Positions 1 through 64,000 of a stretch of 64,000 nucleotides of DNA are shown piece after piece; position 1 is the stretch's first letter; every line of letters starts with the position of its first letter. The notes beneath the pieces were generated by a model. It was given only the letters and a program-made list of their open reading frames with translations, made no database searches and was not told where the DNA came from. This DNA comes from Saccostrea cucullata (taxonomy: Eukaryota). A program made the translations under genes and the position numbers. The stretch spans positions 186,001 through 250,000 of the forward strand of contig NW_026930709.1 in the NCBI RefSeq assembly GCF_032062105.1, read 5' to 3'.

Positions 1-90
1 AGATTTCATAGTATTATGAATCCCGGTATACTTTCAAACACACGAAATCTACCCCCACCCCCACCCCGAACGCCCCCCCCCCTCCCCCCG

Positions 91-368
91 CGCGTGAAGC
101 AGTGGTTAAAGCGTCTAGGGTCGCGAAGTAAGGAGTTGATCCTTACATTTCGGGTTCGAAATCCACCGTGGGACGTGGAGAGCGGTCCTTCGGATGAGAC
201 CGTATAAACCGAGGTCCCGTGTACACAGTAGGCCCTGACACGAAAAAGATCCCTCACTGCTCAATGGCCGTAAGTGCCAAGTATAGGACAAAGTTTGCAG
301 CTCTCCACCGATAAGTGGTGGCGTCTCGAGTGAAAAATTTTCGAGAGGGACATTAAACAAGATACAAA
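91..368 (+). mobile_element. tRNA-derived SINE with Deu/Nin-type core
   Basis: Pol III A-box-like (gcagtggttaaagcg) and B-box-like (ggttcgaaatcc) head. Core ggtccttcggatgagaccgtataaaccgaggtcccgtgt resembles the Deu/Nin domain. The 3' half is shared with copies at 58001 and 61379. Confidence 0.7.
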
Positions 369-1259
369 CACCCCCCTCCCCCAACACACACTCTCAGATG
401 AATACTTTCAAAAAATTTTATCAAAAATAATGTTTGAGTTTTATAAATTCATTTAATATTTTATATACCCGGTGGCAGATTACGCTCTATTCATATTTAT
501 CTCGTAGCTGAAAAAGACACAGAGATCGAAGACCCGGTCCTAAACTTTAGAGCTCCTCTCTCAGCTACAGGACATTTGACCAGGCAGGGGCACCGGAGAT
601 GTTAACAATTAATTTTCTCAATGGTATATACCATAGGATAGAAAAAGCAAAGCCAATTTATGGCTGTGCCCCTCGATAACTTTGAAACTTTTTTATAGTT
701 TTTTTTACCCCCTCCCCCCGAAAAATTAAATTATTTCTTACTACAGTGTTTTATACACGTACGCTCGAAATATCGATATTTATTCAAATTATAGCATTCA
801 CTTGAATATAAAATTTGTACTTGTACTAAAGAAGAGAGAAAAGAGGAACTGATTACACTGTATAAACCACGGATCAATGTGCAAATTTTATAGTAGTCAT
901 ATATATGTATTTCAGATGGGCTAATTGAATTAAAAAAGATATAAGGACGATAGTCTCTGCCTCCAGTATAAAATAACAACGGTTATGAATTTCCCAAGAG
1001 ACTTGAATATGACGAATATACTTGGGAAATTTGTATTATTCATATTTGCACCATACTTTTCAAATCGATATTCCTACTGTTACAGCTGCAGTTTGAACTC
1101 TGGAAATCCGATGTTAATTTAAAATTCTCTGACTTCTAAAACTTTAATGAAACATACTTATAGTAAAACTGTCGCAAAATAGACATTAAAGGAAAATGAG
1201 GAATTAAGGTTGTGTGTAGTACATTACACCTTAGCACTTATTAAGACAAATGTCAGGCG

Positions 1260-1445
1260 GATCCAGGAATTTTTTCCACGGTTGTTCCATCAAGCAAAAA
1301 AAAAAAAAAAAAAAAAAGCCCGAACGTGAAAAAGCCTGAAAAATAGTCACAAAATCCAGGAATTTTTTCCACGGTTGTTCCAACAAGCGAAAAAAGAGTC
1401 CCGAACTCGAAAAAGCCTGAAAAATAGTCACAAACGTGAAAAACC
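1260..1445. repeat. Two-copy ~93-bp tandem duplication
   Basis: atccaggaattttttccacggttgttcca...gaaaaagcctgaaaaatagtcacaaa occurs twice in direct orientation. Confidence 0.75.
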
Positions 1446-2380
1446 TATTTCGATCGGAGGGGGAGAGGATGTCCAAATTAAGTCTCTCTTAGCTTGTTTA
1501 AGATACTATGTATATACATATAATAACTCTGCAAGTGGAATCTCTTTTACATCCTGATCTGAGTCGGACTCCCTGCCCGTACTCTTCAAAATCGATTTTT
1601 TTCAATTATCAATCACATATGACCAGATTTTTCCCCAACATTTCTTTTACTGTTGAAAATGTTCATTGAAAGGCTGGTTACACCACCCCCCCCCCCCCCC
1701 CCCCACTTTGTAACAACAGTAAAGTGATATCAGGGGAATGGAGTATTTTATGCTCCAAAAAATTGGTACTGAAAGAAGTTGGCCTCTTACCCATTTCTGA
1801 ACAAAATCATTCAAATATACTCAATCATCACTCATTACATTATTTATTTTTAAAAATTAATGAATACAATAAAAATTGAATTGATGAATTAAATGGGAAA
1901 AAAAAATTGTTCGTGGATCGCGGGAAGGAGAGGGCAGGGGCAAATTTTTTTTCTCTGAGCATAGTACATGTAACTGTTTTTGGTCAATAGGCTAGGTACC
2001 GGTGGTTTTATTTTGTTACTTTAAGGCTAAGCAATGGCCAATTTAAGGATTATAATTATATCATTTGATTTAAAAATTACCAAACACAAAATGGAAGGTT
2101 TAACCCACCCACCCCCCTTACGAAATAGAATTTTCAAATTTGAACTTGATTTTTTAAAATTTTGTTTTTTTTGTTTTATTTGTTTGTTTGACAAATTTTT
2201 TTTGGCTTGTGGGATATCTATGGAAACCCCCTTTTAAAACCGTTCATTGCAGCTACGTGCCTGGAAAAAAGTATTCATTCGCAAATATACCTTTGTATAC
2301 TTAATTGTAAAATAAATAATCATTTGTTAGGCCCTAATAAAAAGTAGTAAATTAAAAAAAGGGCGTACATGCGCGCGCTT

Positions 2381-2417
<37 letters not shown>

Positions 2418-2887
2418 AAATTATCTATTCAATCATGTCTTGAAAGAAAAAAGTAATCTGGAATGGCATGAATCAGATCTTTTGAAGTATATTCAATATA
2501 AGAACACCACTGTGTATTATGGAGAAAAAAATTATATCAACTCTGTTGTTTTTAACAAATTATTTTGAATTAAAACCAGGGACATATAGGTCCCTGTTAA
2601 AACGTATCATTTAGTTTCGCAATTTTTACGTATCACTTTTTTCAATAGTAATATTTTACTGTCAATGATTATATCAGTTTCATTAATTGATTTACTATAC
2701 ATGGCATACAACTAATTTCCCCCCAAAAAGAAAAGCACAATGTGTTATCTTACTTGAACTATTTTTGCACGGTCAAAGGGAAGTAACTCTAGTTTGTTGA
2801 CACCATAAAGCTTCTGACTGCAAGTTGAAGTTCGAAGTTCTTCTGTATCGGTGTATGTGTTGAGAAAGGGATAGGCAGTGAGAGAAA

Positions 2888-5800
2888 ATGCCTCTCAAAA
2901 ACATCCCAAAATGTTTGTCACCTCAGCTCCTGCATGTTCTGGCGTCCATGGGACATGGAGATGAGATTGGTACTGAATTCTCCGAAAGAAAATACAATTT
3001 TTTGTTTAAAATTGCTTTATTTATTTATTGTAACTTGAATTTACTCTGCAAGTCTGAAACATTTGTTCAACATTTTCAAACATACATAACCAGCAGAAAT
3101 TTCTTTTTTCTAGTATTAGCTGATGCCCATTTTCCATCGTCTTCTATATGCAGGGATGGCCCAATAGAAGTCAGGGCAGATGGTAAGAATTTTATAGAAC
3201 GTTTGAAATGTTATGAAATCTTGAAATAAGAACATTTCAATTAAATCAAGTAAATCTACACCGTAGGCCTTACAATTCTTATTTGTTAATGCTGACAAGA
3301 AATTCAATTGAAAAAGGAAATTCCATAAAAATTATTATGCAAAGACTATTTCAGTATATGACATGTAATCAATTAAACTTATTAATTTTCATGATTTGCT
3401 GGGTTAAATAATGTTCACATCAATGATTTTTTCCATTGGAATCGAATTAAAATGAGACTTCTTGGATCAGCCATGTATACACTCTTACGCAGAGTGAATA
3501 CGGCGCAGATCTAAGAAGTCTCATTTTAATTAGATTGTGATTTTTTTCTGACAGGTCTAGATATACCTACCCTTTTGGATGCAATTCTACAGTTGCTCCC
3601 CCTTGATACGTATGTTGACTCTTCAGTAAGTTACACTTGATGTTAGAAATATCATGTTCCATTATATCATATTTTAAATAAAATTGGAAAATCTGATGTT
3701 TTTCGCAATTAATTTGAAGAATAACAAAAATTTGCTAGTTTCGCAAATATGAAAAAAAAAAATTGACTGGGCCATAATACACCTGTCCTATTGACCCATT
3801 GTTCTATTCCCTAGGTAGCCTTAATGGACCCAGTCCAGAGTGATAAAGACAGTCACATACAGATTCCCGTGTGGAGCAAGTACAAGGAGATTATCAGAAA
3901 CAGGGAGGGCCCCAGTGTATGTCATTAGTCTATTTATAAATCTGAAAATCAGTGACAGTAAGGTTACCACTGGAAATCTGATAGCTTTGAATACATTTCT
4001 TTGCTCAGCATACTTATAGTTTCCCCATCATCAACTCTTCATGTTTAAACAGTATACATAAGGAATCACTGTCTTCTTAGTAGAGTATGCTAGGGAATCA
4101 ACGATAGTTGGAATCATGGGATAATTTGCATAAGGGGCAAAGCCCAAGTTTCCAACTATCATTGATGTCCCCGGCATACTTTACTAAGTTAAACTTAGTT
4201 ATTCTGTGCATTAATTTCCATTTCATTGTGAAATAAAATTGTAAATTTAGATTTTGAAAAATGTAGACTAACAGATTTAAATTACACAAGCCTTCCATGT
4301 CAATTTCAATAGTCCCCGCCCACTGACAAACACAAAGACAGATTTACATGCATATTAGGCCTCCTTAGCTCCTGACCTATTGCTTGGCAAAATTTACATT
4401 CTGATAGAATGTTCAAGAAATAAACTCTGCCAACTTTCAAAGAGTTACCACAGAAGAAAAAATAGTGTGGAATCATTACTGTTTTTGGGGGACCAATGTT
4501 TGTGGATTTTGTTGGCCACCCTTATCCAACAGTTAACATGTCCATAAATAATTAATTTGTCAATATATTTATTCATTGAATCTTGTGTAAGTGCAAAATA
4601 CCCACAAAATAAAATCGCTGCAAACTAACATAATTTTGCACTCCCACAAATTGCAATGATTCCACAGTATTCCGTAAGTCTCTGCAAGTGAATTGTCATT
4701 ATATTTGCCAAGTTCTTTGCATGGCTTTGTATGCATGTTGATTGGTTTAAATAGAAGTGAACATCTTCATGTGAAGAGAACACTTCAATTTTTGTTGCAT
4801 CGATCCTCACAAACATTGTGTTCTTAGCCCACTCATGGCTGTTGGACTCTTGACAAACTTTCTTTGAATTTTTACAGAAAATCCTGAGTTTTTCCCTCTC
4901 TCTCTCTCGGCCAATTCTTTTAACAAAGCCTTTCTATCTGTAATACATGTATGTACAATGAGATGTTAACTGCCTAAATTCTGCTTACATTTTATCTGTC
5001 AGTGAGTTTTGAAAGTCCAAATGGTTGGTGCTTTGAATGAAAAAAAAATTATAAGTTTGTCAGTGGTCCCATGGCCAGAACAGGACATAAGACCTGATGT
5101 AATGTAGGTAATTTGAAGGAGATAGAATACATTAGCTTATAATAGTATAATCAATTTAGGAATCTAAAAACTTATGAATGTTGTTAATGACCTGGTGAAA
5201 TGTGTTTTTGTTATAGGTGGTAATCGAGTATGTAGAAAGATTTGCCTTTTATAGAAGAGCCAAGACAGCATATGCCATTGTTCACACAGGGTAATGCTAT
5301 TTCATGCATTTTAATTATTTTCAACATTTTTTGACCTTGACCTTTCCTTTGACCTTGACCTCACTTTTCTTAAATTAGTGTTTAGCTCAGTTTTAAACAT
5401 ACCATTCATGACGGTGTTATCAAACTTCACATTTTGATACAAACTTGCATGGATGATGCATCTAGGGATGAAGACTACCAGACTTGCTTCGGATGCTGGA
5501 TCTGACCTACATTTTCCAGATGAGTGACCAGGTTAAAGTTTTTGGAGCAGGTTCCTTCCTTAGGAACTGTAAGCCCTACTTGCACCAAACTTGCATGGAT
5601 GATGCATCTAAGGATGGACACTACCAGACTTGCTTCGGATGCTGGATCTGATCTATATTTTCATTGCCAAATAACTATAAGCCCTGCCTGAACCAAACTT
5701 GCATGGATGATGCATCTAGGGATGGACACTACCAGACTTGCTTCAGATGCTGGATCTGACCTACATTTTTATTCCCTAGTAACTATAAGCCCTACCTGAA

Positions 5801-6047
5801 CCAAACTGATCAAATTTTATACACATACAAATTTTCATGTTGCTTTACTAATATATCCTCGGTGGGGCATTCATGTCCTACGGACATATTTCTAGTTAAT
5901 TTAGCAAATCCATTATTGTTAAACCAATAAACTCTTTTTTAGAACACTTAACAGTTGAGATACTTAATTTTCTTTTTTTTTCCCCTTTTCTACAGAGAGA
6001 TGGCCAAGTATGGAAACATCATATTGAAGAAAGGCCTTGCCCTTTGA
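2888..6047 (+). CDS. FUOM: L-fucose mutarotase (RbsD/FucU family), 6 exons: 2888-2969, 3114-3182, 3555-3625, 3815-3916, 5217-5290, 5996-6047
   Basis: All introns are GT-AG and phase-consistent. Translation: [35 protein letters not shown]...LLPLDTYVDS...[36 protein letters not shown], with the hallmark FucU motifs. Confidence 0.95.
3440..3536. mobile_element. ~97-bp palindromic MITE in FUOM intron 2
   Basis: Arms aatcgaattaaaatgagacttcttggatc and gatctaagaagtctcattttaattagatt. Termini match the element at 18240. Confidence 0.7.
4463..4669. mobile_element. TA-flanked MITE (Tc1/mariner-pogo type), degenerate
   Basis: Imperfect TIRs tagtgtggaatcatt ... aatgattccacagta; same family as the element at 6366. 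Confidence 0.55.
5320..5897 (-). repeat. HINE-like remnant with 3-4 tandem ~120-145-bp units in FUOM intron 5
   Basis: Repeated ccaaacttgcatggatgatgcatcta...ccagacttgcttcggatgctggatctgac; ends in ggggcattcatgtcctacggacatatttctagtt. Confidence 0.6.
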
Positions 6048-6365
6048 TTTCCTGACAATCTGTTCCCAGTTCCCTTCGTTAATTACACCACTGGAAATCC
6101 TTCATAGGAAATCCTCCCCTCATCAAATCTTGTGATCCTCTTGATAATTTATTTAATTATTTCATGTACAAACAAATATACAAATTCATATAAATTAATT
6201 TTTTATATACTTTAACAATTTATATGTTATGAAATAAAACGAAGAAAAGACAATTACTGTGTTATTTTTCTTGAAATCCAAAATTACACAAACACAAAGC
6301 TCTTCATTTGTTTGAGGAAGAAATAGCCACAACTAAGCCATTTATATGTAACAATCAATTCAAAG

Positions 6366-6572
6366 TACTGTGAAATCACAAATTTTCGTGGGGGTTTAAT
6401 TTTCATTGTTTTTGAGGTATGAAGAGACCCACGAATTCATGTCCACCACTAAATGTAAAATGTTACATACATAATAACAATTCTTCATCCACGAATTCAA
6501 ATCCCCACGAACCAAGAGTTTTTACTAAAACCACAAAAATTTGACCCCATGAAAATATGTGATTTTACAGTA
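6366..6572. mobile_element. TA-flanked MITE between the convergent FUOM and STX18 3' ends
   Basis: TIRs ta-ctgtgaaatcacaaattttcgtgggg ... ccccatgaaaatatgtgattttacag-ta. Confidence 0.75.
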
Positions 6573-6854
6573 TACAAGTGCAACTTGTTTTTAAAATTAC
6601 TGTTATATGCACTAAATACAATGCACTACTTGTCTAAATTATTGTTATCATTTCTGTGATGGGGTGTACAAAAGGCAAAAGAAGAGCTGGCTAAAGTAGT
6701 AATAATACTATTGTCTATAAGGAGGACGCTCCAGCAAGCAAATTGCACTTTCCCAAGTTGGCATCTGTGAGGTTTCAAATTATAACACTGGGGGACAAAA
6801 GTTGGCTCCCTTTAACAGCTTGAATTCTTTTTCTATACAAGTTGTCTCCCTTTG

Positions 6855-8181
6855 TTAGCTGTTGTACCAGTCCAGGAAAAGTAGTGATAGAGTCAGTAGG
6901 AGGAGGAAAAATAAAATGTAAACACGGAAACCAGCACTGTTCTTCATAGCCTGAAAAAGGATATATGAAAGTTAATCAAAATATATCCTTAGATTTTATT
7001 TGGATTCCAAAATTGCAGTTAAAAAGTGTGATACTAGCCCCGTGTGCCACAAGACTCGCCTCTCTTTATTTTTAATCTCAAGAAAGTTATATTACAGAAA
7101 TAATATCTGTCATTGAACTTGCCAAAATGACCTTGGGTCAAAGTTATTACTGTACATATCTTTAGCTAAACAAGAATCTTTGAAGTACGTGTATCATTTT
7201 CCACACAATAATGTATTAATCCATTTTTACAAGAACTACAAAGAAACAAAATGGAGTTTACTCTCAGTTTTAATTGTGGACCACCTGAAATTTAACTTTA
7301 TACTTGTGTAGATATGATATAGTTTATACTTGTCTGATCTCCTCATTGCCCTCTTTAATGTTTTCTGTGGAACCAACAACCACCTGCTCAATTCTGTCTA
7401 TATCTTTCTCCTGAAAATGCAATTAAGTAAACAAATATGGTTTGCTATTCTCACACACTCTCTTGTTATTTCAATAGTAAACATTTTAATCATTCTGTAT
7501 GGTTTTTAGAGATTTGTTGCCATTCAGTCTATTGATTTTTATTCACTTTTTTAATATCATAATTATGATATACTGAATATAGATCGTTTTCCATTGAGGT
7601 GATTTAAGCAAGAGTAATTTCCCAATATCCACCATATTGTAGTCAACATTCCCAGATCCTTTGTTATTCAAGTTCAATTTGTTATACTAGGTACTGAGGT
7701 AAAGATAACACAGTTTTTCATATGAATATACATTTGTTAAAGCCTCTATTAATTCATAATTTCCAGATTTTAAATATTTTCCCCCATATATTTCTGGTAT
7801 GCATGTTTAAAGTTGGAAATTCACTACTTTGCCCTACAAGATGGCGGCCAAAGGGAATAATTCTAGGCAAAATTTATCATAAGAAAACGATCTAGACTCT
7901 TTTATAATATTGGTATGGTATAAGAGTTAAAGGGAGCTAACCTGTTCTAACACTTTTTCTGTGAAGATTTCTTGGAGTTTGGCAATTTCCATGACTTTAC
8001 CCTCTATTTGACTGTAAAGGAAAATGCATAAAATCTAAAAATCAAATATTCACAGACACAGCAGGAGCATAATCTGACCATTATCAATCCAGTTCAGATC
8101 TAATATTATTTTTTTTTGTCTGACCTAATTTGTATTATTATCTTTATAGTTTTAACTACCGATAATACTAAATTGTAAGTC

Positions 8182-8216
<35 letters not shown>

Positions 8217-9203
8217 CACTGTGGCTAGGCAAAAGTATAAATTGGTTTATTATTGAAAAGGTAAAATCCAAAAGTAGTCCCATGAACAATCATGGATTTT
8301 CTATCTTTGAGAAGATGATTTTTAAAGAATTTTCCTATATATTTCTATGTAAAACTTTGGTCGGCCATTTTGGCCTCGCCCTACCCCCGGGGGTCATGAT
8401 TTGAACAAACTTGAATCTACACTACCTGAGGATGCTTCCATATAAATATGATGAATTATGGCTTTGTCATTCTTGAGAAGAATATTTTTAAAGAATTTTC
8501 CTATATATTTCTATGTAAAACTTTGGTCGGCCATTTTGGCCCCGCCCTACCCCCGGGGGTCATGATTTGAACAAACCTGAATCTACACTACCTGAGGATG
8601 CTTCCATATAAATATGATGAATTATGGCTTTGTCATTCTTGAGAAGAAGATTTTTAAAGAATTTTCCTATATATTTCTATGTAAAACTTTGGTCGGCCAT
8701 TTTGGCCCCGCCCTACCCCCGGGGGTCATGATTTGAACAAACTTGAATCTACACTACCTGAGGATGCTTCCATATAAATATGATGAATTATGGCTTGGTG
8801 ATTCTTGAGAAGAAGATTTTCAAAGAATTTTCCTATATATTTCTATGAAAAACTTTGGTCGGCCATTTTGGCCCCGCCCTACCCCCGGGGGTCATGATTT
8901 GAACAAACTTGAATCTACACTACCTGAGCATGCTTCCATATAAATATGATGAATTATGGCTTAGTCATTCTTAAGAAGAAGATTTCTAAAGAATTTTCCT
9001 ATATATTTCTATGTAAAACTTTGGTCGGCCATTTTGGCCCCGCCCTACCCCCGGGGGTCATGATTTGAACAAACTTGAATCTACACTACCTGAGGATGAT
9101 TACCCATAAGTTTCATCTTTCCTGGCACAGTGGTTCTTGAGAAGAAGATTTTTAAATCATGCCACCAAATTTTCATTAATTGCCAATTATCTCCCCTTGA
9201 ATG

Positions 9204-9242
<39 letters not shown>

Positions 9243-9305
9243 AACCCAAGGATGCTTTGTGGCAACTTTGGTTGAAATTGGCCTAGCGGTTCTTGAGAAG
9301 AAGTC

Positions 9306-9336
<31 letters not shown>

Positions 9337-9357
9337 AGACGGACGCCGGACAAAATG

Positions 9358-9403
<46 letters not shown>

Positions 9404-10450
9404 CCAGTCCAAGCTTTAGTGAAAAGCAGATACAGAGTATCAAGATTAAACTCTAATGGTTTTTACATCAAGGGGAAGTAAATTCAATTTAAGACAGACA
9501 GATTTAAATATGTTAAGCATTACTAACCCAACTTCTTGTGACATACTACTCATCTCTTCAAATAATGCTGCATTTTCTTTCTCAAACTGAAAGATATCAT
9601 GAAAAAGTTGAAAATTATTCCTTGAATTATAATGCAGAAAAAGAGCAGATGCAAGAAGTTAACAAGAGGCCCAGGGGCCACATCGCTCACCTGAGCAAAT
9701 CGGCTAGGAAAAAACACAAATCAGATCAGAACTGAAAAGTTTACTGAAGGGGGTGGGGGGGGGGGCTTGAATTTAATACTACTTTAGAATGCCTTCATAT
9801 TAATACAGCATATGACTTTGCTGTTCTTGATAAAAGGATTTTTTAAAAACATTTTCTTCCTATACTATCACTAATCATTGCTTTGAAGTACTTGAGAAGA
9901 CAATTTTCCTGTAAATTCCTATGTAAAACTTTGATCAGCCATTGTGGCCCCACCCTACCCCCGGGGGTCATGATTTGTACAAACTTGAATTTACACTACG
10001 TGAGGATGCTTCCACATGAGTTTCTTCTTTCCTGGCCCAGTGGTTCTTGAGAAGAAGATTTTTAAAGATTTTCCCTATATACTCCTATGTAAAACTTTGA
10101 TCGGCCATTGTGGCCCCACCTTACCCCAGGGGGTCATGATTTGAACAAATTTGAATCTACACTACCTGAGCATGCTTCCATATAAATATGATGAATTATG
10201 GCTTTGTCATTCTTGAGAAGAAGATTTTTAAAGAATTTTCCTATATATTTCTATGTAAAACTTTGTCGGCCATTTTGGCCCCGCCCTACCCCCTGGGGTA
10301 ATGATTTGAACAAACTTGAATTTACACTACCTGAGGATGTTTCTCCATAAGTTTCATCTTTCCTGGCACAGTGGTTCTTGAGAAGAAGATTTTTAAAATA
10401 TGCCACCAAATTTTCATTTATTCCCAATTATCTCCCCTTGAATGAGGGCT

Positions 10451-10494
<44 letters not shown>

Positions 10495-10503
10495 ACTTTG
10501 TGG

Positions 10504-10534
<31 letters not shown>

Positions 10535-10601
10535 TGAGAAGAAGTCGAAAATGTGAAAAGTTTACAGACAGACGGACAGCTAGACGGACGGACGGATAAC
10601 G

Positions 10602-10646
<45 letters not shown>

Positions 10647-10915
10647 CAATTACATTGTTGCTTTGTCTTCTAAAAAAAAATCACAAGGTTTTTATGTCCA
10701 AGAATTCCCACAGGCTAAATCGCAAAAGATCTATGAAAAAGAGACACACTGCAATCATTTGTCTAAATATTAAGTCTTCACATGACTGGGAACATACTGT
10801 AAAATCACCAATTTTCATGGGTTTAATTTTTGTTGTTTCATAGTACATGTATGAGGAGACCCACAAAGTTTGTTTTATTTCCTTTTATCACGTAATTAAA
10901 TCCCCTTATTTTCCC

Positions 10916-10953
<38 letters not shown>

Positions 10954-11951
10954 CACTAAGGGTAGGAAAAAGTAGAAAATGGCTTTTTATTGTAAAGTTT
11001 AAATCCATAAGTAGTCCCATGACCAATCATGGATTTGCTATTTTTTAAGATAATGATTTTTTAAGAATTTTCCTATATATATCTTTAAAAACTTTGGTCG
11101 GCCATTTTGGCCCCGCCCTACCCCTGGGGGTCATGATTTGAACAAATTTGAATCTACACTACTTGAGCATGCTTCCATATAAATATGATGAATTATGGCT
11201 TTGTCATTCTTGAGAAGATGATGTTTAAAGAATTTTCCTATATATTTCTATGTAAAACTTTGGTCGGCCATTTTGGCCCCGCCCTACCCCCGGGGGTCAT
11301 GATTTGACCAGACTTGAATCTACACTACCTGAGCATGCTTCCATATAAATATGATGAATTATGGCTTTGTCATTCTTGAGAAGAAGATTTTTAAAGAATT
11401 TTCCTATATATTTCTATGTAAAACTTTGGTCGGCCATTTTGGCTCCGCCCTACCCCCGGGGGTCATGATTTGAACAGACTTGAATCTACACTACCTGAGC
11501 ATGCTTCCATATAAATATGATGAATTATGGCTTAGTCATTCTTGAGAAGAAGACTTTTAAAGAATTTTCCTATATATTTCTATGTAAAACTTTGGTCGGC
11601 CATTTTGGCCCCGCCCTACCCCCGGGGGTCATGATTTGAACAAACTTGAATCTACACTACCTGAGCATGCTTCCATATAAATATGATGAATTATGGCTTT
11701 GTCATTCTTGAGAAGAAGATTTTTAAAGAATTTTCCTATATATTTCTATGTAAAACTTTGATCGGCCATTTTGGCCCCGCCCTACCCCCGGGGGTCATGA
11801 TTTGAACAAACTTGAATCTACACTACCTGAGGATGTTTCCCCATAAGTTTCATCTTTCCTGGCACAGTGGTTCTTGAGAAGAAGATTTTTAAAATATGCC
11901 ACCAAATTTTCATTAATTCCCAATTATCTCCCCTTGAATGAGGGCTTGGCC

Positions 11952-11995
<44 letters not shown>

Positions 11996-12017
11996 TTGGC
12001 AAGTTTGGTTGAAATTA

Positions 12018-12048
<31 letters not shown>

Positions 12049-12097
12049 GTGAAAAGTTTACAGACAGACGGACAGACAGACGGACGCCGGACAAAAT

Positions 12098-12144
<47 letters not shown>

Positions 12145-15100
12145 TGAAAATTTGACACCACAAAATAACACGGACCAAATATAAAATCAGTTCCTGTTCT
12201 GGCCACAGTTAAATGATAAGAGAATTCTTAAGTTGTTGTTGTATTTTGTAGCTCGTTAAAATATCGACCAATTCTAGTAAAGCATAGTTGGAAAACAAAC
12301 TCCGACACAACCTTTCAACATCATATTGCAAGCTATATGCAGACACTGTACTTTGGCTTAAGAAGATGCAAAATACGTGGTTTTACAGTAATTTACCATC
12401 TGTGCCTCCTCCGGTGATATGTCCTCCTCTTCCTCCATCCTTTCCTCTGAATGTTTAGATTTTGTGGGTGTTTTTTCATCTTCTAAAAAAAAACCCAACT
12501 TTCTTAAGTATGTGTTATACTTAAAAAAACTTTTAAAAATGGGCTGATAATGAATTCATACATATATCGAAATGATTTTTTTCCCTAGTTGTTTTAAAAT
12601 ATCATATGAATTTAACTGATATATCAAATTACACATAATAATAATAATCAGCATTGTAACATGCATCCATGACACTTCACTGAAACGTGTTTTACTAAAA
12701 TGTCAAACTCTTAGTTTAATGTGTTGGAAGACACAGGGATCAGAAGCATACAATACTTAATTTTTTGCGTCTTTTAATTATGTGTATAAAATGATCATAA
12801 ATAAAGTGCCGCGCCAAAGCATGATACGCCCGTCAAAAAATACAATTTTCTTGAACAGTTTAGCGTGCAAGAAAATCATGTCAACCTTGATTCTAAGATT
12901 TCCATGATTTTTCCATTCCTTCAAATATTTATCCATTCTCTGTGATGTAGGCATTAATTATAATAAATATTACATGATTCTATGCTGGTTGTGACTTGTC
13001 AAATGCCCATCATATTAAACAATATCAAATTAGTCTTAACACCTTAATCTATACCAAATTAATTTTTAAAAGAAAAGGCTGGCCATCAAATGACATATGC
13101 TATAAACTGACCAGCACTTCTTCAGTCTAATCCCCAAAGGTTACAGATAAGACTGATAAGACTGCTTGATCAGATAGCCTTCCTGCATTGAACTCATTAA
13201 TTAATCTTTAACTGGATGCTTGTCTACTCATTACTACCAAGAGATGAATGGGTCTGCACTATCTGCCATAATTTTTTTAAACATATAAAATATTCAAAGA
13301 TTTTTTTTTTGGTTGAGATTTAATGTCCGATAGGTTTTAATATTTAATTCATATGGACACCCCCGATTCCACCCCACCCTACATTTAAAAATTAGTTTTT
13401 AAATTAATAATATTATATAATATCAGATTAGTCTATTATGCAATATCAAATTAGTTTTAATTACTTTTCATCAAATTCATTTTAAAACTTAGGCTAGCCA
13501 ACAAGAGCTATTTTTAATCCAACAGGCTTACCCATCTGCCCAATACCCAAGGGATATAGATAACACCAATGCTCTATCAGTTAGATCCTCACACTCAAAA
13601 CTCATTAATTTCTCTGTAATTTGACATGCAAATTTCTGTTATCAAAATTCTTCTTGGCCAGTGCTTGATAATTACACTCAAGGGAGAGGCAGGATTTCTC
13701 TAACATACATTATATTTGTTATAGATTGCTGTCAAGTATATGCTTAAAAAAATAAGTATTTTCTTGATTTAACACTTTTTTAATAAGGACAGTGCAATAC
13801 TCTTACATTATTTGGGATGCTTAAATGAATAGTAAAAAGACACATTTTTTTTAAAATTTCACTTAAATTAAAGGTCACAGTGACCTTGAAATAGGTCGCG
13901 ACACACCTTCTACCTAAGATGCATAAACTGGCCAAGTTTGATGATTGTAAGTCTTATAGTTTTCTAGTTATGGGCCGGAAAGGATTTTTTCATATTTGGC
14001 TATAACATTTTAATAAAAGGTCAGAGCGACCTACTTTTTGTGCGCTACACACCTTCTACCCAAGATGCATCAGATGACAAAGTTTGATAATCCTAGTCCT
14101 AATAGTATTAAAGTTATGAGCCGGAAACGAAAAAGCTAACAGACAGACGGACGGACACGAAGCCTATAACATAATACGTCCCGTCTTAAGACGGGCGTAT
14201 AAAAATGAAACATTGCATGATACATGTATAGGTCCCTTCACATGCAGACAAAATATAATTGTTTGGGTTTCTTGAACATGGATAAGATGGCTTAGTGTCA
14301 ATGTGAGCTAGTATTCCAAAACATCTTTTAAATCTGGCTCTGCCTACTATTCACTGGACTGATTAGTGTTTGTCAGTAATTCTTACCTTGACTAGACTGG
14401 CTCTGTTCATTGGACTGATTAGTGTTTGTCAGTAATTCTTACCTTGACTAGACTGGCTCTGTTCATTGGACTGATTAGTGCTTTTCAGTAATTCTTACCT
14501 TGACTTGACTGGCTCTGTTCACTGACTGATTAGTGTTTGTCAGTATTTCTTACCTTGACTAGACTGGCTCTGTTCATTGGATTGATTAGTGTTGTTAAGT
14601 TCTGTTGGAGAGGGCTGCTTGTTAAGTCGTTTCTGTTTTATTAACTTGTCAGGTTCCAATTTTGACCTTCAAATATACATGTATTTAACAATTAAAATAA
14701 CTGTACGTTTATAAAGGCTCTGTTACTTAAAGACAATTACCTAAAACTTTCATATATCATCATGTATTAAATTTTTCATGTACATGGACTATGACTATAT
14801 AAAAGAACAAGGAATTCAATCCTTTAGGCATGAGGGTCCTAAGTCTACTCTAGACATGCTAATTCTTTTGATATTTTTCTTGGAAGCTTCTTTCACTGAG
14901 AAGCACCAATCATATTTATTTAAGTTTCAGAAGTTGACATAACAAATAAACAGAAAGTAAAGCAGTGAATAACTACATGTAAGTTCAAGTGTTATCACTA
15001 TGGCCTAACGTGATTGTGATCGGTCAAAAGATAATAAAACAATCAGGAATTTTATGGCAGGGGAAAGTAAAGATAACACTTACAATCTTTTTCTATCAAC

Positions 15101-17640
15101 TACCCTCTTCACCCTCACTGCTCTCTGCTCACTGTAAAGTTTACAAACCACTGCAAAAAATCAAATGTTCATTTCAAAAATAAAATTTTGAAAATTAAGA
15201 TTCAGTTCTGATTATCTTTATCTGTACTAGTAGACAAGTGTTACATTAATACATTGAGATTTCTTTGATTCAAAATTGTGTTTCAATTTTCTCTCATTTG
15301 TTTTGAGTACTTTATTCTCTTTATTTCTTTACTCTTTATTCTATTTATTATACTTGTTATTTTTTTTTTTTTAGCAAATTCTACTCCTAAAGATTCTTTA
15401 AACTCTGCATCTGCATACCTTTCAAATAATCATCTACAAGTTTGATGACAGCTGCTCTGTGTTCTTTTGTCTGAGGTTGAAGTCGGCCATTTAAGTCTGT
15501 TTGAGAAAATTTAAATTTTGTAATAAACAAATAAAGATATTGCCGAACATAGGACAAATAACCTATCAGATTCATGTTTACTAAACTGGCCTTTGTTTTG
15601 CTTTGCAGTGAAATTGTGGATATTAAGTCTCAACTACGATATCTTGGACACCCAGAATATCTTGAAAAATTTTTATAATGTGCCAATACTGAGGTACCAA
15701 TTGTTTTCTAGTAAGGGTAAAACTTACAAGAAAATGAGGTTTTAGGGTAGCTTTTCTGAAGTAATTTTGTAAAACTTACTTTTAATCAGAGTCAAAGATT
15801 CCTGACACATGTGGATCACCTTCTCTGCCTCTTCATCAATCTTATCACGTTCCGTGTCTGTCATGCTGGATGTTTCTGCACTCAGGTGACTACAAAATGT
15901 GTTGATAAGTTATTTTGTATGAATGAGAAGAAATCAAAAATTTCATATTAATTAAAAGCACTTGTTACACACACGCCCTCACATATTTAAGTTATGAATT
16001 TTATATACATTGCATGTAATGGTAATTACTGCAATCAATTACACTGTACATTTATAAATTGTACATAGGGTGAATTCACCATGCATCGGATACCCTTGTA
16101 CTTCAACAAGTCCTAGTGATATCGCTACCGACGGAAAACTATCAAAATGGAGTTTAACATTTAGTATGTGATTAAAATATAAATTTTGGACACAATTATA
16201 TGCTTTTTATTGAGAAAATATTATAAAAAATCGAGTTTTTAAAAATAACTCAGAATTCACCATGGATCGAACATTGTTTACCATGCATCGGACAGACGGT
16301 ATTTGAATTGGGAAAATATAATACCTTCATGACAGTGCTTTGAATTCCTTGATATGGATAAACTTTCATCTTTTATCTAAGAAATAACCCTCAACTTAAA
16401 TATAATTGACGATATCGTTGCACAAATGTAGAACGATTCAAGAAGCCTCACTTTGCCTTAGTAATTCTTAAAATGCTTGAAATGCGGTAATTCGCGCCTT
16501 TTTTCTCATGTGCTATCATACTGTGGTTTGTAGAAATAAATTGAGTCAGATTTTAGACCTCATATATGGATAACTTGTATTTTGACTGAAAATTTAGAGT
16601 TTTTATTTTCTATTTCCGACAAAAACAGCTGTCAGTAGGGTTCTGTATCAAAATGGTCGTGATTACCTTTACATCGGAAAGTGTCCGATGCATGGTTAAT
16701 TTGTGTCCGATGTACGGAGAAATGAACATACTAGTAAAAACCAGCTTTAAAAAGAATTATACAAATATCGAAGGGAAAATTCTTTAAAATTTATGTAAAG
16801 TTGCCAATCTTTGATAAAATTCACCAAAGTCTGATCTGTTCCGTTGAAGTCGAATTTTAAGAACGATAACTCTAAAAATTGCAAAATCATAAATTTCTGG
16901 TTATTCCCCTTTGATGATGTAAAATATGACGTAACTTCAAGGCCATTATCGGAGTATTTTTATCACAACATGATAATAACAATCAGTATCATTAAAAAAT
17001 TTAAATTTTCATCTTTAAGACAGAATCAAATAAATACACGGAACTCTTAAGTTGAAAGAGAGTTTATTGCCTAAAGTTGTCCGAAGCAAGGTATGTGTCC
17101 GATGCATGGTGAATTCACCCTATTGTATTACAAGTCTAAGTCTTAATAATTACCCTCCAGTGCTAACATAGGCTTTCCTGTGTTCCAGTAAGAAGTCTTT
17201 CAATTTTGTGATACTCTGCACCTAAAATAGTTATACTAGTTATACTACTTACACATAGAAGTATTGTATACAAACATGTTTCAATATGGTGACCCATGGC
17301 ATTACATCAGTGTACATTGTATCTTTTCCATACTCTTTGAATGATTTAAATAATGGGATTTAAAAAGAAGCAGATTGCAATAGAAAAGTATACATTCTGG
17401 GAAAAAACAATACATCCACGTACACATGTAAACAGTAAACATGTTTTAATTAACATTTTAAAATAAATATGATGAAAGTCAACATACTACTTCTTTGCTT
17501 TTCTTTTCAAAGTCGCCTTTGTGCTTTGATGATGGTAAAATATTAGTAAACGTCTGTGATTTTTGTCCATCTCCTGTAAATTTCTTTCTGGTTCGTAAAG
17601 CCTTCACTGTTGCTTTGAAAACATTTGTAATATCTGCCAT
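6855..17640 (-). CDS. STX18: Syntaxin-18, 11 exons: 17488-17640, 17154-17221, 15780-15889, 15419-15496, 15084-15150, 14554-14666, 12397-12482, 9528-9586, 7942-8011, 7330-7410, 6855-6950
   Basis: Phase-consistent GT-AG splicing. Motifs: [18 protein letters not shown]; [15 protein letters not shown]; [14 protein letters not shown]; [18 protein letters not shown]; SNARE helix [23 protein letters not shown]; C-terminal [33 protein letters not shown]. Confidence 0.95.
8182..9400 (+). mobile_element. Helentron-associated non-autonomous element (HINE) with ~5 x 166-bp Cg170-like satellite units
   Basis: One end aacaagaggcccatgggccacatcgctcacctgagc; 166-bp periodic core; (cagacgga/caga)n microsatellite; terminal hairpin gctcacttgagccttcggctcaggtgagctaa; inserted in an A-run with no TSD. 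Confidence 0.85.
9661..10646 (+). mobile_element. HINE with ~3 x 166-bp units
   Basis: Same termini and core as the 8182 copy. Confidence 0.85.
10919..12141 (+). mobile_element. HINE with ~5 x 166-bp units
   Basis: Same termini and core as the 8182 copy. Confidence 0.85.
12800..14202 (+). mobile_element. Second HINE family, 1.4 kb (copy 1)
   Basis: aataaagtgccgcgcc...gatacgcccgtc ... (gacg/gaca)n ... hairpin tacgtcccgtcttaagacgggcgtataa. A near-identical copy lies at 39636-42124. Confidence 0.8.
14350..14593. repeat. ~4.3 x 56-bp tandem repeat duplicating the 3' end and splice donor of STX18 exon 6
   Basis: Unit ttcattggactgattagtgtttgtcagtaattcttaccttgactagactggctctg. Donor GT dinucleotides (minus strand) begin at 14553, 14498, 14442 and 14386. 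Confidence 0.9.
16068..17120. mobile_element. Non-autonomous TIR DNA element (~1.05 kb) in STX18 intron 2
   Basis: Perfect 23-bp TIR gggtgaattcaccatgcatcgga, flanked by TA on both sides; internal repeats of ccatgcatcgga; no ORF. Confidence 0.85.
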
Positions 17641-17877
17641 TTCGATGATCTCTTCTTTTCCAACGTGTACACAATCACAATCACAAGGCAAAATTTAGAA
17701 ATGTTTCGAATGCTCCTAAAAACGAAAGTAGAGTTCCGAGTACAGTTTGTTGTAAGGTCCTGAAAACGTTTAAAGTCACGTCAAAAATTGCTGGGCTCAG
17801 ACAGAACATTTGAACTCTTGATTAAAATGTTGACAGGAAGATTTGACGTTTTGGAAAATGCTAAAAAGACATAAAAT
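17641..17877. promoter_or_regulatory. Probable bidirectional promoter, STX18 / TM2D2
   Basis: Divergent start codons only 237 bp apart. Contains gtcacgtca (CRE/E-box-like) and a caggaag ETS-like core. Confidence 0.65.
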
Positions 17878-19294
17878 ATGGACAAAATGAGAAATTTAAT
17901 TAAAGTCTCATTGGTAATTCTATTCTTTCTCCCGTTTGTGATACACTGTGATGAACAAGGGTGCTACAATGGTACATGCAAGTCGGAATACGTTCCCCAT
18001 GGACCTTTGGTTCACTGTAAATACTTGTGAGTATTTGATTCTAATTCTAATATTTGTCAGATAAAGTCTATATAGAGATACAACTGAAATATAATTTGAA
18101 TTTTCTTAGACCTATGGAATTCCTTAACTGTTCTGAGCCTCTTGATTTGAATGGAAATGATACCAGACAGAAAGAGCTTGGGCATGGATGTTTAAAGGTG
18201 AGCTATTAAAAATAGTTAGTAGATTCTCTATTTCATCTTAATCTAATTAAAATCAGATCCTTTGATCCCTTCATTTAAATAGCTACACAAGGATCTGGCC
18301 CTTGTGTAGCGATCTATGGGAGTGGATCAAAGGATCTGATTTTAATCAGATTGTTTCGTCTTTTGCATAGTAAAAAGAATAAGATACTGTTAATGTACAT
18401 GTTGCCAGTGTTCTCAAATATTGTACCATCTTCCTCATCAACTTGGTCTTTAAATTTTCAAAACAGATACCATCTACAGTATTCTGTTTGCGATTGACAA
18501 ATTATTAATGCTTGTTTAGTATGGAGGTCAGAGACATGAGGATATTGAGTATACAGGAGTGGTGTGTTCAGTTCTACAGGGAATTGATTGTTATGGAAAC
18601 AGAACCTTCATAAAAGAGGGCTTTCCATGCATCAAGTAAGTATTATAAATATTTTTGTGAAACATACAGTGCAGTATTTTCCTTTATATCCTGCACACAT
18701 GTAGGTCACTTGTGCATGAAAGAAAAAAGTAGTATATTATATTTTGCAACTACTATTTTTTACCTTCTGTCATGTACATGTTGCTACCACTACCCTTAAT
18801 ATTATACTAGTATTAAGAATCTTTTCTGTACAGGTTAATCTCAGCGAGATGGGTAGAGACTAAAATTTTGGTCTGACATCTAGTAGACGTCAGAACCAAA
18901 TTTTAGTTCTCTACCCATCTCGCTGAGATTATGTACAGGTGAGCTTGAATATAGACCATTACCTCTAATTTTTTATTTAATTAAGCTACAAATGCAGATG
19001 ATGGTCTCTCTCTCAGTATATGTCAAGTGTTCATTTTGCTGATGTTATAAATAGTATCACAATGTTCCATTGTTTGACAGATATAATGGACACTATTTTG
19101 TGACCACCCTCATCTATTCAGTGCTGCTGGGATTTCTGGGTATGGACCGATTCTGCCTGGGACACACAGGCACAGCGGTGGGTAAACTACTGACCCTGGG
19201 AGGAGTGGGGATCTGGTGGATTGTGGACATAGTCCTCCTGGTCAATGGGATGTTGACCCCCGATGACGGCAGTAACTGGGTCCCTTATTACTGA
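17878..19294 (+). CDS. TM2D2: TM2 domain-containing protein 2, 4 exons: 17878-18026, 18110-18197, 18520-18635, 19081-19294
   Basis: Signal-peptide-like N-terminus; [18 protein letters not shown]; [10 protein letters not shown]; TM2 domain [53 protein letters not shown]. Confidence 0.95.
18240..18353. mobile_element. Palindromic MITE in TM2D2 intron 2
   Basis: aatctaattaaaatcagatcctttgatcc ... ggatcaaaggatctgattttaatcagattg; near-perfect 9-bp TSD tttcatctt/tttcgtctt. Confidence 0.75.
18836..18931. mobile_element. 96-bp palindromic MITE with 9-bp TSD (Mutator-like TSD length) in TM2D2 intron 3
   Basis: taatctcagcgagatgggtagag ... ctctacccatctcgctgagatta; exact TSD tgtacaggt at 18827-18835 and 18932-18940. 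Confidence 0.9.
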
Positions 19295-22200
19295 GTTGTC
19301 AATTAATTATAAAGCATGATCTCATTTGTACCAGCACATTGTAAATATTCATATAAATAATGCAGTATATTTTTTATTTAAGTTTTCATTAATGCATGAT
19401 GTTTTTATGCCCACGTAGGCCTAATTGAAGATTCAGGGGTATATAGTTTTTGCTCTCTCCATCTGTCTGTCTGTTTGTCTGTTAATCTGTTTGTCTGTTA
19501 ACCTGTTTGTCGGTAGAAACTTTAACCATGACCATAACTTTTGAATGGGTGGGTCTATGGCTTTTAATTTCAAAGGTGTATTCCTTGTGATGAAACCCTT
19601 TTTGAGTACCACCATTTGACCTCTTGATCTTGAATTTGGAGTTTGACCAACTTTTGAACAGTTAGTACTTCATAGGTTTATTGCTTATGACAAGACATTC
19701 CTTTGGATATCAATAATTACAGCCTTCACTACTGAATTAAATATCCCCTTAGATTCCAAAAAATCCCCTGTTGTCCCCCTGTCAGTCCCTGACATTTTCC
19801 TGTCTCTCCCTGACTTTCTCCTATGATCCCCTGTCGTTGTCCCTGCTCTCCCTGTCCAGTCCCTGTCGTCCCCTGTCGTTGTCCCTGCCCTCCCTGTCTA
19901 CTCCCTGTCGTCCCCTGACATTCTCTGATCTCCCTGTCCAGTCCCTGTCGTCCCCTGTCGTTGTCCCTGCCTTCCCTGTCTACTCCCTGTCGTCCCCTGA
20001 CATTTATTTTGGCCAAGAAAAGGAGTTTAAAAAATATTTTTGTTGCATTTAAGAGTGAAAAATAATATAGTCTTGAAAAATTTAAGTTTTTTTTTTTTTG
20101 AAAATATAGACTTAGTAAAAAGTTAACACATTTTTAAATGCCTTAACAAAATCCCCTGTAATTTAGTTTCTATTACTTGTATCAATGTGATTATTTTAGT
20201 GTGGTAGCATTTCGGGGGAGAAGGACAGAGAATTGCATCATTATAAAGAAGAAATAAATTAGCAATTTATTTCATCTTGTGATGTTAGACGGCTTATACA
20301 TTGTACTTTATGGACCTTTTATATATATTTATAACTTTTTCATTTTTTATTTGATCTACTTTGAAACATCTTTGAGCGTAATAACTGTCTTTGTAAAAGA
20401 ACTAGATTTAAACATTTGAGAATACATTATCAAATCCATGCATGGGATATTTTTGTTTTACCAAAGAATTAAAAAATTAATTGAAAGGAATGATATATGA
20501 ATGTATTAATAAAATAAAAGTCTATTTAATAAATAAAAATTATTAAATAAACTAAAGATATATTTTATTCATTTATTTTCTTATGTGAATAAATCTACAA
20601 CAATGAATAAATAAATAGATAAATAAATAAATAAATAATGAGAATTATATAAATTTATTCATTTATTTTTTATTTTTTTAATTTATCGCTCATTTATATC
20701 CCCCAGAATTTGATTTATTAGTTTTATTTTATTTATTTGCTAAAATATCCTACAAAGTATTTTATTAGCATATTTAAACGACTTTTTATTACTTAAAGTC
20801 CATGATGGATATCAAAATAATCGTCTCATTATGCACAATATTAATCCGTCAATTAGATTTTTGATACTTTGTTTTGATTAAAAAATCGGTTTTCAAAACC
20901 CTAACACGGTTCTGAAACAACATCAAAGCCACTGATGTTTACCAGTAATTAACTCGGGGTACACAGTCATGACACCTATTATTTTTTTTTCACTGACCAC
21001 TATACCTTGTTTATATTGTGACAGGACGAGCGTGTGTAGTTTGCAGCGGTTTGAAATAACATTTTCTCTTTGTATGAGAACTTAATTTTTTTTTTTCAAT
21101 CAAAACAAAATAAAAGTATTAAAGAAACTATTGACGGGTAAAGATTGTGCATGATGAGACGATTATTTTGATATCCATCATGGAAGTAAAATAATTAAAA
21201 GCAGATTTAATATGCTTCAAGAATACTTTGACACACATTTTTTGCGTAAATAGTTTTACATAAAATAAGCCAAACAAAATTCCATTTTCGGGTATTTGAT
21301 TATTTAATTTGTATGTATTGTCAATTTTAAAAATAAAAAAGATTGTTTTTATCATAAATAAATACATGCAGTTAATATTTTTTTTTCTTTTTTGTTTACT
21401 AACTATTCAAAATCAATTATTGTTTTGATTTTAAAAAATTAATTATTCTAAAATGCACCAATGCTCCCTGCTATCTCTTTATTTTTTCTTTCTTTTCTTT
21501 TTTTTTTATATTATTATTATTTTTTTTTTTGAACAAATGGTAAAAAGTCAAACCAGTACTTAACGAATAAAACAGATTACAGCGAAATAAATTCATATTA
21601 AATAAATAAAGTAAAGTAAATGAATAATAAAAAAAATATTAATAAAATATTAATCTATTTAATTTTGAAATTGAAAATAGAACAAATTAATTAATCATTT
21701 TTATCTGCAAGAAATTGTGTTTCTTTAGTTTTATTTTATATAAACACTTGCATCCGTTGATGTTCTACAAAGTATTTTATTAGCGTATTAAAACGACTTT
21801 TTATTACTTAAAGTCCATGATGGATATCAAAATAATCGTCTCATTATGCACAATATTAATCCGTCAATTAGATTTTTGATACTTTGTTTTGATTAAAAAA
21901 TCGGTTTTCAAAACCAGGTTAACACATTTCTAAACAACATCAAAGCCATTGATGTATACCAGTAATTAACTCGGGGTACACAGCCATGACACCTATTATC
22001 TTTTTCACTGACCGTTATACCTTGTTTATATTGTGGCAGGACGACCGTGTGTAGTTTGTAGCGGTTTGATATAACATTTTCTCTTTGTATGAAAACTCAA
22101 TTTTTTTTTTCAATCAAAACAAAATAAAAGTATCAGAGAAGCTATTGACGGGTAAAGATTGTGCATAATGAGACGATTATTTTGATATCCATCATGGAAG

Positions 22201-23958
22201 TAAAATAATTAAAAGCAGATTTAATATGCTTCAAAAATACTTTGACACATATTTTTGCGTAAATAGTTTTACATAAAATAAGCCAAAAGAAACCATTTTC
22301 AGGTATTTGATTATTTAGTTTGCTTGTATCGTTAATTATAAAGATAAAAACATTGTTTTTATCATGATTAAGTACATGCAGTTAATAAGTTTATTTGTTT
22401 TTATTTACTAACTACTTAAAATCAATAATTGTATTGATTTTAAAAAAATCAATTATTCCAAAATGCACCAATAACCCCTGCTGTTTGTCTCTTTTTTCTT
22501 TCTTTTTTTTTTTTATATTATTTTTTTTTAACAAATGGTACAAAGTCAAACCAGTGCTTAACGAATAAACAGATTTCAGCTAAATAAATTCATAGTAAAT
22601 AGATAAAATAAAATAAATGAATAATAAAAAAAATATTAATAAAATATTAATCTATTCATTTTTGAAATTGAAAATACAACAAATTAATGAATCATTTTTA
22701 TCTGCGAGAAATTGTGTTTCTTTAGTTTTATTTTATATAAACACTTGCATCCGTAGATGTTCTACAAAGTATTTTATAAGCGTAGTAAAGCCACTTTTTA
22801 TTATTTTAAATACATGATGGATATCAAAATAATCGTCTCATTATGCACAATATTAATCTGTCAATTTGATTTTTGATACTTTGTTTAGATTGAAAAAATC
22901 GGTTTTCAAAACCCTAACACGGTTCTGAAACAACATCAAAGCCATTATTGTTTACCAGTAATTAACTCGGGGTACACAGTCATGACACCTATTGTCTTTC
23001 TCGCTGACCGCTATACCTTGTTTATGTTGTGTTCAGAGTGACCGTGTACAGTTTGCAACTGTTTGAAATAACATTTTCTCTTTGTATGAGAACTTAATTT
23101 TTTTTTCAATCAAAACAAAATAAAAGTATCAAAGAAGCTATTGACGGCTAAGGATTGTGCATAATGAGACGATTATTTTGATATCCATCATGGAAGTAAA
23201 ATAATTAAAAGCAGATTTAATATGCTTCAAAAATACTTTGACACATATTTTTGCGTAAATAGTTTTATATAAAATTAGCCCCCCCAAAAAATCCCATTTC
23301 GGTTGTTTGTTATTTAATTTGTTTGTCTTGTCAATTTTAAAAATAAAAAAGATTGTTTTTATAATAAATAAATACATGCAGTTAATAAGTTTATTTATTT
23401 ATTTTGGTTTTTTTTTTTTATTTACTAACTATTTAAAATCGATTATTGTATTTATTTTAAAAACTTAATTATCCTAAAATGCACCAATACCCCCTGCTGT
23501 CTCTCTCTTTTTTTTTCTTTTAAAAAGTCAAACAAGTATTTAACGAATAAAACAGATTGCAGCGAAATAAATTCATAGTAAATTAAAAAAAATAAAATAC
23601 ATGAAAAATAAAAAAAATATTAATTAAATATCAATCTATTTCTTTATTTTTGAAATTGAAAATGGTACAAATTAATGAATCATTCAATCTGCAAGAAATT
23701 GTGTTTCTTTAGTTTTACTTTAAAATTATATAAACAATTGCATCCGTAGATGTGCTACAAAGTATTTTATTAGCGTATTAAAACGACATTTTATTATTTT
23801 CAGTACATGATGGATATCAAAATAATCAGCTTATTATGCACAATATTAATCTGTCAATTTGATTTTTGATACATTGATTAGATTGAAAATATCAGTTTTC
23901 AAAACCCTAACACGGTTCTGAAACAACATCAAAGCCATTGATGTTTACAAGTAATTAA

Positions 23959-26900
23959 GGGAGCTCTAAACACTGACAATCAGGACAATTTAGGACTTAA
24001 TAGAAATATATTTTATAACTGAGTTCATAAATGATTTTTTAAAAATATTTTCATACATGGATGCCACCATTTTTAATAAAATAAAAATGATAGAAATAAG
24101 GGAATATGTAGGAAAGTGAAATTTTTTTTATTTTTTACACAAATAATTTTCTCCAAAATTTCTTGAAGTCTTATATCATTGTTACATAAACCAACATACA
24201 AAAAAAATTAAATACATAGAATGACCCCAACAGTTCAGAAATATTTTGACATTTTTTACAAAAGATTACAAAAAATGTAAGGATAATCACAGATATTTTT
24301 TGTATATATGGAATTTTTGAATTTTTCTACAAATCTAAATAAAGGTTTTGCTATTTGGTGCACAAAAATTCATATCTTACATGGTGGAGCCAGGTTTATA
24401 AGAGAGATAAAAAATAAAATAACATATAACTTTACAATTATAAAAACAAAGGGAAGTAACTCTTTACAACTGACTTGACAAATAATTGGACACCGAGTTG
24501 ATTATTTTCTTACACTTTGTAACTCTTGCTTTACCATTTACAATTTCTTGAAACAAGTTTTTTACTCCATCTTCACCATTTCTTGTGTGTGCTAGTTTAA
24601 TATAATTCAAATTCAAACCAGATTTTGCAATTTTATTTGCCATAAATTCTGTTATCACTTTTCCATGGACTAAGACGTCAAGAGATTTCAAATTGTCATT
24701 CTTTACTGAAGAAAACTTTAGATGCTGTAAAACATAATTGTACATGACACTTTGACTCAACAGAGTGTTGAAAGGAATGTTATGAAAGTTCACTAAATTT
24801 TGTAGGTCCATAGCATCAGTTAGAGCACAATGAGAAACCCCTGTTGACTGGATTCCTGCATCTCTCATAAGAGACTCCTGAGAAAAACTGCCAGTTTGTG
24901 TCTTTAAATCAGAATTTTTAAAAAACCTCCAAAGTGTCGATAAAGCCGGCAATGCATGTATTCATCACAATATTTTGTGACGTAATGTTTTGAATAAATA
25001 AAGGAAAGTCAAACCGTAATCCATTGTGGCTTACAAGAATGTTAGAATTCGAGTCCGATAACCACTCTGAAAACTTTTGGAGTGCTGATTTCAAGTCTGT
25101 TGTTGCAAGTTTTTGATCCCTGTAGTAAAGTTCATGGTTTTTCATATGGAGACCAGTCACACAAGTTGCATTTGCAGATATTGTACCATTGGGTTTTATG
25201 TATTTTTGAAATATATCCTGTCCTCTTGCAGCTCCTATTTCCAATATTTCTGCTGATGAACCTGTAAGACAAATCTGAGACAATGTATCTCTAGAAAAAA
25301 AATGTATATATCTATATATCAATGTCTCATGGAAATACATGTGTATATATATCTATATATAAAACTTTACCTAAACCTGTTGTTTCTAGGTCAAAGTAAA
25401 CAAATGTGCTATCAGTATTTCTTAGTGGTATTCTCTCTGGTTCAACAGTGGCACTTGGAATGGAATTGATGTCCTGCTCCTCATCCATTTTCTCTAGTCC
25501 AACCGACGTTTCATATGTTTTTCCTTCACGCACTTCTTTACAACCCTGATCTTGACTTGAGGATTTCCTAATTTGGCATCTCCTTTTCTTGTACTCTGCA
25601 CTACTCTGTCTTATCTTCTGTAACTTTCTTTTTCTGTCCATCTTTTCAACCGCCTTTTCTGTATAGGCTCCAGGAGACATATTCAGTTCATCATTGACCT
25701 GTAAATATACATGTAAACATAATCATTACTCCTTCACATGAAATGAGAATACATGTATATGATTATTTTATAATGCATAATTTTTTTGATTATCAAATAT
25801 ACTTACTTCTTGTATATAAGACTTTCCAATGTTTTTCTGTGCAACAGCTGCAGCGATTCTGAAACTTGTACTTTCTGATCCTGACAGAAAGAGGCTCTTT
25901 GGATTTTTTGATGCAACGATGTGATTAAAACTTTCGCATGCTTGTGTTGATCCAAGATCAGATAGTTTATCAGCTTGCTGTGCATACGTCTGAATAATGG
26001 CTTCCAAGTCCTTTTTCAACTCTGGACATGTTAGATACCTGCTGTATGGAAGATTCTGTGGAAGGTAACTTGCTGGATTCCGCTTATATTTACACCATGA
26101 AGGGCATGCCAGATGGTCTCCATACATATGAGGAATAATACACAACAAGGATTTTTTCAACTCTTCAGGTTTCTTCTGGTTCTGGGCAAGAACATAAGAA
26201 AAGCATTTCTTTAGATGTGTCATAGTTTTTCCTCTAAGTTGTCGATACTTTTTGAATCTTTGCAAATCATACAGTTTGTTTGAAAATGTTTTCTTCAGGT
26301 GATTTCTGTCACTGAATTTTGTAATACTTTGCTCACACTCTTTTCTTGCACGTGAGATTGTCGTACTGTCATCATCCATTACTAATTCATGTGGATGGAT
26401 ATGATCTTTTTCTAAGTCTTTCAACATCCCCACTATCATGTCAGGCTCCATAGCTTTGGCCGAGCCATCCCAATTCTTCCTGGAAATTAAAATATAAAAA
26501 TAAGCATGTAAAAAAAAAATAAATATAGACACTGTATTAATTTGCAGTGACCTTCAATAAATATTGATTTTTTTTTTACTTTACATATTCATTTTTATAT
26601 ATTATTATACATTTGATACTTATCAACTTCTTACCTGCAGTCATGGTCAATGGGCTGAATGCCTTTTCTTTTTGCATTTTCACAAAGTCTGCATTTTCTG
26701 CATCTATAATCATACCGCACTATTTTCCCAGATTTATCACCTATAAGTGAACTGTGACCTGTGGTTAAAAAAAAATAAAAAGAGATATATTCATAATCAC
26801 CTCATAAATAAGTTTTATTTACAAAAATATTTTTTTTTCTCAAAGTTTCTTCTTGAGTGCACTGCATACCTGAATAGCTGTTATATTTCCTTCCACTAGA

Positions 26901-28723
26901 TCTTGTTTGCCATCCAGCATCAGCCGCAACTCTTATTTCAACTTTCCTAAAAAATATATACATGTATATAAAAAACTACACTGTCATAGGAGAAATAAGA
27001 AAGACAAAAGGATGTTGAGATCATGATGCTTGGTATATTTTTTTCATAAAATTTAATTCCATAAAATTTACCCATCATTCATTTTTATTTCTTCATCAAG
27101 AGCCTCAGTGCAACTTTTTTTGGCAACAGATTCAATAGCCTTTCCTGCTTCTCTGTCTCTTTTCTTGACTGTTCCAGCCGCTACACCAGGGATATTCAAT
27201 GATGCAAATAACATTTGTAAATTAGAAAACCCTATTCCACTGCTGGTAATACCTACAAGACACAGAATGAATTGAAAATAAAATATTATTCACTATCAAA
27301 TATGCTGCATTATTAAATCATATTGCAAATTTTTCTGAAATTACCTGCACCAAGCTTAGTGTTCACATCCCAAATGTTTTTTTCATGCCGCTTTCCAGTG
27401 GGGATGTTTGAAATAAAACTGCATATAGTACACTACAAAATTAATGAAATATTTCATATGAGTCATGGCGATTACTTACAAAATTAGGTTCTTTTATTAT
27501 AATTGTTTATGTTGATGATGATGTATTTGACATTTACCTTTATGTACAAAATACTTCCAAGGCCATAATGCCTCTCTTGAAAACAATCACACAGATGTAA
27601 TACAGTCCCACATTTCTTGCATCCTTTCTGTAGCTGTGCTGCTAGCACACCAAGCTCAACCACTCGACGACCCTTTGTATGATACATGTATTTGTTTCAA
27701 AGTAAAATTGATATAAAAAATATCAATACGTAAAAGAAAATGGAATTGATGAAAACTAAAGTTCATTTTTGCATTCTACATGTTTTGTGCACATTCTGTG
27801 TTAAACTTGTAGCTTGCAGAAAGCCTTGAAAAAAGTAACAGAGACCCTTTCAAAATAACTGTTGTACTATTCTTTTGCAGGAAATTTCTTTAGTGAAATG
27901 TGACCTAGAAGCAATTGTTAAATATACATAATTTAATATCTATCAACAAAAACTTTTCCATACGTTATTAACTTGATTAATTTGTCCTGCAAAAGAGTAG
28001 TAACACAGTTATTGTCTAAAGAACTAATATGTAAGGTTTTCATTTAGAAATACCTCATGCCAGTCAAGTAAATTCTTTGAAACATCTGGGTGCAAAGTGT
28101 CTTCCTCATTAGTTTCGTCGGGCGGATCGTCGTTTCTATCGTTGCCTCTGTAATCTTCATCGGATGTATCTAATTCATCCTCGTCCTCTTCATCATATTC
28201 CGACCAACCCTCGTCAATGCTGGTACTCATAATATTTTTACCATGATTTGGGGGTTTTGAATAATCATGATCCATCCTTAACAAAATTTCGATAAATATA
28301 ATTACAACATTGAACAAAATATTCTATTACTTCTAAAGACATGATGTTTTTTTTCTCAAGTTTCCGAAAGCCGTTTTTAGAATTAAAATGACTATCGTGC
28401 AGTTACCTGGAGTCCTCTAATGTTTTTCTTTCAATTGCTTCAGATGTAGGAATTGGAGCAGACTTTATTTTGGGGCGAAATCTTCCGCTTTTATAGCGTT
28501 TTCTCAAACATGTCAAATTAGTGGACATGCTGTCTGTCATGTTGCCACTCTTTTCCTACCTTTTTATCCTAGAGAGCGGAAAGGGGAGTAATTCATTTTA
28601 TATTTTTAGAGTATTGACGGAATTTTTTTTCCCGAATAAATACGAAGGGCGGATCACTCCAAGCTCCAAAAAATACCGAAGCTACCGGAAGACTCTTTAG
28701 GCAGTGCAGTGTTTAGAGCGTCC
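23959..28723 (-). mobile_element. Kolobok-type DNA transposon (4765 bp)
   Basis: TTAA TSD at 23955-23958 and 28724-28727. 17-bp TIRs GGGAGCTCTAAACACTG / CAGTGTTTAGAGCGTCC (15/17 match) give GG...CC ends. Removing it restores the unit sequence gtaaTTAActcgggg seen intact in the other five units. Confidence 0.88.
24464..28540 (-). CDS. DDE transposase (Kolobok/Mutator-like domain) fused to DEDDh exonuclease, ~919 aa, 10 exons: 28407-28540, 28054-28276, 27538-27672, 27345-27432, 27072-27252, 26870-26946, 26635-26758, 25807-26479, 25371-25698, 24464-25261; one 1-nt frameshift at ~24920
   Basis: All 9 introns are GT-AG with consistent phases. Transposase motifs: WHEGRRVVELG, CKKC..CTIC, AADAGWQTRSSGRKYNSYSGH (D), CRLC..HDCRKNWDGSAKAMEPD, LVMDDDSTT (D), DRNH, HMYGDHLACPSWC, GSTQACESFN (E). 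Exonuclease motifs: FDLETTGL, SHNGLRFD, FIDTL, HCALTD. Confidence 0.85.
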
Positions 28724-31700
28724 TTAACTCGGGGTTCACGGTAATGACACCTATTATCTTTTTCACTGACCGCTATACCTTGTTTATGTTGTGACAGGAC
28801 GACCGTGTATAGTTTGCAGCTGTTTGAAATAACATTTTCTCTTTGTATGAGAACTGATTTTTTCAATCAAAACAAAATAAAAGTATCAAAAAAAACTATT
28901 GAGGGGTAAAGATTGTGCATAATGAGACGTTTATTTTGATATCCATCATGGAAGAAAAATAATTAAAAGTAGTTTAAATATGCTTCAAAAATACTTTGAT
29001 ACATATTCATTGTTAATCAGTTTACATAGAATATGCGAAACAAATCCCATTTTCGGGTATATGATTATTTAGTTTGCTTGTATCGTCAATTTAAAAAATA
29101 AAAACATTGTTTTTATAATGATTAAATACATGCAGTTAATAAGTTTATTTTTTTTTACTAATCAATTATTGTATTGATTTAAAAAAAAAAACTAAAATAT
29201 TCCAAAGTGCGCAGTGCCCCTACTTTTTTTTTTCTTTTCTTTTTTTTTATTTTTACAAAAGGTAGAAAGTCACTCCATTGTTAAATGAATAAAACATGAA
29301 TAAAATAAAACTCTACAGAAATACAATTTCTTGCGGATATAAATAATTGACTAATTTGTTTTTTTTTTTTAATTTCAAATATAAATAAATAAATTGTTTT
29401 TATTTATATTTATTTTATTATTTTTTTTTTATTTTTTTTTATTTATTTACTATGTATTTATTTCGCTGTAATCTGCTTTATTCATTAAATACTGGTTTGA
29501 CTTTGTACCATTTGTAAGAAACAAAGTCAGCAGGGGGTATTGGTGCATCTTGGAATGTTTTAGTGTTTAAAACCAAATCATTAATTGATTTTAAATACTT
29601 AGTAAATAAAAAAAAAAACTTATTAACTGCATGTACTTAATCATGATAAAAACAATGTTTTTATCTTTAAAATTGACGATACAAGCAAACTAAATAATCA
29701 AATACCCGAAAATGGAATTTTTTTGGCTTATTTTATGTAAAACTATTTACGCAAAAATATGTGTCAAAGTATTTTTGAAGCATATTAAATCTGCTTTTAA
29801 TTATTTTACTTCCATGATGGATATCAAAATAATCGTCTCATTATGCACAATCTTTACACGTCAATATCTTCTTTGATACTTTTATTTTGTTTTGATTGAA
29901 AAAAAAATTGAGTTTTCATACAAAGAGAAAATGTTATTTCAAACCGCTGCAAACTACACACGGTCGTCCTGCCACAATATAAACAAGGTATAACGGTCAG
30001 TGAAAAAGATAATAGGTGTCATGGCTGTGTACCCCGAGTTAATTACTGGTAAACATCAATGGCTTTGATGTTGTTTAGAAATGTGTTAGGGTTTTGAAAA
30101 CCGATTTTTTAATCAAAACAAAGTATCAAAAATCTAATTGACGGATTAATATTGTGCATAATGAGACGATTATTTTGATATCTATCATGTATTTAAAATG
30201 ATAAAAAGTCGTTTTAATACGCTAATAAAATACTTTGTAGAACATCTACGGATGCAAGTGTTTATATAAAATAAAACTAAAGAAACACAATTTCTTGCAG
30301 ATAAAAATGATTCATTAATTTGTTGTATTTTCAATTTCAAAAATAAATAGATTAATATTTTATTAATATTTTTTTTTATTATTCATTTACTTTACTTTAT
30401 TTATTTACTATGAATTTATTTCGCTGTAATCTGTTTTATTCGTTAAGTACTGGTTTGACTTTGTACCATTTGTTCAAAAAAAAAAAAAAAAAAAGAAATA
30501 ATATAATAAAAAAAAGAAAAAAAAAGAAAGAAAAAAGAGAGAGACAGCAGGGGGTATTGGTGCATTTTAGAATAATTAATTTTTTAAAATCAATACAATA
30601 ATTGATTTTGAATAGTTAGTAAACAAAAAGAAAATAAATAAACTTATTAACTGCATGTATTTAATTATGATAAAAACAATCTTTTTTTATTTTTAAAATT
30701 GAAAATACAAACAAATTAAATAATCAAATACCCGAAAATGGAATTTTGTTTGGCTTATTTTATGTAAAACTATTTACGCAAAAATGTGTTTCAAAGTATT
30801 CTTGAAGCATATTAAATCTGCTTTTAATTATTTTACTTCCATGATGGATATCAAAATAATCGTCTCATTATGCACAATCTTTACCCGTCAATAGCTTATT
30901 TGATACTTTTATTTTGTTTTGATTGAAAAAAAATGAGTTCTCATACAAAGAGAAAATGTTATTTCAAACCACTGCAAACTACACACGGTTGTCCTGTCAC
31001 AATATAAACAAGGTATAGCGGTCAGTGAAAAAAAAAATAGGTGTCATGGCTGTGTACCCCGAGTTAATTACTGGTAAACATCAGTGGCTTTGATGTTGTT
31101 TCAGAACCGTGTTAGGGTTTTGAAAACCGATTTTTTAATCAAAACAAAGTATCAAAAATCTAATTGACGGATTAATATTGTGCATAATGAGACGATTATT
31201 TTGATATCCATCATGGACTTTAAGTAATAAAAAGTCGTTTAAATATGCTAATAAAATACTTTATAGCATATTTTAGCAAATAAATAAAATAAAACTAATA
31301 AATCAAATTTTGGGGGATATAAATGAGCGATAAATTAAAAAAATAAAAAATAAATGAATAAATTTATATAATTCTCATTATTTATTTATTTATTTATCTA
31401 TTTATTCATTCATTCTTAATTCAGTCGAGTTGTAGATTTATTCACATAAGAAAATAAATGAATAAAATATATCTTTAGTTTATTTAATAATTTTTATTTA
31501 TTAAATAGACTTTTATTTTATTAATACATTCATATATCATTCCTTTCAATTAATTTTTTAATTCTTTGGTAAAACAAAAATATCCCATGCATGGATTTGA
31601 TAATGTATTCTCAAATGTTTAAATCTAGTTCTTTTACAAAGACAGTTATTACGCTCAAAGATGTTTCAAAGTAGATCAAATAAAAAATGAAAAAGTTATA

Positions 31701-34395
31701 AATATATATAAAAGGTCCATAAAGTACAATGTATAAGCCGTCTAGCATCACAAGATGAAATAAATTGCTAATTTATTGCTTCTTTATAATGATGCAATTC
31801 TCTGTCCTTCTCCCCCGAAATGCTACCACACTAAAATAATCACATTGATACAAGTAATAGAAACTAAATTACAGGGGATTTTGTTAAGGCATTTAAAAAT
31901 GTGTTAACTTTTTACTAAGTCTATATTTTCAAAAAAAAAAAAAAAACTTAAAGTTTTCAAGACTATATTATTTTTCACTCTTAAATGCAACAAAAATATT
32001 TTTTAAACTCCTTTTCTTGGCCAAAATAAATGTCAGGGGACGACAGGGAGTAGACAGGGAAGGCAGGGACAACGACAGGGGACGACAGGGACTGGACAGG
32101 GAGATCAGAGAATGTCAGGGGACGACAGGGAGTAGACAGGGAGGGCAGGGACAACGACAGGGGACGACAGGGACTGGACAGGGAGAGCAGGGACAACGAC
32201 AGGGGATCATAGGAGAAAGTCAGGGAGAGACAGGAAAATGTCAGGGACTGACAGGGGGACAACAGGGGATTTTTTGGAATCTAAGGGGATATTTAATTCA
32301 GTAGTGCTTTTGACCTTGAGCTGCATTTGAGAAAGTTCAACCCTAGGCATAAACTGCCATTCAGGGCATCAGTGTTTCACAAAAACAACTTTTTTATTTT
32401 TGCATTTATGAAATCATGGAGTCAAATTGGAGAAAAACTAATTGCTCAATGTAACTATTCTGAAGCTTGTATTTGATTCAGTGTAACTATTCTGAAGCTT
32501 GTATTTGATGTACATAATTACCAGTATATATATTTATTGAAGGTTTACAAAACCTAATGTGTCATATATTCCAGTTTAGAGCTCAATGGTTGTTCTTTAT
32601 GTTGAGCGTATTGATGTTGACTTTGGTGATGTATCAAATAAACATACCTGATGCTGTTGAACAGAGTGAATGTTCAAAACACTAGCACATATTTTGTTAG
32701 AGGAATAAGGAATTCTGATAAGCACTTCACCTTGCATTGTATATTCATTTTGTTTAGCAGACCTCTGTATATCATGTTGATGTTTTGAGCAAGTGGTAGC
32801 AAGTAATCTCAAACATATTTATGTACATGCTGTCTTGCAGCTTTGGGGATTTTTAAGTACATGTAATTACATATGTAAGCATTAATGTCCATAGAAAAAA
32901 GTAATTTGAATTACTCAGCTTCAAAAACTTGCATTTTGGGTAGAAAAAAGCATCTCTTTCCGAACATATGTTGCAGTGATATTGCTGGAAAGCTTACAGA
33001 TGTCCTTTTATTTAAATGTGGCAATAATAGCTAAATATGGAAATATTCTGAAATTAAAAAAATTTAATGTACTTCACGAATTATGGTATTCTGTACATGT
33101 ACATACTGTAAATTCATTTCAAATTTGAATTCATTAAGGAAACTAAAATCTGAATTACACCCGGGTAATTTCAAATAGTTTATTTGATTTGTTGTCTTCT
33201 GTTATTTACATAATATTTTCTAGTTGTTTACAAGCACTGTACCAAAAATACAAATGAATGTAAAAAGCATATGTATAATAAACTTAACCAAAATTGTTAT
33301 ATCTCTCTTCTCAACAGTTTTATGCATAAGCTCAATGAATTTATTATATCTTTTTTTTTCAACATTTTGTGCTAAACAAAAAAAAATATGATTTTACAAT
33401 AACTTAAAACAATTTGTACGAAAATACAATTGTTAACCATTCATGAATTGGTACATGTATGACTTAACAACCAAAATTGGACAGTTACAAGGTTTGTTTG
33501 CACATGATTTATAACAAAAAAAGGTGTTTAAAAAACCTGACTACAATCCATAATAGACAAGTCCTGTATATGTATTATTGCACTTTGTGTGTGTGGAGAG
33601 TCACTTTACAACCTTGTGACCTCGAAGCCTTCCCTGTGATCATCCAAAAAAATAGTGCCAGTTTTTCTCTTCAACATTCGTGCCAACATAAAGGAGAGTA
33701 AACAATTTATTTTATATTAATGTGCTCTTCTGCAATATGGTCATTTGATTTCAATTTTTTAAATAATTTAACAAATAAATAAATTCTCAAAAGTACATGT
33801 ATGTAAAAGAAAAAATCCAACTTTTGAATAGATTTAAATATTTCTTGAAACTGATTCTTGGATAAAGAACAGTTCTGAAAAAAAATTGTTAGTAATGAAA
33901 TGGTGGCCTTTAAAGACAGATATGTAGAAAACATCAATTGCAAAATGTAGAGGCAATATCAAAGCTGAACACAAAAGCTTTATCATCTCTAAACTTTATA
34001 ACATGAAGTGTTTTCCAGTGGACATGTTCAAAAGAGGCTGGTTCAAACCACAATTTCTCCCATAACCTTGAAAGTCCCAACAGTCAAACTAAAGGGTACA
34101 AAAACTCCTTTATGAAAAGTGGAAGACCACCTGACCATTTATTGGAATGCACCTCACTTTCAATAAGTCGGGGCAAGACTGCTTTTAATATCAGCACTAA
34201 TAATAAAAAATGACTATTAAATCAACCATAGACAATAAATACAGTTGCTGCAAATTAAATGTATACACCATACTTATACCACTTATAATGTACAAAAAAA
34301 AAGCATTTGTTCTTTTTCCCACACCCCTTCCCTGCATCAACTGTCACATGCTTGTAGGTTGATCATAAATAGATGGTTTCTAGCTTTGTACATGG

Positions 34396-44488
<10,093 letters not shown>

Positions 44489-45271
44489 CTAATATTTACT
44501 GCCTCAACTTGCAGACACATTCATTTATTGATCGGAAGTGCATACAATTTAAAACCAAGTTGTAATAAATAATGAGTCCGGAATAATATATCAAGAAACA
44601 CAGCATGCTTTTGCTTTTATTGTGTGAATGTTATTTATCCAATTTTTTTTACGACTTAACAGTGGATCATAATATCAATTATTGTGAAATAAAATATTTC
44701 TTTATAATTCTATATAAATCATCCCAATTTTGTAATCATCATCTTATTAAGTTAAAAACACTACACGTCAGTGTTTAAGTAGTCCTGAATGCCATAACAG
44801 AATTTTATTTGATAGATCTTTAAGACATTCCTTTTCAACTACGATTTCAGCATTGAAAGGCCGATATTAGGTAATTATTATTTTATACATTTTTTTTTCA
44901 TATTTTCACAGAAAATAAAAAAAAAATGGGTCTTATTTGCAATTAAGGTCATACACAACGTAGTTTGAACTTTATAAATTATTTGGCTCTTCCCTGAAGT
45001 TTAAGAATTCCACTAAATGAAGGACCTGTGTGCAATAATTTTAATTTCTATATATGAATCTGTACACCTCTTCTAAAACAATTTTGATGGAAAAAAATCT
45101 GGAAATTATGTATTGTAATTTTTGCATATTTTTCTTTGAATAATGCAAACGTTTTCATAATTTAATATCTTCCAAAAACCCCTGGTAATACATGCTGATT
45201 TTTTGTCTATGAACATCTGATGGCACTATAATCTTAAATTAAGAATATCTTGAAAAATTATCAGTAGGTAA

Positions 45272-47839
45272 GGCCGTGTCACACTGTCACGATTTTTGCT
45301 ACGATTCCAGACGACTTACAAAAAACCATAAATCGCCGACAATCGTCACGCTAGCCTAGCATTTTTTGACAGAGGATGATTTTTTTTCAGTGTGTCACGA
45401 TACGACTACGATGTCCGCTCAACAATGTACGAGGCTTATACGATAACAGAACGAGTTTTGTCGAGTTATGTACGAACAAGGACGATCACATAGCGAACGC
45501 CATACGATCTTTACACGAATTTGTACGATAAGACACGATTTTAAACGAAGCTCTTACGAATACCTACGAGTCTGTACGATGCACACACGATATTCCCACG
45601 AACAGTGACGAGTTCTTACGACTATACTTGATTTGAGTATATATATATAGAGGGAAAGGGTTGCTTAATTTCGAAGTTGTATAATTATGGCAGTAGCTAC
45701 CGTGCGGAGGCTTCAACTGCTGCAATATTTGGGGGAACTTGATCAGAATATTGCAGAAAATGACGAGGCAATTGCCATTTATTACATAACGGGCGTCCAC
45801 AGAGGCAAAGAAGAAGATACTGGATAAGACCATGGATCACCAGACGGACTCAGTGTGGATATTTCGATCGCTTGATGAAAGAACTTGAAACGGAGGATGT
45901 ATTGTCATTCAAAAACTTTCTCACAGTAGAGCCAGACTTTCTCAGAGTAGAGCCAGGTATGTTTAGAGAGCTTGTAGACAGATTGAGTCCTAGATTACAA
46001 AAACAAGACACATGGTTCAGATAGGCTTTGAAACCTGGATTAAAGTTGGCCATTACACTTCGGCATTTAGCAACAGGAGAGTCTTACACAAGTCTGATGT
46101 ACGGATTTCGAGTTCCACATAATACGATTTCCTAGCTGGTTCGTGAAGTTTTGAAAGTATAGTAGCGGAATATGCTGATGAAGTAATTAAATGACCAACA
46201 ACTACAGATGAGTGGCAACAAATAGCTGAGCAGTTCAGAAATAGAAGGAACCTGGACCATGTCCTTGGTGCCTTGGATGGGAAACATATTGCTATAAAAT
46301 GCCCTCGAAACGGAGGATCACTTTATTACAACTACAAAGGGTTCCACCTCCTCATTCTTATGGGGCTTGTTGATGCTGATTATAAGTTCATCTGGGTTGA
46401 CGTAGGTGCAAATGGTTCTGCATCAGATGCTACAGTGTTTAACAACTCAGAATTAAAAGATGTCGTCGAAAATCATAATATTGGATTTCCAGAAGATGCC
46501 CCTCTACCAAATGATAACAGAATTTCATCGTGGGTGATGACGCCTTCCTTATCAGGACATGGCTTATGAAACCTTTCGCAAGAAAGACATTGACCAATGA
46601 GGAGCGTAACTCAGCAGAGCAAGGCGCGTTGTAGAAAATGCATTTGGATTACTTGCCAACAGATGGCAATGCCTCTTAGCTCCAATGCGTCAAGAACCAG
46701 AAACTTTTTCATCTATTGTATTAGCATGTTGCTGTCTTCATAATTTCATGCGAATGAGATTTCCAAATATCCAAAACGAAAATCTTGACCAGCAGGACTT
46801 AAATCATCACGTGGTTCCGCGAGCTTGGAGAGACTGTGCAAACCTTACAGACTTGAATAACGTTGGTGGATGTAATCGAGCAACTATAGCAGCGAAGACC
46901 CAGAGACTGTACCTGAAGCACTATTACAACTCACCTGCTAGGGCGGTTCCCTGGCAGAATGACATGATATAATGATTATGATTTTTAAGATTTGTATGTG
47001 TGTTCTGATGATTCTGCTGACGGCCGTTTTATTTAAATGTACCATATTGTAAATGAATAAATGAATCAGGATATTGTTTTAAATTTATTGTGTATCAATA
47101 AACGTGAAGCATTGGACAATGTTAATACTCATTCTCTGAACAAATTAGAAATAAAACACAAACTTAAAATGCAAACACTCGTAATTACATATGTGTAAAG
47201 CCTGACAATCAACAACTGAATTACATGTACATTTACATGTAGATCAGTAACTTTAATGATAATCATTACAGTACAATGTACTTTGTAAAGAAAATAAAAA
47301 TAACATAAAACACCAATCATAACTTAAAATAATCCATACCGTGAATAAGGAGCAATCAGCAATCAGTCAACACGTACAATCGCACTTTTTCGCAGTTCAC
47401 TCGCACGGTACTTGTATTGCACTCGCCGTCAATCGCATGTGTTCGTATCATATTCGCATGAAATCGTAGGACATTCCTTTTGAGTCGAGAAACACTCGAA
47501 GAAACTCGTGGGACACTCGCGATAAATCGTAGGAAACTCGCAGAGTCGGAAGTTCTACGAATTTCTACGAGTGTCCCACGAACGTTGAAGATTTACAACG
47601 ATTATGTGTACGAGTGTATTGCGATTTCTGTACGATCGCTTACGGATAATTAAAAATCGTACCGTGGCCACGATTGTTTTGAACATGCTCAAAACAATCG
47701 CCGCGTTTGGCGATTTGCTACGATGAAACACGAGTTAAGAAGATATCCTACGACTATCTCTACGATGAACGCCGAATTACTGCGATTTTTTAACTCGTAC
47801 TCTATCGTAGCCAAAAATCGTGACAGTGTGACACGGGCT
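45272..47839 (+). mobile_element. PIF/Harbinger DNA transposon (defective)
   Basis: ~33-bp TIRs ccgtgtcacactgtcacgattttt(g)gctacgat; probable TAA TSD; dense subterminal tacga/tcgta repeats. Confidence 0.88.
45687..46972 (+). pseudogene. HARBI1-like DDE transposase, disrupted by stops and frameshifts
   Basis: Fragments [86 protein letters not shown] and CCCLHNF lie in different frames. Confidence 0.9.
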
Positions 47840-48158
47840 TAACCTTGCGTATGTCCTTAAAATGCTTTACGACGGTTCAACATTTGCTCTTATATGATGT
47901 CATACGACGTAGGTTCTACGTTAAAAAATGAATATTATTAATGCTAAATAAAATGTGTAAAGAAATGTTGGATAAACATTTTTATTTTAAAAATTATTTA
48001 TGAAAATAAAACACATTATTTGTGAATATATGATGCATTCATTAACAGCAAATTTTTAACTCCAAAGCATCTTATAAAAATGCAAATAAAAGTTTTTTTT
48101 GTTCATTTTCTCTTAAAAAAAATGCAAAAACAGATCATTTAAAATAATCAAGAGCTAA

Positions 48159-48233
48159 TATCGGACTTTCATTGATGAAACCAGAACTTGATACTAAGTA
48201 TCAAGTTCTGGTTTCATCAATGAAAGTCCGATA
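48159..48233. repeat. Perfect palindrome, 37-bp arms with a 1-nt loop
   Basis: tatcggactttcattgatgaaaccagaacttgatact-a-agtatcaagttctggtttcatcaatgaaagtccgata. Confidence 0.95.
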
Positions 48234-48440
48234 GTAGTGATTTCCCAAAGATCTATAAAATAAAATTTTGGCTTGGCATTCCTTCTTTTAAAAAATCGAA
48301 CTGAAATATTGAGCTCCCCTTTTTATGGTTACATTATATGAACGATTTTCTGTTACAATAATGGCGTAGTAACAAGTTATCAGGTTAATTTAATGTGCAC
48401 AATTTTTGGACCCCTAATATTAAAGAGATGCCACTTGTTT

Positions 48441-48875
48441 GTGGGACGTGGAGACCGGTCCTTCAGATGAGACCGTGTAAACCGAAGCCCCTTGTCAAAG
48501 TGGGTCCTCCTTCGACACGGGACCTCGGTTTATAGTAAAGCGCTTTCTCCGGTAGAATCTATCCTGGCTATCTCCTCAGAAGTGCTGGTCATTGCAGCGG
48601 AAAGCTTCCACTTTTGTGACCAAAATATACATAAGATTTAATAAATCAATTTTTTGGGTGTTGCTGTGGGCTCCTACCCTGCCCCAAAAATGTTCGGGTT
48701 CCCCTTCTAAGATTCCTGGATCTGCCACTGCTATGATAAAACTTAAAGCAAAATTATTAATCTTGACTTGAGTCTAAAACTGCTTCATAATCCCCGGGGC
48801 CTGAAATGTTGAAAGCTACTTAGGAAGATGTGTAAAGGAAGTTGATTGATTGATCGAAAGTTGTTTAACGTCCCT

Positions 48876-48910
<35 letters not shown>

Positions 48911-48925
48911 CTTGCCGGTGGAGAG
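48441..48925. mobile_element. Fragments of the Deu/Nin SINE in both orientations
   Basis: gtgggacgtggagaccggtccttcagatgagaccgtgtaaaccga (+); acacgggacctcggtttat (-); tail gtttaacgtccctctcgagaatttttcactcatatggagacgtcacc (-). Confidence 0.65.
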
Positions 48926-51026
48926 TGCTCGTGCTCTAATCATTGCGCCACGCGGACGACCTGCATAGAAAGGAAGAATAACATTTAGTGATCTGCACTG
49001 GTAAATAGACAGGGAAAGTTTGAACAGTTTATTGGATGATGCAACCTGTGAAGAGCCAAACCAACACTTTGACGAATCACCACTAAAGCTCAGTGAGGTA
49101 TAACAAACAAAATAAAGAATTCCAAGTCAAAGCAATCAGAGACGAGGCCAAATGGAGTGCCAAATAAAGTTTAAAAATCTCTCAAAGGTTGTCAGGTAAA
49201 GACGTCCATGGAAGCTGATGACAGTTGTGTGGACTCTGGGGAAGAAGCCTATTAGCAGATAGCTAAAGAACTTTTATTCCTAACGAGGCCAAACTTTAGA
49301 ACAATTTCATTTCGAATCCCTTATGATATCTGTATGTTGTCCCATGAACTTCAGTTATTAAAAGAATTAAAAGCCATTTGATTATGCATTCAAAACACGC
49401 AATGTTATTGATTCCAAAAGTAAACCACGATGTAGATTATCCTTTGAAAAATTTTAAAAAGTATAATCTTTTGCCACCTTTTATCTCTTGGTGACGACCC
49501 AGCAATGTTGTTATCCAACATATATCCCAAAAGAAATCGACAATTCAGCAAAATAACGGGTTGATATCACAGAACCCATGAAAAATCTTTATATGGCCTT
49601 CTCAAAATGGCAGGGACCAAATTGTTATTGATTCTCAGCCCCCCCCCCCCCCCTTCCTTCCCCGATAATATCAGACGGAAACTCCCTTCTTAACTTTTTT
49701 TCGGACAGAAACTAATGATAAAAATAATAGTAATGGAATTAAAAATTCTTAACTACTCAACTATAAACATTTATTGATAACTATAGAAACGATAGCTTGC
49801 TATATCGAAGGAAAATCAAGTATTCAAAAAAGAGGGGGTAGAGAATTTAGTTATATTAATTTCACTTTCTGTACTTTTATACAGTTGCATGCCCATATTT
49901 CTGTAGCTTCTGTAAAATTAAATGCGCCGTGACCTTAAAGCTTTAAATGGAACAATTAAAAAGGAATTCTGTCGTAAGGAATTCAGCAGTAAAATAGGGG
50001 GATCGGGTGTTAAAAAATCAAAACAACCTATTATTCTGTATGGCTACGAGATGGAAAAAACGTAGATTCGTAGATTCTCGGTCTTTATAGATCACGAAAA
50101 ATACCACTCTTTTTTTTTTTACCGATGGCTATTTTATGAAGTCCTTGAATTTCGCAAAAATAAAATGTGATGAAAAAGTAAAACAATCCGGGGACCAGAA
50201 CCTACCAAGGACTCGAAAGCATTGTGTGTTGTAATTTGATCGTCTATTTCTGCTTACAAATATCAGCAAAGCATCCCCATTTTTACATTGCTCTTACTAT
50301 AGATGAATTAACACGGGTATCAATTACGAATCGTACGACTAAAACTGGTCTGATTTTACTGGGTGTATGGTAAGAAGTGGTTTAATCCGCAGGCGATCCC
50401 CGTGGTCTTCGTTGTTTGTCAACATGGTCAAATCCATTCAAAACCTCGTTATTGTGAACAAAGCTCAGAGGGGTAAAAATTAATCCGTCCTTGATTCGAC
50501 AAATGCCACTTTCTTAAAACATTCAGAGGTAAGATATAGTCAATGTGCGAGACCCTCTCTGGTGTTGGAAAACGTGTAATCTAATCTATGGCAGTGCATT
50601 TGCACAATTTAATAATGTACTTTTTTTTGTGGAAGTTGAATGATGTTTTAATTAATTAATTAACAGCATAAAAAATGACCACATTTTGATTTGTTGTTGT
50701 CTTTGTTGTTGTAAGTTTCTTGAAAAAAAAAGCCATTCATTTTTGATAAAATAAGAAAATTGATCTCACTCGTGTTCGATCTTCTTCGTTACGTCCCAAA
50801 GGCGGAGCTGTGTTTGGATAGTACACAATAAGTAACCAATGTAAACACTTTGAAAATCATTGTCTGAAGCCGTTCTTGTGTAAATTCTTATTTTCTCAAA
50901 TATTGATGTAACTTTTACATAGTGATAATTTTTGTGCAGTACCTTGTCAATATATTGTCCGTAACTCTTTTTATTGATATTTTTCTTTTCTTTTTGAAAG
51001 ATTGTGCGAGTATATAAATATACACG

Positions 51027-54000
51027 ATGGAAGAACATCGAAGATTCTCCTGCATGACCGAAAACGGTAAGTGTCCTACTCATATACTAAAAATCCTAAT
51101 AAAATTTATCATGTGAATAACGATTTTAAAGTTTGCAATTGAAAGAAAATATGAAGTAAAAAGTTATCGGAAATCCGAAACCCATCTCTTTTAGCAATGG
51201 TATGATTTTGAATAATAGAGTGTAAAATCTGAAGATTTTTTTTTTGCGTTGCTAATAATATAAGATGTTAATAGCATAATTTAATGTGTTGTTATAAATG
51301 TGTGTTTGAATGTATTTGGTTTAATCACCAAACATAAAAAAACTTATATGCTACCAACTTTTTCCATCTCCCAACGAAGATGGAGGGAATATAGAAATTA
51401 GAAACACCCTTGTGCATTTGTGTGTGTTTTAGTGTGTTTCTGTGCGAAACGGCGTTTTTGCATCGGGATCGATGTTGAATGTTCTCTTGATTTTTTTTTG
51501 AGGGGATGCTCCGCTTTACGGTGTCTTTTTCGTTTCAAACCTATCCACGGGTTGTCTTTTTGGCTGACATCGGCTCACTGCGGGTGTAAACCATCGACAC
51601 CAGATGCTTACTATTTGAACAGTCACTGTCTTCATATAGGGTTTCGATTCCACTTTTGGAATTTCCGGGGGTCCATGGTTTATGCCTTGTTAGTAAATTG
51701 TACTATATACAATTTTAAGCCCTTGTCTTCTTGGGGCCCTCTAAGCATGTTCAATTATTATACAAATAAAATTTGGTGAAAATCGTACAACAAAAAATGA
51801 AAAGAATTTTAAATAGATTAATCCAATTAAACCAACGTGACCCAAAGTCTGAATATTGTGACATTCATAATTCGACAATTGAAAAAAAAGCAATAGCGAG
51901 CAAATAGAAAAAAACAAGCATGTTTTTAAGAAAACAGAATATTTGCGTAATCCGAAGTTTACATATCAAAGATTAAGATTATGACAATTAAAACAAATAA
52001 AAAATTAGCATTACGTCACAGGTTTAAGAACAGAAAGAATAAGAACCCGGGGTGTCATAGAAAAAGTCAGAGAGGCTCATAACATGTTATTGTGTGTGCA
52101 TAAGATCAGAATCAATATAAAGAGGGCATTCTTAAGAATTAGCGTCGCCAATGACAGGGGTTTTGAAAGTATCCTCCTTAGGGCAATATGGGGATTGTTT
52201 GCGTTACTCGTGTGTTTGCAAACATTTTGGTAATCTCACCAATAACATAAATAATCGGCGTGACCTTTTGTGTTTGAGACTGAAATTGTTCAGGGTGTAA
52301 AAAATAGAAAGGGAGGGTTAGGGAATGCTATATAAATTGAATCCAGTGTAGTTTTATCTTAGACGCAGTGATTACTGTTTGATAAATGCGAAAGAAGGGA
52401 TAACCTGTAATAGAAATCACGTTCTGGTATGTTTTATGTTCTTGACCTTTTAATCACAGAGGGATAATTTGTCATGTAACAATTCGGTCTGATTTGTTTA
52501 CTTTCCTATACATGTATATATATATATTTTTTATAGATTTCTAGTAAAAACTAATTAATATGTTCAGTTGTCTTGGAATTGTAAAAAAATATCTTCTCCG
52601 TATTTGCAATTCAGATTTGTGTTTCTTGGAATGTATGATAATTTCCACATGGAGTAAATCGGTTTATGGACTTAAAAATGAATATAAACTTAGTTTTCCG
52701 GAATGTTTCCCGTATTTATTATTTAATTTTTGTATTCAGAACGTGACCTATATATGTATGAGTAGGCGTATAACAGCTCATCCGGCTTCTTTCGTAATGA
52801 AAACATGATGAGGCAGCCTATTGTCACACATATACGGATAATCAGATGTTGGTTCACCGACACTATGACATAAATTACTTGTAATATGTTGTTATATTGT
52901 CAATGAATAAAATTCTTTCAAAGGCCTTGTGAGAAATTCAACCCATGTAATTGGTTCAAAATAAACTAGTTTATGTAGAATTACAATATTATATTCAAAA
53001 GTAAGTACATGTACAATTATATAGTATGTCAATCCTGACACAATCAATGATTCATACTATACGTTTTTGTCAAGTTTATTCTTTGCCTTGGTCACTCAAA
53101 ATGTCCGTCATATTTTTGTGTAATTTGCCAACAGAAAACATTTAACAATATCATATTACTTTTTTTCAGAACACGACCTGTACGAAATAAAAAGGAAAAT
53201 GAAGTCAATGACCAAAAGTTCATCGACAGATACAATCATCAACAACGAGTCATCGCCGACACAGAGAAAATCCGGCCTCATTAGTAGGATGAAAAAGAGG
53301 CTTGCAATGAACTCCTCTAGCCTCAACAGTGTTCAATCATCATCCTCCATTGGAAGCGGAATGGATAATCTCAGCGCATCACCATACGAAAACTATCTGG
53401 ATTTATCCTCTGATAGCTCCAGCGAAGAAGAGGAAGAAGATTGTCACGTGACAGAAAATCCAGATGGTCACGTGAACGCAATCTTCACATTCGATAATGA
53501 TTCTTATCCTCGTGCTGCTTTAATGAAAATTTTCGGATGTGAAGGTAAGCAGAAAGGCTGTTTCAAAGATGCCACGGATGTGCAGAGTTTGGGCAGGGGA
53601 AAGTGTATAGTAACAGACATGATCAATGGACGAATTTCGACCTTCAACCGAGAAGGTAGACCAAAAATCATAAGGTGTAGTTGGGCATTAAGAGAACCAT
53701 GGTCCTCAGCCATAATCTCAGAAAATAAAATCGCCGTCACATCTAGAAAAGACAAAAATGTATCAGTCATTTCAATGCATGGAGATATTCTGTTCTCTTT
53801 TGGAGGTAACTTTTTTCAGTGCCCTTCTGGTGTAGCGGTAGACAAAATTGGTCGGTTCATAGTAACGGATGCGTTATCTAATGACGTGTCGGTTTTTTCT
53901 CCGGAGGGAAAATGGTTGTTTAATCTTGGAGACCCATTGTCACCCATTCAGCAGTTCCAATCTCCCCGCTATGTACATATCAGCATCAATGGCGACATAA

Positions 54001-54350
54001 TTGTGTCTGATTCTGGAAATCATTGCGTCAAAGTCTTTAATGAACATGGTAACTTCAAATTCGCATTTGGACAATTTGGCCGTCAGGAGGGAGCGTTTAA
54101 GTCTCCTCATGGCGTGACGTCAGACGGAGAAGGAAACATCATCGTGGCGGATCATTACAACGACCGTGTGGCATTATTCTCAAAGAGAGGGGAATTCCTC
54201 AGAAACATTGTTTCAGCAGAAGACGGGTTGTTGCATCCACAGGGTGTGGCGCTGTCTGGTGATATGCATTTGTTTGTCACACATGGAAAAATGAAAGCTA
54301 CAGAAGTTATAGTTTATTCATTTAATGATAATCATCTTGAAATTGTGTGA
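51027..54350 (+). CDS. NHL-repeat beta-propeller protein (TRIM2/3/71-like NHL domain, no RING or B-box seen); coding exons 51027-51066 and 53170-54350
   Basis: 383-aa open exon with NHL repeats (FQCPSGVAVDKIGRFIVTD, FQSPRYVHISINGDIIVSDSGNHCVKVF, FKSPHGVTSDGEGNIIVADHYNDRVALF). Upstream ATG exon ending acg/gtaagt splices in frame to ttttcag/aacac. Confidence 0.85.
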
Positions 54351-55599
54351 ATTTTGAGCATTTTTCATTATGTTTAATACCAAATTACATGTTGAAAATT
54401 TATCCCTGTGACTAGATAGTTTAATGATTCATGTATGTCTGCATAAACAAAAGATTATACTTAGACTGTAGTGTTCTCATTGACATGTTATCAATCAACT
54501 TGGAAAAGTAAACAGCACTCTTCATGAAATCTTGGTTTCGTCATGCCAATGTTATTTTAGTGTTTAAGATTTGTTGAATCTGATATTCTAGTCAAATCAT
54601 GCTTACGTACAGTGTACTAATATGTGAATCTGATGCATTCATTAGCACAAGAGATGCCTACATTGTAGCTCTAAATGTATTTTTCGTATCCTGGCAAGAG
54701 AAACGATATTGTTTAAAAATTTGCCAAGTTTTTGTATAAAATTGAACATGAAATGTTTATATGCTTGTGTGTGGGTATTTTTTTCAGTATACATGTAATA
54801 AACTGTGGAAAGTATGAAAGTAAAAGAATATTACATGAAGCATATTTTTTGTTTTAATCTGAATTTTGGAATTTTTTTTTTTTTGTAAAATAAGATTTTA
54901 TATGATCTTCTCATGGAGAAATATTAATTCCAAAATCTTACATTACTGCATACCTACAGGACACTTAAATACTTATATGCGAGCCACCTTTTTGCATATC
55001 TACATGACACCACAAATCGTATTTCAAAGGGTGATTCTGCTACTGCCTAAAGTTTAGGAGGAGTTCTGGGAACACGTTGTTTATACATGTACCATGAAGA
55101 TGCCTATTATTGCCGCCATATTGACATCCCTTATGAAATAAATATTCGGAAATCATTTTGTTTTTTGTCAACAGGAAACCCTTGATCGGATTCAAAAAAA
55201 TATTTAGCGGGTATTTTTTAAAACTGTTGCTGAACGTTCCTCAAGAGAATTTTTCACACATATGGAGACGCCATCACATTCCGGTGGAGGGTAGCTACAG
55301 AACGTAGCTCTCAGATTAAGAAACTGCTGACACACACCAGAGAACTTTAGGTTCAATCATTGTACATAACAACTCTCTATTTACAACGACACTTTTTTTG
55401 TCGATGGCTTTGTCTAGGTGGAGGACTGCAAATTTAGACTTACACTCGACATTCAGAGCCGAATTTTTTCATGCCAGCACCTACTGAGATACAGATATGC
55501 TCTCCCTGTCCCACTGTGAGAAAAGTCTATGAAATCAAACAATACAAATCAGGAGTAGATCAAACATGGGCCTCTAAAACATCGTATCAACATAGGTTG

Positions 55600-56330
55600 G
55601 AAATTAACTAGTTAATTGAAAATTCGAAGGCCACAGCCACATGTTCCTTTTCATATTTGGGCAAACGGAAAAATCCGTAGATTTAAAATGGTCTATCAAT
55701 GATAAATTCAGTTGTATTTTCTGTGAAGGTTATTCTGTCGACCATATAACTTGCGAAATGATTGTTGGAAGACTGTTGAAACCCCTGATATTCATCAATT
55801 TTTTTGATGTCAACTTCCCTCCTTGTGTGTGCATCAGAATGTGTTTTAACAAAATAATTTTGCAAATGACCAGTGACCAGGTAAGTAAATTTACCAATTA
55901 CCATTTTTATTGAAAAAGCAGTGTAATGATGTGAAAAAGCCATTTTATAAGAAAATTGTGTATAACGTTAAAATTGCGAAAGAATAAATCCCCTACCCAG
56001 CAATTGCCCTAAACATTTGTGATTTCAAATTTTCCAAAAGTTCCTTGGAATTTTTAATATCAACATCTGATGAACACCACTTCTCGAATATATTGTTATA
56101 TAGTACTCCTGAAGTTTCTCCTTCACTACTGTTAATAGTTTTTTGGGAGGAGTTAAGAAAGAGTATTGGTAGAATATTCACTGGAAACCACTATGTTTCG
56201 TTGTTTGTAAGGATTTTTATGAAGTTTTGGAATCCAATATAGATATGGTAATTCAAATTCATTCTGGTTGTTAGGAATATGAAAAATATATTAACTGACA
56301 CATGATTTTGAAGAATTTCCTCCTTAGAAA
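55600..56330 (-). pseudogene. Decayed Penelope-like reverse transcriptase fragment
   Basis: Minus-strand remnants PYLYWIPKLHKNPYKQR, YLVTGHLQNYFVKTHSD and FQQS, typical of bivalve Penelope-like RTs. Confidence 0.6.
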
Positions 56331-57029
56331 GGAAACTATGAGTAAAAGTTGGATTAAGGTACTACGATACTCAGCCAGGAAGGACAACTCTTTAATTTAT
56401 AATTTAATTCAAAGAGTCTCAAATGAAGATTGAAAATTAAATCTTTTCATGCAAGAATTTTTATTTTATACCTCTCAATGTACTTCAAGGTTCTTTGAAG
56501 TTCTCAGAAAGGTCTTATAAAAAGTCAAAATTTTTACACCGTAAAATTATTTTAGAATTACATATTTAAAGAAATTGAGGTTCATTTTAATCTAACCATA
56601 GATACCAACGTTTATTAATATGATATGAAATTAGAAGTGATTAATTTACTTTAAGGAACCAGAGACATTTTTGTGAGCATTTTCAATAAGTCAACGTTAC
56701 CTGCTTTGTCAGCAGGGACCAGTAAGTACCCACTATGTATTCTATCTATTTCCTTTTTTCATTCTGAGTTACTGAAAACAGAAAGAAAAGTTAGTTTTTA
56801 TTATTATTTTCATTGAAAAATTATCTAAGTTCCACAAGTGGTATTCCAAACTTTACTCAAAGTCCCCATTCAAAGAATGATTTAAATTCTCCAACGTCAT
56901 CTTCCAGGAAATGTACTTGATTTTGAACTTGGCTTTCTTACAAACAAAATATATTGTAGGTCAAGTGAAAGTTCAATCAAGTCCATACCCTAACTCCCCG
57001 TCAAAATAAAAAGGACGTATTGTTCCACA

Positions 57030-57555
57030 ATACATGCAAGAAGTGTTGTAAATTCCACAACGTACTGATATACAAGAAGTGTTGTAAATTCCACATCGTA
57101 CTGATATACAAGAAGTGTTGTAAATTCCACACCGTACTAATATACAAGAAGTGTTGTAAATTCCACAACGTACTAATTAATATACAAGAAGTGTTGTACA
57201 TTCCACAACGTACTAATTAATATACAAGAAGTGTTGTTTATTCCACAACGGACTAATTAATATACAAGAAGTGTTGTAAATTCCACAACGCACTGATATA
57301 CAAGAAGTGTTGTAAATTCCACAACGCACTGATATACAAGAAGTGTTGTAAATTCCACAACATACTAATATACAAGAAGTGTTGTAAATTCCACAACCTA
57401 TTAATTAACATACAAGAAGTGTTGTAAATTCCACAACGTACTAATTAATATACAAGAACTGTTGTAAATTCCACAACATACTAATATACAAGAAGTGTTG
57501 TAAATTCCACACCGTACTAGTATGCAAGAAGTGTTGTAAATTCCACAACGTATGC
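57030..57555. repeat. Minisatellite, ~15 x 33-37 bp
   Basis: Unit tacaagaagtgttgtaaattccacaacgtact(g/aatta)ata. Confidence 0.92.
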
Positions 57556-57919
57556 AAAAAAGTGTAATAAATCATATGGGGATTAAAAGAAATCTCTCGG
57601 GCAATTTAAAATATCAGAAACTCTAAATTATCAGTATAATCAAAACATACAATTTTTCAATGCTATTTACAACCACTCCTCAGTAAAAATGGAAAAGCAG
57701 CTTTTTTGACATGACGTCTTTGACATCATAGACAACTTGTCCTCCTTTAAAACGAAACTCATTTCGAACTTTATGTCTTGTGATTTGTCATCTACAAAAT
57801 TTCTCTAAAAATCATTCTGATTCTACATAATCTGAAGAAAAAAATGTCCTCACTGAATATCTCTAAATATAAATGTATTTTTGGAGACCACTTCAGTCTT
57901 CCAGTAAATGGCGTTTAAC

Positions 57920-58460
57920 TACTAAGTTTGCTCCCTTTTAGCCGACGTGTTTCTTTATTTTGTGAAGCAAATTTTGTTCAAACACTTCGTCATGTAAAAA
58001 CCATTCACGGTAGCCTAGTGGTAGAGCGTTCGTTTCGTGATCGGGAGGCCCGGGTTCGATTCTCGTTCGCGTCAAAACTAAGACGTAAAAATAGGTAGTG
58101 ACTGTTCTTTCGCCAAGCGCTCGGCATCAGAAGTGAAAGTCACGGGTCTTTCGAATATGACCTTAAAAACGTAGGTCCCGTGTCACGATAGACGCTGGCA
58201 CGATAAAGAACCCTCACTGCTCAATGGCCCGAGTATAGGTCTAAATTTGAAGCCTTTCACCGGCATTCGGTGACGTCTCCATATGAGTGAAAAATGTTCG
58301 AGAGGGACGTTAAACAATATACAATTAATCAATCTTCATGTAAAAAAGGAAACTCTTGCTTTGGCCATCAACTCGACATTTAGATATGTTTCAACTATGA
58401 CAATTATTACTTTCATTTATACGTCAACCTTTATATCTCAGTGAACTGGAATTAGAGACA
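57920..58460 (+). pseudogene. Penelope-like RT fragment interrupted by a SINE
   Basis: LADVFLYFCEANFVQTL before the SINE and LALAINSTFRY after it. Confidence 0.5.
58001..58335 (+). mobile_element. Full-length tRNA-derived SINE (Meta-like plus Deu/Nin-like domains)
   Basis: A box tagcctagtggtagagcg; B box ggttcgattctc; (aatc)n tail; 11-bp TSD tcatgtaaaaa at 57990-58000 and 58336-58346. Confidence 0.8.
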
Positions 58461-58801
58461 CAAAAGCTTAGAAGATGCAAAAGCATAAAAAGAACATGGT
58501 ACGTATAATCGCGATCTGTACAATGGATTTGATTCACTTATAAGAAAGTTTTTGAAAACAGAATGATATTTGTTTGCCCTCCTGCATTCTTACTACCGGT
58601 ATGAAGATAACTAACAGTAATCAATCGAGAAAAATATATGAGTGAACTACATGTACTAGTATTCATATGAGTGAACTACATGTACTAAATTCATTTGCGG
58701 TTACTAGTAAGTAAATAAAAATCGTTGAAACAAATATATACCAATTTCACTAGAAAAATTGTGAACTATAACTGAAAATATAACCAGAAAAGTTTTGGAG
58801 A

Positions 58802-59188
58802 CCAGTCCCCAGGATCATGAAACTTCTTAAGCGTAAGTCAAAATATTCATTTTGTAAATTCATTTAATTTTTTTTTAAAGTTCGGAATATTATATCAGAG
58901 ACAATTTATTGATGATGTGCGAAACACTGTTTACTTTTTGATCTCGATCGGCCGATGCCGATGGTAAATGTTGTAGAACTTAAGAAGATAAAAATTAAAA
59001 GATGTTTCAATATTGATTCACAAAAGTTTTGTTATTTGCAAATCTTGAGGTTAATTCAATAATAAATGAAAATTTAACAGGTGCTTGAAAATTTGACTTA
59101 AATCTAAGTCTGTTTCATGATTCTGGGGCCTGGCCTTATGATCATGAAACATTTTAAGTCTAAGTCTGTTTCATGATCCAGGGTCCAG
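58802..59188. mobile_element. Degenerate inverted-repeat MITE(s)
   Basis: ccagtccccaggatcatgaaac ... gtttcatgattctggggcctgg, followed by a short second copy. Confidence 0.5.
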
Positions 59189-59228
59189 ATCGTCTGGCAA
59201 TCTGTTGAAAATGTAATAGCACAACTTA

Positions 59229-60555
59229 CGAGGGCTGTTCAATAAATGATGGCCTGAACCCTATGACTTTGACCTCTGGGTGTTGGTCTCCAGTTTTTCA
59301 TTGTTTTGTATTATACAACAAAGAAATCATATGACATTAAGCTTGACTTTCTCTCATGAATGAATCTTTAGTGAAATTTATAACAGTTTATATGGCCACT
59401 TTTCATCACACAGTTTCATTGTGAGAAACTGGAAAACGCGGCCTATTCGAGACACTGCATCAAATGGTAAAGAATTTGTAAACTAGTGTGAATTAAGCGC
59501 TTCATTTAAGCTGCTGTAAAACTTGTTAAAAATCCCAAAGAAATATTCACTGAAATATGTGAAATTTACAGCAACCAATGTCTGTTTTATAAACACATGA
59601 GGAGGTGGATTTCAATGAACAAAAATGGTATAATAATAGTATGGCTATCAAAATGGGTACCGTCATTGGCGATAAGGACTTACAACAACCAGTGCACCGT
59701 TTGCCAAATTCAACAAATTTTCATTGATGATGTTTGATTGACTTTAAGACACATAGCAAAATTGATAGGCATCACATCATTTTGGGAGTAGTTCATTTGA
59801 TTTTAAAGAGGCGTTTGACAATAAAAAAAGCTTAAACTCAATGGTCCTCCTATCTCTGAAAAATGAGTGAAAACGACAGCATGTGAGAATATCTAAACAA
59901 TTATTCCAAAAATCAGAAATTGTAGTTATCCATGTTTGTCTGAAATTCAAACAGATAATGAAACTTGGATCCATTGCTTGAAACCCTCAAAGCAAATTTA
60001 CAATAAGATGCACTTGACAAAAACAGCAAAGGTCTGAGAAGAGCAAAGAATTGCAAGAGCACAAGGACAGATTTATATGCCATTTTCTTAAATATCACTG
60101 GTCTTGTTGTTCAGATTCTTATTCGGGGAGGCAGTTCAATTTCTGGAGGAGTCTAGAAAGCAAAGATTTTGCATAAAAATCGGAAGGTTTACCAGAGAAA
60201 GGAACCAGAATCAGGGATCCACGACATTAAATTTCTTCACGACAGCGTCCAGACCAACACGCCTTGAAGAGTAAAGGAATTTCGGATATAAATAAAAAGT
60301 TGTTTTTTTTGTCACATCGACAATATTTGCCGAATCTCTCATTCTTTGACTTGTTTTATTTTCAAAACACCTTTCAGAAAGAAGAAACAAGTCCAGGATC
60401 TGCAATATCCCTGTAAAGGAAGGGCCATTAATTTTTTTTTATTTATTTTTAATTAAAAGAGAATATTTAAGTGAAATGATTATCACTAAATCACTGAAAA
60501 GCGTTTTTTGTTTCATTCCGAGCACAGAGTACATTACCAGTATTTATTGCCCTCG
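59229..60555 (+). mobile_element. Decayed mariner element (~1.3 kb)
   Basis: Termini ta-cgagggctgttcaataaat ... atttattgccctcg-ta; remnant FLHDS (LHDN motif) and a degenerate YSPDL..FDF-like region; length typical of mariner. Confidence 0.65.
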
Positions 60556-61378
60556 TATTAGTGATATTATATTCTTATGAAATGTAATTTATTCCAAATC
60601 TTCTAGATGAGAAGCAAATATTTCTCGCCATGTCACTCAATTATGTAGTTGACGTCTAATCGGGCTTTACCCCAAGCCCGTCTTATATCTTTACAATAAT
60701 GATAAAGAATTTTTAAAAATTCAATTGTTAGGAAGAAAATTGATTTTGTTCACTTTTTTATTTCTTTATTTCTATACAATATATGATTTGCATATTATAA
60801 TTATTTGGCAACCAGATATCAGATACTTACTTAGTACTTATTTTTTATTTTGGATTAAATTACATGTATTCTGAAAACGTAACATTATGTAACTTCGTGG
60901 TCCGTGTCACTGGAAAAAGCTTCCTTTTTTTTTAAATATGGAAGTCTAAAAAAAAATCAAATAATTTTACATCTGACTGACAATATAAAAAGCCCATTAT
61001 AAAAAAATATAAAAAGAAATAGAGTAATATTAATTTTGAAAATTCAGCGCTCTGACAGGTCATTTCACACTGACAATTAAAAACAATGCTTAAAGTAATA
61101 CCAATTATTTATTTAAAACAGAAATAACAAAGAAAATAAGAATCACAAAGTTAACGTATGTACATATATTTACAAATTACATTTACTACTGAGTATCATA
61201 TAAATATATAATACGTGTTGTCAAAGTTTGAAAAGTAACATACAGTAATAGGAAAATTAAAAATAAAAATAAAATAAAATACATATCTTATTATTCATAG
61301 AAAAGGGATATTATCGAGAAAATACAACGCCATAACGTAATTTAGCGAGGTAGTTCAATTTATATTATTTAGCGCTCA

Positions 61379-61652
61379 CGGTAGCTCAGACGGTAGAGCG
61401 CTCTTTTTTCGTGATATGGAGGCCGCGACTGACATAAGTCGTGTAGAAACGTGCGACCAGCACTTTGAAGTGAATGTTGCGGGTCCTTCGGATGAACCTT
61501 AAAAACCGAGCCCCCTTGTCACGGCAGGCGTTGGCACGATAAAGATCCCTCACTGCTAAATGGCCCTGAATGCCGAGTAAAGGTCAAAATTTGAAGCCCT
61601 TCACCAGCATTCATGAATGGAAGGTAAAACAACATACAAACAATCAATCAAT
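61379..61652 (+). mobile_element. Degenerate copy of the tRNA-derived SINE
   Basis: ggtagctcagacggtagagcg head; gggtccttcggatgaacc; gatccctcactgctaaatggcc; (caat)n tail. Confidence 0.7.
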
Positions 61653-63085
61653 TCACATTACCGTTACGTTGCTTATTTATGATTATAGTTTTATTCATGA
61701 CTCACAGTAGAATAAATTGGTTTATGAATAGAACTAAAATTGAGTAAATGGTGTTTAAAGGAAAGATTCTTGTCTGCGGGATGAATATTTGAAATATTCA
61801 AAGGATATTTTGCTTACCAGACTTGTTAAAAGATGTAAAATATTTGAAAAGTAAAATTGTTCTCGTCTACTAGTATTCATTTTTATACACTAACAGTTTG
61901 AAACAGAAATTGTAAACTGAGTTTGGGTCAAGCAGGGACTACATTTTTGACTGAATAAAGGCACATGAAATCATTCTGCCTCTCAAAATAAAACTAAACA
62001 ATGAATTATGCATTACATTTTAAACAATCAAAGATTTTAGAAGTTTCTGAATGTTACTCAGATTATAAGTTATAGAGTAACGTTTTAAGTTAATGAGATG
62101 AATATGTTTTCTAAAACAATTTGTTATCTTTTGAAAGCATCGATTCTGAGAACAGATATGAGCAAAAAATAAGAAAAAAATCTTCTCTCTAAATAAACGG
62201 TTAGAACTATTTCAATATCATTTTTGTATCTCAATATGATTACTTTAACATACTCTGTAAAAGTTCAAAAAAAAAAAAAAAAATAAATAAATATACGACG
62301 TATACCGGTATTTAAGAAATTAATATTTTGAAATATAAAAAAATAGAGGAAAATTTGATTAGCCAATATCTGTTTTAGTTAATTTTTTATGTTAATTTGG
62401 TACTATCGTCTGATATACATGTACCATTTAGGGTAACTTCAATTGATGCAAACATAATGACCTAGACCTGGCCTTGCTTCAAAAATAAAATCAAAACGAT
62501 TCAATGGAACCTCATTCATATTGTCGTCTTGAATATTTTAAAATGTCTTCATTTTTGAAATACGATTAGATATGAAAAGAATACCTCCTTAATATTAAAT
62601 CTAAAAGAAAATACATTTCCTATTGCTGAGCATGTGACAAATTCCAAACACTTGCATTTAACATAATGCGTATTATCAATGTAAACAAAAACACCATGTG
62701 AAAGAGTTTTGATCTCTTGCAATAAAATAAATAACTAGGAGTCCTAATAAGTTTCTTGAAGAATAAAGCTGTACGAAACGTGACCAGTCTGAAATTAAAT
62801 TTATGCTTGCCATTTTAAAAAAAGTAGTCGTAGAAACAAAATTGTACTGGGAGTATTTAAACTGTCCACTTACAGAACTCTCAGAACACTAAATATTCCA
62901 ATTTAGAGCAGGAATTTTAAGTATCTCTTATGAAAGATGGTTATCTTAACAATGATGACAATAATCACTTGATAGAGAGCACTATCAGTCAGATATAAGT
63001 ATTAATTAGTATAATATTTTACGCATAAGTTTGGGAATGCGTTGTGCTTGCATTTGAAGAGCTTATATGGGAAAATATACACATA

Positions 63086-64000
63086 CACTTACTCAAAAGT
63101 TAACGACCACCAACTTTGATAAGAAAATTAATTTTCAAAGTAAAAAAATATTTTTGATTGAATAAATTCAGATTTACTAGTCAACCAAATGATTATTTAT
63201 TATTTGTTTTTATGTTACATCAATATCTCCATTCAAATATTTGTAAAACCGTTTTCTTCAAGGTCACCAATGCGTGTTTTAACAATTCACTTTTCAATGC
63301 AGTCACATCTTTGTTTGCATGAGCTTAATTGATAGAAAAAAAATGTTATAAGTTCGTGCAATCATGCCTCGTCGAAAACTATCGCAACTGGAGTGGTAAG
63401 AACTGGAATGAAGTATAGGAGGGTTGGAGATCACTTACATGTCAGTCACACTGTAATTTTGCGTCTGGTACAGCGGTGGAGAAGAACTGGGGGTGTATAA
63501 GAAGCTACAAGATCTGAAAGACCCCGAAAGACTACAGAAAGTAAAGACAGACTTCTAAAACGAATAGCTAAACAGAGTCCTTTTGATACAGCAAACACGC
63601 TGAGAAGCAAATGGAACAAGCTGGAATCAGCAGAAGTACAGTTAACAGAAGGCTAAATAAGGAACGGATGAGATTATGTCGGCCAATAAAATATCCGCTC
63701 TTATCCCAGAGACACAAAGAAGCAAGATCACAATGGGCATAACAGCATAGGAGATGGAACAATTGGTTGTGGCAAAGAATATATACATTGGTCAGATGAA
63801 AACCGATTCTTGCTGCACCCGGTAGACGGCCTGGTTCGGGTATGGAGACACCCAAATTCTGCATACAAACAACAACAACAACAACATGTGTTGGGAACAA
63901 AGGCGTTTTGTGGAGGCGGATCAAAAGTTTGGGGATGTTGCTATTTGTGGTGTAAACTGGAAATACATGTACACATACTTGATGGCACCTTAACTGCTCA
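63086..64000 (+). mobile_element. Tc1-like element with a pseudogenised transposase (from ~63364), running off the window
   Basis: Remnants RPRKTTE, SRSTVNRRL, PLLSQRHKEARSQWA, HWSDENRFLLHPVDGLVRVWR, GGGSKVWG and LDGTLTA, with stops. Candidate left TIR ta-cacttactcaaaagttaacgaccac. Confidence 0.8.

Follow-up and report, generated by a model that had tools for sequence, protein, structure and literature searches.

The DNA between 19,727 and 32,306 of the window analysed here, a 64,000-nucleotide stretch of Saccostrea cucullata contig NW_026930709.1, is a genuine, young, three-layer nested transposon, unusual in its architecture and ordinary in its mechanism. The explanation that we favour, and hold to be probable, is that a foldback carrier moved by a CMC/CACTA helper landed recently in a Helentron-like repeat, and that a KolobokD copy jumped once, independently, into one of its tandem units. 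The features are as follows, with the strand in brackets.

19081..19294 (+), last exon and stop codon of a TM2-domain gene (Pfam TM2, E=4e-16; spliced RNA contig X4 record 24)
19403..19723 (+), left half of the insertion target, an older and degenerate Helentron-like (HINE) repeat
19724..19726 (+), left 3-bp target site duplication, CTT
19727..32306 (no strand), whole foldback element with CACTA...TAGTG ends; 12,580 bp, or 7,811 bp without Kolobok
19727..20004 (+), left terminus with GC-rich subterminal repeats (20 CCCTG in 19,766-19,999) and an 82-bp duplication
20005..20605 (+), remaining, non-repetitive part of the outer arm module; first AATAAA signals at 20,253 and 20,508-20,606
20606..23954 (+), left array: units L1, L2, L3 and the first part of L4; borders approximate
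23955..23958 (+), left TTAA target duplication of Kolobok
23959..28723 (-), KolobokD copy; 4,765 bp, GG...CC ends, 17-bp imperfect terminal inverted repeat
24464..27687 (-), eight traced exons of a gene for a DDE transposase with DEDDh exonuclease and PML_C-like parts
28724..29293 (+), right TTAA duplication, then the remainder of unit L4 in the orientation of the left array
29294..31420 (-), right array: a partial unit, R2 and R1; borders approximate
31421..32306 (-), right terminus with its subterminal repeats and outer module
32307..32309 (+), right 3-bp target site duplication, CTT
32310..32390 (+), Helentron-like repeat, right half with its 3' end
34396..34398 (-), Arp1 (alpha-centractin), convergent gene: its stop codon, 2.1 kb away from the element

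The left end at 19,727 reads CACTACTGAATT... and its exact complement ends at 32,306, which bears out the CACTA...TAGTG termini and CTT duplication described in a first-pass annotation of this DNA. The duplication is of 3 bp and alternatives of 2, 4 or 5 bp do not fit, at one locus where such a match has a chance of 1 in 64. The same annotation was right to call the ~7.8-kb carrier non-coding: its longest ATG ORF is of 79 amino acids, so that it holds no gene, and it consists of the outer modules and ~1.0-kb tandem units and nothing else. At either end, 234 bp hold 20 copies of CCCTG, whereas the DNA outside the element has ~0.5 per kb (25 on the + strand in 51 kb). Judged from its sequence features, the element has hallmarks of a non-autonomous CACTA/EnSpm (CMC) element, namely CACTA...TAGTG ends, a 3-bp duplication and subterminal repeats. 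A putative CMC/CACTA-type transposase from elsewhere in the genome would likely cut and paste the gene-less carrier, and may do so by binding the CCCTG repeats. Another possibility, compatible with this explanation, is that the helper comes from outside EnSpm proper, from a CMC lineage such as Chapaev-3. Dense subterminal short repeats are a general feature of En/Spm (CACTA) elements, and those seen here fit that group. CACTA ends with a 3-bp duplication are, moreover, the EnSpm/CACTA signature (PMC4938662, excerpt; PMC12730594). CA..TG ends and 2-5 bp duplications are nevertheless common to the CMCT lineages (PMC12730594), and the only two curated CMC families of a bivalve library, both CMC-Chapaev-3, begin CACTG and CACCG (PMC10294476, excerpt); we regard a helper of this kind as possible, if the less likely choice.

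The two arms, 19,727-22,736 and 32,306-29,300 in inverted orientation, align over 3,056 columns at 93.5% identity, with 103 mismatches and 23 gaps. They had been described as almost identical over several kilobases, and this holds for the outermost 875 bp (~99%; 3 substitutions and 2 indels between the sides) of what are indeed 3.0-kb arms, but not for their inner parts, identity falling to 87-99% over the next 1.7 kb and to 74-80% in the last 400 bp. Each arm is made of an ~880-bp outer module followed by ~1.0-kb tandem units, about four on the left (spaced by 1,017, 996 and 993 bp) and two on the right, with the strand switching between the arrays at ~29,293/29,294. Every unit is itself an imperfect hairpin (z = -13 against 20 shuffles). 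R1 and L1 are 96.9% identical and R2 and L2 94.9%, whereas every other pair of units lies at 86.9-91.0%. Once the units had diverged, inverted duplication or conversion could have made one arm the mirror of the other, and unequal exchange may account for their differing unit numbers, as in Galileo and Tetris. The idea that the head of unit 2 was joined to the tail of unit 4 in R2 was dropped, with only 2 diagnostic sites shared.

Palindromes of this kind can be suspected of being fold-back chimeras of long reads, and the ~99% identity of the outer arms, together with a homopolymer frameshift that suggests an error-prone consensus, could be read in this way. We consider this hardly credible, as the arms differ by the mismatches and gaps given above, diverge progressively inward and have unequal numbers of units; the flanks are not mirrored and bear the 3-bp duplication; and the same terminus recurs in independent runs, where a probable empty allele is seen as well. 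The palindrome described at the outset is thus real and not a product of assembly.

The element belongs with the foldback architectures by its long inverted arms, in which an outer domain is followed by internal tandem repeats whose number varies, as in Tetris, Galileo and FB, here with CACTA/CMC ends. The first-pass annotation had called it a giant MITE, a label that we reject for a 7,811-bp foldback element with modular tandem arms; MITEs are short, usually <600 bp (PMC3573991, excerpt). The arms of Tetris of Drosophila virilis reach 1,735 bp (PMC4079207, excerpt) and those of 2-TIR copies of Galileo 1,264 bp (PMC3573991, excerpt), as against 3.0 kb here. As the same excerpts describe them, Tetris, Galileo and FB have units of ~210-220 bp, 7-10 bp duplications of P or Mutator type and a distinct middle domain, whereas the oyster element has units of ~1,000 bp that are hairpins in themselves, a 3-bp duplication with CACTA ends, and no distinct middle domain. 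From the other side, pvCACTA1 resembles it in its CACTA terminus, 3-bp duplication and absence of coding capacity, and the excerpted account names no helper for pvCACTA1, just as none was found here; however, the TIRs of non-autonomous CACTA elements are usually 10-54 bp, and those of pvCACTA1 145-158 bp, while the oyster ends are whole mirrored 3-kb arms (PMC4938662, excerpt). According to one account, the foldback architecture has its origin chiefly in Mutator elements, Galileo being among the exceptions (PMC4079207, excerpt). The oyster element shows it cleanly with CACTA/CMC ends, in arms of 3 kb and hairpin units of 1 kb, and its size is beyond what short-read assemblies and MITE finders catch.

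The insertion lies 433 bp downstream of the TM2-domain gene, whose stop codon is at 19,292-19,294, and between convergent genes, the other being Arp1; this agrees with the ~430 bp first proposed. The former gene, in which the TM2 domain was recognized, is tentatively called TM2D2 rather than TM2D1 or TM2D3. The carrier probably landed recently, and the repeat that it entered is older. Cg_HINE, a non-autonomous oyster Helentron, is recognized by a 5' subTIR, a microsatellite, a 3' subTIR and a palindrome (PMC7492417, excerpt). The host repeat shares with it a tetranucleotide microsatellite close to the 5' end (GTCT/GTTT, 19,462-19,511, in the left half), and its 3' end resembles that of a similar element at 40,232-40,267, a weak match of 78% over 36 nt (E=0.005); it differs from Cg_HINE in being degenerate, with no clear central array and imperfect subTIRs. 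The element sits in this older, putatively Helentron-like repeat, probably within a 3' UTR. Summed depth over the left half of this repeat was very high in all four of the runs compared (4 of 20 public runs), and same-locus contigs of X1 and X2 enter it.

An X4 contig (record 25; 1,021 nt) matches 19,517-19,726 with 1 difference in 210 and then diverges for 811 nt. Its exit point, 19,726, is the exact base predicted for an empty allele, and the sequence beyond it would be that of 32,310 onward. X4 is an RNA run, since it contains the spliced TM2 contig. The empty allele that the first-pass annotation proposed to look for very probably exists, and the element is a probable 12.6-kb presence/absence polymorphism in a likely 3' UTR. 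The interval 20,361-21,347 was not covered by X4 contigs and was not counted as evidence. A search within the window for a paralogous empty site gave 3 weak matches, none spanning the junction. Elsewhere the carrier is a dispersed multi-copy family, as read from depth ratios and from termini at other loci. Summed contig depth over the outer arms was 122-214 times the single-copy median in X1 and 80-184 times in X2, ratios that are not true copy numbers. X1 record 3 (1,662 nt, single-copy depth, 84%), X2 record 20 and X13 record 8 match the terminus only from 19,725, 19,727 and 19,728 respectively, and the first two continue into other flanks. Exact scans gave no match to the terminus in metagenome_contigs and viral_contigs and none to the unit motif in metagenome_contigs, collections that are not of oyster genomes and are uninformative on copy number; a weak search of published supplements, including 15 of the 33 files of PMC10294476, returned two chance 10-mers as the only matches to the termini. 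Palindromes of this kind, present as a multi-copy family, could plausibly give rise to inversions.

It had also been suggested that read-through from the flanking genes would give kilobases of double-stranded RNA, and one could take a kilobase hairpin yielding small RNAs to be the main consequence of the insertion. The site does seem to be transcribed (X4 record 25), no AATAAA or ATTAAA lies between the TM2 stop and the insertion, and each unit folds strongly. However, the first + strand AATAAA comes 526 bp into the arm, at 20,253, and five more follow by 20,606, all six before the first unit. Pairing of arm with arm would require a transcript of at least 10 kb through an AT-rich array and an antisense gene, and transcripts entering the arms from the two genes would be of the same sense and not complementary. 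Because poly(A) signals are met 0.5 kb into the arm, we find kilobase hairpins unlikely, and the expectation received no support. What seems likely instead is that the 3' UTR of the TM2 gene is cut short at the poly(A) signals of the left arm.

The only gene inside the carrier belongs, as first described, to a separately bounded TTAA element. The Kolobok copy has its own TTAA duplication (the right one at 28,724-28,727), GG...CC ends and a terminal inverted repeat with 15 of 17 bases inverted, so that two complete and independent sets of ends and duplications lie one within the other. It is off-centre, within unit L4 of the left array and not between the arms; with the insert taken out, the halves of L4 form a normal unit that is 87-89% like the other five. 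Its gene has seven GT-AG introns and a frame open for 654 amino acids before a stop, and at ~24,922, within the exonuclease, a T run carries a frameshift of one base; the traced exons leave out an acidic upstream exon at ~28,050-28,275. Pfam recognized Mutator, RNase_T (above cut-off) and PML_C domains, and tblastn also supports the gene. In the traced frame the transposase has ADAGW at 148, CxxC...HxC at 185, DDDS at 242, DRNH at 264 and CESF at 388, giving the DDE triad, the DxxH motif and a CCHC finger after the first D, and the fused DEDDh exonuclease has FDLET, HNG...D and H.A..D in the frame past the shift. The finger pattern sought between the second D and E had no match, though H and C residues are present there. 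By the structural and motif criteria of Kojima and Bao (2022; PMC9587614, excerpt), the passenger is KolobokD, an already described type with the same TTAA duplication, RR...YY ends with a short TIR, transposase with CCHC finger and DxxH, fused DEDDh exonuclease and mollusc host; against that account the oyster copy shows no difference in kind, and is distinguished by its frameshifted exonuclease and by being nested in another element. Other candidates were set aside: piggyBac shares TTAA but has different ends, KolobokP has direct terminal repeats and a His-Me nuclease, and Transib has a 5-bp duplication. A near-length homologue search returned 26 proteins, none closer than 74%. Automated annotation would link the Pfam 'Mutator' transposase to the long arms and so misclassify both elements.

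Kolobok would be a passenger, carried passively whenever the carrier moves, although no such co-movement was seen. The first-pass annotation went further and envisaged a co-mobilizing composite. Foldback composites exist, FB-NOF being one. Ssk-FB4 is another and, like the Pack-TIRs, a TIR element enclosing foreign coding DNA (PMC8277862, excerpt); the oyster cargo, however, is a whole transposon with its own duplication and not a captured host fragment, and the composite is known from one locus. Perhaps the 12.6-kb unit has moved repeatedly as a whole, or the loop of the 1-kb hairpin unit is a preferred target of KolobokD. The ends of both elements are intact and the outer arms differ by only 3 substitutions in 875 bp, which makes passive co-movement mechanically possible. 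One annotated protein, P0001 (LOC134229741), is 100% identical to the Kolobok gene of the window, truncation included; most simply it is this locus, but were it an identical sister copy instead, a multiplying composite would gain in likelihood. If the composite did multiply as one unit, or KolobokD did home to that loop, a giant CACTA-type foldback family in Saccostrea would be the vehicle and KolobokD would spread on the ends of another superfamily; unless the composite recurs, the nested Kolobok is ordinary. We consider repeated joint movement, or such a preference, improbable.

A single independent jump of KolobokD into a TTAA of one tandem unit is the probable history. The cargo lies away from the centre, within an array, and its gene is frameshifted. 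The corresponding TTAA is unoccupied in the 5 other full units (5/6), and TTAA is frequent in the carrier, at 130 sites or 16.6 per kb. None of the 24 loose ends listed out of 1,207 lay at the unit's TTAA, a sample that counts neither for nor against a Kolobok junction in other samples. Five other annotated Kolobok proteins of Saccostrea cucullata, ~98-99% identical, lie on five other contigs. The private residues of the window copy occur in none of them (0/5 at alignment column 348, 0/3 at column 286 and 0/3 at column 758), a protein-level comparison that samples three amino-acid changes; these annotated copies are thus not descended from it, and the expected co-mobilization received no support. 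Conversely, two changes are common to all three of the covering copies and absent from both the window copy and the S. echinata outgroup, a pattern that points to independent Kolobok activity with no sign of a multiplying composite.

The foldback element runs from CACTA at 19,727 to TAGTG at 32,306 and is flanked at both ends by CTT, the termini and duplication that the first-pass annotation had named; a target duplication of any other length misfits. Its arms align at 93.5% identity over 3,056 columns, and their description as almost identical holds for the outer 875 bp (only three substitutions and two indels) but not for the innermost part, as identity declines to 87-99% over the next 1.7 kb and to 74-80% in the last 400 bp. 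Each arm comprises three modules:

First ~280 bp of each arm: GC-rich subterminal repeats, with CCCTG 20 times in 234 bp
Inward of these, ~600 bp in each arm: unique AT-rich stretch
Innermost part of each arm: tandem units of ~1.0 kb

Outside the element, CCCTG occurs 25 times on the plus strand across 51 kb. The unit anchor lies on the plus strand at 20,949, 21,966, 22,962 and 23,955/28,724, and on the minus strand at 30,032 and 31,057, which gives about four units on the left (L1-L4) against about two and a fragment on the right (R1, R2), with an off-centre strand switch at ~29,293. The closest pairs are mirror partners (L1/R1, 96.9%; L2/R2, 94.9%), the remaining 13 of the 15 pairs sharing 86.9-91.0% identity, which suggests that the units diverged first and that mirroring or conversion of the arms followed. 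Within each unit, a ~200-bp loop is enclosed by an inverted repeat, 130-250 bp long and imperfect, and this hairpin folded as DNA gave z = -13 against 20 shuffles. It is very hard to credit that assembly created the arms, as they differ and are unequal in unit number, their flanks are not mirrored and independent outside data give the same boundary, although the number of units could be mis-assembled; the window sequence contains no Ns. Without its passenger the carrier measures 7,811 bp, consists solely of the outer modules and the units, and has no ATG ORF longer than 79 aa, in agreement with its being non-coding. It is far above MITE size, and the label of giant MITE gives way to that of a foldback element, an architecture that it shares with Tetris (PMC4079207) and Galileo (PMC3573991).

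The only gene inside the element belongs, as had been proposed, to a separately bounded transposon, the passenger at 23,959-28,723, which lies between two TTAA copies, has GG...CC at its ends and carries two mismatches in its 17-bp TIR. It splits unit L4, the two halves of which rejoin as a normal unit. Its minus-strand gene has Pfam matches to Mutator, RNase_T and PML_C and was traced through eight exons and seven GT-AG introns as a 654-aa open frame containing DDE residues, a CCHC finger, DxxH and exonuclease motifs I and II. A single-base frameshift in a run of T at ~24,922, which may be a consensus error, ends this frame, and exonuclease motif III lies in the next. By the defining features of Kojima and Bao (PMC9587614) the passenger is a KolobokD. 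The best protein match, the annotated S. cucullata protein P0001, is 100% identical and terminates at the same frameshift; it is most likely the window locus itself, and could be an identical sister copy elsewhere.

Two sets of transposon ends are present, one inside the other. We propose that a CMC transposase supplied in trans would recognise the carrier ends and that KolobokD would have inserted once, at TTAA, through its own enzyme. CACTA ends with a 3-bp duplication are the EnSpm signature according to PMC4938662 and PMC12730594, yet the two curated bivalve CMC families seen in the supplement of PMC10294476 are both Chapaev-3, and the helper lineage is therefore left at the level of CMC. 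The first-pass annotation had further suggested that carrier and Kolobok could move as a single unit. Five further S. cucullata proteins of the passenger's family lie on five other contigs; three residues private to the window Kolobok are seen in none of the covering copies (0 of 3, 0 of 5 and 0 of 3), and at columns 634 and 715 all three covering copies share changes absent from both the window copy and the outgroup S. echinata. Judged from these residues, the annotated copies are not descendants of the window copy. This comparison, of annotated copies only and of proteins without flanks, lowers the likelihood of a recurring composite, which we consider improbable; the data as a whole are consistent with the composite having moved passively once. 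The carrier holds 130 TTAA sites, and the one equivalent to the Kolobok target is unoccupied in five of six units. For every part of the nested element a counterpart has already been described. No example joining foldback arms of 3 kb, hairpin units of 1 kb and CACTA termini turned up in the openly accessible papers searched, a scope that takes in supplements in part and leaves aside Repbase and Dfam; PMC6431247 and PMC6947457 held nothing specific to the element.

Contigs from 4 of 24 listed public runs were compared with window positions 17,400-21,600 at 82% likeness. Relative to the single-copy median, outer-arm depth (summed, four bins) was 122-214x in X1 and 80-184x in X2, and unit-loop depth 754x and 910x, ratios of summed contig depth that are not copy numbers and are interpreted only as a multi-copy signal. 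Of the 14 flank bins, the medians use 12 for X1 and 10 for X2, with two bins at repeat peaks excluded from both and two of almost no depth excluded from X2 as well. We read the carrier as a multi-copy family in these two other samples. Terminus matches start at 19,725 (X1), 19,727 (X2) and 19,728 (X13) with 84-86% identity, the X1 and X2 contigs carrying 0.3-1.4 kb of differing flank; all three are diverged copies at other loci. In X1 and X2 the subterminal repeats at 19,797-20,078 have several times the depth of the remaining outer arm; this terminus may be common to other families, one possibly an autonomous helper, or, alternatively, short repeats multi-map. Over the unit loop (20,925-21,065), depth in both runs exceeds that of the outer arm 4-11-fold, against three units per arm in the window element; this may point to longer arrays in other copies or to a hairpin unit present outside the carrier too.

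The fourth run, X4, is RNA, as a spliced TM2 contig is present, and is nearly identical to the window sequence. Its record 25 matches 19,517-19,726 with one difference and continues into 811 nt of non-element sequence. From the position of this exit, the exact base required of an empty allele, we strongly infer that it represents one. This exit point suggests an insertion that is young or polymorphic, within a transcribed stretch.

The insertion site lies 433 bp downstream of the stop codon of a TM2-domain gene, which we take to be TM2D2, with the stop of the convergent Arp1 gene 2.1 kb away, consistent with its earlier placement between convergent genes. The element interrupts an older repeat (19,403-19,726 and 32,310-32,390), which contains a tetranucleotide microsatellite, reaches very high depth in each of the four runs and predates the insertion, since same-locus X1 and X2 contigs run into it; this repeat resembles oyster Helentron HINEs as described in PMC7492417. 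No AATAAA or ATTAAA occurs from the TM2 stop to the insertion site, and the next poly(A) signal lies at 32,637 on the empty allele and at 20,253 on the filled allele, with five more by 20,606. Such signals early in the left arm would shorten the TM2 3' UTR, the likely local effect of the insertion, rather than yield a 12-kb hairpin. Moreover, transcripts entering both arms from the two flanking genes would share one sense, and both points argue against the kilobase dsRNA hairpin that read-through had been supposed to give.

The TM2 introns contain two short hairpin repeats (~18,250-18,353 and ~18,830-18,940), both depth peaks, the second missing from the same-locus X1 contig (joint 18,839-19,007). 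An intron-like stretch upstream of the gene holds a ~1.05-kb element (16,068-17,120) that has a TIR of 23 bp and is flanked by TA at either end. The minus-strand ORF at 17,482-17,694, head to head with the TM2 gene at ~170 bp and spanned by an X4 RNA contig, weakly matches the Syntaxin-18 N-terminus (E=1e-4, below cut-off). Elsewhere, Helentron/HINE-like elements (8,159-12,100; 34,950-35,900; 40,232-41,360) carry GACC/ACAG microsatellites and internal 166-bp or 161-bp tandem arrays, which presumably resemble the oyster Cg170 satellite. On the plus strand are also an exon matching RbsD/FucU (2,882-3,226), a DDE_Tnp_4 (Harbinger-type) transposase domain broken across two frames (46,195-46,969) and a 408-aa ORF with NHL repeats (53,124-54,347).

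What the first reader, a model, noticed from the sequence alone, without database searches (positions are those of the whole stretch)
23959..28723. Intron-rich Kolobok-type transposon encoding a DDE transposase fused to a PML-like DEDDh exonuclease
Seen: the fragmented ORF track splices into one 10-exon, ~919-aa reading frame. It carries a complete D-D-E triad (AADAGWQ / VMDDDS / ACESFN), several Cys/His clusters and all three exonuclease motifs (FDLETTG, HNGLRFD, HCALTD). A helical tail follows (MANKIAKSGL...GEDGVKNLF...ARVT), and the gene is bounded by TTAA TSDs and GG..CC TIRs. Known (recalled, not searched): Kolobok elements duplicate TTAA, some lineages carry accessory nucleases, and vertebrate PML-I and fish Plex proteins have a DEDDh domain with a similar tail that can restrict retroelements. 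Inference: a nearly intact mobile element that carries its own 3'-5' exonuclease, possibly for end trimming, footprint repair or degrading the cDNA of competing elements. It may represent the kind of element from which PML/Plex exonucleases were domesticated.
Basis: partly seen in the sequence, partly recalled or inferred. Interest (0 to 1): 0.85.

Follow-up and report, generated by a model that had tools for sequence, protein, structure and literature searches.

The report
Oyster Kolobok transposon with built-in exonuclease
This is a real, recently active cut-and-paste DNA transposon of the published KolobokD lineage in an oyster genome; its single spliced gene fuses the transposase to a 3'-5' exonuclease closely related to fish Plex9 and the tail of vertebrate PML, a link the papers searched here do not mention.

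Summary
The element is real and its limits are exact: 4,765 bp at window 23959-28723, with 17-bp inverted ends (GG..CC) and a TTAA duplication. Four uninterrupted copies of the surrounding repeat carry a single TTAA at that site.

The gene lies on the minus strand in 10 GT-AG exons. RNA contigs and reads support all nine junctions. One spliced contig links transposase exons to the exonuclease exons.

This copy is not one open frame. An extra T in a T-run (24920-24925) shifts the frame between exonuclease motifs II and III. A sister copy on contig C21671 has all ten exons open.

The transposase is Kolobok-type, although Pfam labels it "Mutator-like". The exonuclease has an intact DEDDh site and a PML_C (SAM-like) tail.

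The architecture was already named KolobokD by Kojima and Bao (2022, mollusks, arthropods, cnidarians). It is therefore a new member of a known kind.

Less known is that the exonuclease's closest solved relative is fish Plex9. A scallop relative also hits bird PML. My tree does not show whether PML/Plex9 came from such an element.

The scan also noted a similar element elsewhere in this genome (s1-707996).

The parts
28724..28727 (.). TTAA target-site duplication on the 5' side of the element (minus-strand sense)
   Evidence: all 7 full copies are flanked by TTAA. Uninterrupted copies of the host repeat have one TTAA here.
28707..28723 (-). 5' terminal inverted repeat, GGACGCTCTAAACACTG
   Evidence: The same terminal sequence, preceded by TTAA, occurs about 273 times in the genome, mostly at the ends of ~385-bp MITEs.
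28407..28540 (-). Exon 1, with the start ATG at 28540. Basic N-terminus, no Pfam match.
   Evidence: The junction to exon 2 is seen in an X1 contig that came from a copy with a 3-nt shorter exon 1.
28054..28276 (-). Exon 2, an acidic Asp/Glu-rich region with no Pfam match
   Evidence: The joint 27671->28053 appears in RNA contig X1.
27538..27672 (-). Exon 3, the start of the Kolobok (PF20700) domain, holding a CxxC...CxC cluster
   Evidence: PF20700 profile positions 1-48; joints.
27345..27432 (-). Exon 4, holding a CxxC motif (PF20700 profile positions 49-76)
27072..27252 (-). Exon 5 (PF20700 profile positions 93-136)
26870..26946 (-). Exon 6, with the first catalytic D (AADAGWQ, 26907-26927)
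26635..26758 (-). Exon 7, holding the CCHC zinc finger downstream of the first D (CRKC..HDC)
25807..26479 (-). Exon 8. It holds the second D (VMDDDS), DxxH (DRNH), the H..GDH..C..WC zinc finger and the catalytic E (ACESFN).
   Evidence: (PF20700 E 1.2e-28), and (1,614 database relatives).
25371..25698 (-). Exon 9, a basic linker (KKRRCQIRK) followed by Exo I (FDLETTG)
   Evidence: The joint 25696->25805 to exon 8 is seen in RNA-seq run X5, in X1 and in a raw read of X23.
24464..25261 (-). Exon 10 with its stop codon. It holds Exo II (HNGLRFD), Exo III (HCALTD) and the PML_C / SAM-like tail (24470-24694). The frame is broken in this copy.
24920..24925 (-). T-run with one T more than in the six other copies. 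The +1 frameshift creates a premature stop at 24918-24920.
   Evidence: RNA contigs and one read lack one base at 24920.
23959..23975 (-). 3' terminal inverted repeat (...CAGTGTTTAGAGCTCCC)
   Evidence: 10 genomic matches of the 3' end.
23955..23958 (.). TTAA target-site duplication on the 3' side

Best explanation
This is a copy of an autonomous KolobokD-lineage DNA transposon (Kolobok superfamily) in an oyster genome. Exon 8 is identical to a Saccostrea cucullata protein. The copy inserted at a TTAA inside another repeat.

Its one 10-exon gene encodes a fusion protein of about 919 aa. In order, the parts are:
- a basic then acidic N-terminus;
- a zinc-finger-rich Kolobok DDE transposase;
- a basic linker;
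- a DEDDh 3'-5' exonuclease;
- a SAM-like (PML_C) tail.

Shown here: mobility signatures, family copies, a MITE partner family with the same ends, a single spliced mRNA, and conserved catalytic residues.

Inferred: the transposase binds the GG..CC inverted ends, excises the element and reinserts it at TTAA. The tethered exonuclease probably acts on 3' ends of the transposition intermediates or of the broken donor site, as Kojima and Bao proposed for KolobokD.

The window copy itself is disabled by a 1-nt frameshift in the exonuclease, unless that is a homopolymer assembly error. At least one sister copy (C21671) keeps all exons open.
For: Mobility:
- Seven full copies share 96-99% identity, each flanked by TTAA and unrelated DNA.
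- Four uninterrupted copies of the host repeat carry one TTAA at the insertion site.
- The 5' end sequence plus TTAA occurs about 273 times, against 0 for the control pattern. The six loci fetched are non-autonomous elements of ~385 bp (five) and ~700 bp (one), ending in GGA[A/C]GCTC...GAGCTTCC.

Transposase:
- Exons 3-8 cover PF20700 positions 1-357 in order.
- The motifs match Kolobok_1/7/9_CGi in the published Kolobok alignment.
- The DxxH motif and both zinc fingers are as described for KolobokD/E/P.

Fusion:
- X1 contig 2 (1,977 nt) joins exons 10-9-8-7-6-5-4-3-2 at my predicted GT-AG sites.
- RNA-seq run X5 and raw reads of X23 confirm several of these junctions, including exon 8 to exon 9.
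- 63 of the 150 best transposase relatives carry the exonuclease, and 45 also carry the tail.
- D, E, D, H and D are invariant or conserved in at least 90% of 36 relatives.

Exonuclease:
- PDB hits to Plex9 reach 1e-10 to 1e-11 with one exon and 1e-55 to 1e-64 with a profile.
- A model of a close relative's module (the Saccostrea echinata homologue P0010, 93% identical over half of exon 8; pLDDT 96) matches Plex9.1 best (TM 0.9). Exu EXO+SAM comes next.

Literature: the KolobokD lineage is defined in PMC9587614.
Against: - No functional data exist. Excision, integration and exonuclease activity are all inferred.
- The window copy is frameshifted.
- Expression is low: 19 and 24 raw reads in two deep poly-A libraries.
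- RNA contigs cannot be assigned to a particular copy.
- Placement inside the KolobokD clade on a transposase tree was not tested, because no KolobokD reference sequences could be used by reference.
- All protein evidence is exon by exon or from database homologues.
Confidence: 0.88

Rival explanations
1. The element is the same, but the exonuclease is not part of the transposition chemistry. Instead it works like TREX1/Plex9. It would degrade stray single-stranded or extrachromosomal DNA, such as excised fragments or retroelement cDNA. That would hide transposition from host DNA sensing or suppress competing retroelements.
For: The closest characterised relatives, Plex9 and gar PML, are cytoplasmic exonucleases that restrict LINE-1 (PMC10123124). 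Sequence and fold are closest to Plex9.1. The SAM-like tail of PML/Exu is a nucleic-acid-binding module (PMC13659232).
Against: The exonuclease is covalently fused to the transposase in many families. That favours action at the transposase's own substrate. Nothing here bears on localisation or substrates.
Confidence: 0.2
2. The locus is a domesticated host gene (an oyster 'PML-like' gene) rather than a mobile element.
For: NCBI annotates relatives as ordinary genes, either 'uncharacterized protein' or 'protein PML-like'. It has introns, is spliced, and is expressed at a low level.
Against: It has inverted ends and a TTAA duplication, and uninterrupted copies of the host repeat show the empty site. 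Seven or more dispersed copies share 96-99% identity, several with disabling insertions. A MITE family shares its ends.
Confidence: 0.02
3. It is a piggyBac or Mutator (MULE) element rather than Kolobok. TTAA is also the piggyBac target, and Pfam calls the domain 'Mutator-like'.
For: The TTAA duplication and the Pfam PF20700 name.
Against: No piggyBac transposase family came up in the Pfam scans of the exons, only PF20700. The ends are GG..CC (RR..YY), as stated for Kolobok and unlike piggyBac. MULEs make 8-10 bp duplications (from general knowledge). The motifs align with named Kolobok families in the published alignment.
Confidence: 0.03

Closest known systems
KolobokD lineage of the Kolobok superfamily (Kojima and Bao 2022, Mob DNA 13:24, PMC9587614)
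   Same: TTAA duplication, RR..YY ends, and a DDE transposase with a DxxH motif. Both zinc fingers are present, including the CCHC finger after the first D. A DEDDh (DnaQ-type) exonuclease is encoded downstream of the transposase domain. The lineage was reported in mollusks, arthropods and cnidarians.
   Different: This particular Saccostrea family could not be checked against Repbase or Dfam. The paper compares the exonuclease to Exu, TREX and ERI1 and does not mention Plex9, PML or the PML_C/SAM-like tail. Here the gene has 9 introns and its splicing is documented.
Fish Plex9 (PML-like exon 9) exonucleases, PDB 9MRC/9MRD/9L85/9L8B
   Same: Active-type DEDDh motifs. These are the best sequence matches among solved structures (profile E 1e-55 to 1e-64, against about 1e-13 for TREX1). 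They are also the best fold match (TM 0.88-0.90, rmsd 1.8-1.9 A). An eel Plex9-like protein is 43% identical to a scallop Kolobok fusion protein.
   Different: The Plex9 chains and the eel protein found here are short stand-alone proteins of about 190-210 aa. None has a transposase, and no PML_C tail was detected in the eel protein. Here the domain is the C-terminal part of a transposase on a mobile element.
Vertebrate PML-I C-terminal domain (CDE / PXL) and Drosophila Exuperantia
   Same: A two-domain EXO + SAM-like module. The tail matches Pfam PML_C at E 2e-23. A scallop homologue hits bird PML at E 4e-6 in a database of 5.8 billion sequences. Exu EXO+SAM (5L80) is the second-best fold match.
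   Different: Amniote PML and Exu have lost the DEDD residues (PMC13659232), whereas here they are intact. PML has an RBCC/TRIM N-terminus, whereas here the N-terminus is a transposase.
TREX1/TREX2
   Same: The DEDDh fold and 3'-5' exonuclease motifs.
   Different: Much more distant: E 0.015 or worse with one exon, about 1e-13 with the profile, and a lower TM-score. There is no SAM-like tail.

Membership tests
Kolobok superfamily | [quoted passage not shown] | tested here: met
   Seven of 7 full copies are flanked by TTAA. Four uninterrupted host-repeat copies carry a single TTAA.
Kolobok superfamily | Termini 5'-RR ... YY-3' with terminal inverted repeats | tested here: met
   GGA... ...CCC, with a 17-bp inverted repeat matching at 15 of 17 positions. 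The criterion is as stated in PMC9587614.
Kolobok superfamily | DDD/E transposase with a C/DxxH motif between the second D and E, followed by a zinc finger | tested here: met
   D (AADAGWQ), D (VMDDDS), DRNH, H..GDH..C..WC and E (ACESFN) are located. The same layout appears in Kolobok_1/7/9_CGi in the published alignment.
Kolobok superfamily | Transposase groups with named Kolobok families on a tree | not tested
   Only a visual motif-by-motif comparison with the supplement alignment was made. The reference sequences could not be used by reference.
KolobokD lineage | DEDDh (DnaQ) exonuclease encoded downstream of the transposase | tested here: met
   Exo I, II and III lie in exons 9-10, on the same spliced RNA as the transposase exons. 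The fusion is common among relatives.
KolobokD lineage | Second (CCHC) zinc finger just downstream of the first catalytic D | tested here: met
   CRKC...HDC in exon 7.
PML-like (Plex9/PML-CDE) exonucleases | DEDDh domain closer to Plex9/PML than to TREX1 | tested here: met
PML-like (Plex9/PML-CDE) exonucleases | PML C-terminal (SAM-like) domain after the exonuclease | tested here: met
   PF25244 at E 2e-23, 2.5e-22 and 2.6e-22. The model shows a helical domain, and Exu EXO+SAM aligns over 263-311 columns.
PML proper (TRIM19) | RBCC/TRIM N-terminal region; host gene of jawed vertebrates | tested here: not met
   No RING, B-box or coiled-coil family was found in any exon. The N-terminus is a transposase and the host is a mollusk.
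PML-like (Plex9/PML-CDE) exonucleases | 3'-5' exonuclease activity and restriction of retroelements | not testable with these tools
   This needs biochemistry and cell assays.
piggyBac | piggyBac-type DDD transposase and piggyBac-type termini | tested here: not met
   Only PF20700 was found. The termini are GG..CC.
MuDR/MULE | 8-10 bp target-site duplication with a MULE transposase | tested here: not met
   The duplication is a 4-bp TTAA. The Pfam name 'Mutator-like' for PF20700 covers sequences that the literature classifies as Kolobok.

The most novel reading that the evidence does not exclude
The EXO + SAM-like module of vertebrate PML-I and fish Plex9, and perhaps insect Exuperantia, descends from the exonuclease module of a KolobokD-type transposon captured by a host gene. 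A parallel case is the KolX to P2X7 'ballast' origin that Kojima and Bao proposed for another Kolobok protein.

Evidence that does not exclude it:
- The specific, strong similarity described above.
- The shared tail domain.
- The fusion occurs in bivalves, a hemichordate and an ant, whereas PML is reported only from jawed vertebrates (PMC10123124).
- No paper in the searched library holds both Kolobok and PML.

Weak point: the direction is unresolved. In the 102-row quick tree the eel Plex9 sits inside a clade of transposon sequences (SH-aLRT 95). The 57-row tree is a near-polytomy. The AU test does not reject transposon sequences forming their own clade (p 0.68).
Probability: 0.35. Interest if true: 0.7.

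Novelty: new member of a known kind. Interest (0 to 1): 0.42.

Why it matters
As a transposon it adds a well-documented case to a lineage that so far has one paragraph in the literature. The case includes exact ends, uninterrupted copies of the target repeat showing the empty site, a MITE partner family, nine RNA-supported introns, and an apparently intact sister copy.

The wider interest is the exonuclease. PML researchers describe the PML-I C-terminal EXO/SAM domain and fish Plex9 without a known origin outside jawed vertebrates. Here the same module, with an intact active site, rides on a mobile element that is widespread in invertebrates. That makes the transposon-origin question testable, with a properly sampled rooted phylogeny and a search for KolobokD elements in early chordates. 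It also offers an active relative for studying what the EXO-SAM unit does to DNA ends.

Tried and rejected
- I first guessed a Hydra genome from the low GC content. Rejected: exon 8 is 100% identical to a Saccostrea cucullata protein and its neighbours are bivalve proteins.
- I took the Pfam label 'Mutator-like' as a possible MULE. Rejected on the duplication length, the termini and the published Kolobok alignment.
- A homology search with one exon (264 aa) found only 3 hits because of the word index. An alignment query and a region query reached further.
- Searching the KolobokD paper's supplements for 'KolobokD', 'Hydra' and 'DEDDh' found nothing. Motif strings did locate the Kolobok alignment.
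- The 'careful' IQ-TREE searches did not finish in the time allowed, so only quick trees are reported.
- The AU test of nestedness was negative, meaning no rejection.
- The human PML PXL structure did not appear in the sequence or fold searches of the solved-structure libraries.
- The Xenopus Kolobok paper has nothing on exonucleases.
- All searches used single exons by reference or database homologues.
Full report
**What is there.** The stretch 23959-28723 is richer in GC than its surroundings. It carries a string of minus-strand ORF pieces. A whole-genome DNA search shows that the two flanks belong to a high-copy repeat. The stretch between them recurs as a dispersed family of about 10 copies. 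Six other full-length copies align from the TTAA on one side to the TTAA on the other, with unrelated flanks. Four uninterrupted copies of the host repeat carry a single TTAA exactly where the window has TTAA-element-TTAA. The ends are GGACGCTCTAAACACTG and, reverse-complemented, GGGAGCTCTAAACACTG.

**Gene model.** I placed GT-AG borders that keep the frame. The exons, on the minus strand, are:
- exon 1: 28540-28407
- exon 2: 28276-28054
- exon 3: 27672-27538
- exon 4: 27432-27345
- exon 5: 27252-27072
- exon 6: 26946-26870
- exon 7: 26758-26635
- exon 8: 26479-25807
- exon 9: 25698-25371
- exon 10: 25261-24464

The sum is 3n+1. The window has 6 T at 24920-24925 where all six other copies have 5. 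The frame therefore stops at 24918-24920, between Exo II and Exo III. Copy C21671 (L032) has all ten exons open. Other copies carry different lesions:
- a 375-bp insertion in exon 2;
- an 1,105-bp insertion in exon 8;
- 1-, 4-, 7- and 8-nt indels elsewhere.

Pairwise identity between copies is 96-99%.

Every protein search used single exons by reference or database homologues.

**RNA.** Reads and contigs of four runs were laid on the element.
- A 1,977-nt contig of run X1 joins exon 10 (from 25062) to exons 9, 8, 7, 6, 5, 4, 3 and 2. Every joint lies at my predicted border.
- RNA-seq run X5 confirms three junctions, including exon 8 (end of the transposase) to exon 9 (linker plus Exo I).
- Raw poly-A reads of X23 confirm two junctions.
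- Another X1 contig links exon 1 to exon 2.
- X1 and X5 contigs and one read lack one base at 24920, so they carry the unshifted frame.

Depth is low.

**Transposase.** Exons 3-8 match Pfam PF20700 in order over profile positions 1-357. Exon 8 alone scores E 1.2e-28. Pfam calls this family 'Mutator-like'. However, the supplementary alignment of Kolobok transposases in Kojima and Bao 2022 shows the same chain of motifs in Kolobok_1_CGi, _7_CGi and _9_CGi. The chain is D..GWQ, CxxC..HxC, MDxDS, DxNH, H.FG.H..C..WC and ESxN. That paper states the Kolobok criteria: TTAA duplication, RR..YY termini, C/DxxH, and two zinc fingers in some lineages. All are met here. The genome holds at least 150 loci with related cores at 35-70% identity. 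The database holds 1,614 cluster representatives at E<=0.001.

**Exonuclease.**
- Exo I, II and III are intact in the family. D, E, D, H and D are invariant or at least 90% conserved in 36 transposon-encoded homologues.
- The last exon of L032 hits fish Plex9 structures at about 1e-10 to 1e-11, against 0.015 or worse for TREX1.
- A profile of the 36 homologues hits Plex9 at 1e-55 to 1e-64. Next come PolC at 3e-20, Exu at 3e-17 and TREX1/2 at about 1e-13.
- The tail is Pfam PML_C at E 2e-23.
- I modelled the module of the Saccostrea echinata homologue P0010. Its model has pLDDT 96.4. It matches Plex9.1 best (TM 0.88-0.90, rmsd 1.8-1.9 A). Exuperantia EXO+SAM is next, and TREX1/2 and DnaQ-type chains follow.
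- A scallop fusion protein's C-terminal 271 residues hit bird PML at E 4e-6.
- An eel Plex9-like protein is 43% identical to the scallop protein.

**How common the fusion is.** Of the 150 best transposase relatives, 63 carry the exonuclease and 45 also carry the tail. Named examples come from Saccostrea, Pecten, Argopecten, Mytilus, Mya, Mizuhopecten, the hemichordate Ptychodera and the ant Temnothorax. Several are labelled 'protein PML-like' or 'DNA polymerase III PolC-type-like' by NCBI. The NCBI model XP_062567511.1 (562 aa, Saccostrea cucullata) has the length expected if it starts at a Met in exon 5 and ends at the frameshift stop. It is probably this locus's truncated gene model (the coordinates are my arithmetic).

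**What is known.** Kojima and Bao 2022 named 'KolobokD' for Kolobok families encoding a DEDDh exonuclease, in mollusks, arthropods and cnidarians. They compared the exonuclease with Exu, TREX and ERI1. They suggested it degrades DNA intermediates from the 3' end during transposition. The kind is therefore published, and this is a new, well-resolved member. The PML literature I could read does not mention transposons (PMC10123124, PMC13659232). No paper in the library holds both 'Kolobok' and 'PML'.

**Direction of the PML/Plex9 link.**
- Rooted on bacterial-type DnaQ/PolC-like hits, transposon and vertebrate sequences form one clade. Support is 99 (SH-aLRT) in the 57-row tree but only 87 in the 102-row tree.
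- In the 102-row quick tree the eel Plex9 lies inside a clade of 13 transposon-fused and 7 solo sequences, with support 95.
- In the 57-row tree the interior is nearly unresolved, and bird PML sits on a long branch.
- An AU test does not reject a tree with all invertebrate sequences as one clade (p 0.68).

Homology is solid. Domestication from a transposon is plausible from the taxonomic spread but is not shown.

**Mechanism.** The signatures of cut-and-paste mobility at TTAA and a single fusion mRNA are shown. So is a family of ~385-bp MITEs with the same terminal 20 nt and TTAA flanks, with about 273 matches of the end sequence against 0 for the control. Its presence argues that a transposase recognising these ends has been active. 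It is inferred that the DDE domain does the cutting and joining. It is also inferred that the tethered DEDDh domain trims 3' ends of intermediates or of the donor break. The alternative, a TREX1/Plex9-like clean-up of stray DNA, cannot be excluded.

**Verdict.** The novelty is modest, because the lineage is known. There is one interesting and testable evolutionary lead.

Noticed in passing
Genome-wide, e.g. L041 (G000:C8202:714200-721400), L043, L044, L045; related to window 28700-28727: A family of ~385-bp TTAA-flanked MITEs. They share the first 20 nt of the element's 5' inverted repeat and about 78% identity over the first 80 nt. The terminal 25-mer (2 mismatches allowed) occurs about 273 times, against 0 for the control pattern. 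A ~700-bp relative (L046) also exists.
   Followed up: partly
window 23800-23958 and 28724-28950 (flanks): The element sits inside a high-copy repeat, with dozens of copies at 85-98% identity. The two flanks are partly inverted copies of each other (query 1-103 against 5050-5145). Another first-reader note (s1-703803) calls the 19727-32306 region a CACTA foldback element carrying this transposon as cargo. I did not test that classification.
   Followed up: partly
window ~26543, ~27839 and ~27736 (introns): Five of the six other copies have about 377 bp more in the intron before exon 8. All six have 69 bp (or more) and 24 bp more in the intron between exons 2 and 3. The window copy and C1126 lack the 377-bp piece. 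I did not determine whether these are deletions here or nested insertions there.
   Followed up: no
G000, e.g. C828:145032-145697, C6931:187402-188067, C7297:16585-17250: At least 11 loci score almost identically against exon 8 (43% identity). Each lies in a 690-aa open frame without introns, which looks like a different, recently amplified Kolobok family. Overall at least 150 Kolobok-type transposase loci scored in this genome.
   Followed up: no
window 24918-27214: By its length (562 aa) and the position of exon 8 within it, NCBI protein XP_062567511.1 (Saccostrea cucullata) looks like a truncated model of this locus. It would start at a Met in exon 5 and end at the frameshift-induced stop. 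That would make the public annotation a partial fusion labelled 'uncharacterized protein'.
   Followed up: partly
P0179 (Ptychodera flava 'protein PML-like', 371 aa): This invertebrate 'PML-like' protein begins with a stretch resembling the linker of exon 9 (KKRR...EVREG.TY.TS.GL...I[NP]). It is probably a fragment of a KolobokD fusion gene rather than a PML relative in the host sense.
   Followed up: no
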